Below the pieces are notes generated by a model. It did no database searches and was not told the origin of the DNA. It worked only from the letters and a program-made list of their open reading frames with translations. This document shows, in pieces, positions 1 through 64,000 of a stretch of 64,000 nt of DNA. The position numbers and the translations under genes are program-made. The number at the start of each line of letters is the position of its first letter. The stretch's first letter is position 1. Source of the stretch: an uncultured Clostridia bacterium (GTDB taxonomy: Bacteria; Acidobacteriota; Aminicenantia; UBA2199); the NCBI GenBank assembly GCA_964502145.1, contig CAZCVI010000002.1, positions 117,383 through 181,382 of the forward strand, written 5' to 3'.

Positions 1-1
1 C

Positions 2-277
2 TTAAAACAACTGGAGAAGGCAGCAGCCGATAAAGACTTACTGCGCCAATTAGAGTTAGAGGAAATGGCCTATCGAGAATATGACAGTACAATCGGCATG
101 TTGGAGAGAAAGTTAGGCGAAAAAGAGCAAGCCTTAAACGAAAAAAATCAAGCCTTAAACGAAAAAGAGCAGGCTTTGAACGAAAAAGATCAGGAGCTCA
201 ACGAAAATAAACGTATGATTGAAGAGAAAAATCAATACATTGCAGAACTCTTAAAAAAGCTGGAAAAAGAAAAATAG
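2..277 (+). CDS. 3' fragment of an Rpn/YhgA-like (TIGR01784-type) putative transposase/nuclease paralog; the 5' end lies outside the window; the C-terminal coiled-coil tail carries extra 21-nt (heptad) repeats
   Basis: The frame is open from position 2. Nucleotides 1-140 are nearly identical to 1113-1250, the 3' end of the 388..1326 CDS. The translated tail is LKQLEKAAADKDLLRQLELEEMAYREYDSTIGMLERKLGEKEQ followed by repeated ALNEKxQ units. Confidence 0.5.
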   Translation, partial: LKQLEKAAADKDLLRQLELEEMAYREYDSTIGMLERKLGEKEQALNEKNQALNEKEQALNEKDQELNENKRMIEEKNQYIAELLKKLEKEK

Positions 278-387
278 TAAAAAGAGAAAGGCAGGAATGT
301 CTAATACTGGAAAAGATGCGTTTTGTTTATGCGCTTACGCCAGCTTGAAATTCAGGAATACCTGTCGCCAGGGGCACATTTTTTTCC

Positions 388-1326
388 ATGGATCATGGAA
401 AAAAGTGGATTGGTGTTGACAAGCAGCATCAATTGGATTATTATTTAGATAGGAATCAGGAGGTTCTTTACATGTTGATCGCTAACCCCATTTATGACAC
501 TGTTTTTAAATATCTGATGGACAATGCTGAAATTGCCAGAGGAATAATCGCCACCATCATCGGGGAGAACATCGTTCATTTGGATTTACAGGCCCAGGAA
601 AGCCATGTCCAAGTAGAGGGCAGGTTAACCTTTTATCATCTTGATTTTATCGCCAAGATCAAGCAAAAAAACGGGGAATATAAAACCGTGTTGATTGAAC
701 TCCAAAAATCCAGTAACCCCACTGATATTATCCGGTTCCGACGCTACCTGGGCGAGCAATATAGAAAAGAAGAGGATATCTTGGCTGAATCTGGGACCAT
801 TACGAAAGAACCTTTACCCATAATCACCATTTACATTTTAGGTTATTTCTTATCCAAGACTTTGCCCGGGGTAATCAAGGTAAACCGGGTATATAAAGAT
901 TTATTAGGTGGCCAGGAAATTTTTGAGCGGAATGAGTTTATCGAGTGTTTAACCCATGATTCTTATGTCATCCAGATTCCCAGGTTACACTTAGAGATGA
1001 AAAACCGGTTGGAATATATCCTGTCGATATTCAAACAGGAGAGATTTATAGCGGATGATCACCGTTTGAAAGATTATATCTATGAAATCGACGATGAATT
1101 GATGAAAATGATCTTAAAACAACTGGAGAAGGCAGCAGCCGATAAAGACTTACTGCGCCAATTAGAGCTAGAGGAAATGGCCTATCGAGAATATGACAGT
1201 ACAATCGGCATGTTGGAAAGAAAGTTAGGCGAAAAAGAGCAAGAGCTCAACGAAAATAAACGCACGATTGAAGAGAAAAATCAATACATTGCAGAACTCT
1301 TAAAAAAGCTGGAAAAAGAAAAATAA
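388..1326 (+). CDS. Rpn/YhgA-like PD-(D/E)XK family recombination-promoting nuclease / putative transposase (TIGR01784-like) with a C-terminal coiled coil
   Basis: 312-aa ORF. The N-terminal block IYDTVFKYLMDNAEIARGIIATIIGENIVHLDL matches the DxVFKxLF...E signature of the family, and the C-terminus is a Lys/Glu-rich coiled coil. Confidence 0.65.
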   Translation: MDHGKKWIGVDKQHQLDYYLDRNQEVLYMLIANPIYDTVFKYLMDNAEIARGIIATIIGENIVHLDLQAQESHVQVEGRLTFYHLDFIAKIKQKNGEYKTVLIELQKSSNPTDIIRFRRYLGEQYRKEEDILAESGTITKEPLPIITIYILGYFLSKTLPGVIKVNRVYKDLLGGQEIFERNEFIECLTHDSYVIQIPRLHLEMKNRLEYILSIFKQERFIADDHRLKDYIYEIDDELMKMILKQLEKAAADKDLLRQLELEEMAYREYDSTIGMLERKLGEKEQELNENKRTIEEKNQYIAELLKKLEKEK

Positions 1327-1384
1327 TAGAAAAGTTGGAAGAAATTCCTTACAACATTCTAATTATACCACTATTGAAAAAGTT

Positions 1385-1431
1385 CCGCAAAACTTCTGAT
1401 CTTGATGTCTCCTATCTCAGAAGTTTTGCGG
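1385..1431. terminator. Perfect 15-bp inverted repeat (ccgcaaaacttctga / tcagaagttttgcgg) with a 17-nt loop between convergent genes; candidate bidirectional terminator
   Basis: Read directly from the sequence. It lies between the stop of the 388..1326 (+) gene and the stop of the 1453..5424 (-) gene. There is no strong T-tract. Confidence 0.4.
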
Positions 1432-1452
1432 ATAATTCAGGCACCAGGATTG

Positions 1453-4400
1453 TTACTTAAAAACATCCTGGCTATCAGAGGCTGTGATATGGATTTCTAC
1501 TATATTCTTATAAGATCCACCCGCCCTATCTTTCACCACGAACACCAAGCGATACCTCCCCAGGAACCCAGGCCCTGGCGACCAATAAAAAGTCCGCTTA
1601 TCATTCACCACCGTGGAACCAACAGGCAATGGCTTTAACCCAGTAGGGGAGAGCCGATACCCCTGGATTTCCACACTGTTTTCTGGAAAGAAAATTTCCA
1701 CATGCTCCAGTTCCTTAAGCGTGATCTTACGCACTCCCTTTTCATCTGCAACAAGGGTTAGTGGTTCTCCATGGGTATTAAAACCAGTCCTGTATGTTAA
1801 CGATTCCAATACATCATTGGTTAGAACGCTGGAAGCATCCATGGCTTGGCTTGCTACCCTGGAACTGCCACTATTAAAGATAGTCATGTAACGACTACCA
1901 ATACCGTCTGTATTCCCTGCATTGTCCGTCACGGTCCACTGGATGGAATGCACCCCATTGGTATAACCGGTAGTGTTCAAATAAAAATACCCGACGGCAC
2001 CACCACTGTTGTTGTAACCAGGAAATAGAGTGCTAATGTCCTCACGGTAAAGATTGTAGGTGGGAGAACCAAGATTCACACCATCCACCCATACATTGAT
2101 AGTAGAACCATTGCTAGGGATGGTGTTGGGCAAGGGTGTTAATGCCCAACCCCAATTCAAAAAAGCACGACCAGAAGCTAAACCTCCCTGAGTCGGTGTA
2201 TCAATGGCACCAAACGGTTTGACGGCGTGGGCATTGTCCACGGTAATGGTTTTGGTGCCCAAGATGACCTCGTTACCTTCCTCATCCACAGCCACAGCAT
2301 AAAGGGTAAACGACCCATTGCCACCATTGGGGAGAAAGTTGGTCAGTAACATGTAACCCCAACCCGCCAAATAATTCTTGGGGTAATCAGGGTAAGTTAA
2401 TTCCACATCGGGCCTCATTCCTTCCACAAAGATGGCTTGACCAATATAAACCGGAGTGTTTTCCTCGCCACTAACCGGGGCGCGTTTGATATAAACCGCA
2501 TCCACCCCCACATCATCCAAAACCCAACCGGTTACGGCGATACTGCTCCTCACTGTAGCTCCTTCGGTGGGTGTTTCAAAAATACCGAAAGGGGAAGAAC
2601 TCCCTGACAAATTATTCACAGTCACGGCTATAGTCTGGGGCGAGTTGGCGGCATGATCATCGGATACTGTAATGGTACCACTGTAAGTACCAATACTCAA
2701 TCCGGTAGGATTCACACTCACGGTGATGCTTCCATTACCCGTGCCTGAAATGGGGGTTACGCTTAACCAACTGCGATCTGACGATGCGCTCCAAGATAAT
2801 GTACCAGTACCACTGCTGCCAATAAAAACCTGCTGCGCGGGAGTTACAGTACTCCCATTCACGGCACTAAAAAGAAGGGCGGCACGATTTAATTGGATCG
2901 TAATCCCAGAAATAACATTGGTAATAGTAAACACGGCATCACTACTATCGGTTATACCGGTATCAGTAGTGCTGCTGATTCGGATCAGACAAAACGTGGA
3001 CGGGGTGGCAGAGGGAACGAGCCAATTAAAATTGCCAGTATTGGTGGTCGAACTGGCCACAGTGCTCCAACTACTGCCATTATTTGACGAAAACTCGATT
3101 TTTACATTGGCTATCGTGCCACTGGAAGTCCAGGTAATAGCATGGGTAGAACCCAGCAACCAGATTTGCCCGCCATTGGGAGAGGTCAGGGTTAAACTGG
3201 AGACCGCACCACCATTTTCAGCAGCAAAATAATACTGCCCAAACCGATTGGACCAACCATGAACTTTTACCTCGGTATCGGGGTACACATTTGAATTGTA
3301 AGACGTGGGCGAGCGCAGTGAAGAATCCTCTATATAGAGATTCCCCGGCGATATCAAGAAATACCGAATATAATCCTGGAACGCAGGACGCATATAATTT
3401 CTGTAGGAGACTTCCCCGGTTTCCGTATAACAAAAGCCAGCGGCGTTCAGGGTCATAAACACGTAGGTCGGTTCACCATTGGTTTGCACCAAGAGAGAAC
3501 GGTCAACCATATAAGGCAGTTGCCGTGCCCGGTATTGACCGAGCTCATTGGTATCACCACCAAAAGTGATACTCATCAACCAGGTGGTCATACGCCGGAT
3601 TAACCCCAATAGGGAAGTGGCATAGGTATTATCACGACCCTTGAATACTTCAGCGTAAGCTTTAATTGCAGGTTCTAAGAAATAACAATTCATCAGGGGC
3701 TGCGATAAGTTAGGGTCATCATTGGCATACACATACCCATGACCGCCAGCAGCAGTCTCCCTGTCAAACACGCCTTTTAACACATCTTTGAGAGCTTGCT
3801 GGATGGTTTTAGTGCCATAATCACTAGTATGGAACGTAGCATTGGGATTCATACGCCATTGGGTCACCAGATTATCCACGATCCAGCCCGCAATACGGAT
3901 TTCATCGGTATCAATATAGCCATTGATGTTAAAGGATTCATACACATATTGCCGCATCCCCTCCACCAATTCATCGTAAATATCCTTGCCCCGGGGTTCA
4001 CCAGTGAGCAACCAATAGAGGGCATAACCCTGGACCCAGGTATGACTGGGACGGCCAGGACCAAAACAGTTGTCAGGGGAATCATTGGATGGACGGGTCT
4101 CCCAGTTCTTCTGATAATTATAGGCGGTGCCATTGGCGTTGGTATGGTAGATATCAAAATCTATTTCATGTTTGACAAACACACGGGCAGCGTCCAAGAA
4201 GGCCATATGGCCAGTGCGCATGAAATGCAAGAACATGCCGTACCCCCAGTCATAACTGTTCCCAGAATACACACCACAACCACCCCCCCATTGCAGGTCG
4301 CCATAATTGTTCCAACTGTTGATATCCTGGTACAGAGAACCCCAAACAGTGATACCCGTAGTGCCCGATGGGCTGACAACATCGGCCTGGATCACTTTGG

Positions 4401-5424
4401 ACCGTTGTAATTTTTCATAGAGGTCAAAATCGGCTTGCAGGGAAGTTTCAAAACCAGTCTTCGGCAGAGTGACCTGCCCCCAGGCACGGGTAGCGGCATA
4501 ATAGGCGGGTGTGGCCACAGCCAATGGCCGGGGCGTGGTATAACCGTCGGCTAACACACCGGTTGCAGTGTAACGACTCTCCCGTTTGACGGGACTACCA
4601 CTTTGGGGCACATCCAGTTCAAAGGTTTTTTCCACACCCTGACCAAACACATAACTTCCACCCTGGTTTAATAAGGGAACCCCAAACGTGGCACCACTCA
4701 AGGTCACGGCTGGACCCTGGGGATTATAGTTCCAGCCAAAGGAATTGTTGTTGCGAAGGGTGAACTGGGCACGGATGGAGGAGTGGTTTTTAAAAAAGAA
4801 GAACCGGGCGCGAAAACCCACCAGGGCGTTACTCAACCGCGTGCTGCCATTGTAAAAATTCCCTTCCACCCTGACAATGGTTTTTAGCGGGCCGGACTCT
4901 TCCACGGTCCATAACCCGCTACCGGGAACAGCCAGATAGGTAGTACCACCAGCAGTGACAGAGAAATTTTTTCCCGCTACTACCAGTTCGCTTTTATTAA
5001 AGGTAAAGCTGGTGGTCCCAGTATTCACGGTCAGGTTGGAACTTTGGTTGTTAACAATAATCCCGGTCACTGTAGCGGGTGTAGCCCCAGTGCGCAGGGT
5101 AAGGGAAACCGTATCGGTAGCCGGCAGGTCGAGTTGAAAATCCAACAGCAACCAACGAATACTACCATCGGGCCAAACAGCCAATGTACGAAATTGGCAG
5201 GGAATCTCGGTGCTGCCTTGCATAAGTTTGACTGTCGTGGTGCCTGTTTGAAGCCCCTCGGCAAAGGGAATACCGGAAGTGATAGGTTCTGCCGTTTTAG
5301 CCACCGCTTCCCGGTTGGTAACGGTCAAAGCCACATCCAAGGCTGCCAAAAAAAACGTGCAAGAACAAAATATCAGACAAAATACAAAAACCGCCATTAT
5401 CCTCTGTTTGTTCACATTTCTCAT
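1453..5424 (-). CDS. Large secreted multidomain protein: signal peptide, central lyase/hydrolase-like region, C-terminal BACON-like and Ser/Thr-rich Ig-like repeats
   Basis: Long ORF. The preferred start is MRNVNKQRIMAVFVFCLIFCSC (hydrophobic signal) at 5424, with GGAGGG seven nt upstream. BACON-like blocks are present (LSWSASSDRSWLSVTPISGTGNGSITV...TIAVTV). The functional assignment of the central domain is weak. Confidence 0.55.
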   Translation of the reverse strand: MRNVNKQRIMAVFVFCLIFCSCTFFLAALDVALTVTNREAVAKTAEPITSGIPFAEGLQTGTTTVKLMQGSTEIPCQFRTLAVWPDGSIRWLLLDFQLDLPATDTVSLTLRTGATPATVTGIIVNNQSSNLTVNTGTTSFTFNKSELVVAGKNFSVTAGGTTYLAVPGSGLWTVEESGPLKTIVRVEGNFYNGSTRLSNALVGFRARFFFFKNHSSIRAQFTLRNNNSFGWNYNPQGPAVTLSGATFGVPLLNQGGSYVFGQGVEKTFELDVPQSGSPVKRESRYTATGVLADGYTTPRPLAVATPAYYAATRAWGQVTLPKTGFETSLQADFDLYEKLQRSKVIQADVVSPSGTTGITVWGSLYQDINSWNNYGDLQWGGGCGVYSGNSYDWGYGMFLHFMRTGHMAFLDAARVFVKHEIDFDIYHTNANGTAYNYQKNWETRPSNDSPDNCFGPGRPSHTWVQGYALYWLLTGEPRGKDIYDELVEGMRQYVYESFNINGYIDTDEIRIAGWIVDNLVTQWRMNPNATFHTSDYGTKTIQQALKDVLKGVFDRETAAGGHGYVYANDDPNLSQPLMNCYFLEPAIKAYAEVFKGRDNTYATSLLGLIRRMTTWLMSITFGGDTNELGQYRARQLPYMVDRSLLVQTNGEPTYVFMTLNAAGFCYTETGEVSYRNYMRPAFQDYIRYFLISPGNLYIEDSSLRSPTSYNSNVYPDTEVKVHGWSNRFGQYYFAAENGGAVSSLTLTSPNGGQIWLLGSTHAITWTSSGTIANVKIEFSSNNGSSWSTVASSTTNTGNFNWLVPSATPSTFCLIRISSTTDTGITDSSDAVFTITNVISGITIQLNRAALLFSAVNGSTVTPAQQVFIGSSGTGTLSWSASSDRSWLSVTPISGTGNGSITVSVNPTGLSIGTYSGTITVSDDHAANSPQTIAVTVNNLSGSSSPFGIFETPTEGATVRSSIAVTGWVLDDVGVDAVYIKRAPVSGEENTPVYIGQAIFVEGMRPDVELTYPDYPKNYLAGWGYMLLTNFLPNGGNGSFTLYAVAVDEEGNEVILGTKTITVDNAHAVKPFGAIDTPTQGGLASGRAFLNWGWALTPLPNTIPSNGSTINVWVDGVNLGSPTYNLYREDISTLFPGYNNSGGAVGYFYLNTTGYTNGVHSIQWTVTDNAGNTDGIGSRYMTIFNSGSSRVASQAMDASSVLTNDVLESLTYRTGFNTHGEPLTLVADEKGVRKITLKELEHVEIFFPENSVEIQGYRLSPTGLKPLPVGSTVVNDKRTFYWSPGPGFLGRYRLVFVVKDRAGGSYKNIVEIHITASDSQDVFK

Positions 5425-5831
5425 TTTAACGCCCTCCGTAACGGCGTGTTTAATTCTTACTGGCACGATGCTATTCAAATAACCATTCAAATAATATGAC
5501 CTATAAGAAATTTTAAACATCAAACAAGCGAAAGTCAACCATTAATAAAAAAAAAGTAGGAAGGAAAAATAGAGAACTGTAACGAGAACAGTTGATAATG
5601 TTTTGCCTCTCATAAAATTGGAGTTTTCAAAAGTTTCCTTAGCATTATAATATAACTTGGAAGAAACCGCTGAGCGAAAAATACCATATTCATCCCACGC
5701 AATTGGTGAGGAGGAAAAAGCAGTTATTCGAAGGTGCGTCCGAAATATTCAATCGTAGTAACACCGGGCGAATCTACTGTGAACACAAGGAGGCTGTCCC
5801 CTCCCATCCTCCTGTAACCGTAAACAGTGAT

Positions 5832-7337
5832 TTAATACCGCACCCCTTTTTGGTATAACATCGCTTCGTAAGCAGCCATCACTTCGGCCCACTGGTCAAT
5901 AGGTATTTGGTGGGTAAATGGATTTCTTATCTCGAATACACCGGCTTCTCCCTCTTCTTTGTTAACATGAAGCAAGCTGGAGTCTGTATTTTTTAAAATA
6001 GCTTCTGCTTGCGTCTCTTGAGTCTTACGATTTTTAATCAATATCTTCTCTCCCCTTAAAACCGCGAGTGTATCATTTAAGGCACTTATTTTCAGAAAAT
6101 TGGCATGGAAAATATTCGGACCTTGGGTTATCTTATCTTGAAGTTTTGCAATTCTAAAATCTAAATCGAGATTCTTAAGTTGTTCCATCCAACCCTCTGG
6201 TTTCCCATTTATAAGATGATCCATTTTTTCTAATAGACTATATGTTTCTAAGTCCTCTTTATCGCTGGGAATATTCCCTTCTGCCAATTTTGGATAGTCA
6301 GTGGCATCAAATGCTTCTTTTAAAGTTGCTGGGAACAGACCTGCCGTTTTAGGATCAACTGTTGAGTCTTTTAAAGCACTTGTCCACAATTCTTGAATAT
6401 TGGCACGTGGTAATGCGTCGAGTATGTTTTTATCTATTATATCTTTTGTGGGGCTAAAAAAATCTTCCTGAGATCTCAAATACTTAAAGTATGAAACTCT
6501 TGGCACATTCACCAACGCCCTTATGGTTGATTTTAAGATGGATGGAAGTTCGGCTCCTAACTTTTTACTCAATATTTCCACTATATTATTATATAATTGG
6601 ATAGAGAATTGTTTGGCGTTGTCCAGGCAGGTATTGACGGTTTTTTCCTGTACTATTAGAACATGGTCTTCAAATGTAAAGCTATTGATTAAATCGAAAA
6701 TATCGAGGAAGGTTGAAGATGTCGCCTTGGTGGGGGAGACGTTTATTTGAAATGCACCTTGAGAACCTTCTTGGACTTGAAGGATTGGCCCTTGTCTATT
6801 ATTTACTTCAGCCCATTTTGCTTCTAACGCCATTAAGGGCATATCTTTTAAAAGCGATTTCCCTCTGATTTTGGCGATTTTTACAAAATCGGCCAGATAG
6901 GCGACCTGAAATGTGAGGCTCAGGGGATTCTCGGGCGGATATTGATCATGGAGCCCTGTGGCCAGTTCAAAAGTAGCATATTTTTTATTTGGAGCTTCGA
7001 GATGAATTTCTGTCTCTATTCCAGGTACGATAGCCCCTACTTTTTCGCCCTGGGATACACTAGTGCCAACATCATAATCCAATGTAGCCCCAACTACTTC
7101 TATTTCCGCCCCAATTTTTCTTTGTATTGAATTCGTTTGCTTGTTGGATAGATTCCCTTCTGTTGCTTCGGTTTCGCCGTCCAAATTTCCGGATGGCGTC
7201 ATAACCGTTTCTTCACCAAAAATAGGGGGATGGTGATTTGTTTTTTTATTATTTGCACTCTTTATCTGCTGGGCAACGGCTTCAGCAGCCGCCATACTTT
7301 TATTCTCATTCTTTGTCTTCATTGCTGCGGCATACAT
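5832..7337 (-). CDS. Hypothetical protein (501 aa)
   Basis: Long ORF with GAGGA eight nt upstream of the ATG. No recognisable motif. Confidence 0.45.
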   Translation of the reverse strand: MYAAAMKTKNENKSMAAAEAVAQQIKSANNKKTNHHPPIFGEETVMTPSGNLDGETEATEGNLSNKQTNSIQRKIGAEIEVVGATLDYDVGTSVSQGEKVGAIVPGIETEIHLEAPNKKYATFELATGLHDQYPPENPLSLTFQVAYLADFVKIAKIRGKSLLKDMPLMALEAKWAEVNNRQGPILQVQEGSQGAFQINVSPTKATSSTFLDIFDLINSFTFEDHVLIVQEKTVNTCLDNAKQFSIQLYNNIVEILSKKLGAELPSILKSTIRALVNVPRVSYFKYLRSQEDFFSPTKDIIDKNILDALPRANIQELWTSALKDSTVDPKTAGLFPATLKEAFDATDYPKLAEGNIPSDKEDLETYSLLEKMDHLINGKPEGWMEQLKNLDLDFRIAKLQDKITQGPNIFHANFLKISALNDTLAVLRGEKILIKNRKTQETQAEAILKNTDSSLLHVNKEEGEAGVFEIRNPFTHQIPIDQWAEVMAAYEAMLYQKGVRY

Positions 7338-7616
7338 ATTTCTTTCCTCATTATTTCATCCATATTAATTCTAACACAAGAAATATAAAGAAACAAGGAG
7401 AATTACAGCCCTGGATTCCCCGCCAAATTTCTGGAAAGCTTCGACTTACAGAACCTTCTGGACCAACTGGACTTCCCAAAACCTTATAATTTTGTATAGC
7501 TTGTCCAGTATAAAGTATCGAATAGGCTGTTCGAGGCGCATTGTCCCTGGTTTCTTTTTCATATCCCTTTGTAGACTCCTGGTCATCCCACCATCCGACG
7601 AATCACGGTTCAGAAA

Positions 7617-7667
7617 CTGTCTCCCCCATTTTTCCAAGTAGAAAAACTGTGCCCAGTGCTTTACTTC
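7617..7667 (+). repeat. Copy 1 of a 51-bp direct repeat (ctgtctcccccatttttccaagtagaaaaactgtgSccagtgctttacttc) flanking the HigBA-like module
   Basis: 50 of 51 positions identical to 8408..8458, read directly from the sequence. Confidence 0.8.
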
Positions 7668-7711
7668 ATTTTTGATTTGACATTTTGTCGTTTATAAGCT
7701 ACCATTATACT

Positions 7712-8056
7712 ATGGCCAACACACAGAGGATTTTGAAAGTTTATATGGATTCCCGCGGTAAAGAGCCTTTTATTGAGTGGTTGGAATCGATAAAGGACCG
7801 TAAAAACAGAAGTAGGATTATTACTAGATTGGATCGTTTGGAAGTCGGTAATCCCGGTGATTCCCGCCATTTGGGTAATGGGTTGTTTGAACTACGCTTG
7901 GACTTTGGCCCCGGCTTTCGGATTTATTATGGTGAAGATGACGCGGTGATCCTAATTTTGCTGGTGGGTGGCGATAAAGGGACGCAATCCGCAGATATCA
8001 AAAAAGCCCAATCTTATTGGAAGAGGTATCAGGAGGAAAAAAATGAGAAATTTTAG
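7712..8056 (+). CDS. HigB/RelE-like toxin (addiction-module killer protein, TIGR02683-like)
   Basis: MANTQRILKVYMDSRGKEPFIEWLESIKD...FRIYYGEDDAVILILLVGGDKGTQSADIKKA is a typical killer-protein block. It overlaps the next gene by 14 nt. Confidence 0.7.
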   Translation: MANTQRILKVYMDSRGKEPFIEWLESIKDRKNRSRIITRLDRLEVGNPGDSRHLGNGLFELRLDFGPGFRIYYGEDDAVILILLVGGDKGTQSADIKKAQSYWKRYQEEKNEKF

Positions 8057-8369
8057 AGATTATCTAAAAGATAAATTGGTCGATCAAGCAGAAGCAGTTT
8101 CTTATCTAAATGTCGCCCTGGAAGAGTATGAAAAAGATCACGATGCCGATGCTTTTTTGCTGGCACTACGTACAGTTACCGAGGCAAATGGCGGTATCTC
8201 TGAATTGGCAAAAAAAACCAATCTAAACAGGCAACACCTGTATCGGTCATTATCAAACAAAGGAAATCCCAGACTGATTACACTGGAAACAGTTTTGCAT
8301 GGACTGGGACTCCGGTTGTCTATTGTCCCTCTTGGAAACAAAAGTCTGGAGACGGAGCACAGAGTATAA
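8043..8369 (+). CDS. HigA-like antitoxin (addiction-module antidote, XRE-type HTH; TIGR02684-like)
   Basis: MRNFRDYLKDKLVDQAEAVSYLNVALEE...ISELAKKTNLNRQHLYRSLSNKGNPRLITLETVLHGLGLRL. Start chosen at MRNF for coupling with the toxin. Confidence 0.7.
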   Translation: MRNFRDYLKDKLVDQAEAVSYLNVALEEYEKDHDADAFLLALRTVTEANGGISELAKKTNLNRQHLYRSLSNKGNPRLITLETVLHGLGLRLSIVPLGNKSLETEHRV

Positions 8370-8407
8370 ATTTCCTGGCTGTTTCTTCCATCAAGTAGGG
8401 GCTTGAG

Positions 8408-8458
8408 CTGTCTCCCCCATTTTTCCAAGTAGAAAAACTGTGGCCAGTGCTTTACTTC
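8408..8458 (+). repeat. Copy 2 of the 51-bp direct repeat flanking the HigBA-like module
   Basis: See 7617..7667. Confidence 0.8.
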
Positions 8459-8500
8459 TTTACTTTATATTTGTTCAATTGCAAGAAGTAAAGAAGTAAA
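8451..8500. repeat. Perfect 15-bp inverted repeat (tttacttctttactt / aagtaaagaagtaaa) with a 20-nt loop; its left arm overlaps the end of direct-repeat copy 2
   Basis: Read directly. Possible terminator or recombination-site hairpin downstream of the antitoxin. Confidence 0.5.
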
Positions 8501-8652
8501 ACACCGTCCCCTTTTTTGGCCAAGGAATCAATAAATGGCAAATTAAAAGTGCTTCAGCGGGAACCGTATCACCTTTTTTGATCACGTTTTGGCCTTACCA
8601 ATGACATAAATTTTCATACCACCTTTCCTTTATCAAAACAGTCACGTTCACA

Positions 8653-8997
8653 CTATAATGAGAGTACTTTCTTTATGCCCTGTTCGACTTTTTTAAGATA
8701 TTTGGTACCAATTTTCCCGACGAATTCTGTCAATACCTCTTTATCAATGGTAATCAATTGGGAAACGTTTATGACTGAATCCTTTGTTAACGCGGACTCT
8801 TCTTTCTTTAAAAAAACGTTCCCAGGAGCTTCGGCCAATCTAAGATTGCTGGTTATAACCACCACCACAACTGTATTGATTTTACTCCTGTTAAAGGTAT
8901 CGGCCTGCATGACCAGCACAGGTCGTCTGTACCCGGGACCTGAACCTGAGGGTAAATCCAAATCAGCCCACCAAATGGACCCCCGCTCAATTACCAT
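8653..8997 (-). CDS. mazF: MazF/PemK-family endoribonuclease toxin
   Basis: 114 aa with SIWWADLDLPSGSGPGYRRPVLVMQADTFN...TVVVVVITSNLRLAEAPGNVFL, a classic MazF/PemK pattern. Overlaps the upstream antitoxin gene by 7 nt. Confidence 0.75.
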   Translation of the reverse strand: MVIERGSIWWADLDLPSGSGPGYRRPVLVMQADTFNRSKINTVVVVVITSNLRLAEAPGNVFLKKEESALTKDSVINVSQLITIDKEVLTEFVGKIGTKYLKKVEQGIKKVLSL

Positions 8998-9233
8998 TCT
9001 TCTTTTTGCACTATTTTCAACTGTGCCTGATAAAGCCCTTTATCCATTACCGAGGGATTCGTTTGATCTTCATACAATGCATTTAACTGCTGTGTTACAT
9101 TTTCCTCTTTTTTATCCTTCAGATACTCTTCTATTGCCCTCGCATAAAATTCACTGCGAGTTACCTTTAATTGGTGGGCGATTTTCTCGGCCAATGCAAA
9201 TATATTATCCGGTATGTATACTGCTGTTTTCAT
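8991..9233 (-). CDS. Cognate antitoxin of the MazF-like toxin (MazE/RHH-like, 80 aa)
   Basis: Small ORF immediately upstream of, and overlapping, the MazF-like gene. The sequence itself is only weakly diagnostic. Confidence 0.55.
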   Translation of the reverse strand: MKTAVYIPDNIFALAEKIAHQLKVTRSEFYARAIEEYLKDKKEENVTQQLNALYEDQTNPSVMDKGLYQAQLKIVQKEEW

Positions 9234-9536
9234 GCTTAAAGTATAATCCCAATAGAGGCGAATGTCAAATAAAAAACTTCCCCACGTACCGATGGAAATT
9301 AAGAGGTTAGTTGCGCCAAACTAAGCCCAGGAATTTGGGACATGTCAGTGATTCTCATTATTCTCGTTATTCTTTTTCCTCCCATTCTTCGCATTTTGTC
9401 CTAGGGATTTCCAAACTTTTGGTGGTTGTTCCAGGTGAAACTACAAAACTTGCAGATAAAAGTTGCGTATATTATAGTGCTGATTCTAATGCCTAGTATA
9501 ATATATACTTTTAAAAACGAAATGGAGGTTATAAAT

Positions 9537-11594
9537 ATGGAACTATCTTTTATGATTGCAGGTGGTGTGGGAGTTTTTGTTTTTCTCCTGGTGATTGCAT
9601 CCTTCACTAATATTGGCCCGACCCAGGTGGGGTTAGTGATGAAACGGTTCTCTTTAAAAAAGCTTCCTGGAGATAACCCAATCGCGTTTAATGGGGAAGC
9701 GGGATATCAAGCCAAATTGCTAATGCCAGGGTTGCGTTGGAAGTTTATATTGTTATATCAAGTACGAAAATTCCCCTGGGTGCAAGTACCAGCGGGGGAA
9801 ATCGGCGTGATGATATCCCAGATCGGGGCTGCACTCCCTATCGGTGCCAAATCGGCGTTTTATAAAAACGAGTTCGGGAACTTCTCCGACTTAAAGAATT
9901 TTATCTCCCAAGGCGGCCAAAAAGGTGTGCAACGCCCCGTGCTACCTCCGGGAACATTAATTCCTTTTCATCCGGTGGCGTTCCTGGTAATTACCGCTAA
10001 ACAGGTGTATGGCGTACCAGTAGACCCAGAACTGGTCAGATTGGAAGCCAGAACGGGGCGCTTAATGCCCCAATCTTTTGGTCTTGAACCAGACCAATTA
10101 AAACTGGTGATGATCCAACCGGCACCGCATGGCGAAGGCAGTGAATTGATTGATATGGTGGGTATTGTCACTACCTTGGAAGGAGACCCATTGCCTTCTG
10201 GTGCCATTGCCAGCCGCTTGAATGATTTTTACGATATCCAGGAACTGGAAGACGCAGGCAAAGATGATTCCGCCTTAATCGAAGTCCTGCTGGGTAGTAA
10301 AAATGGCTTGCATAACAATTACCAGGATTATCAGGCTTTCTTGGAAAACGGCGGACGCATCGGATTGCAACATGACCCGTTGTTGTATGGTGCATACGCA
10401 TTGAATCCGTTCCTGGTTCGGGTGGAACGTATGCCCATGCTGGTGGTGAAACAGGGTGAAGTGGCTGTTATTAAAGGGTATGTGGGCTTGCCCACCAAGG
10501 ATACTTCGGGTGATAAGTTCAAGTATGGGTCCCTGGTACGACCTGGCCACCGCGGCATCTGGCAAGAACCGTTACGAACAGGTAAATTCGCTATCAATCC
10601 TCGCTGTTACCAACCCGTGATTGTATCCACGGCTATCCTAACATTGAATTGGGCAGAAGCAGTTTCGCGGGCCCATAACTTGGACCGGCAATTATGTCAA
10701 ATTGAAGCTAAAAGTAATGAAGGATTTGTCTTTAGAATTGATCTGCAAGTGCAGATACATGTGGCCGATACCCATACACCACGGGTGATTTCCATGGTAG
10801 GAACAATGGAAAATCTGGTCAACGAAGTATTGCAAGCAGCAGTAGGAAACCACTTCCGCGATAAATTACAAAGTATGCCCGCGGTTGATTTTATTAAGAA
10901 GAGACAGGAAGTTCAAGAACAAGCGCTTATCCATGTCCGGGATCATCTGGCTTTATATCAGGTGGAAACCCGTGGGGTTTATATTCAAGATGTGGTGTTA
11001 CCCAAAGAGTTGGTCAAGGTGTTAACAGAGCGAGAAATCGCCAATCAGAACATCGAAACCTTCAAAAAAGAAAAAGAAGCAGAAGATCAACGCATCGCCA
11101 AACAGCAGGCCATGGGTACGGCAGACATGCAGTTGGCATTAGCCAAGTCGCAGGTGGAAGTGGAAATCAACACCAACCGGGCCAAAGCCCGCAAAGCAGA
11201 AGCGGATGGTGAAGCCACATACATCGAGAAAACGGGTGCGGCGCATGGTGCCAAAATACGTGCGGTAGGGTTGGCTCGTGCCGAAGGTTACGAGGCACAG
11301 GTCAAAGCGTTGGGGCAAATTCCCACGGCATTAGTTAATGCGATTAATGCTCTGTCTGAAGGCAATATGAAGATCATACCCGATGTTTTAGTCACTGGCG
11401 GTTCAGGTTCTCTGGAAGGTTTGGCTGCGACCCTAATAAAAAAATTCACCCCTAAAGCAGAATATCCCGTGGAAGAGAAGCAAAAAAGCGAAGAAATAAT
11501 GGCCAGAACAGCCGATAGGGCTGAAGATAAAGCCATGGAAGATATCGCTTGGTCAGTAAGACCAGAATTCCCAGAGGAAGTACCCACCGTATAA
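9537..11594 (+). CDS. Flotillin / SPFH (band 7) domain membrane protein with a long Ala/Lys/Glu coiled coil
   Basis: Start MELSFMIAGGVGVFVFLLVIASF (transmembrane segment) with GGAGG seven nt upstream. The upstream ATG at 9426 lacks a ribosome-binding site. SPFH core and a flotillin-type coiled-coil tail are present. Confidence 0.7.
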   Translation: MELSFMIAGGVGVFVFLLVIASFTNIGPTQVGLVMKRFSLKKLPGDNPIAFNGEAGYQAKLLMPGLRWKFILLYQVRKFPWVQVPAGEIGVMISQIGAALPIGAKSAFYKNEFGNFSDLKNFISQGGQKGVQRPVLPPGTLIPFHPVAFLVITAKQVYGVPVDPELVRLEARTGRLMPQSFGLEPDQLKLVMIQPAPHGEGSELIDMVGIVTTLEGDPLPSGAIASRLNDFYDIQELEDAGKDDSALIEVLLGSKNGLHNNYQDYQAFLENGGRIGLQHDPLLYGAYALNPFLVRVERMPMLVVKQGEVAVIKGYVGLPTKDTSGDKFKYGSLVRPGHRGIWQEPLRTGKFAINPRCYQPVIVSTAILTLNWAEAVSRAHNLDRQLCQIEAKSNEGFVFRIDLQVQIHVADTHTPRVISMVGTMENLVNEVLQAAVGNHFRDKLQSMPAVDFIKKRQEVQEQALIHVRDHLALYQVETRGVYIQDVVLPKELVKVLTEREIANQNIETFKKEKEAEDQRIAKQQAMGTADMQLALAKSQVEVEINTNRAKARKAEADGEATYIEKTGAAHGAKIRAVGLARAEGYEAQVKALGQIPTALVNAINALSEGNMKIIPDVLVTGGSGSLEGLAATLIKKFTPKAEYPVEEKQKSEEIMARTADRAEDKAMEDIAWSVRPEFPEEVPTV

Positions 11595-11924
11595 GTAAAA
11601 ATGGTTCAGAGTAAAGGGGCGGTCTTTTGATAAGGTCGCCCCTGTACCTGCACAGATTCCCCGCAGTTGGAGTCTGTTCCGTTTGCGTCATTTTTTCTTA
11701 CCGCCTAAGATTCACCATCGTATATCTATCGGCATACCTTTTTTTAAGAATCTAATCGTGGATTTAGGAAAAAAGTCAATGCCGTCGCGTGAAAAACAGA
11801 AGAAATTAACCCGTTGAAATAACAGGTGGAAATACATGTAATTCAGGTTTGTTTATTGGCATGATCTAAGGCAAAACAAGAAAACAATGCCTGAAAATCT
11901 AGAATAAATATTCATAAAATTTGC

Positions 11925-11953
11925 TTGACTGTTTTTTTTTGCTATGCTACTAT
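11925..11953 (+). promoter_or_regulatory. Candidate sigma70-type promoter (TTGACT, 17-nt spacer, TACTAT) upstream of the RiPP operon
   Basis: Hexamers and spacing read directly. It lies ~125 nt upstream of the radical SAM gene. Confidence 0.3.
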
Positions 11954-12078
11954 TATTTTTAACCTCTTAAACAAAAACCTAGGTAAAATAAATTGGGTGA
12001 AATAATGCAAGTTAAAAAAAGAGTTGTCAGGCAATGGGAAAACTTTTTCCAGACGACAATTTTCTCGGGTATGTGTAA

Positions 12079-13923
12079 ATGATCGAAGCCAACGAAGTCA
12101 AAAAGCACCTCCTTTCCGTTTTAAAAGGTGAGTCGCTCCTGCTGATTGTTCCACCTTTTGTTAATACGCGGACTCCCATCATGGGTCCTCATATCCTGCA
12201 AACCATTGCCCAACAGCAGGGTTATGCAGTAGATATTCTATATGTGAATCTTCTGCTGGCCTCACTCATTGGTACCCAGTTGGTCGAAAGCATCAGCTAC
12301 GGTCAACCTTTTCGTTTATTAGGCGAGCGTTTATTTGCCCGTAGCGCCTATGGATTACCACCATTGGGAAAATTTCCAGAACTCTGTTTGGACGCGGTGA
12401 AATCGGTGTTCGGCGATAAAGAAGAATATCCCATGGAAGCCTTTGAATACAAGTATTATGAGACAACCGATTTCCAAGCCGATACGTACCACCACCTGGA
12501 AAATATCTGCTATGATCTGGTAACAGAGATATCAGAAACCATTGCGGGTATGAATTATCAGATGGTGGGTTGTTCGAGTAACTGGGAACAAAACAATTGC
12601 TCCATCGCCTTGATCAATGCGATCAAAAAACGTCGACCCGACATTATTACCTTGATGGGCGGCTCCAACTGCGAGGGGGAAATGGCAGAAGGAATTGCTT
12701 CACTCAGCCACTCTATTGATTATATCTTTTCCGGGGAGAGCGATCTTACCTTCCCTGACTTCTTAAAAAAACATAAAGCTGGCCAATTACCCTCGAACCG
12801 GATTATCGTGGGCGAACCGGTTACTGACCTGGATAATATCCCGCTCCCCTGTTATGATAGTTATTTCCAACAATCGCGTTGTTTTTTCGGCGCTCAGCCC
12901 AGCGGAGAAAATATCCTGGCCTATGAAACCAGCCGCGGTTGCTGGTGGGGACAATGTACCTTTTGCGGGCAAAATGGCAAACGGAGCCGTTTTCGCCCCA
13001 AAGCTGCCAAGAAAGTCGCTGCTGAATTGGGTGAAATGAATCGCCAGTACCCGGATAAACGCATTCTGCTCATAGATAAAGTGATGCCCATCTCTATCTA
13101 CAACGAACTGCTCCCCTTGTTAGAGCAAAACGGAGTGACAGCACCCATGAGCTGTGAACACCGGCCAGACCTATCCTTTCAAGAACTGCTGGACTTAAAA
13201 AAAGCCAATGTGAATATCATCAAGTTCGGTATTGAAACGCTGTCCAGCGGATTATTAAAACTAATGAATAAAGGCGTGATTGCCGCGCAGAATATTTCTC
13301 TACTTCGCCATGCTGCGGCCTGCGGCGTGCTAATCGATTGGAATATGCTGTGGGGGTTCCCCAATGACAGGTTAGAACACTACCAGGAGATATTGGAACT
13401 GCTGCCTTTACTCCATCATCTCTGTCCCCCTGCGGTATTTCGTCACCTTAGTTTGGATCGCTTTTCTCCTTATTTCGAGAAGCCCCAGAAATATAATATC
13501 CGTAACCTCCGTCCCTGGGCGGTGAACGATATGGTTTACCCGGAGTGGGCAGATATGGAGAAACTAGCTTACCGCTTCATCGGCGATTATCCCAGTGACT
13601 CTCACGACCACCCAGAAATAATCGGCGCCATCTCCCGAGAAGTGGAAAACTGGCAAGCTTCCAGAAAAGATGCCAAGTTGCATCTGAAGGCTGTCGGTTA
13701 TCATTATATTCTCCAAGATACCCGGAAAATAAAAGCGGGCTGCAAACCCCAATTACTGGATGAAGAACAAGCCAGGGCCGTGATGACACCATCCGCCTAC
13801 AAGACTTCAAGCGGACAAGAATGGGCGGTGACTGAAAAACTGGGGGTAGTGGTGGATGGTTTGTACGTTCCCCTGGTGACCGCTTCCCCAGAATTATTAT
13901 TACACTTTATGGAGGAATCATGA
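12079..13923 (+). CDS. B12-binding-domain radical SAM RiPP maturase (rSAM_ocin-like), non-canonical Cx4Cx2C cluster motif
   Basis: N-terminal Rossmann-like B12-binding signature (ITLMGGSNCEGEMAEG). Cys triad SRGCWWGQCTFCG at 12940-12966. Sits beside the YcaO and NHLP precursor genes. Confidence 0.7.
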   Translation: MIEANEVKKHLLSVLKGESLLLIVPPFVNTRTPIMGPHILQTIAQQQGYAVDILYVNLLLASLIGTQLVESISYGQPFRLLGERLFARSAYGLPPLGKFPELCLDAVKSVFGDKEEYPMEAFEYKYYETTDFQADTYHHLENICYDLVTEISETIAGMNYQMVGCSSNWEQNNCSIALINAIKKRRPDIITLMGGSNCEGEMAEGIASLSHSIDYIFSGESDLTFPDFLKKHKAGQLPSNRIIVGEPVTDLDNIPLPCYDSYFQQSRCFFGAQPSGENILAYETSRGCWWGQCTFCGQNGKRSRFRPKAAKKVAAELGEMNRQYPDKRILLIDKVMPISIYNELLPLLEQNGVTAPMSCEHRPDLSFQELLDLKKANVNIIKFGIETLSSGLLKLMNKGVIAAQNISLLRHAAACGVLIDWNMLWGFPNDRLEHYQEILELLPLLHHLCPPAVFRHLSLDRFSPYFEKPQKYNIRNLRPWAVNDMVYPEWADMEKLAYRFIGDYPSDSHDHPEIIGAISREVENWQASRKDAKLHLKAVGYHYILQDTRKIKAGCKPQLLDEEQARAVMTPSAYKTSSGQEWAVTEKLGVVVDGLYVPLVTASPELLLHFMEES

Positions 13924-13950
13924 CTCCTCTAAAGAGCTGAAAAAACTACC

Positions 13951-16215
13951 ATGTTAGAAAATCCTATACTGAAACCCTGTTACGGTGCCGAATGTATCGA
14001 CACCGATCACGTCTTGTTAATATCGGAAAAAGACAATGTCTTATTAACCGGGAAACTTTACAACCTGGTACTGTCTGAAATTTGTGGCAGCACGCTTTCG
14101 TTGGCTGAAGTGGTGGACCGATTGCGTGGAAAACTTTCTGAAATGGAAATCTATTTAGCGCTGGAATCTCTGGAAAAGAAAGGGTACATCACTGAAGCTG
14201 CACCAGCACTACCACCAGAAACCTCTGCTTATTGGAGCAGCCAGGGGATGGAGATCAATCGGTTTCTCACGGTTTTGCAGGAAAAGACCATTACCCTTAC
14301 ATCTGTTGGTTCCCTTGCAACCGAATTATTTAGTCAGGCATTCGCTTTAACTGGCCTTAAATGCAGTGAAACCGGGGCGTTGCATGTTTATATTACCGAT
14401 GATTACCAGCGCCATCAGTTTGCCACCATCAATCAGGACGCTCTAAAAACCGGGCAGCCCTGGATGCTGGTTAAACCGGTGGGTGTGGAACTGTGGGTGG
14501 GGCCGATTTTCCTGCCAGGACAAACGGGTTGTTGGGAATGCTTGAAACAGCGCTTGGATATGAACCGTCCTGTAGATGCGTTTTACAAGACCCAGAAAAA
14601 CACCCGTCATCACCTATCTCTTCCCGCTGCTTTTTCCCCGCTTTCCTGGCAAATTGCCGCCAATATGACCGCGCTGGAGATAACCAAATGGCTTTATGCC
14701 GGGCATAATGAGCGGTTGGACGGCAAACTTATTTCTTTTGATACAGCGACCATGAACACCCAATCCCATGTACTGGTCAAACGCCCCCAATGCTCCTCCT
14801 GCGGCGAACCCGGTTATTTACGCGCAGAATCCCTTCCCATTATTCCGGTGCGACGATCGTCTTGCAGTGTGACCGCATTGGGTGGCTACCGCGAAGTAGA
14901 CCCCGAAGCTACTATTGAAAAATACCAGCATCACGTTAGCCCTATTACCGGAGTGATGCCGAAACTGGAACCGTATTACCATGTCAAAGGCACACCATTA
15001 TATAACTACTCTTCGGGTCGCAATATTGCACTGCGCAGTAAATCGTTATTCTGGTTGAACCAGCATCTCCGTAGCGGCAATGGCGGCAAAGGAAAAAATT
15101 GGACCCAGGCCAAAGTCGGGGCATTGTGCGAGGCGGTGGAACGGTATTGTTTCACCTATCACGGTGACGAACCCCATATCACCACCAGTTTAAAGAATTT
15201 AGATGGCAAGGGCATCCATCCCAATACCTGCATGAATTTTAGTGACACCCAATACCAGAATAGGGTAGAGAGTAACCGGAACTGCGGTAAATTTTATTCC
15301 ATGGTGCCTATTCCCTTTGATTCTGCCCGCGAAATGGATTGGACCGCCGTGTATTCGTTGACCCACCAGATGTTCAAGTATCTGCCCTCCTGTTTTTGTT
15401 ATGCCCAATATCCGGCTGAAGATGAATTAAATCTTTTTTCCTATCCAGACAGTAATGGGTGTGCCGCTGGGAATTCCATTGAAGAAGCCATATTACAGGG
15501 TTTTCTCGAACTCGTTGAACGAGATGCTGTGGCATTATGGTGGTACAATATGCCCCGCCGAACCGCCGTGGACCTCTCTAGTTTTAACGAACCTTATTTT
15601 TTACAATTAATAGACTATTATCAGTCATTACAACGAAGTCTTTATGTATTGGATTTAACCTCTGATTTAAACATTCCCACCTTTGGCGCTGTGTCTCATC
15701 AGCTAGATGGTGGCACACAGGATATTATTTTCGGCTTTGGTTCCCACGTGGACGCCCGGATCGCATTGGAAAGAGCACTGGTAGAATTAAACCAACTTTT
15801 ACCCATCGTTGATGGTCCCGAAGTTGATAGAGCCAAAGGGAAATATTTGACCCAGGATAATAACTTTCTCCATTGGTTAAAAACCGCGACCATGGAAAAT
15901 CAACCCTATTTAGCGCCCCAGCAAGACATCGCTCCCAAAACCGCAACGGATTACCCCCAGTTATGTGAACCCACCATCTATGATAGTCTGATGTTCTGTG
16001 TAAATACAGCAGCTCAACACGGCTTGGAAACATTGGTACTTGATTTGACCCGCCCCGACATCGGGCTTAGCGTCGTCAAGATCGTTGTGCCTGGTTTAAG
16101 GCATTTCTGGCAACGTTTGGCACCTGGACGATTGTATGATGTCCCCGTTCAGATTGGCTGGCTGGCTACCCCCCTCCATGAAGCCCAGTTAAATCCCATG
16201 CCTTTATTTATATAA
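13951..16215 (+). CDS. Fused E1-like (ocin-ThiF-like docking) / YcaO cyclodehydratase, PatD/TruD-type architecture
   Basis: N-terminal half has WMLVKPVGVELWVGPIFLPGQTGCWECLKQRL (cyclodehydratase E1-like). C-terminal half has GNGGKGKNWTQAKVGALCEAVERY and SNGCAAGNSIEEAILQGFLELVERDA, which are YcaO ATP-binding signatures. Confidence 0.8.
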   Translation: MLENPILKPCYGAECIDTDHVLLISEKDNVLLTGKLYNLVLSEICGSTLSLAEVVDRLRGKLSEMEIYLALESLEKKGYITEAAPALPPETSAYWSSQGMEINRFLTVLQEKTITLTSVGSLATELFSQAFALTGLKCSETGALHVYITDDYQRHQFATINQDALKTGQPWMLVKPVGVELWVGPIFLPGQTGCWECLKQRLDMNRPVDAFYKTQKNTRHHLSLPAAFSPLSWQIAANMTALEITKWLYAGHNERLDGKLISFDTATMNTQSHVLVKRPQCSSCGEPGYLRAESLPIIPVRRSSCSVTALGGYREVDPEATIEKYQHHVSPITGVMPKLEPYYHVKGTPLYNYSSGRNIALRSKSLFWLNQHLRSGNGGKGKNWTQAKVGALCEAVERYCFTYHGDEPHITTSLKNLDGKGIHPNTCMNFSDTQYQNRVESNRNCGKFYSMVPIPFDSAREMDWTAVYSLTHQMFKYLPSCFCYAQYPAEDELNLFSYPDSNGCAAGNSIEEAILQGFLELVERDAVALWWYNMPRRTAVDLSSFNEPYFLQLIDYYQSLQRSLYVLDLTSDLNIPTFGAVSHQLDGGTQDIIFGFGSHVDARIALERALVELNQLLPIVDGPEVDRAKGKYLTQDNNFLHWLKTATMENQPYLAPQQDIAPKTATDYPQLCEPTIYDSLMFCVNTAAQHGLETLVLDLTRPDIGLSVVKIVVPGLRHFWQRLAPGRLYDVPVQIGWLATPLHEAQLNPMPLFI

Positions 16216-16322
16216 ATAAGGATCGTAGATCATGTTGTGTACTATTTTCAACGTATTATCCAATAACTTTGGCGTAACACATAAGAAAAATAAAATATAA
16301 ACCAAACAAAGGAGATTTAGCC

Positions 16323-16820
16323 ATGAAAGAGAAAAATTTTACGATTACCGAAAACACGAAACCGCAGGATGTAAAAAAAATCAGGGACATTTATACCAAT
16401 TACCTGAGAGTCATGCTCAAGTGTGCTGAAGACCAAGCTTATTTTGTAGAATTTCAGAAGAACACCCGTGATATCCTGGTCAATGAAGTAGGGATGACCA
16501 TCCCGGAAGGAGTCCCAATTGTTCTTGATGACAATGTAAGATGGGCATCACTGGTCTTAAATGCAAAAGGTGCCGATGGTAGCAATTATGTGGTAAAAGA
16601 AATGGAACTGGGTATCAAAGCCTATGAAACTTGGGCTGATGGAGAACTTGAAGCGTCTATTACCCAACTTACCCATGAAGCCTGCGTTGAAGTTGATATT
16701 AAAGCCGAATTCAAGAATTTTACACCAGCAATTCGTATCCCATTTATTGATGTAACCAAGGATTTACTGGGTGAAATTAGCTTTAATAAGAAGACTGAAA
16801 TCGTTTTAACTTGTTGCTAG
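16323..16820 (+). CDS. NHLP-type (nitrile hydratase alpha-like leader) RiPP precursor peptide, 165 aa, C-terminal ...IVLTCC
   Basis: Leader block TRDILVNEVGMTIPEGVPIVLDDNVRWASLVL matches the NHLP consensus. There is no CSLCSC metal site, so it is not a true nitrile hydratase. GGAG nine nt upstream of the start. Immediately downstream of rSAM and YcaO. Confidence 0.6.
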   Translation: MKEKNFTITENTKPQDVKKIRDIYTNYLRVMLKCAEDQAYFVEFQKNTRDILVNEVGMTIPEGVPIVLDDNVRWASLVLNAKGADGSNYVVKEMELGIKAYETWADGELEASITQLTHEACVEVDIKAEFKNFTPAIRIPFIDVTKDLLGEISFNKKTEIVLTCC

Positions 16821-16833
16821 CCGTTGTTGATTT

Positions 16834-16871
16834 AGTGGGCTTCCCGGTTTTTTTTTATCAGGAAGCCCACT
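16834..16871 (+). terminator. 11-bp perfect stem (agtgggcttcc/ggaagcccact) with a 16-nt T-rich loop after the precursor gene; attenuator or terminator candidate
   Basis: Read directly. There is no downstream U-tract (the T-run lies in the loop). Confidence 0.4.
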
Positions 16872-16970
16872 GCGGACTCTGTAAAAAGAAGACTTTTATT
16901 AAACGTGGCTCTTGTTTGGGCATTGACTGATCTTAATTAATAATTTATACTTTAGTATACTTTTTATATT

Positions 16971-17036
16971 ATACTTATTTTCGTGTACTTATTTTCGTGT
17001 ACTTATTTTGTTGTATTTATTAGTGTATTTTTCTGT
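16971..17036. repeat. About 5 tandem copies of a 12-14-nt unit (GTAYTTATTTTCGT) directly upstream of the signalling-protein gene
   Basis: Read directly: tacttattttcgt gtacttattttcgt gtacttattttgtt gtatttattagt gtatttttctgt. Confidence 0.6.
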
Positions 17037-17060
17037 AGAAGAACTTTTACGAGGTGAAAT

Positions 17061-20000
17061 ATGAAAATTGCAGATTATTTTGTACTGGAGACGCTGTCAC
17101 ACGGACCAAGAGTTACCGTTTATAAAGCAAAAAAAGAAAACAATACTACCTCTGTTGTCTTAAAGGTCACCGAAAAAAAAACAGCCGAGAAACTTGATAT
17201 TGTTCGCTCCCTGGAACATGAATACCAATACATCAAGCAGGTGGATTCCGACTTTGTGATCAAAGGGATTCACTGGCAAGAGGAAAAAGAGGTTGCTTTT
17301 ATCGTATTGGAAGATATTGATGCTCAATCACTTAAACACTTCATCAAGGAGAAACAGCTCTCTATCCCACAGTTTTTGGACCTCGCCAAAAAGATTGTCG
17401 ATGGACTGGCAGCCATACACAGACAAAACATCATTCATAAAGATATCAATCCATCCAATATCATATGGAATCCAGAAACCGGTGGCCTAAAGATAATCGA
17501 TTTTAATATCGCCTCTAAATTCGATTTAAAATTGTCCTACCTGGGCAACCCGGAAAAACTTAAAGGCACCCTCGCTTATATCTCCCCGGAACAAACCGGT
17601 CGCATGAATCGGCGGGTGGACCAACGAACCGATCTCTATTCCCTGGGTGTCACTTTTTATGAAATGCTGACAGGCAAACTGCCCTTCGACTCAAACCAAC
17701 CCATGGAAATCGTTTATGCCCACTTGGCCAAAGAACCCCAATCCCCGCACCTACTAAATGAAGCTATCCCGGAAATTATTTCCCGGATCATCCACAAATT
17801 AATGGCCAAAAACCCAGAAGATCGCTATCAATCCGCTGAAGGCTTAAAATATGATCTGGAAAAATGTGCTCTATCACACCCGCAAACCTTTGCCCTGGGC
17901 GAAAATGATTACTCTGGCAAACTCCAAATCCCGGAAAAACTTTATGGACGTGAAGAAGAATTAGAACAACTTTTAGCAGTGTACCATCGTGTCAGTCAAG
18001 GCAACAAAGAAATGATCCTGGTGTCCGGATTCTCCGGTTCTGGGAAAACCACTTTGGTGAATGAAATTCATAAATCTATTGCCAAGGACCGGGGCTATTA
18101 TATCAGTGGAAAATTTGATCAGCTTCAACGCACGATTCCCTATTTTGCTTTTATCCAGGCACTTAACCAGTTCTGCCAGTTACTGCTGACTGAAAAACAG
18201 GAAGTGTTGAACCTATGGAAAGTAACTATCTTAAATGCCGTTGGCAAACTGGGGAGAATTCTGACCGATATTATCCCCCAATTGGAAGCTGTGATCGGGA
18301 ACCAACCGGAAGTTCCCGAAGTCAACGGTGACGATGCCAAAAAACGGTTTAATTATGTGTTTTTATGTTTTTTAAATGCCGTGGCCACTGTGGAGCATCC
18401 CCTGGTCATGTTTATCGATGATCTACAGTGGGCCGATCTGGCCTCCTTGAGCTTGCTGCAATTGATCATGGAAGACCGGAAAAGTTGCTATATATTCTTG
18501 ATAGGCGCTTACCGGGATAATGAAGTATCCCTCTCCCATCCCTTGATAACCACTCTGGCGGAATTAAAAAAACAAGCTATCCCCATCCATACTATTCCCG
18601 TTAAAAATCTCTCCCGGCAAAATGTGTCGGCGTTGCTAGTGGATACGTTTAAGACCCCAAGGAACAAAAACCAGGAGGAATTGGACGCATTGACCACTTT
18701 GATCTATCAAAAAACACAGGGTAATGCTTTTTTTACCCTTCAATTTATTGAAAACCTTTTTAAGGAAAACCTATTGTCGTTTGATTTTAAGAAATCCAGG
18801 TGGATATGGGATATCAAAAATATCGAAAAACAGAACATTACCGACAACGTGGTGGCATTACTGGTCAAAAAAATTAAAACATTGCCGGAAAAGACCCAGG
18901 AAGTTTTAAAACTGGCCGCCGCTATTGGCAATACCTTTGAATCGCCAACCTTGTCCGTTATTTCCGGGGCAACGGAAGCAGCCCATCGCCAAGCTTTGGA
19001 ACCCTCGTTGGCGGAACATCTGGTCTATCCCATAGATATAGGTATTTACAAATTTGTTCATGACCGTATTCACCAGGCTATCTACTCCATGGTACCCGAT
19101 GAAGACAAAAAACATTTGCATCTCAAAATCGGCAGATTACTGCTGGAAACATTTGACCTCCAGGATACATCAACACTTTCAAAAGAGACGGATCAGCGAA
19201 TTTTTGATACTGTTAACCATTTGAATATCGGAATTGACCTGATCATTGATGAACGGGAAAGAATTCATTTGGCCACACTGAACCTTAAAGCCGCTAAACA
19301 TGCCCGGGTAGCTGCCGCTTTTTCTATCGGTGTCGTGTATGTACGGACTGCCATACGTTTATTACCAGACAATAGCTGGCAGCAGCATTACGATCTGACT
19401 CTGTCCGTGTACAACGAGGCTGTGCTCGCCTCCTACTTATTCTTAAACCTAGCGGAGATGGAAAAATATGTTGAAATCATATTGTCCTCCACGCAAAATA
19501 TTTTACATCGCTCGGTGGCGTATGAATACCGCCTTTTGAGTTTAATCGGACAGAATAAATCCCAACAGGCCGTTGAAGCAATCTTAACCATTTTTAACCT
19601 TCTGGGAGTGACTATTCCCCCCGAACCCAGTGGTCCAGAAACAATGGCCATATTTGGAGAAGTTCAAACCATGTTAACCAGTATGAATCAGGAGACGATT
19701 GCCAATCTTCCCCTGATGACAGACGAAGCGAAATTGCAAGTGTTACGCCTTTTTTATATGGCTGGCCTTTCCTTTATGCATGGCCGTCCAACGGCATGGC
19801 CCTATGTGATCAGTAAAATGATCCATCTTATACTCACTTATGGCTTGACAGCGGAAACTCCCTATGTGATATCTCTTTATGGTGTGATCAAGGTTGTTAT
19901 GGGTGATTTTCCCAGTGCCTACCAATTGGGAGAAATGGCAGGGGAATTATTGGCCCGGGGTATCGGTAATCAAGCCATCCAGGTCAGAACCATCGGCATT

Positions 20001-22337
20001 ATCTGTTTTTATCTGCGGGGGTATAGAACCCATTTTAAAAAAATAGCCAAGGAGATGATGGATACCTACTCCCTGTGCATGGAAGTGGGTGATTTTGAAT
20101 ATGCGGGATATTCATTGGGCAATTACCTCTGGTGCCTCAATCGTACAGATACCCCGTTGGAAGAGGCATATCAGAAAGCATTGAATTGCCGGGAAACAGT
20201 CCTACAATTAAAACAACCCCTTCCGATACCACCCATATTCATTGAAATTACCATTTGCGAGAATTATCTCGGCAAAGCGGTTGATCCGGCTGTTTTGGCT
20301 ATCAACTATGATGAACTTTTTAAAAACCTACCGATTGGTTCTACTGGAATATTTAGTTGTGGGGCCAATATAAAACAAGCGATATTATTCTTCTTTTTTG
20401 AGCGGTACGATAACGTTTTGGAGTTAATGGTTTCAACTGAAAACCAATATAATGCCTTGAATATGCCGCTTACCTATTTTAGAAGCGATATCCACTTTTA
20501 TTTTACCCTGATCTATATTGAACTTTATACACGCAGTGAATCGGAAAGTGAAAAAGAAATCTGTATTACTAAGATAAACGAGAATAGAACTATTATGAAA
20601 CAGTTGGCTGAATTCGGCCCGGTAAATTTTCTGCATAAGTATTACTTGTTGGAAGCTGAATATGGCAGGGTTACCGGTAACAATAATCAAGCGCCAGAGT
20701 TCTATGACAAAGCCATAGAAACGGCTTATGAAAACGAATATATCAACGAGGCGGCCCTAGCCAACGAACTGGCCGCAAAATATTATATCCGGGAAAACCG
20801 CCGCAAATTCGCCACCTTCTACTTCATGGAAGCACGAAACTGTTATGTCCGGTGGGGCGCACTGGCAAAAGTCAAGCATTTGGATGACAACTATCCCAAA
20901 TACTTGAGTCTTGGACTCCCCGATTCTTCCTTGAGCCGCTCCTCCCTCTCCAGTACTTCAACCGGAACCGCTGGCGATTTCCTGGATGTCAAGAGTATCA
21001 TCAAAGCGTCGCAAACCCTGTCTGGTGAAGTTCAGTTAAAAAGCTTGTTGGAAAAATTAATGCAGATATTGATTGAGAATGCCGGGGCCCAAAAAAGTAT
21101 CTTGATCGAAAATAATGGCGGACGCTTGCTCATTCAAGCAGAAGGTAATACCAATGGTGTATCCGGTATTTTGCATGAGCTGCCAGTGGACGAGTCGGAT
21201 AAAATACCATTGTCCATCATCCATTATGTGGCCCACAGTAAACGGCAATTGGTTTTTGATAACCTATCTACAGACCCCAATTATACGACCGACGAATATA
21301 TCCAAAAAAATCAGCCCAAATCCGTGGTGTGTTTTCCCATCTTAAGTAAGGGGGAAGTTTCTGCCATTGTTTATTTGGAAAACAATCTGGTGGAAGGTGT
21401 ATTTACTCCAGCCCGGTTGGAAGTGCTCAATATGCTTTCGTCGCAAATCGCCATTTCAGTGGAAAATACCCATCTGTATGAGACGCTTGAAGAAAAAGTA
21501 AGGCAGCGTACTATTGCATTGCAAAAAGCACATCAAGAACTGGAGAAGAATCATAAAGAACTGGCGGAAAGTCATAGGAAAATCAATGACAGCGTGAACT
21601 ATGCCAGCAAGATACAAGAGGCGGTTTTACCCGGCGAGGAAATCCTCAACACCCTTCTTCCCCAACACTTTGTCTTCTATCGGCCCTGCTCGGTGGTCAG
21701 CGGTGATTTTTATTGGATCAAACCGGTGGGACAAAAAATAGTGGTGGCTACTGCCGACTGTACTGGCCACGGGATTCCCGGTGCCTTGCTAAGTATGCTG
21801 GGCATGACCTTTCTGAGCGAAATCGTGCCCCACCTGGCCGAACAAAACCAACTGAGCGCGGCCAATGTACTGGACCAATTACGCCAAAAAGTCAAAATCT
21901 CCTTGAAACAAGAAGGAAAGGTTCGTCAACAAAGAGATGGGATGGATATTGCGCTGTGCATCATCGATCCTGCGGATAAGCAATTGCAATATGCCGGTGC
22001 TTATAATCCGTTTTACTTGATCAAGGATAATCATCTTCTGGAAACAAAAGCAGACACCATGCCCATTGGTTTTTCCACCAAAGAACGCCCCTTTACCAAT
22101 CATGATGTCAGGTTTGAAAACGGGAGTATGGTTTACCTTTTCTCCGATGGGTACGCCGATCAAAACGGTGAGGATGGCGAGGTGAATTTTAGCAGGGTGA
22201 AATTTAAGAAATTGTTGACGGAAATCAGCAGGGAACCGGTAGCCAAACAAAAAGAAGTGTTAATCCAACGCTTCGAGCAATGGCGGGGTGACCTGCCACA
22301 ACGTGACGATGTCCTGGTCCTGGGAATAAGACTATAA
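17061..22337 (+). CDS. Giant multidomain signalling protein: N-terminal Ser/Thr-kinase-like domain with degenerate motifs, AAA/NTPase (Walker A GFSGSGKTT), helical/TPR-like region, GAF, coiled coil, C-terminal PP2C/SpoIIE phosphatase
   Basis: Kinase-like motifs are VVLK, HKDINPSN and DFN. Walker A and B (LVMFIDDLQWAD) are present. PP2C motifs are SGDFYW, ADCTGHG, DGMDIAL and SDGYADQ. Confidence 0.8.
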   Translation: MKIADYFVLETLSHGPRVTVYKAKKENNTTSVVLKVTEKKTAEKLDIVRSLEHEYQYIKQVDSDFVIKGIHWQEEKEVAFIVLEDIDAQSLKHFIKEKQLSIPQFLDLAKKIVDGLAAIHRQNIIHKDINPSNIIWNPETGGLKIIDFNIASKFDLKLSYLGNPEKLKGTLAYISPEQTGRMNRRVDQRTDLYSLGVTFYEMLTGKLPFDSNQPMEIVYAHLAKEPQSPHLLNEAIPEIISRIIHKLMAKNPEDRYQSAEGLKYDLEKCALSHPQTFALGENDYSGKLQIPEKLYGREEELEQLLAVYHRVSQGNKEMILVSGFSGSGKTTLVNEIHKSIAKDRGYYISGKFDQLQRTIPYFAFIQALNQFCQLLLTEKQEVLNLWKVTILNAVGKLGRILTDIIPQLEAVIGNQPEVPEVNGDDAKKRFNYVFLCFLNAVATVEHPLVMFIDDLQWADLASLSLLQLIMEDRKSCYIFLIGAYRDNEVSLSHPLITTLAELKKQAIPIHTIPVKNLSRQNVSALLVDTFKTPRNKNQEELDALTTLIYQKTQGNAFFTLQFIENLFKENLLSFDFKKSRWIWDIKNIEKQNITDNVVALLVKKIKTLPEKTQEVLKLAAAIGNTFESPTLSVISGATEAAHRQALEPSLAEHLVYPIDIGIYKFVHDRIHQAIYSMVPDEDKKHLHLKIGRLLLETFDLQDTSTLSKETDQRIFDTVNHLNIGIDLIIDERERIHLATLNLKAAKHARVAAAFSIGVVYVRTAIRLLPDNSWQQHYDLTLSVYNEAVLASYLFLNLAEMEKYVEIILSSTQNILHRSVAYEYRLLSLIGQNKSQQAVEAILTIFNLLGVTIPPEPSGPETMAIFGEVQTMLTSMNQETIANLPLMTDEAKLQVLRLFYMAGLSFMHGRPTAWPYVISKMIHLILTYGLTAETPYVISLYGVIKVVMGDFPSAYQLGEMAGELLARGIGNQAIQVRTIGIICFYLRGYRTHFKKIAKEMMDTYSLCMEVGDFEYAGYSLGNYLWCLNRTDTPLEEAYQKALNCRETVLQLKQPLPIPPIFIEITICENYLGKAVDPAVLAINYDELFKNLPIGSTGIFSCGANIKQAILFFFFERYDNVLELMVSTENQYNALNMPLTYFRSDIHFYFTLIYIELYTRSESESEKEICITKINENRTIMKQLAEFGPVNFLHKYYLLEAEYGRVTGNNNQAPEFYDKAIETAYENEYINEAALANELAAKYYIRENRRKFATFYFMEARNCYVRWGALAKVKHLDDNYPKYLSLGLPDSSLSRSSLSSTSTGTAGDFLDVKSIIKASQTLSGEVQLKSLLEKLMQILIENAGAQKSILIENNGGRLLIQAEGNTNGVSGILHELPVDESDKIPLSIIHYVAHSKRQLVFDNLSTDPNYTTDEYIQKNQPKSVVCFPILSKGEVSAIVYLENNLVEGVFTPARLEVLNMLSSQIAISVENTHLYETLEEKVRQRTIALQKAHQELEKNHKELAESHRKINDSVNYASKIQEAVLPGEEILNTLLPQHFVFYRPCSVVSGDFYWIKPVGQKIVVATADCTGHGIPGALLSMLGMTFLSEIVPHLAEQNQLSAANVLDQLRQKVKISLKQEGKVRQQRDGMDIALCIIDPADKQLQYAGAYNPFYLIKDNHLLETKADTMPIGFSTKERPFTNHDVRFENGSMVYLFSDGYADQNGEDGEVNFSRVKFKKLLTEISREPVAKQKEVLIQRFEQWRGDLPQRDDVLVLGIRL

Positions 22338-22346
22338 AATGGCCAT

Positions 22347-22376
22347 AAAAAGGAGGCACATAGCCTCCTTTTTATG
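22347..22376. terminator. Rho-independent terminator (aaaaaggaggc-acata-gcctccttttt), bidirectional between convergent genes
   Basis: GC stem flanked by an A-tract and a T-tract, read directly. Confidence 0.6.
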
Positions 22377-22381
22377 TTTGA

Positions 22382-22633
22382 TTATTTAATTTTTTTCCTT
22401 TCCGCATTGTTTTTTAATGCATTGGCAATAATCCATTCTTGCTTTTGTTGATTGGCATCTTCAATGGTTCGGTACTTAAAAACTCCGTGAGGAAAATTCG
22501 GAGGACAAAGACGATTGGCTAAATCCCAGAGTTTAACTACCTGTTTATAGTATTCTTCGTCGGGGTCAAAGCACCAGAGGGCTCTTTCAGCCTCTTGAAA
22601 ATCTTTAAACTTTTGAATTGCCATTTGGGTCAT
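22382..22633 (-). CDS. Small hypothetical protein (83 aa) overlapping the 3' end of the upstream nucleotidyltransferase-fold gene
   Basis: ORF with a 29-nt overlap. Possible second component of a two-gene module. Confidence 0.4.
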   Translation of the reverse strand: MTQMAIQKFKDFQEAERALWCFDPDEEYYKQVVKLWDLANRLCPPNFPHGVFKYRTIEDANQQKQEWIIANALKNNAERKKIK

Positions 22634-23099
22634 CCCCCTTTTGTCTCATAAGCTCATATAAAAAGAAGGCATCCCTTTTATCTTCAGATCGAAGAGTATC
22701 TTTTTTTAGTTTGAAAAGAGTCTGCGCTGTGGCCACATTTATTGGAATTTCATCAAAAGTCATAATCTCATATTCCAGATCATCATATGTCGCAAACTCT
22801 CCTAATCTGGCCATAATATCTATATAAAACCCATCTGGAGCGCCATATCGAATTACTGAATACTGATTTAATTCCTCAAAGGTAATATCAAAGATACATT
22901 CATCTTGAAAAACGTCATCTAGTGCTTTTTGAAGCTTCTTGATATTTTCGGAATTCATTTTTACAAATATATCAATATCCTGAGTAAGACGAGGTAAACC
23001 ATGGAGAATAACTGCAAATCCTCCGATTAGGATGTAGTCCACCTTTTCTTTACCTAGAGCTTTAAGTACTTTCAAAAATTTCTCGAATAATTCTGTCAT
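22605..23099 (-). CDS. Nucleotidyltransferase-fold protein (minimal NTase-like, GG...DID motif)
   Basis: VDYILIGGFAVILHGLPRLTQDIDIFV fits the hG[GS]x(9-13)DhD pattern of pol-beta-type nucleotidyltransferases. Confidence 0.5.
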   Translation of the reverse strand: MTELFEKFLKVLKALGKEKVDYILIGGFAVILHGLPRLTQDIDIFVKMNSENIKKLQKALDDVFQDECIFDITFEELNQYSVIRYGAPDGFYIDIMARLGEFATYDDLEYEIMTFDEIPINVATAQTLFKLKKDTLRSEDKRDAFFLYELMRQKGDDPNGNSKV

Positions 23100-23204
23100 C
23101 TTTATTATCCTTATAGAAGATTTATAACAGATAAGAAATGAAAAATCAATCCCCAGCTTCCCAAGGTTGACCGCTGGTGGTAAAAAAATTATTTTTAATC
23201 CATT

Positions 23205-25769
23205 TTAATCCACGGTAATTGACTTGCTGACGTTTTTGGGGACGTCGGGGTGGACGCCGTGGTTTTCCACGTGGCATTTGTTGAGGTATTTCATCTTGGT
23301 CACGGACATTTTCATGGCCAATAATTGTAATACCAGTGCAGCCACAAAAACGAAAATCTGGCGGTCGCCGGTTTTGGGTAGTTCGATATATTGGGAGTAG
23401 TATTTTTCAAAACCCGAGGGTTTGCCTGCCACTGCTTTTCTTAGTTCGTCGTCGTCCTCGGCAATCAGGATGATGTCGGCGCCACGTATTTTATGGGTGT
23501 GAATCTGGGTGATCGTGATGCGTTTGTCCCGTTCATCTGGCGGGCATAAAAAGATCAACGGGTAAGTGGAGAAATAGGATTCCACAGAAATGGTATTGCG
23601 ATAATCTTCCAGTATTTCGCGGAGGCGTAATTTATCGTTGCCGTTAGCGTGGGCCAGGGAGTCCAGCGGTACCTGGTCATCCAAACGCTGCAATTTGAAA
23701 CTCTTGGCGATATTGAGAAATTCATAGATGGCTGGTCGGCTGGAAGGGTCCATTTCCAAATATTGCATGATTTTTTCAAAGGATTCCAACATATCGGTAT
23801 GCAGGTGTTCCATATCGCGGAGCGAGAAAATAGTATTTTTACCCAGGATCGTATTGGGCCCATGTTTGAATTCTGCCGCGTCATATCCTTCCGTGTGGTT
23901 GAGTACTACTTCCCTGATCTTTAGTGCCCCCTCTTTGGAAAGCCCTTCCATGGAGGTGCCCAGAATATGCAGGGAGGGTCTTAAGAATATCTTTAATGCC
24001 AGAGTGCTGATTTCATGGTCGGTGTGGGCCAGAGTAAAGTCCATATAATACTTGATTTTGGCCATTTTTTTGCAAACCGTGGCCTCATTTTCTTTAATAC
24101 TGGCGGCCAAGATATAAAACAGGGCGATCTGGCTGATAAAAGATTTGGTAGCAGCCACGGCGATTTCTGGACCGCACATGACGGGCAGGTAAAAATCCGA
24201 TTTCTCTTGTGGCAGGGTGGAATTCTCATTGTTGACAATGGAGAAAAGCAAAATTTTTTTATCGTACATTTTGCGGATATCATTGAAGATGTCTACGAGG
24301 TCCTTGGTTTCACCGGATTGACTGACGCCAATTACCATATCTTTCTCGGACAGTGATTGGAGGTAAAGTGAACGGAACATGCCGGGTATGGCAGGAATAA
24401 TGGGAATACTGGCCATGGTGTTAAAAAAATACCCGCCTACCAGCGCGGCGTGGGCAGAAGTGCCGGAAGCAACAACAAAAATTCGGCTACCGTTGGTAGC
24501 AATCTTTTTAAAGAAGTCGATCACCTGGTTTTTGAAACGAATGATCATCCGTTTCTTTTTCCAGATGAGCATCAGGTCCAGAATAAACAGTTCGGGGAAG
24601 TAACTTTCATTGATGCCCAGTATCTCGTTTAATAGGGCCGCTTCTTCTGAAGTAAAACCATGGGATTGAAAGCGTTTGCGGATATGGTGGTTGTTTTTGA
24701 AGATGTCAGCGGACACGGTTTTGAACGTTTCGCTGGCCAGGATGGTTTCGAATTCTGTTTTCAGGCGGGGCAGATCGAAAATGTCGTAGAGTTTCAGCAG
24801 AGTGTAGAGCAGTTCGCGACAACTGTCCAATTTATTTTCGAAGACCTCGAAAAAGGGTTTTTCTTCTTCATCGTTAAAGTAGTATTTGACCAATTGATCG
24901 ATATTCTGGGAGGCGGTGAAAATTTCTTGTTCCATGAAGTAGTGGTATTTGGGGGCGAGGGCGATATCGGAGATATTGAGGCGGCTACGGGTGAGGGCCG
25001 GGGTAAATTCCTGGTTGTCGGTCAGCCCGAAGACGCGGTAGGAGGTGCTGGTGAAGTACATGCCCTGACCTTCGGTCAGAGGGATGAGGAACCGGGTTTT
25101 AGCGAGTATAGAGGTAAGGTCAGAACTGACCACGATAAATTCACCTCCGGCATCCTGGCCTTTGCCCGCGTAGAGCGAGGAACCCGATTTAATGGCAAAT
25201 ATGCCGGTAATATCCGGGGCGGTAATGCAAGCGGCATAGGAACCATCGGCCATTTCGCCAGCTTTACGGATGGCTTGCATGAATAGGTTGACGCGTTCTT
25301 TTTCGCTGGTGTTTTTGCCAGGAGAATCGGCGATTAAGCGGGCATAGAAGTGTTCTATCAGGTGTACGAGCATTTCGCCGTCGTTATCTGACACGACTTG
25401 GTGTCCGGTTTCGAGTAAGAACTCTTTGAGGGAATCGGTATTGGAGAGGTTGCCGTTATGGCCGCCCACGAGGTGGGTTTTGCAATTAACGTCGTGGGGT
25501 TGGGCGTTTTCGTCGGTGACGGAGCCGTAGGTAGCCCAGCGTACTTGGCCGATGAAGCGAATACCGGACATTTTGTCCATTTCCAGGTCGATGGTGACGC
25601 GGGAGGGGGCGCCGACTTTTTTCTTTAATTGGATGGTGCCGTCTTTTTTAATGAATGCACCGCCGGTGGAATCATAGCCCCGGTACTCTAATTTTTTCAA
25701 TAAAAAAACACCCTCATTGCCGAGGTTTTCATTGTGTTTACCATATATAATCGAAACTATTCCGCACAT
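23205..25769 (-). CDS. GlmS-like class-II glutamine amidotransferase with two SIS domains, atypically long (854 aa) with a ~250-aa central insert
   Basis: N-terminal MCGIV...RGYDSTG...RWATYG...NAQPH and HNGNLSN match the Ntn amidotransferase domain. SIS signatures VVASGTSAHAAL and GVSQSGETKD are present. The size exceeds the ~610 aa of canonical GlmS. Confidence 0.65.
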   Translation of the reverse strand: MCGIVSIIYGKHNENLGNEGVFLLKKLEYRGYDSTGGAFIKKDGTIQLKKKVGAPSRVTIDLEMDKMSGIRFIGQVRWATYGSVTDENAQPHDVNCKTHLVGGHNGNLSNTDSLKEFLLETGHQVVSDNDGEMLVHLIEHFYARLIADSPGKNTSEKERVNLFMQAIRKAGEMADGSYAACITAPDITGIFAIKSGSSLYAGKGQDAGGEFIVVSSDLTSILAKTRFLIPLTEGQGMYFTSTSYRVFGLTDNQEFTPALTRSRLNISDIALAPKYHYFMEQEIFTASQNIDQLVKYYFNDEEEKPFFEVFENKLDSCRELLYTLLKLYDIFDLPRLKTEFETILASETFKTVSADIFKNNHHIRKRFQSHGFTSEEAALLNEILGINESYFPELFILDLMLIWKKKRMIIRFKNQVIDFFKKIATNGSRIFVVASGTSAHAALVGGYFFNTMASIPIIPAIPGMFRSLYLQSLSEKDMVIGVSQSGETKDLVDIFNDIRKMYDKKILLFSIVNNENSTLPQEKSDFYLPVMCGPEIAVAATKSFISQIALFYILAASIKENEATVCKKMAKIKYYMDFTLAHTDHEISTLALKIFLRPSLHILGTSMEGLSKEGALKIREVVLNHTEGYDAAEFKHGPNTILGKNTIFSLRDMEHLHTDMLESFEKIMQYLEMDPSSRPAIYEFLNIAKSFKLQRLDDQVPLDSLAHANGNDKLRLREILEDYRNTISVESYFSTYPLIFLCPPDERDKRITITQIHTHKIRGADIILIAEDDDELRKAVAGKPSGFEKYYSQYIELPKTGDRQIFVFVAALVLQLLAMKMSVTKMKYLNKCHVENHGVHPDVPKNVSKSITVD

Positions 25770-25866
25770 GTGAATCTCCTTTTTTACTGTGAAAGTATTA
25801 TTGTACCAGTAAATGATGTTATTGAAAAGAGTTATTCTTAAAAGAGTACTTACTGGATATACGGTA

Positions 25867-26961
25867 CTATCTGGGTAAATTTAGCGTGAATGACATTTCT
25901 GCCAGTTCTTCGCCATTGATGATGATGGAAATCTTATGCTGGCCGGGGTAGTGTTTGCGGGTGGAGTAGTCTTGGAAGGAGTGTTTGCGTTTGAAGGGGT
26001 GAGTGCCGGGTAGGTAGGTGTTTTCGGTGATTTTGAAGACTTTTTTGGATAATTTGCCATTGGCTTTCATAAAATAGAGGCCGTATTCAAGGCGGACGTT
26101 ACTTTCTGTTTTTTCTGTTAGGATTAGATCGAAGGAGAAGGTGAGGGGTTCGCCGATGGCGAGGATTTCTTGATCCAGTTTGAGGTTTTCCACGTTCATT
26201 TGGGTGGTAGTGCCGAAGCCGAAGAATTTCATGGCTCGTTTATTGCCCGCTTTCATCATGGAGCGACAGGCGTGTTTGATGATGGCGTCGGTGTTTTTAT
26301 TATGGCCGTACCATTTTTCACTGATATCTAAGAGCAGTTCGGGGTTATCTTTGGAGATATCGTTGAGGTTATTGGCGACACTGCGACGTACATCTTCGGA
26401 GGGGTCATTTTTTAATTTTTCCAAGATGGGTAGGATTGGGGCGGGATCTTTCTTGAATTTGGGTAAAGCCATCGCCCAGGGGAGCCGTGGTCGGCAGCCT
26501 TCGCTGGCGAGGCGGCGCACACGGGGATTCTCATTGGTGGCAAAAGCCAACATGTAACCCAGTGCTTTCTTGGGGTCGCGATCTAAAAATGGGCGGACGG
26601 CAAATTCGGAAGAGGAATAACCGGTGAATACTTCAAGCGCTTGAAAAGACAGGTCCCACTCTTCTTCCATGCCGTACAGTTCCACAAAATCGGGTAATGA
26701 CATGGCTTCAAAGCCTTTTACATAAGGTGCGGCTTCTTTTAGAATTGCGACTGCTTGCATGTAGGATGGGGGGAGGGTGTGGTGTAAGCATTGGGTGGTG
26801 TGGCGCATTTTTGCTTTTAATTCCAACGCTTCCCAGCCGGGATAGTGGATCAGTTCAAGAAACCGCTCCTTATCAAATGGGGGGTAGAACCGTTTCATAA
26901 TATCTGCCATTGCATTCATAGAATCTTGGGTGAAAAAGATTTTCTTTAATTGTTCAGCCAT
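25867..26961 (-). CDS. DNA alkylation repair protein (AlkD/AlkC-like HEAT-repeat glycosylase family) with an extra C-terminal domain
   Basis: Start chosen at MAEQLKK (AGGAG nine nt upstream). Helical-repeat blocks such as NENPRVRRLASEGCRP and NDPSEDVRRSVANNL are typical of the family. Confidence 0.6.
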   Translation of the reverse strand: MAEQLKKIFFTQDSMNAMADIMKRFYPPFDKERFLELIHYPGWEALELKAKMRHTTQCLHHTLPPSYMQAVAILKEAAPYVKGFEAMSLPDFVELYGMEEEWDLSFQALEVFTGYSSSEFAVRPFLDRDPKKALGYMLAFATNENPRVRRLASEGCRPRLPWAMALPKFKKDPAPILPILEKLKNDPSEDVRRSVANNLNDISKDNPELLLDISEKWYGHNKNTDAIIKHACRSMMKAGNKRAMKFFGFGTTTQMNVENLKLDQEILAIGEPLTFSFDLILTEKTESNVRLEYGLYFMKANGKLSKKVFKITENTYLPGTHPFKRKHSFQDYSTRKHYPGQHKISIIINGEELAEMSFTLNLPR

Positions 26962-27011
26962 ATTTAAAAACTCCTTTTTTTTAATCTGTATCATCATTTT
27001 AATCTGTGTAA

Positions 27012-27665
27012 TCAGTGGACTTTTTTTTCAATCTTTTTTGTATGTTTTCCTTGGCATGAGGATTTAAGCAGACAATGGCGGCAATCCGGTGTTTGGGGTT
27101 TGCAGATTTTATGGGTGAAATCGAGGATGGCAAAGAGGAACGTACCGGGTTCTTTGGTGTTGAAGAGTTCTTTGGCCAAGTGGATGATTTGTTTTTTACG
27201 GGGGATGTCGCCGGTTAGGTTTAGGCCGTGGTAACGATTAATGAAGCGGGCGATGTTGCTGTCTATGGCGTGTTCGGGTTTGTTGAAGCAGATGGACAGA
27301 ATAGCGCCGGCAGTGTAGTGGCCAATACCGGGGATTTTTAATAAATCGCGGCGGATGTCGGGGAATTCACCGTCGAATTGTTCCACCACATATTGGGCGG
27401 CTTCGATGAGCTGGGTACTGCGGCAGTGGAGACCGAGATGTTCGGTAACGCTTTTGATTTCGGTTTCGTTAGCATAGGCGAGGGCTTCGACCACGGGGTA
27501 TTTTTGGATGAAGGCTTGGTAAATAGTAGCGGCTTGTTCAGCACGGGTGCGGCGTAACAGGAATTCGGCAATCATGATGAAATAGGGGTTACTATAATTC
27601 CGCCAGGGGAACTCTCTTCTGTGTTTGGCAAACCAGTTGAATATTTTACGATGCATGTTAATCAT
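27012..27665 (-). CDS. HhH-GPD base-excision DNA glycosylase (endonuclease III / MutY-like) with a 4Fe-4S loop
   Basis: HhH-GPD block LLKIPGIGHYTAGAILSICF and C-terminal CKPQTPDCRHCLLKSSC (Cx6Cx2Cx5C). Confidence 0.7.
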   Translation of the reverse strand: MINMHRKIFNWFAKHRREFPWRNYSNPYFIMIAEFLLRRTRAEQAATIYQAFIQKYPVVEALAYANETEIKSVTEHLGLHCRSTQLIEAAQYVVEQFDGEFPDIRRDLLKIPGIGHYTAGAILSICFNKPEHAIDSNIARFINRYHGLNLTGDIPRKKQIIHLAKELFNTKEPGTFLFAILDFTHKICKPQTPDCRHCLLKSSCQGKHTKKIEKKVH

Positions 27666-27813
27666 AGAAATAGGGTTCGCTGCTGCTTTTTTGGGTTATC
27701 ATGCGAGTATTTTAAAGGAAAGCAGCCAAAAAAGCAAGGGAATTAATAATTCTGGATTTACCTTCTATTTGTTTTCCTCTTGACTTTACGGGGAATTATC
27801 TTTATAGTTTCTT

Positions 27814-29202
27814 TTGATAAATAATTTTAATGAAGGATATGACATGCCTGAAACAAATAATGAACCAAGATTCACGTGCGATTGGATTTTTAATATACTG
27901 GTGGTCTTAAGCGACGGGAAAGTGGTGTGCGGGTGCGCGGACCCTTATGGTCAGAGACCTCTGGGCCATTTACAGGAAAAGGGAATCTACGAGATTTGGA
28001 ATTCTGAGCCAGTGAAACAAATCCGCCGGGATTTGAACGCGGGACATGCCGATTTCTGCGGTCCCTGCGGTTTGAAACGGTTCCTCAAAGAAAACGAAAC
28101 GCTACCACAAGCACCGGAACACCTGGACGTATTACCCCGACTATTTTTGGAACCGACGGTGTTATGCAACCTGAACTGCTTCAAAGCGGTGTGCAGCAAA
28201 GAAGCGGATATCTTAAAATCGCGCACACGGACTATTTTTCCGGTTGAAGAATTTAAAAGTCTTTTAGATCAAGTGTGGGAGAAACTGATCCGCTTGGATT
28301 TTTTTAACTACGGCGACCCTTTTGTTCATCCACAAGCGGCGGAAATGATGGCTTATATTAAAGAAAAATACAGGCATATCTATCTGTATGTGAGTACGAA
28401 CGGATTGATGCTGGATGAAGAGAAAATAAAAATTCTGGCGGCTTCGGGGGTGGATGAGATTACATTTTCGGTGGATGGGGTAGATCAGGAATCGTATGGT
28501 CACTACCGACAGGGCGGGGATTTTAATAAAGTGCTGGGGCTGATGGCCAAAATGGTAGCGGAGCGAAATAAAATAGGTCGCGAAGTGCCTTTTATTAACT
28601 GGCGTTATATTCTGTTTAATTGGAACGATTCCGTTGCGCAGATGAAACGGGCGAAAAAACTGGCGGCCAAAATCGGCGTCGATCGTTTTACCTGGGAAAT
28701 CACGGATCACCCAGTAGAAGGGAAATCGGAAAAATACCAGATCGGCACGGAGGCATGGAAAAAGATATATTATGAAATCTGGGATACGAGCCAAATTGGC
28801 AACGTGGTGAAAAAGAATCGTTTCATGGCAAAAATAAAGGTCTTGTCTGGACGGGTGGATATGGCGGTTGGGGGTGACGCTGTGAATGTCCGGGTGCAAG
28901 TGAAAAACAAGGGGGGCGCACTGTGGCGGAAAGTAACGTGGTCGGGTCGTAGACTGGTTCGCCTGGGCGCACAATGGTATGACAGGGATAAAAAACTGCT
29001 GGACCTGAATTATGCACGGGTGTTTTTAAATAAAGACTTGGGTTATCGGAAAAAAGATATCTTAACGATCACGTTACCGCCATTATCGCAACCTGGGGAG
29101 TATTTTCTGAAGTTTGATATGGTTTCGGAGGGCAATGATTGGTTTGAAAACGGGGGCTCGCCAGTGGTGTGGGTGCCGTTTAGGGTTTATGCGGGGGGGT
29201 AA
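27814..29202 (+). CDS. Cys-rich Fe-S / radical-SAM-like protein (non-canonical CNLNCFKAVC plus N-terminal CGC...CGPCG cluster)
   Basis: TIM-barrel-like pattern (LYVSTNGLML, DEITFSVDG) after the Cys motifs. Assignment is tentative. Confidence 0.45.
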   Translation: MINNFNEGYDMPETNNEPRFTCDWIFNILVVLSDGKVVCGCADPYGQRPLGHLQEKGIYEIWNSEPVKQIRRDLNAGHADFCGPCGLKRFLKENETLPQAPEHLDVLPRLFLEPTVLCNLNCFKAVCSKEADILKSRTRTIFPVEEFKSLLDQVWEKLIRLDFFNYGDPFVHPQAAEMMAYIKEKYRHIYLYVSTNGLMLDEEKIKILAASGVDEITFSVDGVDQESYGHYRQGGDFNKVLGLMAKMVAERNKIGREVPFINWRYILFNWNDSVAQMKRAKKLAAKIGVDRFTWEITDHPVEGKSEKYQIGTEAWKKIYYEIWDTSQIGNVVKKNRFMAKIKVLSGRVDMAVGGDAVNVRVQVKNKGGALWRKVTWSGRRLVRLGAQWYDRDKKLLDLNYARVFLNKDLGYRKKDILTITLPPLSQPGEYFLKFDMVSEGNDWFENGGSPVVWVPFRVYAGG

Positions 29203-29203
29203 T

Positions 29204-29257
29204 GGGAGGAATGGGAAGTATGGGAATTATGGGAGTTATGGGAAGAATGGGATATTT
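29204..29257 (+). repeat. Six tandem 9-bp repeats (taatgggag gaatgggaa gtatgggaa ttatgggag ttatgggaa gaatgggat) directly after the stop of the upstream gene
   Basis: Read directly. The reverse complement of the unit is the same nonamer found inside the NRPS A domains. Confidence 0.85.
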
Positions 29258-29356
29258 AGAACTATTTCTGAAAACACTGAATTTTATTAAAATAAGCTTG
29301 TAAGATTTTTAAATATTTTATATGATATCAGGGTAAATAATGAATTGGAGGTTGTT

Positions 29357-30148
29357 ATGGATTTAAAAATTAAAGGAAAAGTGGCGGTAGTCACGGCTTG
29401 CAGTAAGGGGTTGGGTTTTGCTGTGGCTGAAGCTCTGGCTGCAGAAGGGGTGAACCTGGCGATTTGTTCGCGGAATAAAGAAAAAATCGCGGAAGTGGCC
29501 GATTACCTGCGTGCGATGTATGAAGTAGACGTGCTGCACGATGTCTGCGATGTGACGGATAATGAGGGTATTGTGGCTTTTAAAGAGAAGGTGATCGAGC
29601 GTTTTAAAACCTGCGATATTCTGTTTACGAATGCGGGCGGCCCGAAACCAGGGAAAATTGAGGATTTTACAGGCGCGGATTTTAAAAAAGCCATTGATTT
29701 GAATCTGATGAGCACGATTAATTTGATATATGCTTTTTTGCCTTATATGAAACAACAAAAGTGGGGCCGGATCTTGGCTTTGACTTCTATCTCGGTGAAA
29801 CAACCAATTCCAACGCTGGTGCTTTCCAATGTATCGCGGGCTGGGGTGGTGGCGTTTATCAAGAGTTTGGCCCGGGAAGTGGCACCCCTTAATATCACGG
29901 CCAATACAATCGCCCCGGGGTACTTGATGACGGAACGGGTGAAAGACCTCCTGGAAGTGAAAGCAAAAAACGAGGGGATTACCTACGAACAAGCCAGAAC
30001 GGGAACAATTGAACTGATCCCGGTACATAAAATCGGGGCACCCCAGGACCTGGGGGCATTATGCGCCTTCCTGGCCTCGGAACATGCTTCCTATATCACG
30101 GGGGGAACACATCTGATTGACGGGGGAATGTATGGTGGTTTGATGTGA
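29357..30148 (+). CDS. SDR-family oxidoreductase (3-oxoacyl-ACP reductase-like)
   Basis: GKVAVVTACSKGLGFAVAEALAAEG (TGxxxGxG-like), catalytic YxxxK region and NAG motif (FTNAGG). GGAGG six nt upstream of the ATG at 29357. Confidence 0.8.
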   Translation: MDLKIKGKVAVVTACSKGLGFAVAEALAAEGVNLAICSRNKEKIAEVADYLRAMYEVDVLHDVCDVTDNEGIVAFKEKVIERFKTCDILFTNAGGPKPGKIEDFTGADFKKAIDLNLMSTINLIYAFLPYMKQQKWGRILALTSISVKQPIPTLVLSNVSRAGVVAFIKSLAREVAPLNITANTIAPGYLMTERVKDLLEVKAKNEGITYEQARTGTIELIPVHKIGAPQDLGALCAFLASEHASYITGGTHLIDGGMYGGLM

Positions 30149-30152
30149 CAAC

Positions 30153-30224
30153 AGCGGGCAACGGGGCTCGAACCCGTAGCATCCAGCTTGGGAAGCTGAT
30201 ACTCTACCATTGAGTTATGCCCGC
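30153..30224 (-). tRNA. tRNA-Gly (anticodon CCC)
   Basis: The reverse complement folds as a cloverleaf with a 7-bp acceptor stem GCGGGCA/TGCCCGC, D-arm AGTGGTAGAG-like, anticodon stem TCAGC/GCTGG, loop TTCCCAA and T-arm GGTTCGAGCCC. No encoded CCA. Confidence 0.85.
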
Positions 30225-30561
30225 ACTGTTGAAAAATAGTATTTTATAAAAAAAATCATTGAAATGCAATAGGTTCGCGCATTTTTTTTGCATTTTATTT
30301 TTTTAGAAAGGGTCTGCAAGAATAGATAGTGAAGGGAAGTGATTGTAGGGATGGTTCAAAATGGGTGTATAAAAAAAAGGCAGGCTGACGAATGAACCAT
30401 CGACTCATGTATTTCAAACGTCAGTCTGCATTTAACGGACTTTTATGTCGGTGTTACACTAACACCATGTTTTCATACCATATATTATATATAAAAATGG
30501 CGAATTTTCAATTTATTTTTTTTAATATATAATGTAAGAAAACTGTGAAGTACTTGAATAC

Positions 30562-31173
30562 TTAGATGACACCTGCCTTTTTGAGGTATGCGATGACGGT
30601 TTCCACTTCTTGGTCAATGGTGTGGGTATCGGCGTCAAGTATGATCTCGGCGCGTAATGGTTCTTCGTAAGGGGCGGAAATACCGGTAAACTCTTTGATC
30701 TCGCCATTCTTGGCTTTTTTATACAGTCCTTTGGGGTCTCGTTGTTCGCAGGTATCTATGGACGCTTTGACATAAATTTCGATAAAGCGACCAGCCCCGA
30801 GGAGTTCTCTGCCAAAATCGCGGTCTTTGCGATAAGGGGAAATAAAGGCGGTGGTGGTAATGACGCCCGCATCGGCGAACAGGTTACCTACTTCTGCAAT
30901 ACGACGGATATTCTCTTCGCGATCAGCGGGGGAAAAACCGAGGTTCTTGTTGAGACCGTGACGGATATTGTCGCCATCCAGTACATAGGTTAATTTACCG
31001 ATTTGATGCAGCCGGGCAGTCACCTCGTTGGCAATAGTGGATTTGCCACTGGCGGAAAGTCCGGTAAACCATAATAATACGCCTTTTTGTTTGAGAAGGG
31101 CTTCACGCTCTTCACGACTTACTTTGTGCTCGTGCCAAGTGATGTGGGTGGCTTTCTGAAAATTGCTATTCAT
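30562..31173 (-). CDS. cysC: Adenylylsulfate (APS) kinase
   Basis: [18 protein letters not shown] (P-loop) and overall 203-aa CysC pattern. GGAGG 13 nt upstream. Confidence 0.85.
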
Positions 31174-31307
31174 TGCTGTACTTATCCTCCAAAGGGTGAT
31201 GTTGTGTTTTCTTTTTTGTTTTCTTTTTATTATTATTTTATTTTAAACAATAAAAGGTAACGATAGCAAATTATTGGCATAAATGCAAGGAATTTGTGCG
31301 GAAAAAA

Positions 31308-31352
31308 ATGTGGACGATATGGACAGTATGGACGATATGGACGATGGGGATG
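31308..31352 (+). repeat. About five tandem 9-bp repeats of the variant unit ATGGACGAT / ATGGACAGT
   Basis: Read directly. Related to the ATGGGA nonamer at 29204 and, in reverse complement, to GTCCAYATC repeats at 37781-37812. Confidence 0.8.
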
Positions 31353-31358
31353 GTGAAT

Positions 31359-32006
31359 TTATTCTAGAGAGGGGGATTTGACTTTGAGAGAGAGGGTGTT
31401 TTTCTGGTCGATCATCATTAATTCGAGGTTTAGAACTTTGGCAATATAATGGAAGGTTTTGGGGGTGAAGAAGGAGATGTGGGTGGCATCGCGGCGATAC
31501 CACCACTGGAAGAATTGTGCAGCCACGGGAGTTTGCAGGGGATGGAATAGGGTCATAATGGCCAATATGCCACCGGGATTGAGCAATTCTTTTAATAAGG
31601 TGAGTGTCTCAAAGGGATTTTTGAGATGTTCCAGTACCTCGGTACAGGTGATGAGATCATAGGTGTGCCCAAAATATATTTTTTCCGGGGCAAAGTAGGG
31701 GTCATAGACGTGTACGTCGTATCCTCTTTTTTTTAAGAGTGAGGCCAACACAGGGCCAGGACCGCTACCGAAATCAAGGGCGGTTTGGATGTGGGGGTGG
31801 AAAGGGTGAATGCTTTTTGCTATGAACTGTTCTAACATGGACACGTATCCACATTCTTCGACAGTATTTATATGTTGGAGATATCTTTGCCGTTCTTGTT
31901 CGGGAGGAAGTATTTTTGACTCTGCAATGGCAATAAAATAGCACTTGGGGCAGAAATAGTAATAAAGGATAGGGCACAACGGCCCGGCACAAATTTTACA
32001 GCCCAT
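31359..32006 (-). CDS. Class I SAM-dependent methyltransferase with an N-terminal Cys-rich (zinc-ribbon-like) segment
   Basis: Motif I LDFGSGPGPVLASLL and motif post-I DVHVYDP are present. N-terminal CKICAGPLC...CPKC. Confidence 0.6.
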   Translation of the reverse strand: MGCKICAGPLCPILYYYFCPKCYFIAIAESKILPPEQERQRYLQHINTVEECGYVSMLEQFIAKSIHPFHPHIQTALDFGSGPGPVLASLLKKRGYDVHVYDPYFAPEKIYFGHTYDLITCTEVLEHLKNPFETLTLLKELLNPGGILAIMTLFHPLQTPVAAQFFQWWYRRDATHISFFTPKTFHYIAKVLNLELMMIDQKNTLSLKVKSPSLE

Positions 32007-32019
32007 CAGGGGGAATTTA

Positions 32020-32490
32020 TTACTCCTTTATAAAGGGTGGAAGTTCTTTATAACTCTTCTGGGTCAGAAAGAGACTGCTGTCATAGTAATATTTATCCGC
32101 TTCTTTAACGAGAATGATGACAAAAATTTCACCACCGACTTTTTTCACCATGCCAGCCATTCCGTCTTTACCTTCAAAGGTAGTCATCAGGCGGAACTCA
32201 GTGACGTCAATGATGTCCTTGGCATTGGCCTTGTATTTGGTAAAAATGCGATCCATATCGGCTGGGTTCTGGGAGATTATGGCTTGGTATTCACTCCGTT
32301 TTTCTTCGGGCATTAGCGCGATGATGGTGGTATAGTCACTGGTTTGGAGTGCTAAAAGGATTGCCTTGGTCACGGCATTGGGATCGGCTTGATCCACTTC
32401 GGCAGCCTGTAAAAGAGAATAAAAACCGTAAAATCCCAACGCCAAGAAGCATACAATATAAATACATCGGCTGGTTGCTTTAAGCATCAA
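32020..32490 (-). CDS. Hypothetical exported protein (N-terminal transmembrane/signal segment)
   Basis: Hydrophobic N-terminus CIYIVCFLALGFYGFYSLLQA. No recognisable domain. Confidence 0.4.
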   Translation of the reverse strand: MMLKATSRCIYIVCFLALGFYGFYSLLQAAEVDQADPNAVTKAILLALQTSDYTTIIALMPEEKRSEYQAIISQNPADMDRIFTKYKANAKDIIDVTEFRLMTTFEGKDGMAGMVKKVGGEIFVIILVKEADKYYYDSSLFLTQKSYKELPPFIKE

Positions 32491-32685
32491 ATCCTCCTAA
32501 AAGCTTTTATTCTTCATCTTCCACTGTTCTTGGCTTTCTCCTGCGATACTAACCGATTTTATAATATTATATCATACCAGCTTATTAAAAAAAAAACAAG
32601 TAGAAAAACAGCCTAAATTCACTGCCGTGTTAAAAAAAATTATGGTTTCGAGATTATGGCAGTGAATTTAGGCAGTAGAAAGTAT

Positions 32686-34866
32686 TTATTTGATATTCAT
32701 TTCGGTTATGAGGTGTCCGGCGCCAGCGAATTTATCGAGGAACCAGAGAATATACCGAATATCAACGCCGATGGAACGACTGTATTTTTCATCCCAGCCA
32801 AAATCGTTGATCGTGGCTTCATACACGCGGTCGAAATTAAGGCCGATCAATTGACCCCAGGCATTTAAAACGGGGCTTCCCGAATTGCCGCCGGTGGTGT
32901 CCATATTAAAAAGGATGTTAACGGGAACATCTTTTAATCCGGGATGCATAAACATACCGTATTCTTTGTTTTTGGAGAGGTTCAGCAATCGTTCGGGGGC
33001 GATATAGGGGGGCAGGCCGGTATTTTTTTCTACTACGCCGCTTAGAGTGGTAAATGGTTTGTAATACACGGCATCGGCGGGAGAATAGCCGCGAATATGA
33101 CCATAAGTTAATCGTAACGTGCTGTTGGCATCAGGAATAAAGTGGGTGCCTTTAAACTCTTTTTTGACATCGATCAATTGCGCGGATAATTCATCAAGTA
33201 TTCCTTTTTGTTGTTCCTCTTTATTTTTCTTATTTTGGAACGTCGGATAGAGCGCGGCAGCCAGTCGGAGGAAGGGATCATCGATTTGCTGTAATTCGAG
33301 GGTGCTCTTGGAGAATAAACCGATGAGGTAATCGTTTTCATAGAGCTTTGAAGTGCTGTAGGCTTTTTCTATGAAGGAATCGACAGCTTTTTCCACTTCC
33401 ACTTCAACACCTTCTTTTCTGGCCAGGATAAGTTCTTCCACGGCAGGCACGCGATAGGGGACGGGCATGGTAGCGGCTCTCATCAAGACCGCTTTTAAGA
33501 TGATTTTATCGGCTGCGGGCACATAGTTTCGTAAACCCAGGGTCATGAATTGTTTGGTGCGGTCGAAATTACGCTCCATATATTCGGATTCACGGTCGGT
33601 GTCTTTCTTTTTTAATTCGATAGAGGCTTCATATACGGTATACGCATTGGCTAACATGGCACTGCTACGATTGAAGAATTGCAGCAGGAGGTCATAATTG
33701 GCGTCCTTGCGTTTTTCGCTGTAAAGCTCTTTAAGCCGTTCCAAGACTGTGCCGTATTTTTGCTGGCGTTTGGGATCGGCATTGATAAAGGCCAACATCT
33801 CTTTTTCTTCTTGTTGTTTTTTTTCGGTCAGTTTCAGGGCTTTTAGTGCTTTTAACTGGCCTTTATAGGATTTCATGGTATTCCACAAGCCTTTCAGTTG
33901 CGGGGCCAATTTGATCTCTGTGTCACGGTCTTTTTTGCTCAGTTCTTCCAGCACGTGGATGTTCCAACTGAATAATTCGACGACGTATGGTTTGCGTATT
34001 TCTTCTTCGAAAGCGTAAAAATAGGAGGAGCGATGTCTGAAAGTCGAGCCGGGGTAGCCAAGAATAAACACGAAATCTTCTTCTTTGACTCCTTCTGGGG
34101 CCACTTGGAGGTATTTTTTAGGGTGGAAGGGGATATTTTTTTCCGAGTATTCAGCGGAGGAACCATCTGGGGCGACATAGGCTCTCATGAAGGTAAAATC
34201 GCCGGTATGTCTGGGCCACATCCAGTTATCGAGTTCGCCACCGTATTCACCGATACTACGGGGTGGGGCATACACGAGGCGGATGTCTTTTAAATAGGTA
34301 TAGATAAATAATATGTAGGTTTTACCCTGGAACATCTCGGCGACTTCGGCGCGGCGACCGGGTAATTTTTTCTCTGTGAGCACGACCATATCTTTGATTG
34401 TTTTTTCAATGGCTTTGGTACGTTCTGCATAGGTCATTTTTTTCTTGATGGCTTTTAAGATGTCTTGGGAGACATCCTGGTAGGATTCGATTAAACGAAC
34501 AGTGTATCCTTTGGCGGGTAATTCGGTGGCGCGTTCCATGGCGGTAAAACCGGTGAGCATATAATCTTTATCCTGGGTGGTGACGGATTGAATAGCGCGA
34601 AAGGCGCAATGGTAATTGGTTAGTATTAAACCCTCGGGTGACACAAAGGAGGCGGTACAGCCGCTTAAATTAATAATGCCATCAATCACGCTGACGCCAG
34701 CGGGATTGTACAGCTCCTTGGAATCGAGTTGAAAGCCAAGGACTTTGAGGTCCAGTTTACTTATTTCACTCAATGGGATCATGCCCTCTTCAGAATAAAG
34801 GGCGAGGGGTAACGAACAGCAAAGCAACAGGATTGCTGCGAATAGAATACATCTTTTTAATGTCAT
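32686..34866 (-). CDS. Peptidase S46 family (dipeptidyl-peptidase 7/11-like serine protease)
   Basis: Signal peptide. SGCTASFVSPEGLILTNYHCA (catalytic His region) and GGNSGSPVLN (Ser nucleophile). 726 aa with the helical insertion domain typical of S46. Confidence 0.8.
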   Translation of the reverse strand: MTLKRCILFAAILLLCCSLPLALYSEEGMIPLSEISKLDLKVLGFQLDSKELYNPAGVSVIDGIINLSGCTASFVSPEGLILTNYHCAFRAIQSVTTQDKDYMLTGFTAMERATELPAKGYTVRLIESYQDVSQDILKAIKKKMTYAERTKAIEKTIKDMVVLTEKKLPGRRAEVAEMFQGKTYILFIYTYLKDIRLVYAPPRSIGEYGGELDNWMWPRHTGDFTFMRAYVAPDGSSAEYSEKNIPFHPKKYLQVAPEGVKEEDFVFILGYPGSTFRHRSSYFYAFEEEIRKPYVVELFSWNIHVLEELSKKDRDTEIKLAPQLKGLWNTMKSYKGQLKALKALKLTEKKQQEEKEMLAFINADPKRQQKYGTVLERLKELYSEKRKDANYDLLLQFFNRSSAMLANAYTVYEASIELKKKDTDRESEYMERNFDRTKQFMTLGLRNYVPAADKIILKAVLMRAATMPVPYRVPAVEELILARKEGVEVEVEKAVDSFIEKAYSTSKLYENDYLIGLFSKSTLELQQIDDPFLRLAAALYPTFQNKKNKEEQQKGILDELSAQLIDVKKEFKGTHFIPDANSTLRLTYGHIRGYSPADAVYYKPFTTLSGVVEKNTGLPPYIAPERLLNLSKNKEYGMFMHPGLKDVPVNILFNMDTTGGNSGSPVLNAWGQLIGLNFDRVYEATINDFGWDEKYSRSIGVDIRYILWFLDKFAGAGHLITEMNIK

Positions 34867-34935
34867 GGGAAATTCTCCTAATCTGTTTTGTTATTAAACG
34901 ACTAAATAAAAATTATTTTACCGGATTTGCTCGTA

Positions 34936-37266
34936 TTAGTCAATTGTTTGGTTATTGGGTTGGGCTTTTATTTCGAGGTAAAGACTCTGCAAAATATCCT
35001 TGATGATGCGGTAAAAAGAGAATGGAAAGACAAAGGTGCGGACATTATAGGCTTTGAATTCGGCGAATCCCTCGGATTTGTCTAAAAAGAGGTAGATGCG
35101 TTGGGGCAGGGTCAGGCCACGGAGAAGAAATTCGCGTAACATTTCGGGGTCGCAGAGCAGGATATCCATTTCTTTCATCTGGGGCTCGTTGTATACGACC
35201 ACTGTATCCAGTGTCGTTTCGGCTAGGGATTCGAGTAGTGCGGCGGTTAATTGCCGGTGGTGGAAATTTAATAGAATGCGTGGCGCGGTGGGCTCCAAAA
35301 ACTGGGAAAAGGGGATTTTATCCTGGTTTAACATTGCCTCGTTTCCGGGTACTTTCTTCTGGATAATAGGGGCCAGCATCTGGGCGATATGGGGGAACCG
35401 TGTGAAAAATCGCATCCAATCGCCCAGGTTGATGTGACTGCATGTAGTAAACGCATGGGCGAGATAGTCGTTGAGCAGTTCTTTTTTCATGACCAGTGTC
35501 ATGCGATGCTCGATGATGGCTCGTTCCAAGAGTTCAAAATCAAAGTCCTGGGATTGGATTAATCGTTTCAAGGCTGTGAACCCCTCTTCTATGCGCTTGA
35601 ATTCCAGGAACATATCATGGAAACTGGTTTTTATGCGTCGTAGTTCGCCTTTTTCCTGGGGGGTGAGGTTGGTTTCCCGTTTGGTTATAAAAAGGGACAA
35701 TGATTCGTTGATATTGTGGTAGGTGTCGATATCCAGGGTTTTTATGTATTTGAAGATGTTCAGAAACAGCAGGGTTAATTCGAGATTGTTGGCATTGATG
35801 ATCTTGGCAAACAATTTGGCAATGAACTCTTTGTCCTTAAAATTGAAGATCAGTTCCATGGGTATTATTTTTTCGATCAGTTGCAGGTATTTTTTGGTTT
35901 TGGAGACTGCCAGGTCTTCTACCACGATTTTTTCTAACAGGCGTTTGACTGTGGTTACTGGGAACAATTGGGATATGGTGTCAAAGTAGTCCTGGCCCAT
36001 AAAAAAGAATTCCCGTTCCCGTTCGGGGTCAAACAAGAGGTCTTTAACTTTAAACTCGTAATTCTCTTTTACTTTTGTCAGCAGTAGTTCTTTGAGGCGG
36101 TAGGTATCGGACAAAAAAATATTTTTGACCAATTCTACCAGATCGGGTACATCGTTATAGGGGAGGAAGCGCACAATGATGGCTTGGTCCTCGAAAGAAA
36201 GGGTAAAAAAGTGGTGGACAAAATAATCCAAGCCCTCTTTGAGGGAGAGGAGGGTACGGATGATTGATTCGTTAAGGGGTTCTTTTGCCCTGTAGAGGGT
36301 GAAAAGGAAGGGCGAGGCGACATCGTTTCCAGCCAGTTCTTCGATGATCGTGGGGCGTAGTTTTTCATCATCCGAATAGGTGGCTTCGATAAAGGAGATG
36401 ATTTCATCTTTTTTGCTTTTGCAGATCATGGCCAGTAGGAGTTGTCGCACGCGGATATCGCGGACATGGGCGAACTTTTCTTGTAAATTTCCAAGTTGTT
36501 CTTCCATGATAAATTGGTAGCGGGTGAGGTATTGTTTGAAATGATGGGTGAGCAGGTACAGTTCATCGCATTCTGGGGCGGTGATGCAGGGAATCTGGTG
36601 GAATCGGGTTTCGTAGAATCCTAAAATCTCGTTATCGTGGAAAATATCGCCGGTGATGCAGAGGATTTCAAAGGCGCCGTTTTGGATGAGTGGGTCCGGG
36701 CTGTTGAGGAATTTGGTGAACACGGTGACGTGTTCGGGGGTGAGGATACGTCGTAATATATCGAGGGCGATTTTAAAGGATTTGGGGTTCTTCTGGCCTT
36801 CCAGGAAACGGGGCATGAGGGCCAGGATGGGGTTATTTTCCTTGATGCGGCTGATTTCGGCGTTGATTGTGCTCAAGAGCATCGGATTATTTATCTTTTG
36901 CAGGGTTTGATTTAGAATGTTGAGGGCGGAGCGGTCGTTAAATTTTGAAACGGAGATGATCGCTTCTTGTTGGAGGCGGGAGTGTTGCACCGTGTCGATG
37001 ATTTTTTTCAAGGCAAACAGGAAGGATGGGCATCGCAGGTAACCGGCGACGCGGATAATTTCCATGCGTAAATCTGGGACCAGTGAGGAATCGTTTAACA
37101 GGCTGATCATTAATTCTTCGGCGGGCTTTTCGCCTTCTTTGACCAGGTTTTCAAGGGCCATGCGGAATTCCATTCCTTTGAATTGACTGGCATGGGTTAC
37201 AAGTGTTTTGATCTTTTCTAATATTGTATTTTTTTCGTCCATTGGTTTTATTATAGCAAAAATCAA
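34936..37266 (-). CDS. Large helical-repeat (HEAT/ARM-like) hypothetical protein with a degenerate receiver-like C-terminus, divergent from the NRPS operon
   Basis: 776-aa ORF with an alternative start MDEKN at 37242. The C-terminal DTVVVYNEP...DILLCD...RIYLFLD loosely resembles a REC domain but lacks the acidic pair. Confidence 0.45.
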   Translation of the reverse strand: MIFAIIKPMDEKNTILEKIKTLVTHASQFKGMEFRMALENLVKEGEKPAEELMISLLNDSSLVPDLRMEIIRVAGYLRCPSFLFALKKIIDTVQHSRLQQEAIISVSKFNDRSALNILNQTLQKINNPMLLSTINAEISRIKENNPILALMPRFLEGQKNPKSFKIALDILRRILTPEHVTVFTKFLNSPDPLIQNGAFEILCITGDIFHDNEILGFYETRFHQIPCITAPECDELYLLTHHFKQYLTRYQFIMEEQLGNLQEKFAHVRDIRVRQLLLAMICKSKKDEIISFIEATYSDDEKLRPTIIEELAGNDVASPFLFTLYRAKEPLNESIIRTLLSLKEGLDYFVHHFFTLSFEDQAIIVRFLPYNDVPDLVELVKNIFLSDTYRLKELLLTKVKENYEFKVKDLLFDPEREREFFFMGQDYFDTISQLFPVTTVKRLLEKIVVEDLAVSKTKKYLQLIEKIIPMELIFNFKDKEFIAKLFAKIINANNLELTLLFLNIFKYIKTLDIDTYHNINESLSLFITKRETNLTPQEKGELRRIKTSFHDMFLEFKRIEEGFTALKRLIQSQDFDFELLERAIIEHRMTLVMKKELLNDYLAHAFTTCSHINLGDWMRFFTRFPHIAQMLAPIIQKKVPGNEAMLNQDKIPFSQFLEPTAPRILLNFHHRQLTAALLESLAETTLDTVVVYNEPQMKEMDILLCDPEMLREFLLRGLTLPQRIYLFLDKSEGFAEFKAYNVRTFVFPFSFYRIIKDILQSLYLEIKAQPNNQTID

Positions 37267-37371
37267 ATTGTTTTAGAATCATCTGGAAAAAATATAAATT
37301 CCTCTTAATTCGGAACTGTTCGGGTAAGATGATCGATGAGTACGATATTCATCGTGATTGCAGAAAACAAA

Positions 37372-37381
37372 GGGGGGGGGG
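37372..37381. repeat. Homopolymeric G10 tract in the divergent promoter region
   Basis: Read directly: aaaggggggggggctt. Confidence 0.9.
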
Positions 37382-37430
37382 CTTAAGTGGTGAAAATATG
37401 TTTCGTCCGTTGGGTTTTTGTAATTATTTA

Positions 37431-37510
37431 TAGAACTGTCTATCTTTTTGTAGAATTATCTATCTTTTTGTAGAATTTTCCTGTTTTTCGTAGAATTTTT
37501 TGGTTTTAGA
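37431..37510 (+). repeat. Four tandem 20-bp imperfect direct repeats (TAGAAYTRTCTATCTTTTTG)
   Basis: tagaactgtctatctttttg / tagaattatctatctttttg / tagaattttcctgtttttcg / tagaattttttggttttaga. Confidence 0.8.
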
Positions 37511-37540
37511 GACAAATTTCTAATTTCAGTTACAATTTTT

Positions 37541-37690
37541 TAATAATTTTTAAAAAATTGCGGTTACAGGGACAATTTTTTAAAAATTCCTTGAAAATTG
37601 TAGTGGTGCGGAGAAAATTGTAGCCATGGGGACTTTTTTTTAAATATTTTTGAAAACATGCACCTACAGGTCCAATTTTGTAGGCAGGGA
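37541..37690 (+). promoter_or_regulatory. AT-rich iteron-like array (recurring ACAATTTTTTAAAAA and AAAATTGTAG motifs) upstream of the NRPS operon
   Basis: Multiple short direct and inverted repeats read directly. The region lies between divergent genes. Confidence 0.4.
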
Positions 37691-37780
37691 GTTTGTAGGC
37701 AGTGTTTACATATTTGGATGGCTATTGTAGATGCGACATCTTGTCGCATTGATAAAGGCATAAAGCAAAATAGATACGGT

Positions 37781-37812
37781 CCACTTAGTCCATATCGTCC
37801 ACATCGTCCACA
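37781..37812 (-). repeat. About four tandem 9-bp repeats GTCCAYWTM (reverse complement GATRTGGAC), related to the 31308 array
   Basis: gtccactta gtccatatc gtccacatc gtccacaac. Confidence 0.7.
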
Positions 37813-38070
37813 ACGATTTCAACAATGTGGCGGTGGATTTAGGAAAATAGTGAGGTGTTTGAAAAAATATTACTATGTGGTATAATGCGTGTTGAATCAG
37901 ATTGCTATGATTCTGATATGAATCAGATTGAATTTCAAACACACACACATGTTGATAAGAAAAATGCGTGTCCCATAAGAGGCGGAAGCCTACCTAAATA
38001 TAGTGCCACTGTTTCCAGCACTATTTCAAAACCAATTTCCCAATAATTAAAGGTCTCTCCGGGTGATAAA

Positions 38071-41000
38071 ATGAGTCAATTAGAAAGAAAGAAAATTGCG
38101 GATATTCTGATGTTAACGCATTTGCAAGAAGGGATTCTATTTCACTATCTGCAAGAACCCAAAAGCGCGCAGTATTTTGAACAATTAAGCCTGGAAATCT
38201 CGGGGGAGATCAATCTGGAACTATTCAAAACCGCATGGCATACGGTCATCCAAACCAATGAGATGCTGCGCACTGTATTCCGCTGGGAAAAAATGGAGAA
38301 ACCAACCCAGATTATCTTAAAAGAACATACCTGCGACATCACTTTTTACGACCTGACAGATGAAGCGACAAACAGGCAAAAATCCCGGCTGCAAGAGATT
38401 AAAGACAAGGATAAACAAACACCCTTTGACTTGCAAGAAGTGCCCATGCGAATTATGTTGTGCAAGCTAGGGACACACGATTATGAAATGATCATCAGCA
38501 ACCACCATATCATCTATGATGGCTGGAGCAACGGGATCATTCTGAAGGAATTCTTCAGGGCATACTATGGGCTAAGCGCGGGAAAACCTGCGCTCCTCCC
38601 GGACAAACCCTCTTTCAAAGAATTTATCAAATGGCTTCAAAACGAGGATAAATACGAAAAGGATAAACAAAAAGCGTTTTGGCGCGATTATCTAGCAGGT
38701 TTAGACGGTCAGACGGAATTACCGCTAAAAAACATAAAAAATAGAAAAAACACTGGCTCCAAGCAGGTAGAACACTATTCACTGGTTCTTGAACCGGAGT
38801 TAAAAGAGAGGTTGGAGGCGTTTGCCAAAACCAAGCGGTTCACTTTGGCCGGGGTGTTCTACACTGTCTGGGGGTTATTGCTACACCAGTATTGCAACAG
38901 CCAGGATGTTCTGTTTGGCACAACTGTAGCCGGTCGTTCCGCACGGATAAAAGGCATAGAAGAGATGGTGGGGCTGTTTATCAATACGATTCCATTACGA
39001 ATCCAAACGACTCCTGGTGAAAAAATGGTGGCGGTGGTCAGCGGCGTGGATCACGCGTTACAGGCCCGTGAACTTTTTGAGAATACACCGTTGTTGGATA
39101 TCAGAAATTACAGTGGCTTGTCTGGTTATGTATCGCTGTTTGATACGTTGGTAGTGATTGAGAATTATCCATTGGATAGTCGTTTACTGCCCGAAGAAAG
39201 CGGGTTGTCAGTTCATGCTTTTACTATTGCTGAAATGACCCATTATGATTTAACCGTGGGCATTGTGCTTTTTAATGAGATAGCCGTCACGTTTTCCTAT
39301 AACCCGGAATTATTCGCCCAGGAAATGATTGCCCATTTGGCCGGGCATTTTTTGTCTCTGGTACAGATGATTATAGAAAACGGCGAACAGGACATTTGCG
39401 CCATAGAAATAATCTCCCCTGAAGAAAAGCACCGCGTATTATATGAATTTAATAATACCGCCGCAGAATACCCATCAAACAAAACGATTCCCCAATTATT
39501 CATGGAACAATCCGCCCGGACCCCAGACTACATCGCCCTTATCTGGGAAAAAAGCGGGGCGTGCCATATATCCTATGCCGAATTAAATGAACTATCCAAC
39601 CGTCTGGCCTATTGGTTGCAAACAGAAGGCATTAGGCCCGATACTATCGTGGCTATAATGGTAAATCGTTCCATTGAAATGATTGTGGGCCTCATGGGTA
39701 TTTTAAAAGCCGGTGCCGCCTATTTACCGATTAACCCGGAATACCCGGCTGAACGAATTCAATTTATGCTGCAAGACAGCACCGCAAAAATCGTGCTCAC
39801 CGAACCAATCATCCAAGCAACCACTTCCCATATTCCCATTCCTCCCATAATTCCCATAATTCCCATTCCTCCCATAACTCCCAGTAATTTAGCCTATGTA
39901 ATATACACTTCCGGCACCACCGGCAAACCCAAAGGCGTTTTAGTAGAACATCAAAATGCCGTTAATGTGGTGTGCTGGTTAGGGCGAAAATATCAATTAA
40001 ACCCCGATACCCATATTATCTTGATGTCCGATTATACCTTTGATGCCAGTATTGATCAAATCTTCGGTGCCTTGTTGCATGGTGCCTCTCTTTATATCGC
40101 CAGTAAAGAGTTCATGTTGGATATGGATGCTTTACGCCATTACATCAATAAAAATCGGATCAATTTTATTAATTTTGTGCCGCTAGTGCTCAATGAATTG
40201 CTGGGCTATCGGGAGAAATTGCCCAGCTTAAACACCGTGATTTCCGGTGCAGAGCGGTTGGACGATACTATCAAAGATAATATCCTGAAGCGCGGCTATC
40301 ATTTATATAATCATTATGGTCCCACAGAAACCACGGTGGAGACACTGGTCTTCACTTGTACAGACGCTCCAGTTTACCTGGGGAAACCCATAGCCAATAC
40401 AAAAATTTATATACTTGATCAATGGGAACATATCGTTCCAATCGGCGTACCTGGAGAATTGTATATTGCCGGGGCCGGATTGGCCAGGGGGTATTTGAAC
40501 CGGTCCGATTTAACGGCGGAGAAATTCGTGGCCACACCCCATGGTGTAGAGAATGACCCTGTATCTCGAACCTATCGAACCGGGGACCTGGGGTGTTGGC
40601 TGCCCGATGGAAATATTGCGTTTCTGGGACGCATTGATCAGCAGGTTAAGATCCGGGGGTTCCGTGTTGAACTGGGAGAAATCGAAGCACAATTGCGCAC
40701 TTTCCCGGAAATAAAGCAGGTCGTGGTGAGCGCAAAAGAAGATAACCGTGGTGATAAAACGCTTTGTGCCTATATTGTATCCCGGCAGCTTTCTACAGGC
40801 CCCACTGCCCCCCTTGACCCAGCCGTGCTAACCACCTATTTAGCCGGTATCTTACCCGATTACATGATTCCCGCCTATTATGTCCAGTTGGCAGAAATTC
40901 CCCTGTTGCCCAATGGCAAAGTGGACCGCAAGAACTTGCCTGAGCCTGTTTTTATTGCCACCCAAGCATACCAGGAACCACGGCATGAACTGGATCGCAG

Positions 41001-44000
41001 ATTGCAAACGATATGGACGAGCGTTTTATTTGGAAACGTGCTTTCAGAAGATTCATCCGCACCACCACCTAAACCCATCGGGATTGATGATAATTTCTTT
41101 CATATGGGCGGACACTCCCTGAAGATCATGAATATGGCAGCTAAAATTCACAAGGAGTTGAACCTGGAAATACCAGTGCAAGAACTATTCACCCATCCCA
41201 CTATCCGGGTTTTGGCCAATTATATAAACACGCGGGAACACACTAAAAATATCACTAAAAATAACTTTGCAGAGATCGCCGCTATTGAAGTAAAAGAATA
41301 CTATCCACTCTCTTCGGCCCAGAAAAGAGTTTATATTTTATACCTCATGGAAACCGATAGCATCAATTACAACATGCACGAGGTATTCCGCCTGGAAGGG
41401 GAACTGGACGTGGGCCGCTTGGAAAAAAGCTTTACCCAATTGATTCGCAGACACGAAAGCTTAAGAACTTCCTTTTTCTTACTCCATGATGAACCGGTCC
41501 AGAAGATTGTGGCCGCCAGTGATGTACCATTCGCCAGCGAATTTTTTGATCCAAACGAAAAAGACACCCTGGTCGAACCTGCCCTAAACGACACCGCGTT
41601 AATGGAAAATACCACTGTTTATGACATCAACCAGCGTTTTTTAAGACCCTTTGATTTGACTCAAGCGCCCCTGTTCCGCGTCGGGCTTATTAAAATCGCC
41701 AAGAACAGCCATATCTTGATGGCAGGAATGCACCATATTATTTCCGATGGCATATCAATTGACCTATTTATCACTGATTTTGTCGCCCTCTACCGTGGCC
41801 AGAACTTACCCCCCTTGCCCATTCAATACAAAGAGTATGCCCACTGGCAGCACCAGAAAAAAGCGCAGGGCGCCTTTAATAGCCAACGCTCCTACTGGTT
41901 GCATGAATTTGCCGGTGAGCTTCCCGTATTAACCATGCCCTATGATTTCCCCAGGCCAGCCGTGCAGAGTTTTGCCGGCGACAAATATTATTTTAACCTC
42001 CCCGCATACGAAACCAAAACGTTAATAAAACGGTGCCAGGAAGAAGCGGTGACTCTTTTTATGATGCTCAGCGCTATCTATTATGTGATGCTGTGGAAAC
42101 TGAGCGGTGCCGAAGAGATCGTGGTGGGAAGCCCCACGGCTGGACGCAGACACGCTGATCTGGAATCCATTTTAGGAATGTTTGTCAACACCCTGGCAGT
42201 AAAAACCAGCCCTGCCAAGGAAACACGCTTCAAACCCTTTTTGGCACAAGTCAAACAAAAGAACCTGGCAGCTTTTGAAAACCAGGAGTACCAATTTGAT
42301 GATCTGGTGGAGGAACTATTACCCGCACGGGATTTAGGTCGCAACCCGTTATTCGACATGATGTTCATCTTGCAAAATATGACCGGCACAACTAACACGG
42401 CGATAAATATTCCGGGCTTAAAAATAACCCGCCTTCCTTTTGAAACGCATATCGCGCCTTTTGATTTTTACCTCATGGCTGAAGAACGACAGGAGTCTAT
42501 CTATTTTACCGTGGGTTATTGCACCAAATTGTTTACGCTGGAAACCGTGCGTCGGTTCATGGGGTATTACCGAGAAATTCTGGCCACAGTGGTCACCCAA
42601 CCCGAGGTGGAACTGGCACGTATAGACATATTATCCCCGGCAGAGAAACGCCAATTAGTGCAGGAATTTAATAATACCCAACGACCGTACCCACAGGGTC
42701 AAACCATTCCGCAATGGTTTGCAGAGCAGGCCGCACGAACCCCAGAAGCCATTGCCGTGGTAGGGGAGGGGGTCATCACCTATCGGGAATTAAATCAACG
42801 GGCCAATCAATTGGCCCACCTGTTGCGACAAAAAGGAGTGGCCCCAGATACCATTGTTGCCCTCTTTATGTTTCGTTCTATCCAGATGGTTGTTGGTATC
42901 CTCGGCATATTAAAAGCGGGCGGCGCTTATTTGCCGATCAACCCCGTGTATCCTGGGCAACGTGTGTTGTCTATCCTGGAAGATAGCGGTGGCAATTATT
43001 TTATAAGCGATGAAAAAACATCCCGCCCTCTTTCTTTTACCGGTTTACAGCGTTTGGATGTGCCCGAAGTGACGCCCCTGGTTACAGCCAAACGACCCCA
43101 GATCACAAATTTTGATAGCTTGCCCCATCCCGATCGTACATTGATTGATTACAGCAAATATCATCGTTATATTGGTATTGCACCCGCCAAATACACCGTC
43201 AGTATCCAGGCCACTCGCGGCTGCCCGTATCAATGTGCCTACTGCCATAAAATATGGCCCAAAACACATGTCATGCGGCGGGCTGAAGATATATTCGCCG
43301 AGATTAGCGCCTGCTATCAGGCGGGGGTGAAACGATTTGTATTTATCGACGATGTCTTCAACCTCAATAAAAAGAACAGCGGCCAATTATTTCAAACCCT
43401 GATCGACCACCACTATGATGTGCAGCTCTTTTTTCCCAACGGGTTACGCGGCGATATCCTGACCCCCGATTTTATTGACCTCATGATTGAAGCAGGCACT
43501 GTTAATATTGATCTGGCCCTGGAAACGGCCTCGCCCCGCTTGCAGAAACTGATCAATAAACAATTGAACCTGGAAAAATTCGCGGCCAACGTCCATTATA
43601 TCACCCAGAAACATCCCCATGTCGTGTTGGAGATGGAGATGATGATTGGCTTTCCCACGGAAACGGAAGCGGAAGCTTTACAAACCCTGGAATTATTGCA
43701 GAGTTTTAAATGGGTCCATTTCCCCAACCTGAATATCCTCAAAATTTATCCCAATACTGACATGGCCCAACTGGCAATTGAAAACGGGGTCAGTCGTAAA
43801 TTGATTCATTCCTCCACCACCCTTGCATTCCATGAGTTGCCAGAAACACTCCCTTTTTCAAAAGATTTTGTCCGGGAGTATCAGGCACGCTTTACCAACC
43901 AGTATTTTCTTTCCCAGGAACGGTTGCGCCATGTATTAAAACAGCAGGTCAAGAGCTTCACCGCCGATGAGCTCGTGCAAAAGTACGACAGTTATTTACC

Positions 44001-47000
44001 CGTGGAGATCAAGTCTTTTGCCGATATTCTCAAGTGTGCTGACATCTCCAGCGCTGCATTGGGGCCCATTGAATTTATTCCCGAAGCCCGCTTTGCCGCT
44101 CCCGATTTTAACCAGCGGATCAAGGCTTTTTTCCCCTCCCGCCCCAGCTCGGAAAATGCTTTTCGTCTCTTGTTTCTTGACCTGTCGCAATCCTTTCGCG
44201 CCGATATGGGCCATACCCTTTACGATGTCGGAGCCGAACCCTTGGGGTTGATGTATCTCGCCTCCTATCTCCAAGAACAACTCGGCCCACACGTTCGGGT
44301 CAAAGTGTTGAAGTCGCGCATTGATTTTGATAGTTATGCCCAATTGCAAGAACAGATCACGTTGTTCCAGCCCCATTTAATTGGTCTGCGCACCCTATCC
44401 TTGTACAAGGATTTTTTTCATCGCACTGTTTCCCTGTTGCGGCAATGGGGCATTACCGCGCCTATTATTGCTGGTGGACCCTATGCCACCAGCGATTACA
44501 AACAAATGCTCCAGGACCCACACATCCATCTCGCCGTGCTGGGAGAAGGAGAAGCCACTACCCTCCATCTGGTTAAAGAGATGATGACCAAAAACAATAC
44601 CTGGCCCGCCGACGACGTATTGGAAACCATTCCCGGTCTCGCCTTTATTCGCCAATCAGAGCGAATGTTAACCACCGCCCCCCAGCGGCAGGTGCTCTTG
44701 TTGGACCAGATTTCTGGTCCATTGGCCCACTTTCCCACCACCAATCCCCAGAACGTCAATCACCCCGGTGATTTGCTATATTTGATCTCCACTTCCGGGT
44801 CTACCGGGAAACCCAAGAGCGTGATGGTCGAGCATCGCACCCTGGTTAATTTGCTGCATTTTCAATTCCATCATACAGCCATCCATTTTTCCCGTGTCTT
44901 GCAATTTGCCGCCATCGGGTTTGATGTCTCCGTGCAAGAGATTTTTTCTGCCTTACTCGCCGGTGGCACTTTATATCTTCCTGACGAAGATATGAAAAGC
45001 GATGTGCCCCGGTTGTTCCAGTTTATCCAGCAGAACCAGATCGAAATTCTGTTTCTGCCTCCTGCATTTTTGAATTTTGTTTTTTCTGACCCCGACTATA
45101 TCCCATTATTTCCCGACTGTGTGCGCCATATTATAGCTGCTGGCGAACAATTGATCGTGAACGAGGCGTTACGATTGTTCCTGAAGCAGCGGCACGTGTA
45201 TCTCCATAATCATTATGGCCCCTCTGAGACCCATGTTGTCACCACCTTGACCATGGATCCCACCCAGGAAATCCCCCATTTCCCCGGTATTGGCAGCCCC
45301 GTATCCAACACCGGCATTTATATCTTGGATAGCCAAAGCAATCTTTTGCCCCTGGGTGTTAGCGGCGAATTAAACATTGGCGGTATCCAGGTCGGGCGTG
45401 GTTATTTGGGTAATGTGGCGTTGACTGCCGAGAAGTTTGTGCCGAATCCCTTTGTCCCCGGTGATCGCTTGTATCGCACCGGTGATATGGCCCGATGGTG
45501 GTCAAATGGGAGTATTCAGTTCTTGGGACGCTTGGATTTCCAGATCAAAATCAGGGGTTTTCGTATTGAACCCGGTGAAATCGAGGGACAATTAAAAAAA
45601 CACCCGGATATTAAAGAAACAATTGTCCTGGCTCTGGCAGATAATAAGGGCGAGCTCTATCTGGTGGCTTATGTAGTGTTACAGCCGCAGACTACCATGC
45701 CCCTCTTACGGGAATTTTTATTGAACCGATTGCCGGATTATATGGTTCCCGCCCATTTTATCCCTCTGGCACGAATTCCCTTGAACGCCAGCGGGAAAGT
45801 CGACCGTCATGCGTTACCACCACCGGAAAATACACCGGGAAACGGGCATGTAGCACCACGGGACCCCATGGAAAAAAAATTGGCCGCTATCTGGTGTACC
45901 GTGTTGGGGAAAGATGTTGCCCAAGATACAGTCAGTATTGATGATAATTTTTTTCAAATGGGTGGGCACTCCTTAAAAGCCACCGCCCTCACCTCCAGGC
46001 TAGCCAAAGAGTTTCATGTTAAAGTGCCCCTCGTGGAGATTTTTAAAGAGCCCACCATCCGGGGCCTTTCCGGTTATATTGCCCATTCTATGGTGGAGCA
46101 ATACGCTGGCATAACTCCTGTAGAAGAGCAGGAATACTACCCCTTATCGTCAGCGCAGAAACGATTGCACTTTTTACAACAAATGGATAAAGCGGGAACC
46201 ACCTATCATCTGACTAGTAACTGGCTGTTGGAAGGTGTTGTCGCTAAAAACCACCTGGAACAATCGCTGCTAAAACTGCTACAACGCCATGAGAGTTTAC
46301 GCACTTCCTTTGATATCATAGCCGAAGAACCCGTGCAAATCATCCACCCGAAATTAGCATTTGTTATTGAAGATGAACATGCTACCATGGATTCTTTCCT
46401 GCGTCCATTTGCATTATCACATGCCCCGTTGCTGCGCGTCGGATTGGTAAAAATAGCAGCCGAAAAGTTTCTCTTACTCGTGGATATGCATCATATTATT
46501 TCCGATGGGTTGTCCATGGATATTCTGAGCCGTGAATTCACCGCTCTTTTGGCAGGCGTAGAACTCCCCCCATTACGTCTCCAATACAAGGATTATGCCG
46601 CGTGGCAGAGTTCTGAAAAAGAGAGCCCCCACTTCCGTCAACAAGAATTATTTTGGCAGCAAGAGTTTAGCGGCGCCATACCCGTGCTCGATTTGCCCGT
46701 TGATTATAGCAGACCACCCGTTCAAAGTTTCGCCGGGGCATCACTTCCTTTTGCCCTATCTCGTGATAGCGTTGTTTCCTTGCAAGCCATAGCAGTAGAA
46801 GCCAGTGCCACAATGTACATGGTGCTGCTCACATGTTATACTATCTTTTTAGCTAAAATGAGCAACCAGGAAGATATTGTCATTGGCACACCCATTGCCG
46901 GTCGCAGGCATGCAGACCTGGAGAAAATTATCGGGATGTTTGTCAACACATTGGTGTTGCGGAACTATCCGGTAGCGGAGAAAAAATTCAGCGATTTCCT

Positions 47001-50000
47001 GGCTGAGGTCAAAGAGAGAACATTAAAAGCATTTGAAAACCAGGAGTACCCGTATGAAGATTTGGTAGACAAAGTCACGATCACCCGTGACGTCTGTCGC
47101 AATCCCTTATTTGATACCATGTTTGTATTGCAAAATGCCACCCCACCACCCGTGGACATTCCCGGCTTAAAAATAGCGCCCGTGCCGCAGGAAAACAAAA
47201 CCGCCAAATTTGATCTGACTCTAACAGCAGTGGAAACCCCGGAAAAAATAGAATTGAACTTCGAGTACTGTACTAAATTATTTAAAAAGGAATCCATCCA
47301 CCGGTTTATCACCTATTTTACCAATATCATCGACTCCGTTCTGGCAGACCCCTTCATTGTCTTGGGTCAGATTCCCCTGCTCTCCCCAGCACAACGAGAG
47401 CAACTGCTGGTGGAGATCAACGCACCCGCCATCCGCTATCCTAATTTCAAGACCATTCAGGGTTTATTCGCCGAGCAGGTCAAAAAAACGCCGGATCGGC
47501 CAGCACTAACCGGTATCAGGTATGATCAAGCAGAAACTCACCTGACTTACCGGCAATTGGACCAGCTTTCCCGACAGTTGGCCCACCAGTTAACGGGTAG
47601 GGGATTGGGTCCTAACAAGCGAGCAGCCATAATGGTAGGCCGAAACGTGGAAATGATTATTGCCATTCTTGGAATTATTCAGGCCGGGGCCGCGTATGTT
47701 CCCTTGGACCCCCAGGCCCCTGTCGAACGATTGCACTATGTATTGGCTGATTGTGGCGCAGAATTATTATTAACCTTCCGCCCATTGGCTGCACGATTGG
47801 CTCCCGCCATAGATACACTTTACCTGGAAGAGTTTACCACCCTCCCTGCCACCCCTCCCGATGCCGTTCTCTCCGGTCATCCTGATGATCTCGCCTATAT
47901 TATATATACATCCGGCTCAACCGGTAGGCCCAAAGGTGTTCCTATTTGCCACCGCAATGTATCGCCCTTATTGTTTTGGGGGTATCGGTACTTAGGGATT
48001 TGTCGTCTAGATCGTGTTATCCAGAGTCCCTCCTATTATTTCGACTGGTCTGTCTGGGAGATATTTATTACCCTTACCAGCGGGGCCCATTTGGTAATGA
48101 TTAGCGAGGAGCTTGTACTTGATCCCCCGGCGTTGGTGGAATTTATCCGGCAGCACGCCATTACCACCCTGCACATCACCCCCACCCAGTTAAGTTATCT
48201 CGTGAATAGCAGACGCCCTATGCTCTCGTTGCACCATCTCTGTATTGGCGCCGAGAAATTAACCTATGATCTTGTAGCCCGTGCTCTTCCCCTGCTTGCA
48301 ACCGATTGCCGGATTTACAATATGTACGGTCCCACCGAAGCCACCATCATTTCCGCTGTGGCCGAGATTGACCGTGAGCAAATTCCGTTCTATCTCAAAC
48401 TGCCCAGTATCCCTATTGGTCACACCATCGCCAATACCACCCTGTTCGTATTGGATCATTCTATGAACCCCTGTCCCATCCATGTTGTTGGTGAACTGTA
48501 CATTGCCGGGGATGCCTTGGCCCGTGGTTATCTCAATGATCCAGAAAAGACCGTAGCCAGTTTCGTCACCAATCCCTTTGCCGAGATTTGCGGTCCCTAC
48601 CTCTACAAAACCGGTGATCGCGTTCGTCGCCTGGAGGATGGCAGCATTCTCTTTTTAGGTCGCGCCGATGATCAGGTAAAAATACGCGGCTATCGCATCG
48701 AGTTGGGGGAAATTGAGAACTGGCTGCTACACTATCCACACGTCAAAGATGCTCTCGTGCTGGTCAAAGCGGATCATCTACAGGAGAAATATTTATGTGC
48801 CTATGTGGCGTGTCCCATTGAATTGGATACCGCCGAATTAAGGGATTTCCTCGCCGCCAGACTTCCCGCCTATATGATCCCCGCCCATTTTATCACGCTT
48901 GAACATATGCCCCTCAACCCCAATGGCAAAGTCGATAAAAAACGCCTGCCCCTCCCTGAAATGCAAACAAGCCCACAAGTCGTCGCCCCCAAAAACGATC
49001 TGGAAAAAACCATCCTCTCTATCTGGCAAGACGTACTTGGACTCGACCACGTAGGCACCACGGATAATTATTTTGAACGGGGTGGCAATTCCATGAATAT
49101 CGTTAAAGTCAGTCACCGTTTAAAAAGTGTATTGAACCGCGATATCCCCGTGATGGACCTGTTCCGTTACCCCACCATCAAAACCCTGGCCGCTTACCTC
49201 AACCAGAGCCCCGGCCATGTCCCTTTCACCCCGTCGGAGATAGGGGAGTCCCTCCTACTTAATCAACCCGAAATACCCCGACATGAGAGTGTTTCTACCA
49301 CTCCCGCGATTGCCGTGATTGGTATGGCCGGAAGGTTGCCCGGTGCGAACACTATTTCCGCATTCTGGAACAATCTCAAGCATGGTGTCGAATCCATTGC
49401 TTTTTTCTCCCCCGCAGAATTCGCAGACAACGGGGGTGATCCCCGGTCCGTGAACCTGCCCAATTATGTTAAAACCCGCTGTGACTTGCAAGATATCCAG
49501 TATTTTGACAGTTCATTTTTTGGGTACACCCCCGTGGAAGCCGAAATAATAGACCCCCAGATGCGCCTATTTCATGAATGTGTCTGGGAAGCTTTTGAAG
49601 ATGCCGGTTATGAGTCCGGTTCTTATGCCGGTCGTATCGGGCTTTATTCCGGTGGGGAATCCAGTTCTTTCTGGGAAACATTAACCTCTTTATCCCAGAT
49701 TGGTCAGTTGATGAATCCCTTGATTCTGGGCAATTTAAATAATAAAGATTACCTCAGTTCCCGTATTGCCTATAAATTTAATTTACGCGGGCCATCCGTC
49801 ACCATGAACACCGCTTGTTCCACCTCACTTGTCGCCATTCATTTTGCTGTTCAGGGTTTGCTCAACCGCGAGTGTGAGATCGCCCTGGCCGGTGGCGTGC
49901 GGGTCATGCTGCCCGGAAAAACCGGCTATCTCTATCAAGAGGGTATGATTCAATCCCCAGATGGTCATTGCCGTGCCTTTGATGCCAGGGCCAATGGCAC

Positions 50001-53000
50001 CGTGGGTGGCGATGGCGTCGGTGTTGTAGTCTTAAAAACTCTGGCACGGGCCCAGGTGGATGGCGATCATATTTATGCTGTCATCAAAGGTTCTGCCATT
50101 AATAATGATGGTATTGGCAAAGTAGGTTACCATGCCCCCAGCATCAATGGTCAGGCTGCCGCCATTCGCGCCGCGTGTGCCAATGCTGCCATTGATCCCG
50201 GTAGTATCGGTTATATTGAAACCCATGGGACCGGCACCCAGTTGGGGGACACCGTGGAGATAGAGGCATTAAAACTCGTTTTTAACGCCCTCGTCTTGCC
50301 CCAGCATAAAAATACCTGCGCTATCGGGTCAGTCAAAACCAATTTTGGTCACCTGGGCAGTGCCGCCGGGGTGGCTGGATTCATTAAGACCGTATTGACC
50401 TTAAAACACCGCCTCATTCCACCCAGCTTGCACTTTGAACGCCCCAACCCGAAGATTGATTTTGAAAACAGCCCCTTTTACGTCAACACCCAATTAACCC
50501 CGTGGCCCTCCACCCTTCTTCCCGCGCGGGCCAGTGTCAGTTCCTTTGGCATAGGCGGCACCAACGCCCATATTATTTTGGAAGCCGTGGCCCCTACCAG
50601 CCCCGCATTCCCCGCCAGCGCCCGTCCCGATCAATTGCTATTATTATCCGCCCGCACCCCCGCTGCCCTGCACACCATGTCCGTCAATCTGCTGGAGTAT
50701 TTAAAAGAAAACCCGGTGCTTTCCCTGGCCGATGTGGCCTACACCTTGCAAGTGGGCAGAAAGCGTATGGCAATCAGGAGAAAGCTGGTATGTTCCACTT
50801 CCGCCCAGGTGATTGACCAGCTTGCTGCTTCCGGGCCCGCCCATGTCGGCGCTTACACCGCCTTGGTCGCCGATGAAGATAGGAAAGTTATATTTATGTT
50901 CCCTGGTCTTGGTGCGCAGCACGTTAATATGGGGCGCGGGCTTTATCACACCGAACCCATCTTCCGCGATGTGATGGACCGTTGTTTTGCTATATTAAAA
51001 GACCTGTACCCCGTGGACATAAAAGAAATTCTGTACCCTGCCGGGGAAATCTCGCCGGCATCAAACAGCCAATTCCACTCCTTTGAAGTCGAGCAACTCG
51101 TGTTGTTTGTGTTTGAATATGCCTTGGCCAGACTCATTTTGTCGTGGGGCATTCAGCCCCATGCCATGATCGGTTACAGTTTTGGCGAGTATGTGGCCGC
51201 CTGTTTAGCCGGGGTGTTTCGCTTGCAGGATATCTTAAAGTTGCTGGTCGTCCGTGGGCGGCTCATTTCCCAGCTTCCCGCCGGTGCCATGTTAAGTGTT
51301 CCCCTGCCAGTGGAAGCCGTGCAGCCTTTTCTTCCCGCCGAATTATCCATCGCCATAGACAACCGTTCCTCCTGCGTAGTTTCCGGGCCCGCCCAGGCCG
51401 TGGCTTCCTTTGCTCAGCAGATGAAAGCCAAGAAGCTCTTGTGTCCGCCCTTTGAATCCCCCTTTGCCGCGCATTCGTCGCAGTTGGACCCCATATTGGC
51501 GGAGTTTCACAAGGAAGTCGCTACAATTTCCCTCCAGACCCCGCAAATACCCTATATTTCAACCTGTACTGGCACATGGATCACTGTTGCCGACGCGCAG
51601 TCCCCAGAGTATTGGGTCAAACAACTCAGGTCCACCGTTTATTTTGTCCGCGGTATTCATCAGATTATAGAAGGGGTCTCCCCGGTATTTCTAGAAATGG
51701 GCCCCGGACGCGACATGAGTGCCCTGGTGAACCGTGAGATCACCGCTAAAACCGGCATACAGACCATGAACCTCCTCCGTCATCGCGGTTCCTTAAAAGA
51801 GCGCACCGATGAAGATTACTTGCTGGATAAAATCGGTCGCTTATGGTTGTATGGCGTGAATATAGACTGGCAAGCCTATCATTCCGGCCAGAGACGAAGT
51901 CGTCTCTCATTGCCTACCTATCCCTTTGAGAAAAAGCGGGCCTGGAAAATTATGGAAAATTATCACGCCGGTCAATATTCCTATCTACCCGGCGCCCCCG
52001 GTGCGCCAGAGAGTTCGCACCCGGCCCAAGGAACACCTCTGGCAGAAACACCGGGTGATCATTGGACACAAGAGCCCCCCCATCTCGAATGGAATGCTAG
52101 GCCGCAACTTTCCACCTCATATGTCGCTCCCCGCGATGAGGTGCAACAAGTCCTGCTTGATATCTGGCAGCATTTTTTTGGTATTCAAGAGATCGGTATC
52201 ACCGATGATTTTTTTGAATTGGGTGGCGATTCATTAAAAGCCACCACCCTGTTATCCACCCTGCACAAGGAAGCCAATATACTCGTCCCCCTCACTTATT
52301 TCTTCGATAATCCTACCATTGAAAAAATCGCCGCTTATGCCATAACCAGTGAAAATGACGCAGACCCAGGCGAAAAAGAGTTCCATGCCATCCAACTTTT
52401 GGAACAGAAAGAGTATTACCCCCTCTCTTCCGCGCAAAAGCGCATGACCTTTTTTCAGCAGTTGGACCAGACCAGTATCGGATACAACCTGGTGCTGGCA
52501 AACACCATCCAGGGCAATCTGGATACCCTAAAACTGGCCGCCATATTCACCAAACTAAGCGCACGGCACGAGATTTTGCGTACCTCTATTGAAGAGATAC
52601 AGGGTGAAACCGTCCAAAGAATTCATCCACATATTGCTGCCACACTGATCACCGGTCATGGAGAGTCCCCCGAAGTATTTATCGCCCAGTTCATCCGTCC
52701 CTTTGATTTAGCCCGTGCCCCCCTCATGCGGGTCGGGTTGTTGTCTATGGCCGAGCAGCAGTATTTATTAATCGTCGACATGCATCATATCATCTCTGAT
52801 GGCACGTCATTGGCCGTATTGATCGGAGAGTTTTTGGCTCTGTATCAGGAAAAAGAGTTGCCTGTTCTGTTGTTGCAGTATAAAGATTACGCTGTCTGGC
52901 AGAACCAGGAAATGGCCGGTGGGTTGTTTGTTTCGCAGCGGGATTACTGGATAAAGACATTTGCCGGTGAAGTTCCCGTGCTTGAATTGCCTTATGATTG

Positions 53001-56000
53001 TATCAGGCCGTTGGATCGCACCTATGCTGGCGATCTGTTGGCCTTTGAAATTGATCGTGCAGAGACTTCGGCGTTAAATCATTTCGCCAGTCAGCAGGGG
53101 GTCACATTGTACATGGTGTTGCTCTGCTTAACCACTATCCTTTTAGCCAAGTTAAGTGGTCAGGAAACCGTGGTCGTAGGAACTCCCATTGCCGGTCGTA
53201 CCCATGCGGACCTGGGCCGGATTATCGGCATGTTTGTCAATACCCTGGCCATGAAGAATGAACCCAATGGCCAAAAAACTATCCAGGAATTTTTAAAGGA
53301 AGTCAAAGAAAACACCTTGAGTGCTTTTGCCAACCAGAACTACCAGTATGAAGAACTGGTCGAGCACCTGCCCATAGATCGCAGTCTAGGCCATAACCCC
53401 TTGTTTGACACCCTGTTGGTCTTGCAAAACATGGCTCTGCCCAATATCAATATTCCCGAATTGACCTTAACACCCTATCCGTATCATACCGGTTTGGTAA
53501 ATTTTGATTTGACTTTCCTGTGTGTTGAAACCCCAGCTACCCTCTCGTTCACCCTTGAATACAGTACAGAACTCTTTAAAAAAGAAACCGCCCAACGCTT
53601 TATCGGTTTTTTCAAAAAGATATTAACCACCGTATTGGCGCACCCCGAAGGAAAAATATCCCAGATCGAGATAATATCCCAGCCAGAAAAAACCCAGATT
53701 TTATATGATTTCAACAACACCACCGTTACATACCCGGCCAACCAAACCCTTCCCCAATTATTTTCCGACCAAGCCGCACGAACCCCAGACCATATCGCCA
53801 TTATTGGTCCCACCCTGGCTCTAACCCACTGCCAATTAACCTACTCCCAATTAAACGAAGCATCCAATCGCCTCGCCCATTGGTTACTTTCCACTGGCGT
53901 CCGTCCCAATACCATCGTCGCCATCATGATCGAACGTTCCATTGAATTGATCATCGGCATTATCGGCATATTAGAATCCGGTGCCGCCTATCTTCCCATC
54001 GATCCCCAATACCCCGAGGAGCGAAAACAATATATACTAGCAGACAGCAATACAACCCTCATCCTAACCCAACACTCCATCCAACAAGCCATTCCCATCA
54101 CTCCCATCACTCCCAACACTCCCATAATTCCCATACTTCCCATCACTCCCATAAATCTCGCCTATATCATCTACACTTCCGGTTCCACCGGCAGACCCAA
54201 GGGCGTCATGGTAGACCATCACAGCATCGCCAACACCTTGTATTACCGCTGCCAGGAATATCGTATCGTGCCCAGTGATCGTGTACTCCAATTGTTTTCC
54301 TTTGCTTTTGATGGATTTCTCACCTCTTGTTTTACCCCCCTGCTTTCTGGCGCATCTGTCGTGCAGTTAAGCCAGGAGGACATAAAAGATATCTTCCGTA
54401 TCAAAGAGATGATTGTCGCCCAACGAATCACCCACTTTATCGCTGTCCCGTCCCTGTACCGCTCTTTATTGGAAGTCGCCACTGCCCTTGAGTTATCCCA
54501 CCTAAAAATCGTAACCCTTGCCGGTGAGCAGGTGCCCCCCGACCTCGTGGTAAAAAGTAAGTCTTTAAACCCCTTGTTGGAATTGGTCAATGAGTACGGT
54601 CCCACCGAGAGCAGTGTCCTGACCTCCATACACAGAAACCTCGAACCCGGTGCCATTATTTCCATCGGTAAACCCATAGCCAATACCCGGATTTATATTC
54701 TTGATCAAGATGATCATGTTGCCCCCATCGGGTTACCCGGTCAACTCGTTATATCTGGTCTTGGTTTGGCCCGCGGGTATCTCAATAATCCCCAACTCAC
54801 CGCCGCTACATTTTTCTCTTTAGCCCATTCAGCCACCTTCGCCACCCTCTCACCAAAACTCTATAAGAGCGGTGATTTGGCCCGCTGGTTGCCAGATGGA
54901 AACATAGAGTTCCTCGGTCGCATTGATCAGCAGGTTAAAATCCGTGGCTTCCGTATTGAATTGGGCGAGATCGAAAACCAACTGCTTCGCCATCCCCAGA
55001 TCAAAGAGGCAGTAGTGGATGTTAGAACCGAAAACAGCGGCGATCACTATTTATGCGCTTATATTGTCACCCAGGGCGAATGGGACATCTCCCAGGCAAG
55101 AGAATATCTGGCCAAGACCTTACCCGATTACATGATTCCCGCGCATTTTGTCGCCTTGGAGAAAATCCCCTTGTCCCCCACTGGCAAGATTCTACGTTCA
55201 GCCTTACCCCAACCGCAATTAAAAAGCGCGGCCCAGTACGTGCCCCCCCGCAATGACATAGAACAACAATTGGTAGAGATATGGACCGAGATTTTGGGCA
55301 GTGATCCATTGTTTGCCTCTTTTTTACATCCCTCTATAGGCATTGATGATAACTTTTTCCATCTCGGTGGGCACTCCTTAAAAGCCATGACCATGGTCAC
55401 CAAGCTCCATAAAGCCCTAAATGTTAAAGTGCCCTTGGTGGAAGTCTTTAAAACCTTGACCATCAGGAAACTGGCCGCCTATATTTTAGGTTTAAAAAAA
55501 GAGTTATACACCGCCATCCAACCCGCTGAAACCAGAGAGTATTATGACTTATCCTCTGCCCAGCGCCGGTTTTATATCTTGCAGCAAATGGAGCTGGACA
55601 GTTTTGCCTACAACAATTTTTCCGTCATGGTTTTGGACGGATTATTTGATAAAGAGAAATTTGGCCACGCGTTAAACCAATTGATCGCCAGACATGACAG
55701 TTTAAGAACCTCTTTTGAATTAATCGGAGGTGAACCTTTCCAAAAGATACATCAACAAGTAGTCGCGGAAATCGCTTATTTTGATTTCACCCCTCCCGGA
55801 AAAAGTCAGCTCTTAGAATCCACCATCCAACATTTTAACCGTCCTTTTGATTTATCTCATGCCCCCTTGCTCAGGTTCGGCATTATTCTCGTGGAGCAGC
55901 AAAAATCCTTGTTGCTGTTAAGCCTCCACCATATCATCAGTGACGGCACATCCATCGGCACCTTTATGAACGAGTTAATTTATTTATACCTGGGCCGAGA

Positions 56001-56889
56001 ACTCCCACCCCTGCGATTGCAATATCACGATTTCTCCCAGTGGCAAAAAAACCTCCTGGTTTCCGGGGCATTAAAGACCCAGGAAGAATACTGGTTAAAA
56101 GTTTTTGCCGGGGAACTGCCCGTTCTTGAAATGCCCACCGATTACCCCAGACCAGCCGTGCAAAGTTTTGCCGGTCACAGTATCGATTTCTTTCTGGAGG
56201 AAGATGTCGCCCGGCAGTTGGAAACCCTGGTGAAAGAAACTGGCACCACGTTATATATTTTGTTATTGGCCCTGTACAGTATCTTGTTAAGCAAATTTAC
56301 CGGGCAGAAAGACATCATCATCGGCTCTCCTATTGCCGGGCGCAACCACGCTGATTTAGAAGGGCTGATCGGGTTATTCATTGAGACCATCGTGATCCGC
56401 TGTTTTCCCCTCGGAGATAAACCCTTTTTGGAATTCTTGGCAGAGGTGAAAAGCAATACCTTTAATGCCTATGAGAACCAGGGTTATCCCTTCGGGGAAT
56501 TATTAAAGCACGTGGGCACCCAGCAGTGGGATGGCAGTCGGAACCCCTTGTTTGATGCCATGTTAATTGTTCAGAATGTCACCCAGGATTTTAAAGTGAT
56601 GTTATTGGAAGATGTAAAGATCAGCCCTTATGTGGCCAGTGACCACCGGGTCTCTAAAATGGATATTACCCTGGAGGTCATCGAAGCCCCCGGCAGAATT
56701 CATTGTAACCTGGAATACTGTACCGCGCTATTCACACACGAGACCATGGCAGCCTTTATCGCTTCTTTTCAGAAAATCGTGGCCATTGTTTTAGAAAATA
56801 ATAACATAAGATTGCAAGACATCCAATTGTCCCATGAATTAAAAGGTGCCACCGCCTCTATTTACGATGACGCCGAAATAGAGTTTTAA
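38071..56889 (+). CDS. Hybrid NRPS/PKS megasynthase (6272 aa): C1-A1-T1-C2-A2(interrupted by rSAM+B12-binding insert)-T2-C3-A3-T3-KS-AT-T4-C4-A4-T5-C5(terminal)
   Basis: C-domain HHxxxDG motifs at about 41731, 46487, 52783 and 55927 (HHIIYDG in C1). A-domain A3 motifs YTSGTTGKPKG and TSGSTG(K/R)PKG are present. T-domain motifs are GGHSLK, GGNSMN and GGDSLK. KS motifs are NTACSTSL, HGTGT and NFGHLG. AT motifs are FPGLGAQ and GYSFGEY. Confidence 0.95.
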   Translation: MSQLERKKIADILMLTHLQEGILFHYLQEPKSAQYFEQLSLEISGEINLELFKTAWHTVIQTNEMLRTVFRWEKMEKPTQIILKEHTCDITFYDLTDEATNRQKSRLQEIKDKDKQTPFDLQEVPMRIMLCKLGTHDYEMIISNHHIIYDGWSNGIILKEFFRAYYGLSAGKPALLPDKPSFKEFIKWLQNEDKYEKDKQKAFWRDYLAGLDGQTELPLKNIKNRKNTGSKQVEHYSLVLEPELKERLEAFAKTKRFTLAGVFYTVWGLLLHQYCNSQDVLFGTTVAGRSARIKGIEEMVGLFINTIPLRIQTTPGEKMVAVVSGVDHALQARELFENTPLLDIRNYSGLSGYVSLFDTLVVIENYPLDSRLLPEESGLSVHAFTIAEMTHYDLTVGIVLFNEIAVTFSYNPELFAQEMIAHLAGHFLSLVQMIIENGEQDICAIEIISPEEKHRVLYEFNNTAAEYPSNKTIPQLFMEQSARTPDYIALIWEKSGACHISYAELNELSNRLAYWLQTEGIRPDTIVAIMVNRSIEMIVGLMGILKAGAAYLPINPEYPAERIQFMLQDSTAKIVLTEPIIQATTSHIPIPPIIPIIPIPPITPSNLAYVIYTSGTTGKPKGVLVEHQNAVNVVCWLGRKYQLNPDTHIILMSDYTFDASIDQIFGALLHGASLYIASKEFMLDMDALRHYINKNRINFINFVPLVLNELLGYREKLPSLNTVISGAERLDDTIKDNILKRGYHLYNHYGPTETTVETLVFTCTDAPVYLGKPIANTKIYILDQWEHIVPIGVPGELYIAGAGLARGYLNRSDLTAEKFVATPHGVENDPVSRTYRTGDLGCWLPDGNIAFLGRIDQQVKIRGFRVELGEIEAQLRTFPEIKQVVVSAKEDNRGDKTLCAYIVSRQLSTGPTAPLDPAVLTTYLAGILPDYMIPAYYVQLAEIPLLPNGKVDRKNLPEPVFIATQAYQEPRHELDRRLQTIWTSVLFGNVLSEDSSAPPPKPIGIDDNFFHMGGHSLKIMNMAAKIHKELNLEIPVQELFTHPTIRVLANYINTREHTKNITKNNFAEIAAIEVKEYYPLSSAQKRVYILYLMETDSINYNMHEVFRLEGELDVGRLEKSFTQLIRRHESLRTSFFLLHDEPVQKIVAASDVPFASEFFDPNEKDTLVEPALNDTALMENTTVYDINQRFLRPFDLTQAPLFRVGLIKIAKNSHILMAGMHHIISDGISIDLFITDFVALYRGQNLPPLPIQYKEYAHWQHQKKAQGAFNSQRSYWLHEFAGELPVLTMPYDFPRPAVQSFAGDKYYFNLPAYETKTLIKRCQEEAVTLFMMLSAIYYVMLWKLSGAEEIVVGSPTAGRRHADLESILGMFVNTLAVKTSPAKETRFKPFLAQVKQKNLAAFENQEYQFDDLVEELLPARDLGRNPLFDMMFILQNMTGTTNTAINIPGLKITRLPFETHIAPFDFYLMAEERQESIYFTVGYCTKLFTLETVRRFMGYYREILATVVTQPEVELARIDILSPAEKRQLVQEFNNTQRPYPQGQTIPQWFAEQAARTPEAIAVVGEGVITYRELNQRANQLAHLLRQKGVAPDTIVALFMFRSIQMVVGILGILKAGGAYLPINPVYPGQRVLSILEDSGGNYFISDEKTSRPLSFTGLQRLDVPEVTPLVTAKRPQITNFDSLPHPDRTLIDYSKYHRYIGIAPAKYTVSIQATRGCPYQCAYCHKIWPKTHVMRRAEDIFAEISACYQAGVKRFVFIDDVFNLNKKNSGQLFQTLIDHHYDVQLFFPNGLRGDILTPDFIDLMIEAGTVNIDLALETASPRLQKLINKQLNLEKFAANVHYITQKHPHVVLEMEMMIGFPTETEAEALQTLELLQSFKWVHFPNLNILKIYPNTDMAQLAIENGVSRKLIHSSTTLAFHELPETLPFSKDFVREYQARFTNQYFLSQERLRHVLKQQVKSFTADELVQKYDSYLPVEIKSFADILKCADISSAALGPIEFIPEARFAAPDFNQRIKAFFPSRPSSENAFRLLFLDLSQSFRADMGHTLYDVGAEPLGLMYLASYLQEQLGPHVRVKVLKSRIDFDSYAQLQEQITLFQPHLIGLRTLSLYKDFFHRTVSLLRQWGITAPIIAGGPYATSDYKQMLQDPHIHLAVLGEGEATTLHLVKEMMTKNNTWPADDVLETIPGLAFIRQSERMLTTAPQRQVLLLDQISGPLAHFPTTNPQNVNHPGDLLYLISTSGSTGKPKSVMVEHRTLVNLLHFQFHHTAIHFSRVLQFAAIGFDVSVQEIFSALLAGGTLYLPDEDMKSDVPRLFQFIQQNQIEILFLPPAFLNFVFSDPDYIPLFPDCVRHIIAAGEQLIVNEALRLFLKQRHVYLHNHYGPSETHVVTTLTMDPTQEIPHFPGIGSPVSNTGIYILDSQSNLLPLGVSGELNIGGIQVGRGYLGNVALTAEKFVPNPFVPGDRLYRTGDMARWWSNGSIQFLGRLDFQIKIRGFRIEPGEIEGQLKKHPDIKETIVLALADNKGELYLVAYVVLQPQTTMPLLREFLLNRLPDYMVPAHFIPLARIPLNASGKVDRHALPPPENTPGNGHVAPRDPMEKKLAAIWCTVLGKDVAQDTVSIDDNFFQMGGHSLKATALTSRLAKEFHVKVPLVEIFKEPTIRGLSGYIAHSMVEQYAGITPVEEQEYYPLSSAQKRLHFLQQMDKAGTTYHLTSNWLLEGVVAKNHLEQSLLKLLQRHESLRTSFDIIAEEPVQIIHPKLAFVIEDEHATMDSFLRPFALSHAPLLRVGLVKIAAEKFLLLVDMHHIISDGLSMDILSREFTALLAGVELPPLRLQYKDYAAWQSSEKESPHFRQQELFWQQEFSGAIPVLDLPVDYSRPPVQSFAGASLPFALSRDSVVSLQAIAVEASATMYMVLLTCYTIFLAKMSNQEDIVIGTPIAGRRHADLEKIIGMFVNTLVLRNYPVAEKKFSDFLAEVKERTLKAFENQEYPYEDLVDKVTITRDVCRNPLFDTMFVLQNATPPPVDIPGLKIAPVPQENKTAKFDLTLTAVETPEKIELNFEYCTKLFKKESIHRFITYFTNIIDSVLADPFIVLGQIPLLSPAQREQLLVEINAPAIRYPNFKTIQGLFAEQVKKTPDRPALTGIRYDQAETHLTYRQLDQLSRQLAHQLTGRGLGPNKRAAIMVGRNVEMIIAILGIIQAGAAYVPLDPQAPVERLHYVLADCGAELLLTFRPLAARLAPAIDTLYLEEFTTLPATPPDAVLSGHPDDLAYIIYTSGSTGRPKGVPICHRNVSPLLFWGYRYLGICRLDRVIQSPSYYFDWSVWEIFITLTSGAHLVMISEELVLDPPALVEFIRQHAITTLHITPTQLSYLVNSRRPMLSLHHLCIGAEKLTYDLVARALPLLATDCRIYNMYGPTEATIISAVAEIDREQIPFYLKLPSIPIGHTIANTTLFVLDHSMNPCPIHVVGELYIAGDALARGYLNDPEKTVASFVTNPFAEICGPYLYKTGDRVRRLEDGSILFLGRADDQVKIRGYRIELGEIENWLLHYPHVKDALVLVKADHLQEKYLCAYVACPIELDTAELRDFLAARLPAYMIPAHFITLEHMPLNPNGKVDKKRLPLPEMQTSPQVVAPKNDLEKTILSIWQDVLGLDHVGTTDNYFERGGNSMNIVKVSHRLKSVLNRDIPVMDLFRYPTIKTLAAYLNQSPGHVPFTPSEIGESLLLNQPEIPRHESVSTTPAIAVIGMAGRLPGANTISAFWNNLKHGVESIAFFSPAEFADNGGDPRSVNLPNYVKTRCDLQDIQYFDSSFFGYTPVEAEIIDPQMRLFHECVWEAFEDAGYESGSYAGRIGLYSGGESSSFWETLTSLSQIGQLMNPLILGNLNNKDYLSSRIAYKFNLRGPSVTMNTACSTSLVAIHFAVQGLLNRECEIALAGGVRVMLPGKTGYLYQEGMIQSPDGHCRAFDARANGTVGGDGVGVVVLKTLARAQVDGDHIYAVIKGSAINNDGIGKVGYHAPSINGQAAAIRAACANAAIDPGSIGYIETHGTGTQLGDTVEIEALKLVFNALVLPQHKNTCAIGSVKTNFGHLGSAAGVAGFIKTVLTLKHRLIPPSLHFERPNPKIDFENSPFYVNTQLTPWPSTLLPARASVSSFGIGGTNAHIILEAVAPTSPAFPASARPDQLLLLSARTPAALHTMSVNLLEYLKENPVLSLADVAYTLQVGRKRMAIRRKLVCSTSAQVIDQLAASGPAHVGAYTALVADEDRKVIFMFPGLGAQHVNMGRGLYHTEPIFRDVMDRCFAILKDLYPVDIKEILYPAGEISPASNSQFHSFEVEQLVLFVFEYALARLILSWGIQPHAMIGYSFGEYVAACLAGVFRLQDILKLLVVRGRLISQLPAGAMLSVPLPVEAVQPFLPAELSIAIDNRSSCVVSGPAQAVASFAQQMKAKKLLCPPFESPFAAHSSQLDPILAEFHKEVATISLQTPQIPYISTCTGTWITVADAQSPEYWVKQLRSTVYFVRGIHQIIEGVSPVFLEMGPGRDMSALVNREITAKTGIQTMNLLRHRGSLKERTDEDYLLDKIGRLWLYGVNIDWQAYHSGQRRSRLSLPTYPFEKKRAWKIMENYHAGQYSYLPGAPGAPESSHPAQGTPLAETPGDHWTQEPPHLEWNARPQLSTSYVAPRDEVQQVLLDIWQHFFGIQEIGITDDFFELGGDSLKATTLLSTLHKEANILVPLTYFFDNPTIEKIAAYAITSENDADPGEKEFHAIQLLEQKEYYPLSSAQKRMTFFQQLDQTSIGYNLVLANTIQGNLDTLKLAAIFTKLSARHEILRTSIEEIQGETVQRIHPHIAATLITGHGESPEVFIAQFIRPFDLARAPLMRVGLLSMAEQQYLLIVDMHHIISDGTSLAVLIGEFLALYQEKELPVLLLQYKDYAVWQNQEMAGGLFVSQRDYWIKTFAGEVPVLELPYDCIRPLDRTYAGDLLAFEIDRAETSALNHFASQQGVTLYMVLLCLTTILLAKLSGQETVVVGTPIAGRTHADLGRIIGMFVNTLAMKNEPNGQKTIQEFLKEVKENTLSAFANQNYQYEELVEHLPIDRSLGHNPLFDTLLVLQNMALPNINIPELTLTPYPYHTGLVNFDLTFLCVETPATLSFTLEYSTELFKKETAQRFIGFFKKILTTVLAHPEGKISQIEIISQPEKTQILYDFNNTTVTYPANQTLPQLFSDQAARTPDHIAIIGPTLALTHCQLTYSQLNEASNRLAHWLLSTGVRPNTIVAIMIERSIELIIGIIGILESGAAYLPIDPQYPEERKQYILADSNTTLILTQHSIQQAIPITPITPNTPIIPILPITPINLAYIIYTSGSTGRPKGVMVDHHSIANTLYYRCQEYRIVPSDRVLQLFSFAFDGFLTSCFTPLLSGASVVQLSQEDIKDIFRIKEMIVAQRITHFIAVPSLYRSLLEVATALELSHLKIVTLAGEQVPPDLVVKSKSLNPLLELVNEYGPTESSVLTSIHRNLEPGAIISIGKPIANTRIYILDQDDHVAPIGLPGQLVISGLGLARGYLNNPQLTAATFFSLAHSATFATLSPKLYKSGDLARWLPDGNIEFLGRIDQQVKIRGFRIELGEIENQLLRHPQIKEAVVDVRTENSGDHYLCAYIVTQGEWDISQAREYLAKTLPDYMIPAHFVALEKIPLSPTGKILRSALPQPQLKSAAQYVPPRNDIEQQLVEIWTEILGSDPLFASFLHPSIGIDDNFFHLGGHSLKAMTMVTKLHKALNVKVPLVEVFKTLTIRKLAAYILGLKKELYTAIQPAETREYYDLSSAQRRFYILQQMELDSFAYNNFSVMVLDGLFDKEKFGHALNQLIARHDSLRTSFELIGGEPFQKIHQQVVAEIAYFDFTPPGKSQLLESTIQHFNRPFDLSHAPLLRFGIILVEQQKSLLLLSLHHIISDGTSIGTFMNELIYLYLGRELPPLRLQYHDFSQWQKNLLVSGALKTQEEYWLKVFAGELPVLEMPTDYPRPAVQSFAGHSIDFFLEEDVARQLETLVKETGTTLYILLLALYSILLSKFTGQKDIIIGSPIAGRNHADLEGLIGLFIETIVIRCFPLGDKPFLEFLAEVKSNTFNAYENQGYPFGELLKHVGTQQWDGSRNPLFDAMLIVQNVTQDFKVMLLEDVKISPYVASDHRVSKMDITLEVIEAPGRIHCNLEYCTALFTHETMAAFIASFQKIVAIVLENNNIRLQDIQLSHELKGATASIYDDAEIEF
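39823..39885 (-). repeat. Seven in-frame copies of the NNTCCCATN nonamer (reverse complement WATGGGARN) inside A1 between core motifs A2 and A3, encoding TSHIPIPPIIPIIPIPPITPS
   Basis: Read directly. The unit is identical to the intergenic array at 29204-29257 in opposite orientation. Confidence 0.85.
42990..44760 (+). other. About 590-aa insert in adenylation domain A2, between core motifs A2 and A3: radical SAM core (ATRGCPYQCAYC) followed by a cobalamin-binding-like Rossmann domain (IIAGGPYAT...VLGEGE)
   Basis: A2 motif LKAGGAYLPINP at ~42.93 kb and A3 motif LISTSGSTGKPK at ~44.79 kb. The Cys triad codons are at 43222-43245. The LPHPDRTLIDYSKY linker is typical of B12-rSAM enzymes. GEGE at 44542-44553. 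Confidence 0.75.
49290..52260 (+). other. Embedded PKS module KS-AT-T (no KR/DH/ER) within the NRPS; the AT has non-canonical GYSFGEY and FAAHS motifs
   Basis: KS has TPAIAVIGMAGRLPG, NTACSTSL, HGTGTQLGD and NFGHLGSAAG. AT has FMFPGLGAQ and GYSFGEY (51172-51192). Carrier domain has FFELGGDSLK. Confidence 0.8.
54091..54153 (-). repeat. Seven in-frame copies of the NNTCCCATN nonamer inside A4 between core motifs A2 and A3, encoding IPITPITPNTPIIPILPITPI
   Basis: Read directly. Same repeat family as 39823-39885 and 29204-29257. Confidence 0.85.
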
Positions 56890-56891
56890 CA

Positions 56892-59800
56892 ATGTCTAAA
56901 GGAAAAGAAACCATGAGAAAACAAACCAATGCCCCCTCCAAACTAGCTTTTGTTTTTCCCGGAATTGGTTCTTTATGGAAACAAATGGGCCTTCGCTTAT
57001 TACAAGAAGACGTTTTTCGCACGACGATCCAGGAATGCGATGAGGCCTTTCGTTTGAATCCCTCAGTCGCTTGGTCAATTGTAGAAGAGATCAACGCCCC
57101 GGTAGCGCTTTCAAGAATCGAAGATATCTGTATCGGTTATCCCTGCGGCTTGGCTATTGAGATAGCCTTAACCGCCTTATTAAAAAGCCGTGGTATCCTC
57201 CCCCATGCTGTAATCGGTCACAGTGGTGGCGAAATTCCCGCGGCTTATGCCGCAGGCATTCTGAATTTACCCGATGCCTTTCGCGCTATCTGGGGTCACT
57301 ATATGGAAATGAGCAAAAGAAACAACGCGGTCAACATGGCCTATATCGGCTTGCCCGTAACCAAAGTGGCGCAAACCATACAACTCCACCACGCCCAATC
57401 CCGCATATTCATCGCCGCTGTAAACAGTCCTAAATCCACCATCATCTCCGGTCACACAGACGCCATTAAACCCCTGCTGGAATCTCTCGCCAAAGAAAAA
57501 GTATTTTGCCGCATCTTGGACACCCTGGGCGCGTTTCATTCTCCGATCATGGAAGAGAATAGAACGGAAATTTATACCCGCTTAAAAGACATCCAAGCCA
57601 AAGAAGCCACCATCCCCTTTTACTCCTCCCTGTTAGGCAAATTGGGACACGATAATCTTGCGCTACCCTTGTACTGCACCAATCTGATGATACAACCCGT
57701 GTTGTTTGCCGATGGCATTCAAGCCCTGATTAAAGATGGCTATACCACCTTTTTAGAGATCAGCCCCCATCCCGTTCTTTCCAGAAATATCCAGGAAATA
57801 CTCGAAGCATGCAACCTAGAGAACGCACAGGTTCTGCCAACCTTAAAACGCGATGAGGACGACAAAAGAATGTTCGCAGAATGTCTCGACCATCTTGCCA
57901 CAGCCCACCCCGCATCACACACTTTCTTTTCGTCCCCGCCACCCACCATTGACCCCGCCCAAAAGAAAGCCTTTATCGTAACAACAATCACCCAATCCAT
58001 CCAGGACCTTTTAAAATGCCCCCCTGTTTCCCCTGTGGATGTCTACCTCGGTTTTTTTGATATGGGCTTTGATAGCATGAAAGCATTACAATTTAAAGAT
58101 ATATTATCCCAACGACTCGGTTTATCTCTCCCCGTGACCTTGATCTTTGATTATCCTGATATTCATTCCCTGAGCCACTATTTACTCTCCAGATTTACCC
58201 TATCAACCCCTGCCACAGAGGACAATAACCCGCTCCTTGAAACCAGTACAGAACCCATCGCCATCGTTGGCATGGCGTGTCGTTTTCCTGGTGGTGCCAA
58301 TACCCTCGATACCTTCTGGGACCTATTAAAAAACGGGCGGGATACCGTAAGCGATATCCCCGAGGAGCGTTGGAATGGTCAGATGTATTATTCTCCAGAG
58401 ATCACACCCGGAAAAACCAACACCCACCGGGGAAATTTTATTTCTGGTATTGATATCACCACCTTTGACGCCAATTTTTTCAAGATTTCACCCAAGGAAG
58501 CCAGAGCATTGGACCCCCAGCATCGGCTTCTTTTAGAAGTAACTGTTGAAGCTTTGGAAAATGCCGCCATTCCGCTGTTAAGTATCAGAGATAAACAAGT
58601 CGGCGTGTTTATCGGCATATGTTCCGATGATTATAAATTAGCCCACCTCCATGCCGCCGATTTAACCCACATGGATGCATACGCCGCCTCTGGTTCCATG
58701 CTTGGACCCGCCGCGGGCAGGATATCTTATTTCCTTGGGCTCAGAGGACCATCCCTGTCCGTTGATACCGCGTGCTCTTCTGCCCTGACCGCCCTTCATT
58801 ATGCAGTGTTATCGCTCCGCCACCGTGAATGTGAGACCGTCATCACCGGTGGCGTAAACTGTTTGTTATCCCCTAATATGTTCGTGTATTTGAGCCAGCT
58901 CAATACCTTGTCCCAAGATGGGACATGTAAAACCTTTGATGAAAAAGCCGATGGTTTTGGTAGGGGAGAAGGGTGTGGCGTTTTAGTATTAAAGCGCTTG
59001 TCCGATGCCCGGCGCGACAACGATAATATCTGGGCCATTATCCAGGGTTCCGCCGTGAACCACGATGGCGCCAGTGCCGGTTTCACCGCTCCCAATGGCG
59101 TCGCCCAGCAAGAAGTGATCCAAAAAGCCCTGTTAGATGCCCGTGTTTCCCCTGCCAGTGTCGATTATATTGAAACCCATGGAGCAGGCACGCCACTGGG
59201 CGACCCCATCGAAATACAAGCTATAGCGGAAGTATACGGTAAAAATCGGGCCCAAGATGTGCCCCTTCTCGTGGGCGCTGTAAAAACAAATATCGGACAC
59301 TTGGAAGCTGCCGCTGGCGTAGCTGGAATGATCAAAACCATCCTCTCCTTACATCACCACATCATCCCCCCTCACCTCCATGTCTCCCACCCCAACCCCC
59401 AGATCAACTGGGAACAGATCCCGGTAAAAATAAATACCGGTTTAACCCCCTGGTTCCCCCGTGAGCAACCCAGGCGTGCCGCCATCAGCGGTTTTGGCTT
59501 CAGCGGAACCAATGCCCACGTGATTATTCAAGAACCACCCCTTTGGGCAGATGAAACCAACACCACATCAGACCCATATCCCGTTCATATGTTGAATTTA
59601 TCCGCCAAAACCCCCCGTGCCTTAAACGAATTGGCCCGGTTATACACGGACTATCTTTCCAATCCATCTTTGCCTGATTTAGGCGATATATGTTATACTG
59701 CTGCCACCGGTCGTTCTCATTTTTCTTTTAGATATTCCGCCGTGGGCAAAGATGTTTCTGAAATCAAGCATAAGCTCGAATACTTCCTGGCCAATCAAAC

Positions 59801-62800
59801 CAATCATTCCACTGTCACCCAAGATAAAAACGAGCTGAATAAAAAAATCGCTTTCCTTTTCACCGGGCAGGGGTCGCAGTATGTTGGCATGGGCAAAGAG
59901 TTATACCATGCCGAACCCATATTTAAAGCCGCCTTAACCACCTGCGACCAACTCTTCCAAAAAGTACTGGACCTATCCATCATCGAATTATTGTATGCCC
60001 CCCTATCTACCGATGAGATCGTCGCCCAAGCCATTCATGCCCAACCCATTATTTTTGCCATCCAATATGCCCTGGTCAAACTCTGGCAATCCTGGGGCAT
60101 AGAACCCGCCCTGGTTATCGGACACAGCATCGGCGAATATGCCGCCGCGTGTACCGCTGGCGTTTTTAGCTTGGAAGATGCCGTCAAACTCGTGGCCATC
60201 CGGGGTCGATTAATGCAATCCGTCAGCCAATCCGGGCGCATGGCCGGTATTCTAACCTCCGAGGAAAACGCCCGCGCCTTTATCGCCCCCTATCAAAACG
60301 ACGTGTCCATCGCTGCTGTTAATGCCCCTGAAAATGTCACCATCTCCGGTAGCCTAGAATCCATAAACAACGTGTTGGCCCATGTTAAACAGGCAAAAAT
60401 TTTTATCGAACAACTTCCTATTTCCCATGCCTTTCATTCCGTGCTCATGGAACCCTATGTAGAGTCATTCAGTCGCGAAATCGCTGGAATTGTGTTCTCC
60501 CCCCCACAATTACCTTTCATTTCAACCGTTACCGGTTTACCCGCCCACCAAGAAATAACCCAGCCCCAGTATTGGGCGCAGCATTTTTGCCGTACCGTGC
60601 GCTATTATGACAGTATCACCTTGGCTCACACCCAGGGCGTCCAAATTTTTCTCGAAATCGGCGGCACTGCCACCCTAACAGGGCTCGCCGCCCAGTGTTT
60701 GCCCGCCACAAATGCCCTTTTTATTCCTTCCTTGCGAAAAGGAAAGTCTGCCTGCCAACAACTATTAACCAGTCTCTCCCAATTGTATACCCACGGCATA
60801 AATATCCAGTGGCAAAAATTTTATCACCCCTTTCAGTATAAAAAAGTAATCCTTCCCAACACCCCTTTTTTGCGTGAAAGGTTCTGGATGGATAACCTTC
60901 TTCCAGTCTTACCCACCCAGAAAAATGAATTAGTACAACCTATACCAGAGGAAATCGTGATCGAGGACACTAATAATATGGAAAATACAGCACACATTCT
61001 TATTGAAATAAAAGAGATGGTTCATACTATTTCCGGTTTGCGCCCCGAAGCGCTTGATGATGATTCCGAATTGTTTGCCATGGGACTCGATTCATTGATG
61101 ATGACCGAGTTACGGCGCAAAATAACCGGCCAGTATGGCATAGATATTTCTCTGAATGAATTTTTCATGGAATTAACCACCCTGCACAAAATAGCCCGAC
61201 ATCTCCAGCATAAGTTCCACCCCCTGGCAAAGAAAACGGCAGTCACCCCCCAGTTTATAGATACAATGACTATTCCAGCCCCGCAGGCAGGTGAAACCAT
61301 GCCTGTTTCCACCATGGAACGTATCCTGACGCAACAAATGGAGGCCATGAAAGAGCACTCTTTACGGATCTCCGATTTAGCGTTAAAACAATTGGAAGCC
61401 CTAAAGAATCTGCAGGTTCCCGTTCCTCCAGTTCCCCCCGTGGTCGCTCCTACTGTTGTAGCCGAACCTATCACCAAACCCCTTCACTTTTCCGCTACCG
61501 CCGATCTGCGCCAGCGCGGTTTGACCCTGCGGCAGCAGGAGCACTTGGATAGACTTATACAGCGTTATACCGCGCGCACCCATTCCTCCAAAGAACAGAC
61601 CCGCCACGACCGCGACGTCCTCGCCGATAGTAAAGGGACAGTCGGGTTTAATCTTGCCACCAAGGAAATGTTGTACCCCCTCATTGGCAAGTCTGCCAAA
61701 GGCTCCCGTATCTGGGATATTGATGGTAATGAATACGTCGACATCACCATGGGCTTTGGCGTCTATCTGTTTGGTCATCATCCCGAATTTCTCAAGAAAG
61801 CCTTCCGTGAACATCACGAAGATGCACCCGAATTAGGCCCCCGTTCCCCCTGGGTGGGCAAGGCCGCTGCTTTAATTGCGCAATTCACCCGTTTGGAACG
61901 TGTCGCTTTTGCCAATACCGGCACTGAAGCTGTCATGACCGCTATTCGTCTCGCCCGTGCCGCGACCGGACGCACCAAAATCGCCATGTTTTCCCGTTCT
62001 TACCACGGCCATTCCGATGGCACCCTGGCTGTCTCCACCATACGTAACGGTCAACTTTTTTCCGAACCCGTTTCACCCGGAATTCCCCATAGTGTTGTCC
62101 AGGAAACGATTGTTTTGGATTACCTCGAACCCCACGCCCTGGAGATTATCCGCCAACAGGGGCCCCAACTGGCTGCCGTGCTGGTTGAACCCGTGCAAAG
62201 CCGGTATCCCGATGTCAACCCCGCCCCATTTCTCCACGAATTAAGACGTATCACCCGGGAAACAGGTTGCCTGTTGATATTTGATGAAATGATTACCGGG
62301 TTCCGTATTCATCCTGGTGGCGCCCAGGCGTATTTTAATGTTGAGGCCGATATCTGTGTCTATGGAAAAATTATCGGTGGCGGTTTACCTATCGGTGTCA
62401 TTGCCGGGAAAGCCCACTATATGGATCACATCGACGGCGGTACCTGGGACTATGGCGATACCTCGTACCCTGCCGTGGAAAGAACCTTTTTCGGCGGCAC
62501 ATTCTGCCAGTACCACCAGGCCATGTTGGCCGCTACTACGGTTTTAGAATACCTCCAAGACCAGGGCCCCCAATTGCAACACCAATTGAATCTCAAAACA
62601 AAACAATTGGCCGATACACTCAATACTTATTTTGAAGAAAACAATATCACCATCCGTGTGCTTTATTTTGGTTCCATTTTCCGTTTCGAAATCCAGGGTG
62701 GTCTCGATTTATTTTACTTTCATATGTTGGAAAAAGGCGTGTACATCTGGGAGTGGCGTAATTGTTTCCTTTCTACCGCCCATACCCAGGAAGACCTGGA

Positions 62801-64000
62801 TCATATTTTTCGCGCCGTCAAAGAGACCGTGACCGAACTGGAACAAGGCGGTTTTTCCCTCCATAGCGGGCACTCCGCCACCTCCCAATCACATTCCGGG
62901 GACTACTATCCCATGTCCTCCGTGCAAAAACGATTGTTTGTGTTGAGTCAATCCCAGGAAGGGGACCGCGCCTACCATGTGCCTATTGCCGTGCAAATCG
63001 AGGGCCCAGTAAATATTGAAAAATTCCAGGCCATTTTCAAAGAGTTATTCCTGCGCCACGAGATATTTCGTACTGGCTTGGAAATAAAAGAGGAGCAGTG
63101 GGTGCAACATGTTTATCCAGTCGATGAAGTGGCATTTTCTATCCGTCATGTTAACATTAAAGAAACCGATATCAATACATTATTGGCAGAGCTGTTACGT
63201 CCCTTTGATCTATCCAAGCCCCCATTGTTACGTGCCACCATGGGTGAAATTTCTCCCACTCGCTTCGTATTCATTTTAAATTTCCATCACACCGTGATCG
63301 ATGGCGCTTCATTTACCCTCTTTATGCAAGACTTTTTCAATCTTTATAACCACCATCCGCTTCCCCCCGTCAAGATGCAGTATAAAGAATACACCCAGTG
63401 GGAACAACAGTACCTAAAGTCACCCGATTTTAAAGCCCAGGAGGAATATTGGTTGCACCAATTGGGCGGTGAACTCCCCCTGCTGGAATTACCCACCGAT
63501 TTTCCCAGGCCGCCCATTTTAGACTTTGAAGGCGATGTCTTCCGCTTTAAAATCCAGATTGATAAAGTCGACAGGGTGAAAGCACTGGCCAAAAAAACGG
63601 GTTCCAGTTTGAACATGCTGCTACTGGCTATATATAATGTACTCCTCTTTAAATTGACCCAGCAAGAAGACATGCTCGTGGGCATCCCCGCCAGTGTCAT
63701 CTGGAATGAGCAATTCGAGCGCACCGTCGGCATGTGTACCAATACCCTCGTCATCCGCAATTGTCCCGCCGGGAATAAACCCTTCACCCGCTTTTTAAAA
63801 GAAGTGAAAACCAATTGTTTACAAGCCTACTCCCACCAGGAATACCCCTATGAAGAATTGGTCAGTAAATTCCCAGGCAAACGAGATATTAGTCACAACC
63901 CGTTTGTGGATGTGATGTTTGTCTATGAAAACGGTAACAGTCGCTTATATGATCTGGCTGATCTGACCGTTACCCCCCGTGATATCAACGTGGGCGCCTC
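56892..64000 (+). CDS. Second megasynthase (partial; the 3' end lies outside the window): AT(loading, GHSGG)-ACP-KS-AT(GHSIGEY/HAFHS, malonyl-type)-ACP-PLP aminotransferase (class III, GSA-aminomutase-like)-C...
   Basis: Starts 2 nt after the stop of the first gene (alternative ATG at 56913 with an AGGAA-like SD). KS motifs DTACSSAL and HGAGTPLGD. Aminotransferase lysine motif YGKIIGGGLPIG at ~62363. C domain FHHTVIDGASF at ~63285 continues to the window end. Confidence 0.9.
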   Translation, partial: MSKGKETMRKQTNAPSKLAFVFPGIGSLWKQMGLRLLQEDVFRTTIQECDEAFRLNPSVAWSIVEEINAPVALSRIEDICIGYPCGLAIEIALTALLKSRGILPHAVIGHSGGEIPAAYAAGILNLPDAFRAIWGHYMEMSKRNNAVNMAYIGLPVTKVAQTIQLHHAQSRIFIAAVNSPKSTIISGHTDAIKPLLESLAKEKVFCRILDTLGAFHSPIMEENRTEIYTRLKDIQAKEATIPFYSSLLGKLGHDNLALPLYCTNLMIQPVLFADGIQALIKDGYTTFLEISPHPVLSRNIQEILEACNLENAQVLPTLKRDEDDKRMFAECLDHLATAHPASHTFFSSPPPTIDPAQKKAFIVTTITQSIQDLLKCPPVSPVDVYLGFFDMGFDSMKALQFKDILSQRLGLSLPVTLIFDYPDIHSLSHYLLSRFTLSTPATEDNNPLLETSTEPIAIVGMACRFPGGANTLDTFWDLLKNGRDTVSDIPEERWNGQMYYSPEITPGKTNTHRGNFISGIDITTFDANFFKISPKEARALDPQHRLLLEVTVEALENAAIPLLSIRDKQVGVFIGICSDDYKLAHLHAADLTHMDAYAASGSMLGPAAGRISYFLGLRGPSLSVDTACSSALTALHYAVLSLRHRECETVITGGVNCLLSPNMFVYLSQLNTLSQDGTCKTFDEKADGFGRGEGCGVLVLKRLSDARRDNDNIWAIIQGSAVNHDGASAGFTAPNGVAQQEVIQKALLDARVSPASVDYIETHGAGTPLGDPIEIQAIAEVYGKNRAQDVPLLVGAVKTNIGHLEAAAGVAGMIKTILSLHHHIIPPHLHVSHPNPQINWEQIPVKINTGLTPWFPREQPRRAAISGFGFSGTNAHVIIQEPPLWADETNTTSDPYPVHMLNLSAKTPRALNELARLYTDYLSNPSLPDLGDICYTAATGRSHFSFRYSAVGKDVSEIKHKLEYFLANQTNHSTVTQDKNELNKKIAFLFTGQGSQYVGMGKELYHAEPIFKAALTTCDQLFQKVLDLSIIELLYAPLSTDEIVAQAIHAQPIIFAIQYALVKLWQSWGIEPALVIGHSIGEYAAACTAGVFSLEDAVKLVAIRGRLMQSVSQSGRMAGILTSEENARAFIAPYQNDVSIAAVNAPENVTISGSLESINNVLAHVKQAKIFIEQLPISHAFHSVLMEPYVESFSREIAGIVFSPPQLPFISTVTGLPAHQEITQPQYWAQHFCRTVRYYDSITLAHTQGVQIFLEIGGTATLTGLAAQCLPATNALFIPSLRKGKSACQQLLTSLSQLYTHGINIQWQKFYHPFQYKKVILPNTPFLRERFWMDNLLPVLPTQKNELVQPIPEEIVIEDTNNMENTAHILIEIKEMVHTISGLRPEALDDDSELFAMGLDSLMMTELRRKITGQYGIDISLNEFFMELTTLHKIARHLQHKFHPLAKKTAVTPQFIDTMTIPAPQAGETMPVSTMERILTQQMEAMKEHSLRISDLALKQLEALKNLQVPVPPVPPVVAPTVVAEPITKPLHFSATADLRQRGLTLRQQEHLDRLIQRYTARTHSSKEQTRHDRDVLADSKGTVGFNLATKEMLYPLIGKSAKGSRIWDIDGNEYVDITMGFGVYLFGHHPEFLKKAFREHHEDAPELGPRSPWVGKAAALIAQFTRLERVAFANTGTEAVMTAIRLARAATGRTKIAMFSRSYHGHSDGTLAVSTIRNGQLFSEPVSPGIPHSVVQETIVLDYLEPHALEIIRQQGPQLAAVLVEPVQSRYPDVNPAPFLHELRRITRETGCLLIFDEMITGFRIHPGGAQAYFNVEADICVYGKIIGGGLPIGVIAGKAHYMDHIDGGTWDYGDTSYPAVERTFFGGTFCQYHQAMLAATTVLEYLQDQGPQLQHQLNLKTKQLADTLNTYFEENNITIRVLYFGSIFRFEIQGGLDLFYFHMLEKGVYIWEWRNCFLSTAHTQEDLDHIFRAVKETVTELEQGGFSLHSGHSATSQSHSGDYYPMSSVQKRLFVLSQSQEGDRAYHVPIAVQIEGPVNIEKFQAIFKELFLRHEIFRTGLEIKEEQWVQHVYPVDEVAFSIRHVNIKETDINTLLAELLRPFDLSKPPLLRATMGEISPTRFVFILNFHHTVIDGASFTLFMQDFFNLYNHHPLPPVKMQYKEYTQWEQQYLKSPDFKAQEEYWLHQLGGELPLLELPTDFPRPPILDFEGDVFRFKIQIDKVDRVKALAKKTGSSLNMLLLAIYNVLLFKLTQQEDMLVGIPASVIWNEQFERTVGMCTNTLVIRNCPAGNKPFTRFLKEVKTNCLQAYSHQEYPYEELVSKFPGKRDISHNPFVDVMFVYENGNSRLYDLADLTVTPRDINVGA
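61560..62860 (+). other. Integrated PLP-dependent aminotransferase (AMT) domain, MycA/McyE-type, after KS-AT-ACP
   Basis: IWDIDGNEYVDITMGFGVYLFGH, FDEMITGFR and GKIIGGGLP (PLP Lys) match glutamate-1-semialdehyde aminomutase-type class III aminotransferases found in beta-amino-acid-forming PKS modules. Confidence 0.75.

Follow-up and report, generated by a model that had tools for sequence, protein, structure and literature searches.

We found that the fourth adenylation domain (A4) of a giant NRPS/PKS carries a short array between core motifs a2 and a3, and that this array is a degenerate in-frame nonamer microsatellite. Our preferred reading, to which we give a probability of about 0.6, is that the array is a repeat-derived passive spacer at an inherited site in the permissive a2-a3 connection, and that it is neutral or nearly so. 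The window is the whole stretch of DNA that was analysed (64 kb), and its relevant features are listed in the table.

Table. Positions of the repeat arrays, the host gene and the A4 domain in the window
Feature	Position	Strand	Description
A4 nonamer array	54091-54153	+	7 units NYTCCCAWN, translated as IPITPITPNTPIIPILPITPI, aa 5341-5361
A1 sister array, HIPIPPIIPIIPIPPITPS	39826-39889	+	Same alignment columns as the A4 array
Third array, outside the NRPS; ATGGGANNN on the + strand	29202-29252	-	Begins at the stop codon that ends a radical SAM/SPASM gene
Three arrays matching (TCCCA N4)x3 TCCCA	29203-29252 (minus strand); 39834-39883; 54093-54151		Pattern search
Host gene, 6272-aa NRPS/PKS	38071-56889	+	C-A1-T-C-A2(rSAM+B12 insert)-T-C-A3-T-KS-AT-T-C-A4-T-C
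A4 core motif a2, LESGAAYLPID	53971-54003	+	Translation
A4 core motif a3, LAYIIYTSGSTGRPKG	54157-54204	+	Translation
A4 adenylation domain as modelled, 490 aa	53734-55203	+	Canonical ANL fold; array at model residues 120-141
C-rich, almost G-free tract	54048-54160	+	113 nt, 46% C, 2% G, around the A4 array

The array consists of seven units (attcccatc, actcccatc, actcccaac, actcccata, attcccata, cttcccatc and actcccata, in that order) and is read in frame 0 of the ORF, with proline in all seven units and isoleucine in six of the seven. Tandem Repeats Finder (TRF) reports positions 54093-54152 with a period of 9, 6.7 copies, 83% matches and a score of 83, and the units are degenerate. The pattern (TCCCA N4)x3 TCCCA gave 10 overlapping matches in the window, all within three arrays, compared with an expected count of 0 in 100 dinucleotide-preserving shuffles. 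These short units are arranged head to tail beyond what chance would produce. The initial annotation had described seven tandem 9-mers in frame within A4, and sequence, translation and TRF all confirmed this.

The domain that holds the array appears to be an ordinary adenylation domain in other respects. A4 matches Pfam PF00501 and PF13193 in a profile search, and its core motifs a2, a3 and a5-a10 are present with the nearly invariant columns retained (LESGAAYLPID, LAYIIYTSGSTGRPKG, NEYGPTE, YKSGD, GRIDQQVKIRGFRIELGEIE, LPDYMIP and PTGKILR). Profile, motifs and a two-subdomain fold all identify it as an NRPS adenylation domain of the ANL superfamily. The array sits between a2 (aa 5301) and a3 (LAYIIYTSGSTG, nt 54157, aa 5363) of this fourth AMP-binding domain. 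The radical SAM/B12 insert between a2 and a3 of A2 is also real. Downstream of the host gene, 7 kb that seemed free of ORFs belong to a second megasynthase ORF, which runs past the end of the window.

The array had been described as an insertion, but it does not add length. The spacing between a2 and a3 is 51 aa in both A1 and A4. It reaches 60 aa in A3, and its median over 85 homologous segments is 61 aa; the A4 segment is thus 9-10 residues shorter than normal. In the AF2 model of A4 (mean pLDDT 93.1), the 22 residues from 120 to 141 are wholly coil, with a strand (E109-111) and a helix (H113-119) before them and a strand (E142-147) after them. The equivalent stretch of the A3 control model contains a strand (E125-128) and a helix (H129-134), and LgrA, when aligned to the array stretch, has ~10 extra residues. 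Foldseek matched the A4 model to LgrA (5es8) and EntF (5t3d) with TM scores of 0.88-0.90. In these models, therefore, the repeat coil of A4 substitutes for the beta-strand and short helix seen in A3, and the remaining fold is canonical. Model confidence is lowest within the domain at the array (pLDDT of 61 for residues 121-130 and 83 for residues 131-140). The surface loop that the initial annotation anticipated is indeed coil in the model; its predicted place on the solvent side of the a2-a3 connection follows from the coil state, the low pLDDT and the literature.

The units of the A4 array are not confined to the NRPS gene. The array at 29202-29252 has a 26-nt block that is identical, across strands, to a block of the A4 array. 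Positions 3-7 of the unit (T-C-C-C-A) are invariant in 20 of the 20 units of the three arrays, whereas positions 1, 2 and 9 vary. The invariant T falls on a synonymous third codon position, and the threonine codon is ACT in four of four cases in the A4 array, compared with 15.5% elsewhere in the ORF. We consider this ACT and third-position-T signal to be better evidence of an origin at the DNA level than the bias towards CCC, which we rejected as proof by itself because CCC already makes up 59% of the proline codons elsewhere in the ORF. The conserved core beside variable positions could reflect selection on DNA or RNA rather than mere youth. Within the 64 kb of the window, the three arrays occupy unlinked loci that are partly coding and partly non-coding, and they run in both orientations. 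Thus, the TCCCAT nonamers look like a genome-wide dispersed short repeat family.

We also asked how widely such arrays occur. A scan of a genome collection found more than 113 loci with TCCCAT arrays, in Verrucomicrobiota, Planctomycetota, Acidobacteriota, Bacteroidales and others. In viral contigs, TCCCAT was not over-represented relative to permuted cores (118 loci, compared with 101 for CTCCAT and at least 120 for TCACCT). As the permuted cores are equally frequent there, the TCCCAT core is not demonstrably special, and we do not claim a special cross-phylum TCCCAT family. A link between arrays elsewhere and radical SAM genes was rejected: when the ORFs of the 113 genome loci were all searched by phmmer with the radical SAM/SPASM protein of the window, there were 0 matches.

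The A1 domain carries a sister array. Its assignment to the repeat family of A4 was supported, as was the claim that the A4 array lies at the same structural position (a2-a3) as the A1 array and the radical SAM insert of A2. Each array comprises seven units, with a one-base offset in the first unit of A1; the two are in the same reading frame, and both are followed by N-L-A-Y. A recent module duplication had been judged unlikely and is indeed not the explanation, as the two domains are 49.5% identical in protein and ~63-72% identical in flanking DNA. Before a3, A1 is the closest sequence to A4, with 57% amino acid identity and 59% within the array, where all others reach 25% at most. The similarity of A1 and A4 breaks off directly past core a3, ~10-20 codons downstream of the array, and beyond this point A4 resembles other A domains. 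This pattern is like A-core swapping (PMC8097286). TRF also reports the A1 array, from position 39825, as a 27-nt unit present 2.4 times with 92% matches; the A1 array is thus a 27-nt duplication, and its translation holds two Pro-Pro pairs. The matching N-terminal block, unit count and register of A1 and A4 favour one inherited site. The content of the arrays nevertheless turns over, as is seen from the 27-nt duplication in A1 and from the 26 nt that A4 has in common with the array at 29202-29252. One inherited site with later turnover fits better than the independent insertion that the initial annotation had proposed, which we regard as the less likely history.

In the independent history, the genomic repeat family would have seeded the a2-a3 connections of A1 and A4 separately, this being the sole tolerant loop. 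We consider this unlikely, even though several observations point towards it: at the DNA level, the A4 array is nearer to the one at 29202-29252 (26-nt identical block) than to that of A1 (17 nt); the A1 array has a duplication history of its own; and the many different repeats at a2-a3 in relatives indicate that seeding recurs. Convergence under a length constraint, and not shared ancestry, could likewise explain why the two arrays are equally long. However, separate seeding sits poorly with the shared columns, unit number, frame and N-L-A-Y exit, with the closeness of A1 to A4 all through the block before a3, and with the loss of the canonical strand and helix from both domains at the same length. 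That this repetitive stretch is an artefact of assembly or sequencing is hardly credible. Repeats of such short units are open to mis-assembly, and no independently fetched contig yielded the A4 array itself. But the array, at 63 nt, is far below the length of a sequencing read, and the ORF stays open for 6272 codons. Moreover, three independent metagenome assemblies have identical copies of the A1 array and of the array at 29202-29252, and the ENA and JGI assemblies, which are independent of each other, agree on an NRPS product of 6259 aa, which equals the ORF of the window started at Met14. Given these identical arrays and equal product lengths, the comparison of copy number that the initial annotation had suggested showed no difference between the available assemblies, which probably sample one population. 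A metagenome scan for the exact 24-nt left flank of the A4 array returned no match, the source contig included. Slippage at the A4 array may be ongoing.

The array may also have been selected for a function, either in the protein or in the nucleic acid. At the protein level, (x-Pro-Ile)7 would be a rigid polyproline-II spacer, a docking surface or a signal for pausing translation, helping to fold or assemble the 6272-aa enzyme. Pro-Pro pairs slow translation, and the two such pairs in A1, the retention of proline and isoleucine in A4, and the 21 residues held in both domains despite their different internal repeat histories are consistent with this. Yet synonymous positions are as strongly conserved as coding ones, the units recur on the opposite strand away from the NRPS, homologues fill a2-a3 with unrelated sequences, and the array is where the model of the domain is least confident. 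We think selection for such an element improbable, and the same holds for its proposed part in folding or assembly. We rate as lower still, and very improbable, the view that the array is a Rho-loading (rut-like) site, a 9-bp protein-binding array or a portable patch of homology for recombination between modules. The composition of the surrounding C-rich tract would suit it, as would the 71-nt run that is the longest G-free run in the window, the near absence of predicted RNA structure (MFE -2.3 kcal/mol), the invariant core with its variable spacers, and the break in A1/A4 similarity that resembles A-core swapping. However, that break falls at or after a3 and not in the array, and permuted cores are as frequent in viral contigs. 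The array at 29202-29252 is oriented opposite to its flanking genes, and there is therefore no common reading at the RNA level. At the gathering threshold, Rfam gave a single match in the whole window, a tRNA, and none at the A4 array.

Other tandem repeats recur at a2-a3 in the closest homologues. These include TTCATCA in 4.6 copies, TCCCCAAAT in 3.2 copies, a 39-mer in two copies and GGTGAGTGA in 5.9 copies; the homologues with 7- and 9-nt repeats are from Aminicenantes and Deferrimicrobium. Their fillers are unrelated in sequence (FIIHHSS, EVSEVN and PQIPQI). In the one Aminicenantes locus that was read, GTCCYATAN nonamers lie between a6 and a7, and short repeat arrays, largely of heptamers, are numerous at related Aminicenantes loci, where several are intergenic. 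Ca. Deferrimicrobium (GCA_035299165.1) and Aminicenantes (CP070627.1) have the A-domain clade, the site and the shortening (41-55 aa) in common with A4, and their a2-a3 segments also come from tandem DNA repeats. Their units differ, however, and none has a TCCCAT core at a2-a3; additionally, the heptamers of these relatives could shift the frame, whereas the nonamers of A4 cannot. The recurrence at one loop, which had been called striking, is thus real, but it is less striking than it seemed because a2-a3 is permissive and the same repeats occur outside A domains. Among named homologues, those from Ca. Aminicenantes are the best matches to a neighbouring gene. At the loci around the S46 peptidase of relatives that are 65-66% identical, an orthologous NRPS is absent and synteny is partly kept. 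JGI metagenome contigs contained no case of three TCCCAT units 14-44 nt from an a3 core (TAYACNWSNGG...), and the combination of a TCCCAT array with an a3 core is so far known only from the source organism. Literature searches on nonamer repeats, tandem repeats of Aminicenantes and A domains interrupted by radical SAM domains returned nothing relevant.

How does the A4 array compare with known systems? Both a2-a3 and a6-a7 are documented interruption sites of A domains (PMC8341866, PMC11355689), and a2-a3 is one natural insertion site of methyltransferase domains. In TioN and MarQ (families 3, 4 and 7 of Lundy et al. 2020, PMC8341866), the position is a2-a3 and the surrounding domain is intact, as in A4. 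Interrupted A domains carry an auxiliary catalytic domain, typically of 260-350 aa, at a2-a3, a6-a7 or a8-a9; the A4 array lies at one of these places, but it consists of 21 low-complexity repeat residues with no Pfam domain. The TioN and MarQ segments are 260-270 aa longer than normal, whereas the A4 segment is shorter (51 aa, compared with ~60), and it is the neighbouring A2 of the same protein that carries a true domain insertion at a2-a3. Cyanobacterial STRR heptamers and VNTR or contingency loci are short units placed head to tail at many loci, mostly intergenic and occasionally genic, and presumably arise by slipped-strand mispairing. The A4 unit differs in that it never shifts the frame, is degenerate, and showed no variation in copy number. 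An STRR proper was rejected because the unit is 9 nt long and not a heptamer, and because the host is Aminicenantes-like and not a cyanobacterium. Proline-rich linkers, such as the Pro-Thr boxes of cellulases, the X-Pro repeats of TonB and the Ala/Pro linkers of 2-oxo acid dehydrogenase E2, are similar in that the A4 tract has a proline at every third residue, with threonine or isoleucine, and is predicted to be a non-helical, extended spacer, whether flexible or rigid. Such linkers join separate domains, whereas the A4 tract replaces secondary structure inside one globular domain.

We have proposed a model for the origin and maintenance of the array as a tolerated, repeat-derived spacer. The array encodes (x-Pro-Ile)7, a proline-rich extended coil that, in the structure models, takes the place of the canonical beta-strand, short helix and loop. 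The site may tolerate this because a2-a3 is structurally permissive, being one of the places where methyltransferase domains are naturally inserted, and because a 9-nt unit cannot shift the reading frame. We believe that the site was probably inherited by A1 and A4 with their common N-terminal block, and that slippage, together with exchange between this and the family's other arrays, may keep the repeat content young. A fixed distance that has to be bridged may hold the total length at seven units and 51 aa from a2 to a3. We infer this history and this constraint on length from the arrays, and we suggest that the spacer is passive, with no catalytic or regulatory function.

For NRPS engineering, the host gene offers a natural experiment, as a repeat coil of ~22 residues stands for a strand-helix-loop in two modules of an apparently intact megasynthase. 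The tolerance of this loop maps onto the sites of domain insertion, and relatives do likewise at a2-a3 and, at one locus, at a6-a7. For genome biology, it is a case in which a repeat family has passed, in an uncultivated lineage, from non-coding DNA to the core of an enzyme with the frame unbroken. Repeats at a2-a3 in several homologues, and at a6-a7 in the Aminicenantes locus, are from uncultivated sediment lineages (Aminicenantes, Deferrimicrobium and Kapabacteria). A wider idea, which we put forward as a doubtful one, is that 7- and 9-nt repeats systematically colonise those surface connections of A domains that also take up whole methyltransferase domains, and that the TCCCAT arrays are exchangeable patches or, although translated, C-rich Rho-loading or protein-binding arrays. 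If this were true, TCCCAT patches, common to the modules and to DNA outside the NRPS, would mark or promote the rearrangement of modules. Should the repeats serve recombination or the control of transcription, the dynamics of short repeats would be tied to the evolution of natural-product assembly lines.

The initial annotation had read seven tandem 9-mers in A4, the fourth adenylation domain of the NRPS/PKS, and the sequence is exactly as it gave it, head to tail: attcccatc, actcccatc, actcccaac, actcccata, attcccata, cttcccatc, actcccata. Tandem Repeats Finder places this A4 array at 54093-54152 (period 9, 6.7 copies, 83% matches, score 83). Within the window, four consecutive TCCCA-N4 units have 10 overlapping occurrences, every one within the A4 array, the A1 array or a third array outside the NRPS gene, and the pattern was absent from 100 dinucleotide-preserving shuffles. 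An assembly artefact was ruled out, with the host frame open and the gene length identical in two independent assemblies. The A4 array is a genuine, non-random feature. The protein has the Pfam architecture C-A1-T-C-A2-T-C-A3-T-KS-AT-T-C-A4-T-C, and the array lies between core motifs a2 (LESGAAYLPID, aa 5301) and a3 (LAYIIYTSGSTG, aa 5363) of A4. Both motifs also flank the A1 array, and Pfam finds a Radical_SAM and B12-binding insert at this site in A2; the three sites thus correspond as proposed.

Coordinates of the repeat arrays and neighbouring features of the window
Feature	Positions	Strand	Description
Radical SAM/YcaO pair	12079-16215		radical SAM protein (614 aa) adjoining YcaO cyclodehydratase (754 aa, N-terminal winged helix)
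Kinase protein	17061-22337		Ser/Thr kinase-AAA_16-GAF-SpoIIE, 1758 aa, after the radical SAM/YcaO pair
Radical SAM/SPASM gene	27814-29202		third array starts at its stop codon
Third array	29202-29252	minus	plus strand reads AATGGGAAG-like units, the reverse complement of the NRPS units
Small ORF	29202-29303	plus	33 aa, MGGMGSMGIMGVMGRMGYLELFLKTLNFIKISL; called as gene in three assemblies
Intergenic period-9 array	31307-31345		similar, core GTCCAYATN; just past methyltransferase gene
Direct repeats	37427-37700		~20 nt, TTTGTAGAATTTTCTATCTT x3.7 plus more GTAG/ACAGG-containing copies; AT-rich region upstream of NRPS gene
Intergenic period-9 array	37779-37812		similar, core GTCCAYATN; ~260 nt upstream of NRPS start
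NRPS/PKS ORF	38071-56889		6272 codons; A4 array in frame 0
A1 array	39826-39889		encodes HIPIPPIIPIIPIPPITPS; between cores a2 and a3, as in A4
A2 interruption	42943-44781 (aa 1625-2237)		between a2 and a3; ~610 aa
A4 array	54091-54153		encodes IPITPITPNTPIIPILPITPI, residues 5341-5361
Second megasynthase ORF	56892-64000	plus	directly after the first; 2369 stop-free codons, leaves window end; KS-AT-like, carrier and condensation-like regions (tblastn)

The array had been described as an insertion, but the segment that holds it is short. Counted from the first residue past the a2 motif to the last residue before L-A-Y, the a2-a3 spacing is 51 residues in both A1 and A4, against 60 in A3 and a median of 61 in 85 segments taken from the top 120 database homologues of A4; over this region LgrA aligns with about 10 residues more than A4. 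In an AlphaFold2 model of A4 (99 aligned sequences, mean pLDDT 93.1), a strand (109-111) and a helix (113-119) precede the array, residues 120-141 are coil without a break, and the a3 strand follows at 142-147. In A3 of this NRPS, modelled as a control (mean pLDDT 93.2), the matching stretch has a strand at 125-128, a short helix at 129-134 and then a loop into the a3 strand. The remainder of A4 has a canonical adenylation fold (TM-score 0.88-0.90 against LgrA in the thiolation state and EntF), and its translation keeps all core motifs after a3. Taken together, the spacing, the two models and the intact fold indicate that the repeat is predicted to encode a proline-rich coil in place of a strand-helix-loop, in a shorter segment. 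The model bears out a surface loop in so far as the array is coil of lower confidence (average pLDDT 61 for residues 121-130 and 83 for 131-140); surface exposure we infer from the coil state, the low confidence and the literature.

The arrays also resemble one another as DNA. Positions 3-7 of the unit (T-C-C-C-A) never differ among the 20 units that make up the three arrays, which bears out the earlier assignment of A1 and A4 to one repeat family; position 8 is T in 18 of the 20, and positions 1, 2 and 9 vary. The invariant T falls at the third codon position in the NRPS frame, and all four threonine codons of the A4 array are ACT, compared with 15.5% in the rest of the ORF. The prevalence of CCC says little by itself, since 59% of the proline codons in the ORF are CCC anyway. 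The A4 array has an identical block of 26 nt (ACTCCCATAATTCCCATACTTCCCAT) in common with the reverse complement of the third array, but only 17 identical nt in common with the A1 array. These similarities are signs of a repeat family kept at the DNA level, rather than of convergent selection on the peptide. The third array opens with an ATG overlapping the radical SAM/SPASM stop codon (TAATG), and the small ORF may be a miscalled gene or may encode a repeat peptide coupled to the rSAM enzyme. The direct repeats upstream of the NRPS gene may be regulatory sites.

Of the four A domains, A1 and A4 resemble each other most, at 49.5% identity; the other pairs reach 37-44%. This identity is modest and mosaic, and a recent module duplication is as unlikely as the initial annotation had held. 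Up to core a3, the nearest sequence to A4 is A1 (57% identity before the array, 59% inside it); residues 150-300 are 13-38% identical to A1 and 47-83% identical to database fragments P0001, P0002 and P0035; the C-terminal part is A1-like again. Such a pattern is as reported for A-core exchange in NRPS evolution (PMC8097286), or could alternatively reflect differing substrate specificity. The A1/A4 identity breaks just past core a3, some 10-20 codons 3' of the array, and therefore the array is not demonstrably a recombination junction. Because the two arrays align column for column with no gap, have seven units each (with the first unit of A1 shifted by one base), keep the same frame and exit via N-L-A-Y, their sequences point to one occupied site, probably inherited with the shared N-terminal block. 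We rate inheritance with turnover as roughly three times likelier than two independent seedings of the loops, as the initial annotation supposed. The contents of the two arrays have since changed separately: the best description of A1 is 2.4 copies of a 27-nt unit (92% matches), and A4 resembles the third array. Their equal length may therefore also mean a constraint on the distance bridged.

Natural interruptions of A domains occur at a2-a3, a6-a7 and a8-a9 (PMC8341866, PMC11355689). The best homologues of A4 are fragments from Ca. Deferrimicrobium, Aminicenantes and Kapabacteria. Short a2-a3 segments (41-55 aa) make up 15 of the 85, and several of those inspected appear low-complexity or repetitive. 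Repeat-filled segments were confirmed in DNA at three homologue loci: L120 has TTCATCA x4.6, with all three frames used (FIIHHSS); L121 has a 39-mer x2 and TCCCCAAAT x3.2 (PQIPQIPQI); and L122 (Aminicenantes CP070627.1) has GGTGAGTGA x5.9 (EVSEVSEVN). L122 also carries an AAATCAC heptamer array close to the N-terminus and, in two A domains, in-frame GTCCYATAN nonamers between a6 and a7 (900-930 and 4220-4250; IHTSYRSHTSY and IHMSYMSYRSY). Thus, repeats occupy two of the three known permissive sites. In the literature searched we found no description of repeat-filled a2-a3 segments or a6-a7 nonamers. The TTCATCA heptamer (FIIHHSS/IHHS) recurs just ahead of core a3 (L120 311-342, L121 747-843, L122 3402-3454), and likewise in proteins P0031, P0047, P0070 and P0073; A-domain fragments with it are attributed to Deferrimicrobium, Aminicenantes and Kapabacteria. 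Within a coding region, such a heptamer array would cause a frameshift unless copies were gained or lost in threes, and could thus toggle the synthetase on or off.

In A2 the same site holds Radical_SAM at aa 1713-1876 and, after it, B12-binding at aa 2056-2166, whereas B12-binding usually comes first; NCBIfam gives sub-threshold similarity to BchE, ApyD and PhpK-type B12 radical SAM enzymes. As radical SAM, B12 and cobalamin are absent from the list of interrupted A domains compiled in 2020 (PMC8341866), A2 may be a new type.

The S46 peptidase adjoining the cluster has homologues of 58-66% identity named Aminicenantes by NCBI, and the source organism is probably related, judging by sequence, to Candidatus Aminicenantes; metagenome contigs matching the window come from JGI 3300020048 and ENA ERZ27262927. 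The related Aminicenantes loci have no NRPS beside the peptidase. They hold many short repeat arrays, mostly heptamers and several intergenic, and one cluster of them sits where, by homology, the window has its array at 31307.

When one genome per species was scanned for TCCCAT-N3 four times in a row, more than 113 loci emerged in many phyla, including Verrucomicrobiota, Planctomycetota, Acidobacteriota, Lentisphaerota, Hydrogenedentota and Bacteroidales. The arrays have 4-15 units, some as inverted pairs; about 96 of 131 lack a long spanning ORF, and several that seem coding sit just upstream of a start codon. Most other period-9 arrays at these loci are variants of the TCCCAT core. We do not claim a special cross-phylum element because the scan pattern itself forced this core and permuted cores are as frequent in viral contigs (TCCCAT 118 loci, CTCCAT 101, TCACCT at least 120). 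A metagenome scan found no TCCCAT array adjoining an a3 core. Back-to-back inverted pairs (for example L007 429-466/471-508, L019 and L054) would form long hairpins. Loci L007-L119 also hold 58 heptamer arrays of diverse sequence, several of which likewise form inverted pairs (L009, L029, L063, L096, L100 and L108). In L022, L025, L054, L092 and L106, TCCCAT arrays fall within long open frames encoding Ser-His-x repeats, resembling the His-Xaa-Ser repeat effectors of a recently described rSAM-matured antiphage system (PMC13128918); no homologue of the window's rSAM enzyme was found in these five loci.

The best-supported reading is that the A4 array is a repeat-derived spacer. We propose that slippage-prone nonamers, incapable of causing a frameshift, would fill a tolerant connection in the A domain, and that selection would retain only length and a non-disruptive, extended, Pro-rich character. 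That the tract is instead a functional polyproline element is weakened by the conserved synonymous sites and by the unrelated sequences that homologues place there. A nucleic-acid role has some support: the region 54048-54160, with 46% C, 2% G and the longest G-free run of the window, has practically no predicted RNA structure and resembles a Rho-loading site. However, the third array is oppositely oriented relative to its genes, and nothing links the A4 array to termination.

For the most part the explanation is ordinary: a loop already known to be permissive tolerates a genomic short tandem repeat. What is worth keeping is that a secondary structure is predicted to be replaced, rather than a loop added; that the A4 repeat also occurs in non-NRPS DNA on the other strand; and that repeats often fill the a2-a3 segment of the nearest A4 homologues, one relative having a6-a7 nonamers as well.

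Follow-up and report, generated by a model that had tools for sequence, protein, structure and literature searches.

In the window (the whole 64,000-nucleotide stretch analysed here) two adjacent megasynthase genes lie on the plus strand, gene 1 being the first and gene 2 the second gene of their operon. Gene 1 forms a single ORF whose domain order, established from motifs, Pfam matches and our own HMM map, is C1-A1-T1-C2-A2(B12-rSAM insert)-T2-C3-A3-T3-KS-AT-ACP-C4-A4-T4-C5; it closes with T4-C5 and contains no TE. Gene 2, incomplete at the window end, reads AT-ACP-KS-AT-ACP-AMT-C. This arrangement bears out the first-pass annotation in that gene 1 ends in a condensation domain with neither an A-T partner nor a TE, and that gene 2 starts 2 nt later with an AT-ACP loading didomain. 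The Pfam E-values across the domains of both genes (1e-27 to 0), together with the match of the AMT domain to the MycA AMT (E 1.8e-153), mean that the domain calls are not due to chance. The features used below are the following.

38071-56889, plus strand: gene 1, a single ORF of 6272 aa
38086..39405, plus strand: C1, opening condensation domain of gene 1, DCL-type, with a COM-acceptor-like N-terminus and an intact HHIIYDG
55255..55479, plus strand: T4, last peptidyl carrier domain of gene 1 (GGHSL at aa 5766, PP-binding Pfam match, HMM map)
55528..56823, plus strand: C5, C-terminal condensation domain of gene 1 (Pfam Condensation; HHIISDG at 55927-55947 intact)
56824..56886, plus strand: conserved C-terminal tail after C5, 21 aa (QLSHELKGATASIYDDAEIEF), with a '..SHDLxxxxSDxYxxxxxxFEF' ending
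56887..56894, plus strand: gene junction, read from the sequence as TAA (56887-56889), a 2-nt spacer and the ATG of gene 2 (56892)
56943..57863, plus strand: AT0, starter-unit loading acyltransferase (GHSGG, FHS, Ser/His dyad; Pfam Acyl_transf_1)
57966..58178, plus strand: ACP0, loading carrier protein (GFDSM)
58248..59540, plus strand: KS1, active ketosynthase (DTACSS, HGAGT, NIGH)
59847..60782, plus strand: AT1, malonyl-type extender acyltransferase (GQGSQ, GHSIG, Arg117, HAFH)
60987..61199, plus strand: ACP1, predicted carrier of the beta-keto, then beta-amino acyl intermediate (GLDSL)
61572..62861, plus strand: AMT, PLP-dependent amine transferase domain of the MycA type (Pfam Aminotran_3 PF00202, E 8.8e-50)
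62889..64000, running past the window end, plus strand: C6, condensation domain after AMT (HHTVIDG at 63285-63305)

Entry points of the two megasynthases

The best solved relatives of C1 are the N-terminal DCL-type C domains of TycB1, SrfA-C and McyB (E 1e-74 to 1e-81; 252-277 bits), compared with 241 bits for the PvdL C domain, which we take to accept a fatty-acyl-S-T donor, and 39 bits for the CDA starter C. The first 25 residues of gene 1 (MSQLERKKIADILMLTHLQEGILFH) align from Met1 with SrfA-C (MSQFSKDQVQDMYYLSPMQEGMLFH) and with TycB. Judged by these matches C1 is not of the starter type, and its earlier description as C-starter-like has to be dropped. As gene 1 is first in its operon and C1 is DCL/COM-acceptor-like, gene 1 needs an out-of-order donor; the probable source of its chain is a subunit ending in E or T, or else an acyl carrier, that is encoded out of order beyond the window and may supply a D- or L-peptidyl or an acyl group. 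Its N-terminus is like those at the COM junctions TycA to TycB and SrfA-B to SrfA-C, although neither the window nor what is visible of the close relatives contains an E-ended donor subunit. When the family loci were scanned for E domains with a purpose-built HMM, none turned up except in a more distant relative (L001), in which an E-ended subunit comes after the AMT-type subunit. The proposed non-collinear assembly logic is upheld to the extent that every reading of the locus calls for some non-collinearity, since gene 1 opens the operon and yet starts with a DCL/COM-acceptor-like C domain. The internal KS of gene 1 clusters in a neighbor-joining (NJ) tree with hybrid KS domains that come after C-A-T.

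Among solved chains AT0 comes nearest to DEBS ATs, and the AVES loading AT was matched as well. AT0 retains the catalytic Ser and His, but has Ile in place of Gln11 and His in place of Arg117; both residues are missing from 8 of 8 aligned sequences (the window and seven orthologues), whereas every extender AT retains GQGxQ, Arg117 and HAFH. The same substitutions are common to ordinary cluster-initial PKS loaders (L091, L092, L097). On sequence grounds AT0-ACP0 is a genuine starter loading didomain, as had been proposed. It resembles the loading AT-ACP of DEBS and avermectin in its N-terminal position, its Ser/His dyad, the loss of Arg117 and the succession of an ACP and an active Cys-type KS; those loaders open the line, however, while AT0-ACP0 stands behind another megasynthase and its module continues with AMT and NRPS domains. 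In the FDMGFDS region of ACP0 the Ser is invariant, and the preceding D is replaced by Asn in one relative (L087). An HMMER search with AT0-ACP0, the ranking of which is dominated by multi-AT PKSs, returned few true orthologues (P0132, P0225, P0011, P0008), all with AT0 at the N-terminus.

In the NJ tree KS1 clusters with KS domains located behind FAAL-ACP, AT-ACP or PKS modules, a position that assigns it to the clade taking fatty-acyl or polyketide starters. No KR lies in the AT1-ACP1 interval, and AMT is placed after this KS-AT-ACP and ahead of a C domain. AMT aligns end to end with the MycA AMT structures 6kfm and 6kfu and keeps the Lys motif YGKIIGGG (YGKIIGGGLP at 62361-62387 in the window), which marks it as closely related to the amine transferase of MycA. 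The AMT of MycA puts an amine on the beta-carbon of an ACP-bound beta-ketoacyl chain (PMC3870968). The earlier assignment of the KS-AT-ACP-AMT-C block to the MycA/McyE type is corroborated by this match. In full-length gene 2 orthologues the equivalent of C6 is followed by A-T-C and the FEF tail, so that P0001-P0004 (about 3350-3550 aa) read AT-ACP-KS-AT-ACP-AMT-C-A-T-C.

Gene 2 accordingly shares with MycA of mycosubtilin/iturin synthesis (AL-ACP-KS-AT-ACP-AMT-C-A-T-C) the order KS-AT-ACP-AMT-C without a KR. It differs in its loader, which is a fatty-acyl-AMP ligase plus ACP in MycA and an AT-ACP didomain in gene 2; neither Pfam nor the HMM map places an AMP-binding domain (an AL/FAAL loader) anywhere ahead of C6, the N-terminus being AT-ACP. 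Unlike MycA, gene 2 is not first in its operon and lies 2 nt behind a C-ended subunit. The orthologue P0002 is labelled 'iturin family lipopeptide synthetase A' in one source, although it is without the defining FAAL. Most of the 80 genome loci with AMT-C have A/FAAL-ACP at the loader position; AT-ACP-KS-AT-ACP-AMT-C-A-T occurs as the first gene in the actinomycete loci L035, L041, L042 and L048. McyE is another relative in architecture, but it has no loading didomain and its KS is fed by McyD.

A conserved C-tail/AT0 junction

The closest relatives of these proteins come from MAGs labelled Acidobacteriota or Ca. Aminicenantes (about 58% identity, the best in the protein collection), and the best match among GTDB species genomes reaches 46% identity on AMT-C. 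An exact 50-mer scan of metagenome contigs with the window sequence gave no match. The searched literature describes no product or mechanism for this family; the enzyme is a member of an uncharacterised hybrid NRPS-PKS family, in a lineage with no characterised product. Among the family's architectural oddities are half-C N-termini, stand-alone docking C proteins, tandem C-C junctions and rSAM-interrupted A domains.

C5 has TycC PCP-C (2jgp, E 7e-112) as its nearest solved chain. Its identity is 60.6% to the C domain ahead of L086's AT-first gene, about 50% to the stand-alone junction C proteins and 46-61% to the terminal junction C domains across the relatives (stand-alone ones included), from which it shows no divergence. 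By these comparisons C5 is an ordinary, canonical LCL elongation domain, for which T4 is the donor carrier. The tail behind it matches a C-A linker severed where the A domain would start, and its '..SHDLxxxxSDxYxxxxxxFEF' ending recurs on terminal C domains in L081-L088, L141, L142 and L144, at junctions of the types C/AT, C/half-C-A and C/A. The terminal C domain, singled out in the first-pass annotation, turns out to be no oddity but a family habit, nearly every subunit ending in an intact LCL-type C with a conserved FEF tail. Elsewhere in the family such an end is followed by its acceptor gene, which encodes a half-C-A-T, an A-T or an rSAM-bearing protein; in L142 stand-alone C proteins are flanked by a T-ended subunit on one side and a half-C-A subunit on the other.

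Directly upstream of the AT0 gene, a C domain with this tail is present in 8 of the 9 AMT-containing relatives with upstream sequence (L081, L082, L083, L085, L086, L087, L088, L141) and in neither of the two AMT-less ones (L090, L139). The modules that precede the junction C are unrelated among relatives, being NRPS-only, PKS (KS-AT-KR-ACP) or half-C-A-T. The spacers can be very short (2 nt in the window, 9 nt in L082, 19 nt in L141), which suggests that the partners are co-expressed. A fusion of gene 1 and gene 2 by read-through or frameshift was rejected because their reading frames differ and the spacers of orthologues reach 283 nt. A Rosetta-stone search, in which a chimera of C5-tail and AT0 was used to look for proteins with C and AT0 fused, yielded no match spanning both halves; the same query uncovered the stand-alone C proteins.

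Of the AMT-less relatives, L139 has its AT0 gene opening the cluster, while in L090 the upstream subunit ends in T and a docking tail, and docking motifs connect the subunits flanking the AT0 gene, so that adjacency is not always functional. An AMT-type AT0 gene without an upstream C opens the cluster of L140, the AT0 gene of L084 comes last and its own C with tail lacks a downstream partner, and the L087 cluster begins with the upstream subunit, which opens with an active hybrid-type KS. In the C-domain phylogeny the post-AMT C domains form a single clade and the C domains ahead of AT0 are not monophyletic, hence no specialised subtype can be claimed for the latter. An idea that the double-C junction of L090 grafts two chains on one di-nucleophilic residue was weakened by the specificity residues 1-4 of the A domain, read by eye as DILQ, which is glycine-like.

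The acceptor of C5

Which acceptor C5 uses, how the steps follow one another and what the starter is are inferred; we tentatively prefer, while holding it somewhat short of probable, a convergent line in which C5 N-acylates an ACP-bound beta-amino acid built by gene 2. AT0 would put a non-carboxylated acyl starter on ACP0, and KS1, AT1 and ACP1 would add one malonate to give a beta-ketoacyl-ACP1, the ketone of which the MycA-type AMT would turn into an amine. C5, with the T4-bound product of gene 1 as donor, would then N-acylate the beta-aminoacyl thioester on ACP1, and C6 would hand the merged chain to an A-T beyond the window. The AT-ACP-KS-AT-ACP-AMT block would thus occupy the place usually held by A-T after a C domain, the monomer being made in situ and two chains converging. 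Because AT0 is without Arg117 and Gln11 and KS1 falls in the acyl-starter clade, the amine made by AMT would be the sole nucleophile that the N-terminal half of gene 2 offers. Beta-amino acyl-S-T thioesters are among the known substrates of NRPS C domains.

The first-pass annotation had left two alternatives, C5 acting on the beta-aminoacyl-ACP or gene 2 as the true start of the line, and the comparative data lean toward the former. The C-tail/AT0 junction is kept despite unrelated upstream modules and is absent from both AMT-less relatives, and the other C-tail ends of the family precede their acceptor gene; both patterns tend to favor the convergent line. On the other hand, the correlation with AMT involves only two AMT-less loci, and as almost all subunits of the family end in C and tail, an upstream C is the default expectation. 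The out-of-order donor needed by gene 1 also implies, for a convergent line, that a second initiation module must exist somewhere. Further points against it are the hybrid-type KS opening the upstream subunit of L087 (though this is the first gene), the positions of the AT0 gene in L140 (first, without an upstream C) and L084 (last), the docking around the AT0 gene of L090, the non-monophyly of the C domains before AT0 and the lack of a fused C-AT0 protein. No precedent for a C domain acylating a PKS-made, ACP-bound beta-amine was found in the searched literature.

The position of AT-ACP behind C5, analogous to that of A-T behind a C domain, could also be taken to mean that the acceptor sits on ACP0. 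AT0 would in that case load an amine- or hydroxyl-bearing unit, C5 would condense the gene 1 chain with it, KS1 would extend the product in a fully collinear fashion and the AMT-made amine would stay free for a later step. AT0 does not look like a malonyl-type binder, and aminoacyl-transferring ATs, such as VinK, are known in macrolactam pathways. We nevertheless regard this possibility as very improbable, since KS1 groups with the fatty-acyl/polyketide-starter clade and not with hybrid aminoacyl/peptidyl KS domains, AT0 resembles the ordinary cluster-initial loaders mentioned above, the AMT-less L090 has no upstream C although one would still be required, and no genes for aminoacyl-CoA or aminoacyl-ACP biosynthesis were seen near the cluster.

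A single line that has merely been rotated would do without a second initiation module. Here gene 2 would be the sole initiator of an iturin-like pathway (with an AT loader in place of the FAAL), the chain would pass along gene 2 and the subunits downstream and re-enter at C1 from an E-ended subunit, and C5, as the last domain of the line, would finally macrolactamise it onto the beta-amine. The bona fide nature of the AT0-ACP0 loader agrees with this, as do the AT0 genes that open clusters L139 and L140, the alignment of C1 from Met1 with SrfA-C, TycB and McyB (all fed by E-ended subunits), the E-ended subunit after the AMT-type subunit in L001, and the upstream subunit of L087, which, with a hybrid KS at its start, is unable to initiate. 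The correlation between AMT and an upstream C would be accounted for equally well. No TE was found in any visible part of the AMT-type clusters, a further point in its favor; since every cluster is visible only in part, the end of the present one lying beyond the window, this does not prove that a TE is lacking. We consider the rotated line rather doubtful. It would have the last subunit encoded right before the first in eight of nine relatives, with swapped upstream modules and no functional reason. Terminal releasing C domains (fungal C_T; bacterial amidating or cyclising ones) are like C5 the last domain of a megasynthase with no TE in view, but C5 carries a canonical HHxxxDG and the FEF tail and stays within the identity range of the junction C domains, the same ends preceding ordinary acceptor subunits in relatives. 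A canonical C5 of this kind, with no sign of specialisation for release, fits a carrier-tethered acceptor better than a releasing role.

The beta-amine stays free until TE-mediated macrolactamisation in iturins, and the Adda amine of microcystin is used solely in the final TE cyclisation; in the convergent line that we prefer it would probably be acylated by C5 instead. Microcystin synthetase contains a KS-AT-ACP-(CM)-AMT-C-A-T-C subunit, the terminal C of which acts on the A-T of the next subunit, and its gene order is non-collinear. With McyE ending in a C domain, the mcy cluster serves as a precedent for a displaced ordinary junction, in which C5 would find its acceptor beyond the window, as a conventional A-T or half-C-A-T, gene 2 would be an initiator or a separate line adjacent by chance, and the beta-amine would be reserved for a terminal TE as in iturin and microcystin. 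The first-pass annotation had itself opposed to its reading an ordinary LCL C5 with a partner A domain encoded elsewhere; the former is what the classification of C5 gave, and the latter is the displaced junction, which we deem rather unlikely. Nothing singles out C5 in a family whose subunits end in C and tail, the AT0 gene of L090 sits between subunits with mutually matching docking motifs, its counterparts are last in L084 and first in L140, and C-A-T-TE proteins exist among the NRPS-family homologues (P0305; P0329, annotated Ca. Aminicenantes). A chance adjacency is, however, less easily reconciled with a C-tail/AT0 junction present in eight of nine AMT-type relatives with differing upstream modules and absent from both AMT-less ones, or with spacers short enough to suggest co-expressed partners.

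Overall, gene 1 and gene 2 are an unusual variation on a known NRPS/PKS theme and not a new type of machine. Should C5 acylate a PKS-made ACP-bound beta-amine, the junction would represent a module type absent from the searched literature, a C domain paired with a self-contained monomer factory, and two chains would merge within one line. This would broaden the rules for predicting products from hybrid clusters and offer a natural template for engineering the insertion of a beta-amino acid into the middle of a peptide. If the line is merely rotated, the locus would encode a lipopeptide pathway of the iturin kind that uses an AT loader and is possibly closed by a C domain, an outcome that is useful for genome mining and unsurprising. 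A wider and still more guarded suggestion is that a mini-PKS replaces the A-T pair, that two independently initiated chains merge mid-line, and that the family equips uncultured Acidobacteriota/Aminicenantes-type bacteria with a set of tools for branching and convergence; these would comprise subunits cut after C, FEF tails, N-terminal half-C domains, stand-alone docking C proteins, tandem C-C junctions and B12-rSAM-interrupted A domains. Either way, the cluster comes from a lineage without a characterised product and belongs to a family with odd architectural habits.

Domain layout of the two megasynthase genes

For both genes the same architecture emerges from motif scans, from Pfam and from a map based on the domains of the window itself. 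Gene 1 is a single 18.8-kb ORF (38071-56889, + strand, 6272 aa) with the order C1-A1-T1-C2-A2[B12-radical-SAM insert]-T2-C3-A3-T3-KS-AT-ACP-C4-A4-T4-C5, where C5 is followed only by a 21-residue tail and TAA, with no TE. Gene 2 opens 2 nt past this stop in a different frame (ATG at 56892), reads AT0-ACP0-KS-AT1-ACP1-AMT-C6 with C6 truncated, and continues beyond the window end; catalytic motifs are intact in every one of its domains. The AMT (amine transferase) domain matches over its whole length the structure solved for the MycA domain (6kfm, E 1.8e-153); MycA is where this type of domain has been characterised (PMC3870968). With these lines of evidence in agreement, the domain description in the first-pass annotation is correct, far beyond chance.

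C5 and the domain motifs of gene 2
55528-56823, + strand, C5, HHIISDG intact
AT0, GHSGG
ACP0, GFDSM
KS, DTACSS
AT1, GHSIG / HAFH
ACP1, GLDSL
AMT, YGKIIGGGLP
C6, HHTVIDG

A B12-binding radical SAM insert of ~600 aa (42991-44790, aa ~1641-2240; CPYQCAYC; Pfam PF04055, PF02310) splits gene 1's second A domain between core motifs A2 (LKAGGAYLPINP) and A3 (LISTSGSTGKPKS). Radical SAM also lies within an A domain in the relative L006, directly behind tailed terminal C domains in L001 and L144, ahead of the first NRPS gene in L085 and elsewhere in the cluster in L026. In the KS-AT-ACP module of gene 1 the AT (50887-51810) reads GYSFG where GHSxG is usual and AAHS where HAFH is usual, and retains Arg117, a variant found also in L141 p3, there too behind a hybrid-type KS. 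As this module has no KR, the beta-keto group would be kept unless reduced in trans.

Other genes in the window
12079-16215, B12-binding radical SAM protein (614 aa), then a 754-aa fusion of wHTH, ThiF-like and YcaO domains and an ORF of 165 aa; resembles a RiPP-type modification pair and stands apart from the NRPS-PKS cluster
17061-22337, signalling protein of 1758 aa combining Ser/Thr kinase, STAND/AAA ATPase, GAF and PP2C (SpoIIE) phosphatase domains
27814-32006, mixed strands, 6-10 kb upstream of gene 1, radical SAM/SPASM protein and the three genes below
29345-30148, SDR
30562-31173, APS kinase
31359-32006, SAM methyltransferase

Subunit ends and the donor of gene 1

The terminal C domain of gene 1 had been singled out as lacking an A-T partner and a TE. 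Subunits of close relatives, however, are habitually cut behind a complete C domain, so a C-terminal C is the norm in this family and no anomaly; C-ended subunits also have a precedent in the step from McyE to McyA. The terminal C domains share a tail, ..SHDLxxxxSDxYxxxxxxFEF, the equivalent of a C-A linker that stops at the point where the A domain would begin, and the following subunit opens with an A domain, a half-C, a radical SAM-bearing protein or AT0. The half-C is a conserved C-terminal lobe lacking HHxxxD, 37-53% identical between loci and only ~23-30% identical to full C domains. Some C domains stand alone as proteins of ~497 aa that open with a helix (MELAERIAKMSPEQRKLLELKLKQQG) and finish in the FEF tail; the one in L142 lies between a T-ended subunit (...ESEEIIL) and a half-C-A subunit.

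Half-C starts and stand-alone C proteins in relatives
L081 5593-6360, 20643-21490 and 25112-25840, half-C
L083 15120-15840, half-C
L141 16413-17190, half-C
L142 7214-7960, half-C
L142 5130-6623, stand-alone C protein
L144 4666-6255, stand-alone C protein

The helix, M-x-LA-x-RI-x-K-L/M-SP-x-QRKLLELKLK, is found both on stand-alone C proteins and on the subunit of L090 that opens with C, while T-ended subunits finish in ...E-S/E-D/E-E-I-I-L; the two look like a putative matching docking pair. In L090 this pair (18982-19110 and 9900-9979) brackets the AT-first gene: the upstream subunit finishes in T and a ...SDEIIL tail, which matches the N-terminal helix (MNLAQRISKLSPQQRKLLELKLKEK) of the subunit following the AT0 gene (the AT-first counterpart of gene 2). 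A subunit of L141 (16389-23666, aa 885-1786) has a tandem of full C domains, one of LCL type followed by one that is starter-like (HPLSHPQKRIYYTERKYPDTS) and reminiscent of the SrfA-A starter C, an arrangement that hints at two acylations at one module.

C1 had been described as C-starter-like, but it is not: among solved structures it comes closest to the C domains at the N-termini of TycB, SrfA-C and McyB, subunits that take the chain from a preceding subunit ending in an E domain. Starting at Met1, the first 25 residues of gene 1 (38071-38145) can be aligned with the N-termini of SrfA-C and TycB, which are of the COM-acceptor type (MSQLERKKIADILMLTHLQEGILFH against MSQFSKDQVQDMYYLSPMQEGMLFH in SrfA-C). 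By its sequence this N-terminus implies an E-ended donor subunit, of which there is none in the window; 5' of gene 1 lie only unrelated opposite-strand genes (a HEAT-repeat protein and an S46 peptidase). The donor is therefore probably encoded out of order, and non-collinear gene order has a precedent in the mcy cluster. The close relatives, as far as their clusters are visible, yielded no E domain; one is present only in the distant L001. The donor might instead be an acyl carrier, as the PvdL C domain, which we take to use a fatty-acyl-S-T donor, also scores well against C1.

The loader and beta-amino block of gene 2

AT0-ACP0 has the features of a PKS loading didomain. AT0 of the window retains its Ser/His dyad, as do 7/7 aligned orthologues; in the same set, window included, the first Gln of GQGSQ is replaced by Ile, Phe or Leu wherever the N-terminal stretch aligned, and position Arg117 is His or Ile. 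The N-terminal ATs opening ordinary PKS clusters (L091, L092 and L097) show this pattern too, as do actinomycete loaders, with Trp at 117, whereas all ATs behind a KS in the compared loci keep GQGxQ, Arg117 and HAFH/HPFH. AT0 is by its sequence a starter loader; since Arg117 binds the malonyl carboxylate, it is predicted to load a non-carboxylated acyl group. In a neighbour-joining tree drawn without support values, KS1 of gene 2 clusters with KS domains behind FAAL-ACP, AT-ACP or PKS modules, and the gene 1 KS with hybrid KS domains behind C-A-T.

The beta-amino-forming block has the sequence and positional features of the MycA and McyE module type and would work alike; domain order and the MycA match bear out its earlier assignment to that type. 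Gene 2 was rejected as a strict iturin-family subunit A, which is a first gene with a FAAL loader, whereas gene 2 has an AT-ACP loader and comes second in its operon. In 80 genome loci where AMT and C stand side by side, KS-AT-ACP-AMT is usually preceded by a FAAL-like A with an ACP or by an NRPS module; AT-ACP is a true cluster start in four, all actinomycete.

The closest orthologues of gene 2 (52-61% identical) come from metagenomes and MAGs labelled Acidobacteriota, 'bacterium' or Ca. Aminicenantes. Full-length relatives read AT-ACP-KS-AT-ACP-AMT-C-A-T-C, in some cases plus another A-T-C, so the remainder of gene 2 is most likely A-T-C. In L086 (1447-16756) the AT-first protein ends right behind AMT, and the following ORF opens with a second ACP-AMT, a real duplication or an assembly artefact, then C-A-T.

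The junction between C5 and AT0

C5 is, from its sequence, an ordinary LCL domain (best solved match TycC PCP-C 2jgp, E 7e-112). The AT0 gene is immediately preceded by a tailed C domain both in the window and in 8/9 AMT-containing relatives having upstream sequence (L081/L089, L082, L083, L085, L086, L087, L088 and L141), the exception being L140, where non-NRPS genes precede the AT0 gene. The modules before this C vary widely (A-T-C-A-T-C-A-T-C, half-C-A-T-C or KS-AT-KR-ACP-C). Neither of the two AMT-less relatives has an upstream C: L090 has the T-ended subunit, and in L139 the AT0 gene is first in the cluster, behind DNA polymerase III alpha. C domains before AT0 form no separate clade and are 46-65% identical to those of conventional junctions.

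Given a plain acyl starter from AT0 and a KS1 of the type that accepts such starters, the amine that AMT would install on the ACP1-bound chain is the sole nucleophile in the front half of gene 2. We tentatively favour a route in which C5 would N-acylate the ACP1-bound beta-aminoacyl thioester with the gene 1 product from T4, after which C6 would pass the merged chain onward. This would explain the conserved junction despite swapped upstream modules, the short spacers, the lack of an upstream C where AMT is missing and the canonical elongation character of C5. Against it, the upstream C is the family default and the AMT-less control comprises two loci only; L090, moreover, shows that adjacency is not always functional. 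A doubtful, more mundane possibility is that C5 serves a standard A-T subunit encoded past the window end, with the amine being used by a TE in the manner of iturin. An acceptor on ACP0, disfavoured by the KS clade and L090, is very improbable.

Acylation of the ACP1 amine by C5 also faces C1, whose implied donor is encoded out of order and so calls for another initiation module; the upstream subunit of L087, which is the first gene of its cluster and opens with an active hybrid KS; and the AT0 gene being first in L140 and last in L084. Gene 2 could alternatively be the sole initiator and gene 1 act late, with C5 closing a macrolactam on the beta-amine. A single start would then suffice, consistent with C1, L087, L139 and L140, but a canonical elongation C would have to serve as a releasing cyclase and the conserved adjacency would be left without a reason; we rate this closure as unlikely. 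A literature search of partial coverage found neither a described C domain acylating an in-line, PKS-made beta-aminoacyl-ACP nor a paper on NRPS/PKS products of Aminicenantes-type bacteria. Between the two options first proposed, C5 acting in trans on the beta-amine or gene 2 feeding C1, we lean towards the former. Taken jointly, N-acylation and ring closure by C5 make it fairly probable that the product would contain an amide between the gene 1 thioester and the AMT-made amine.
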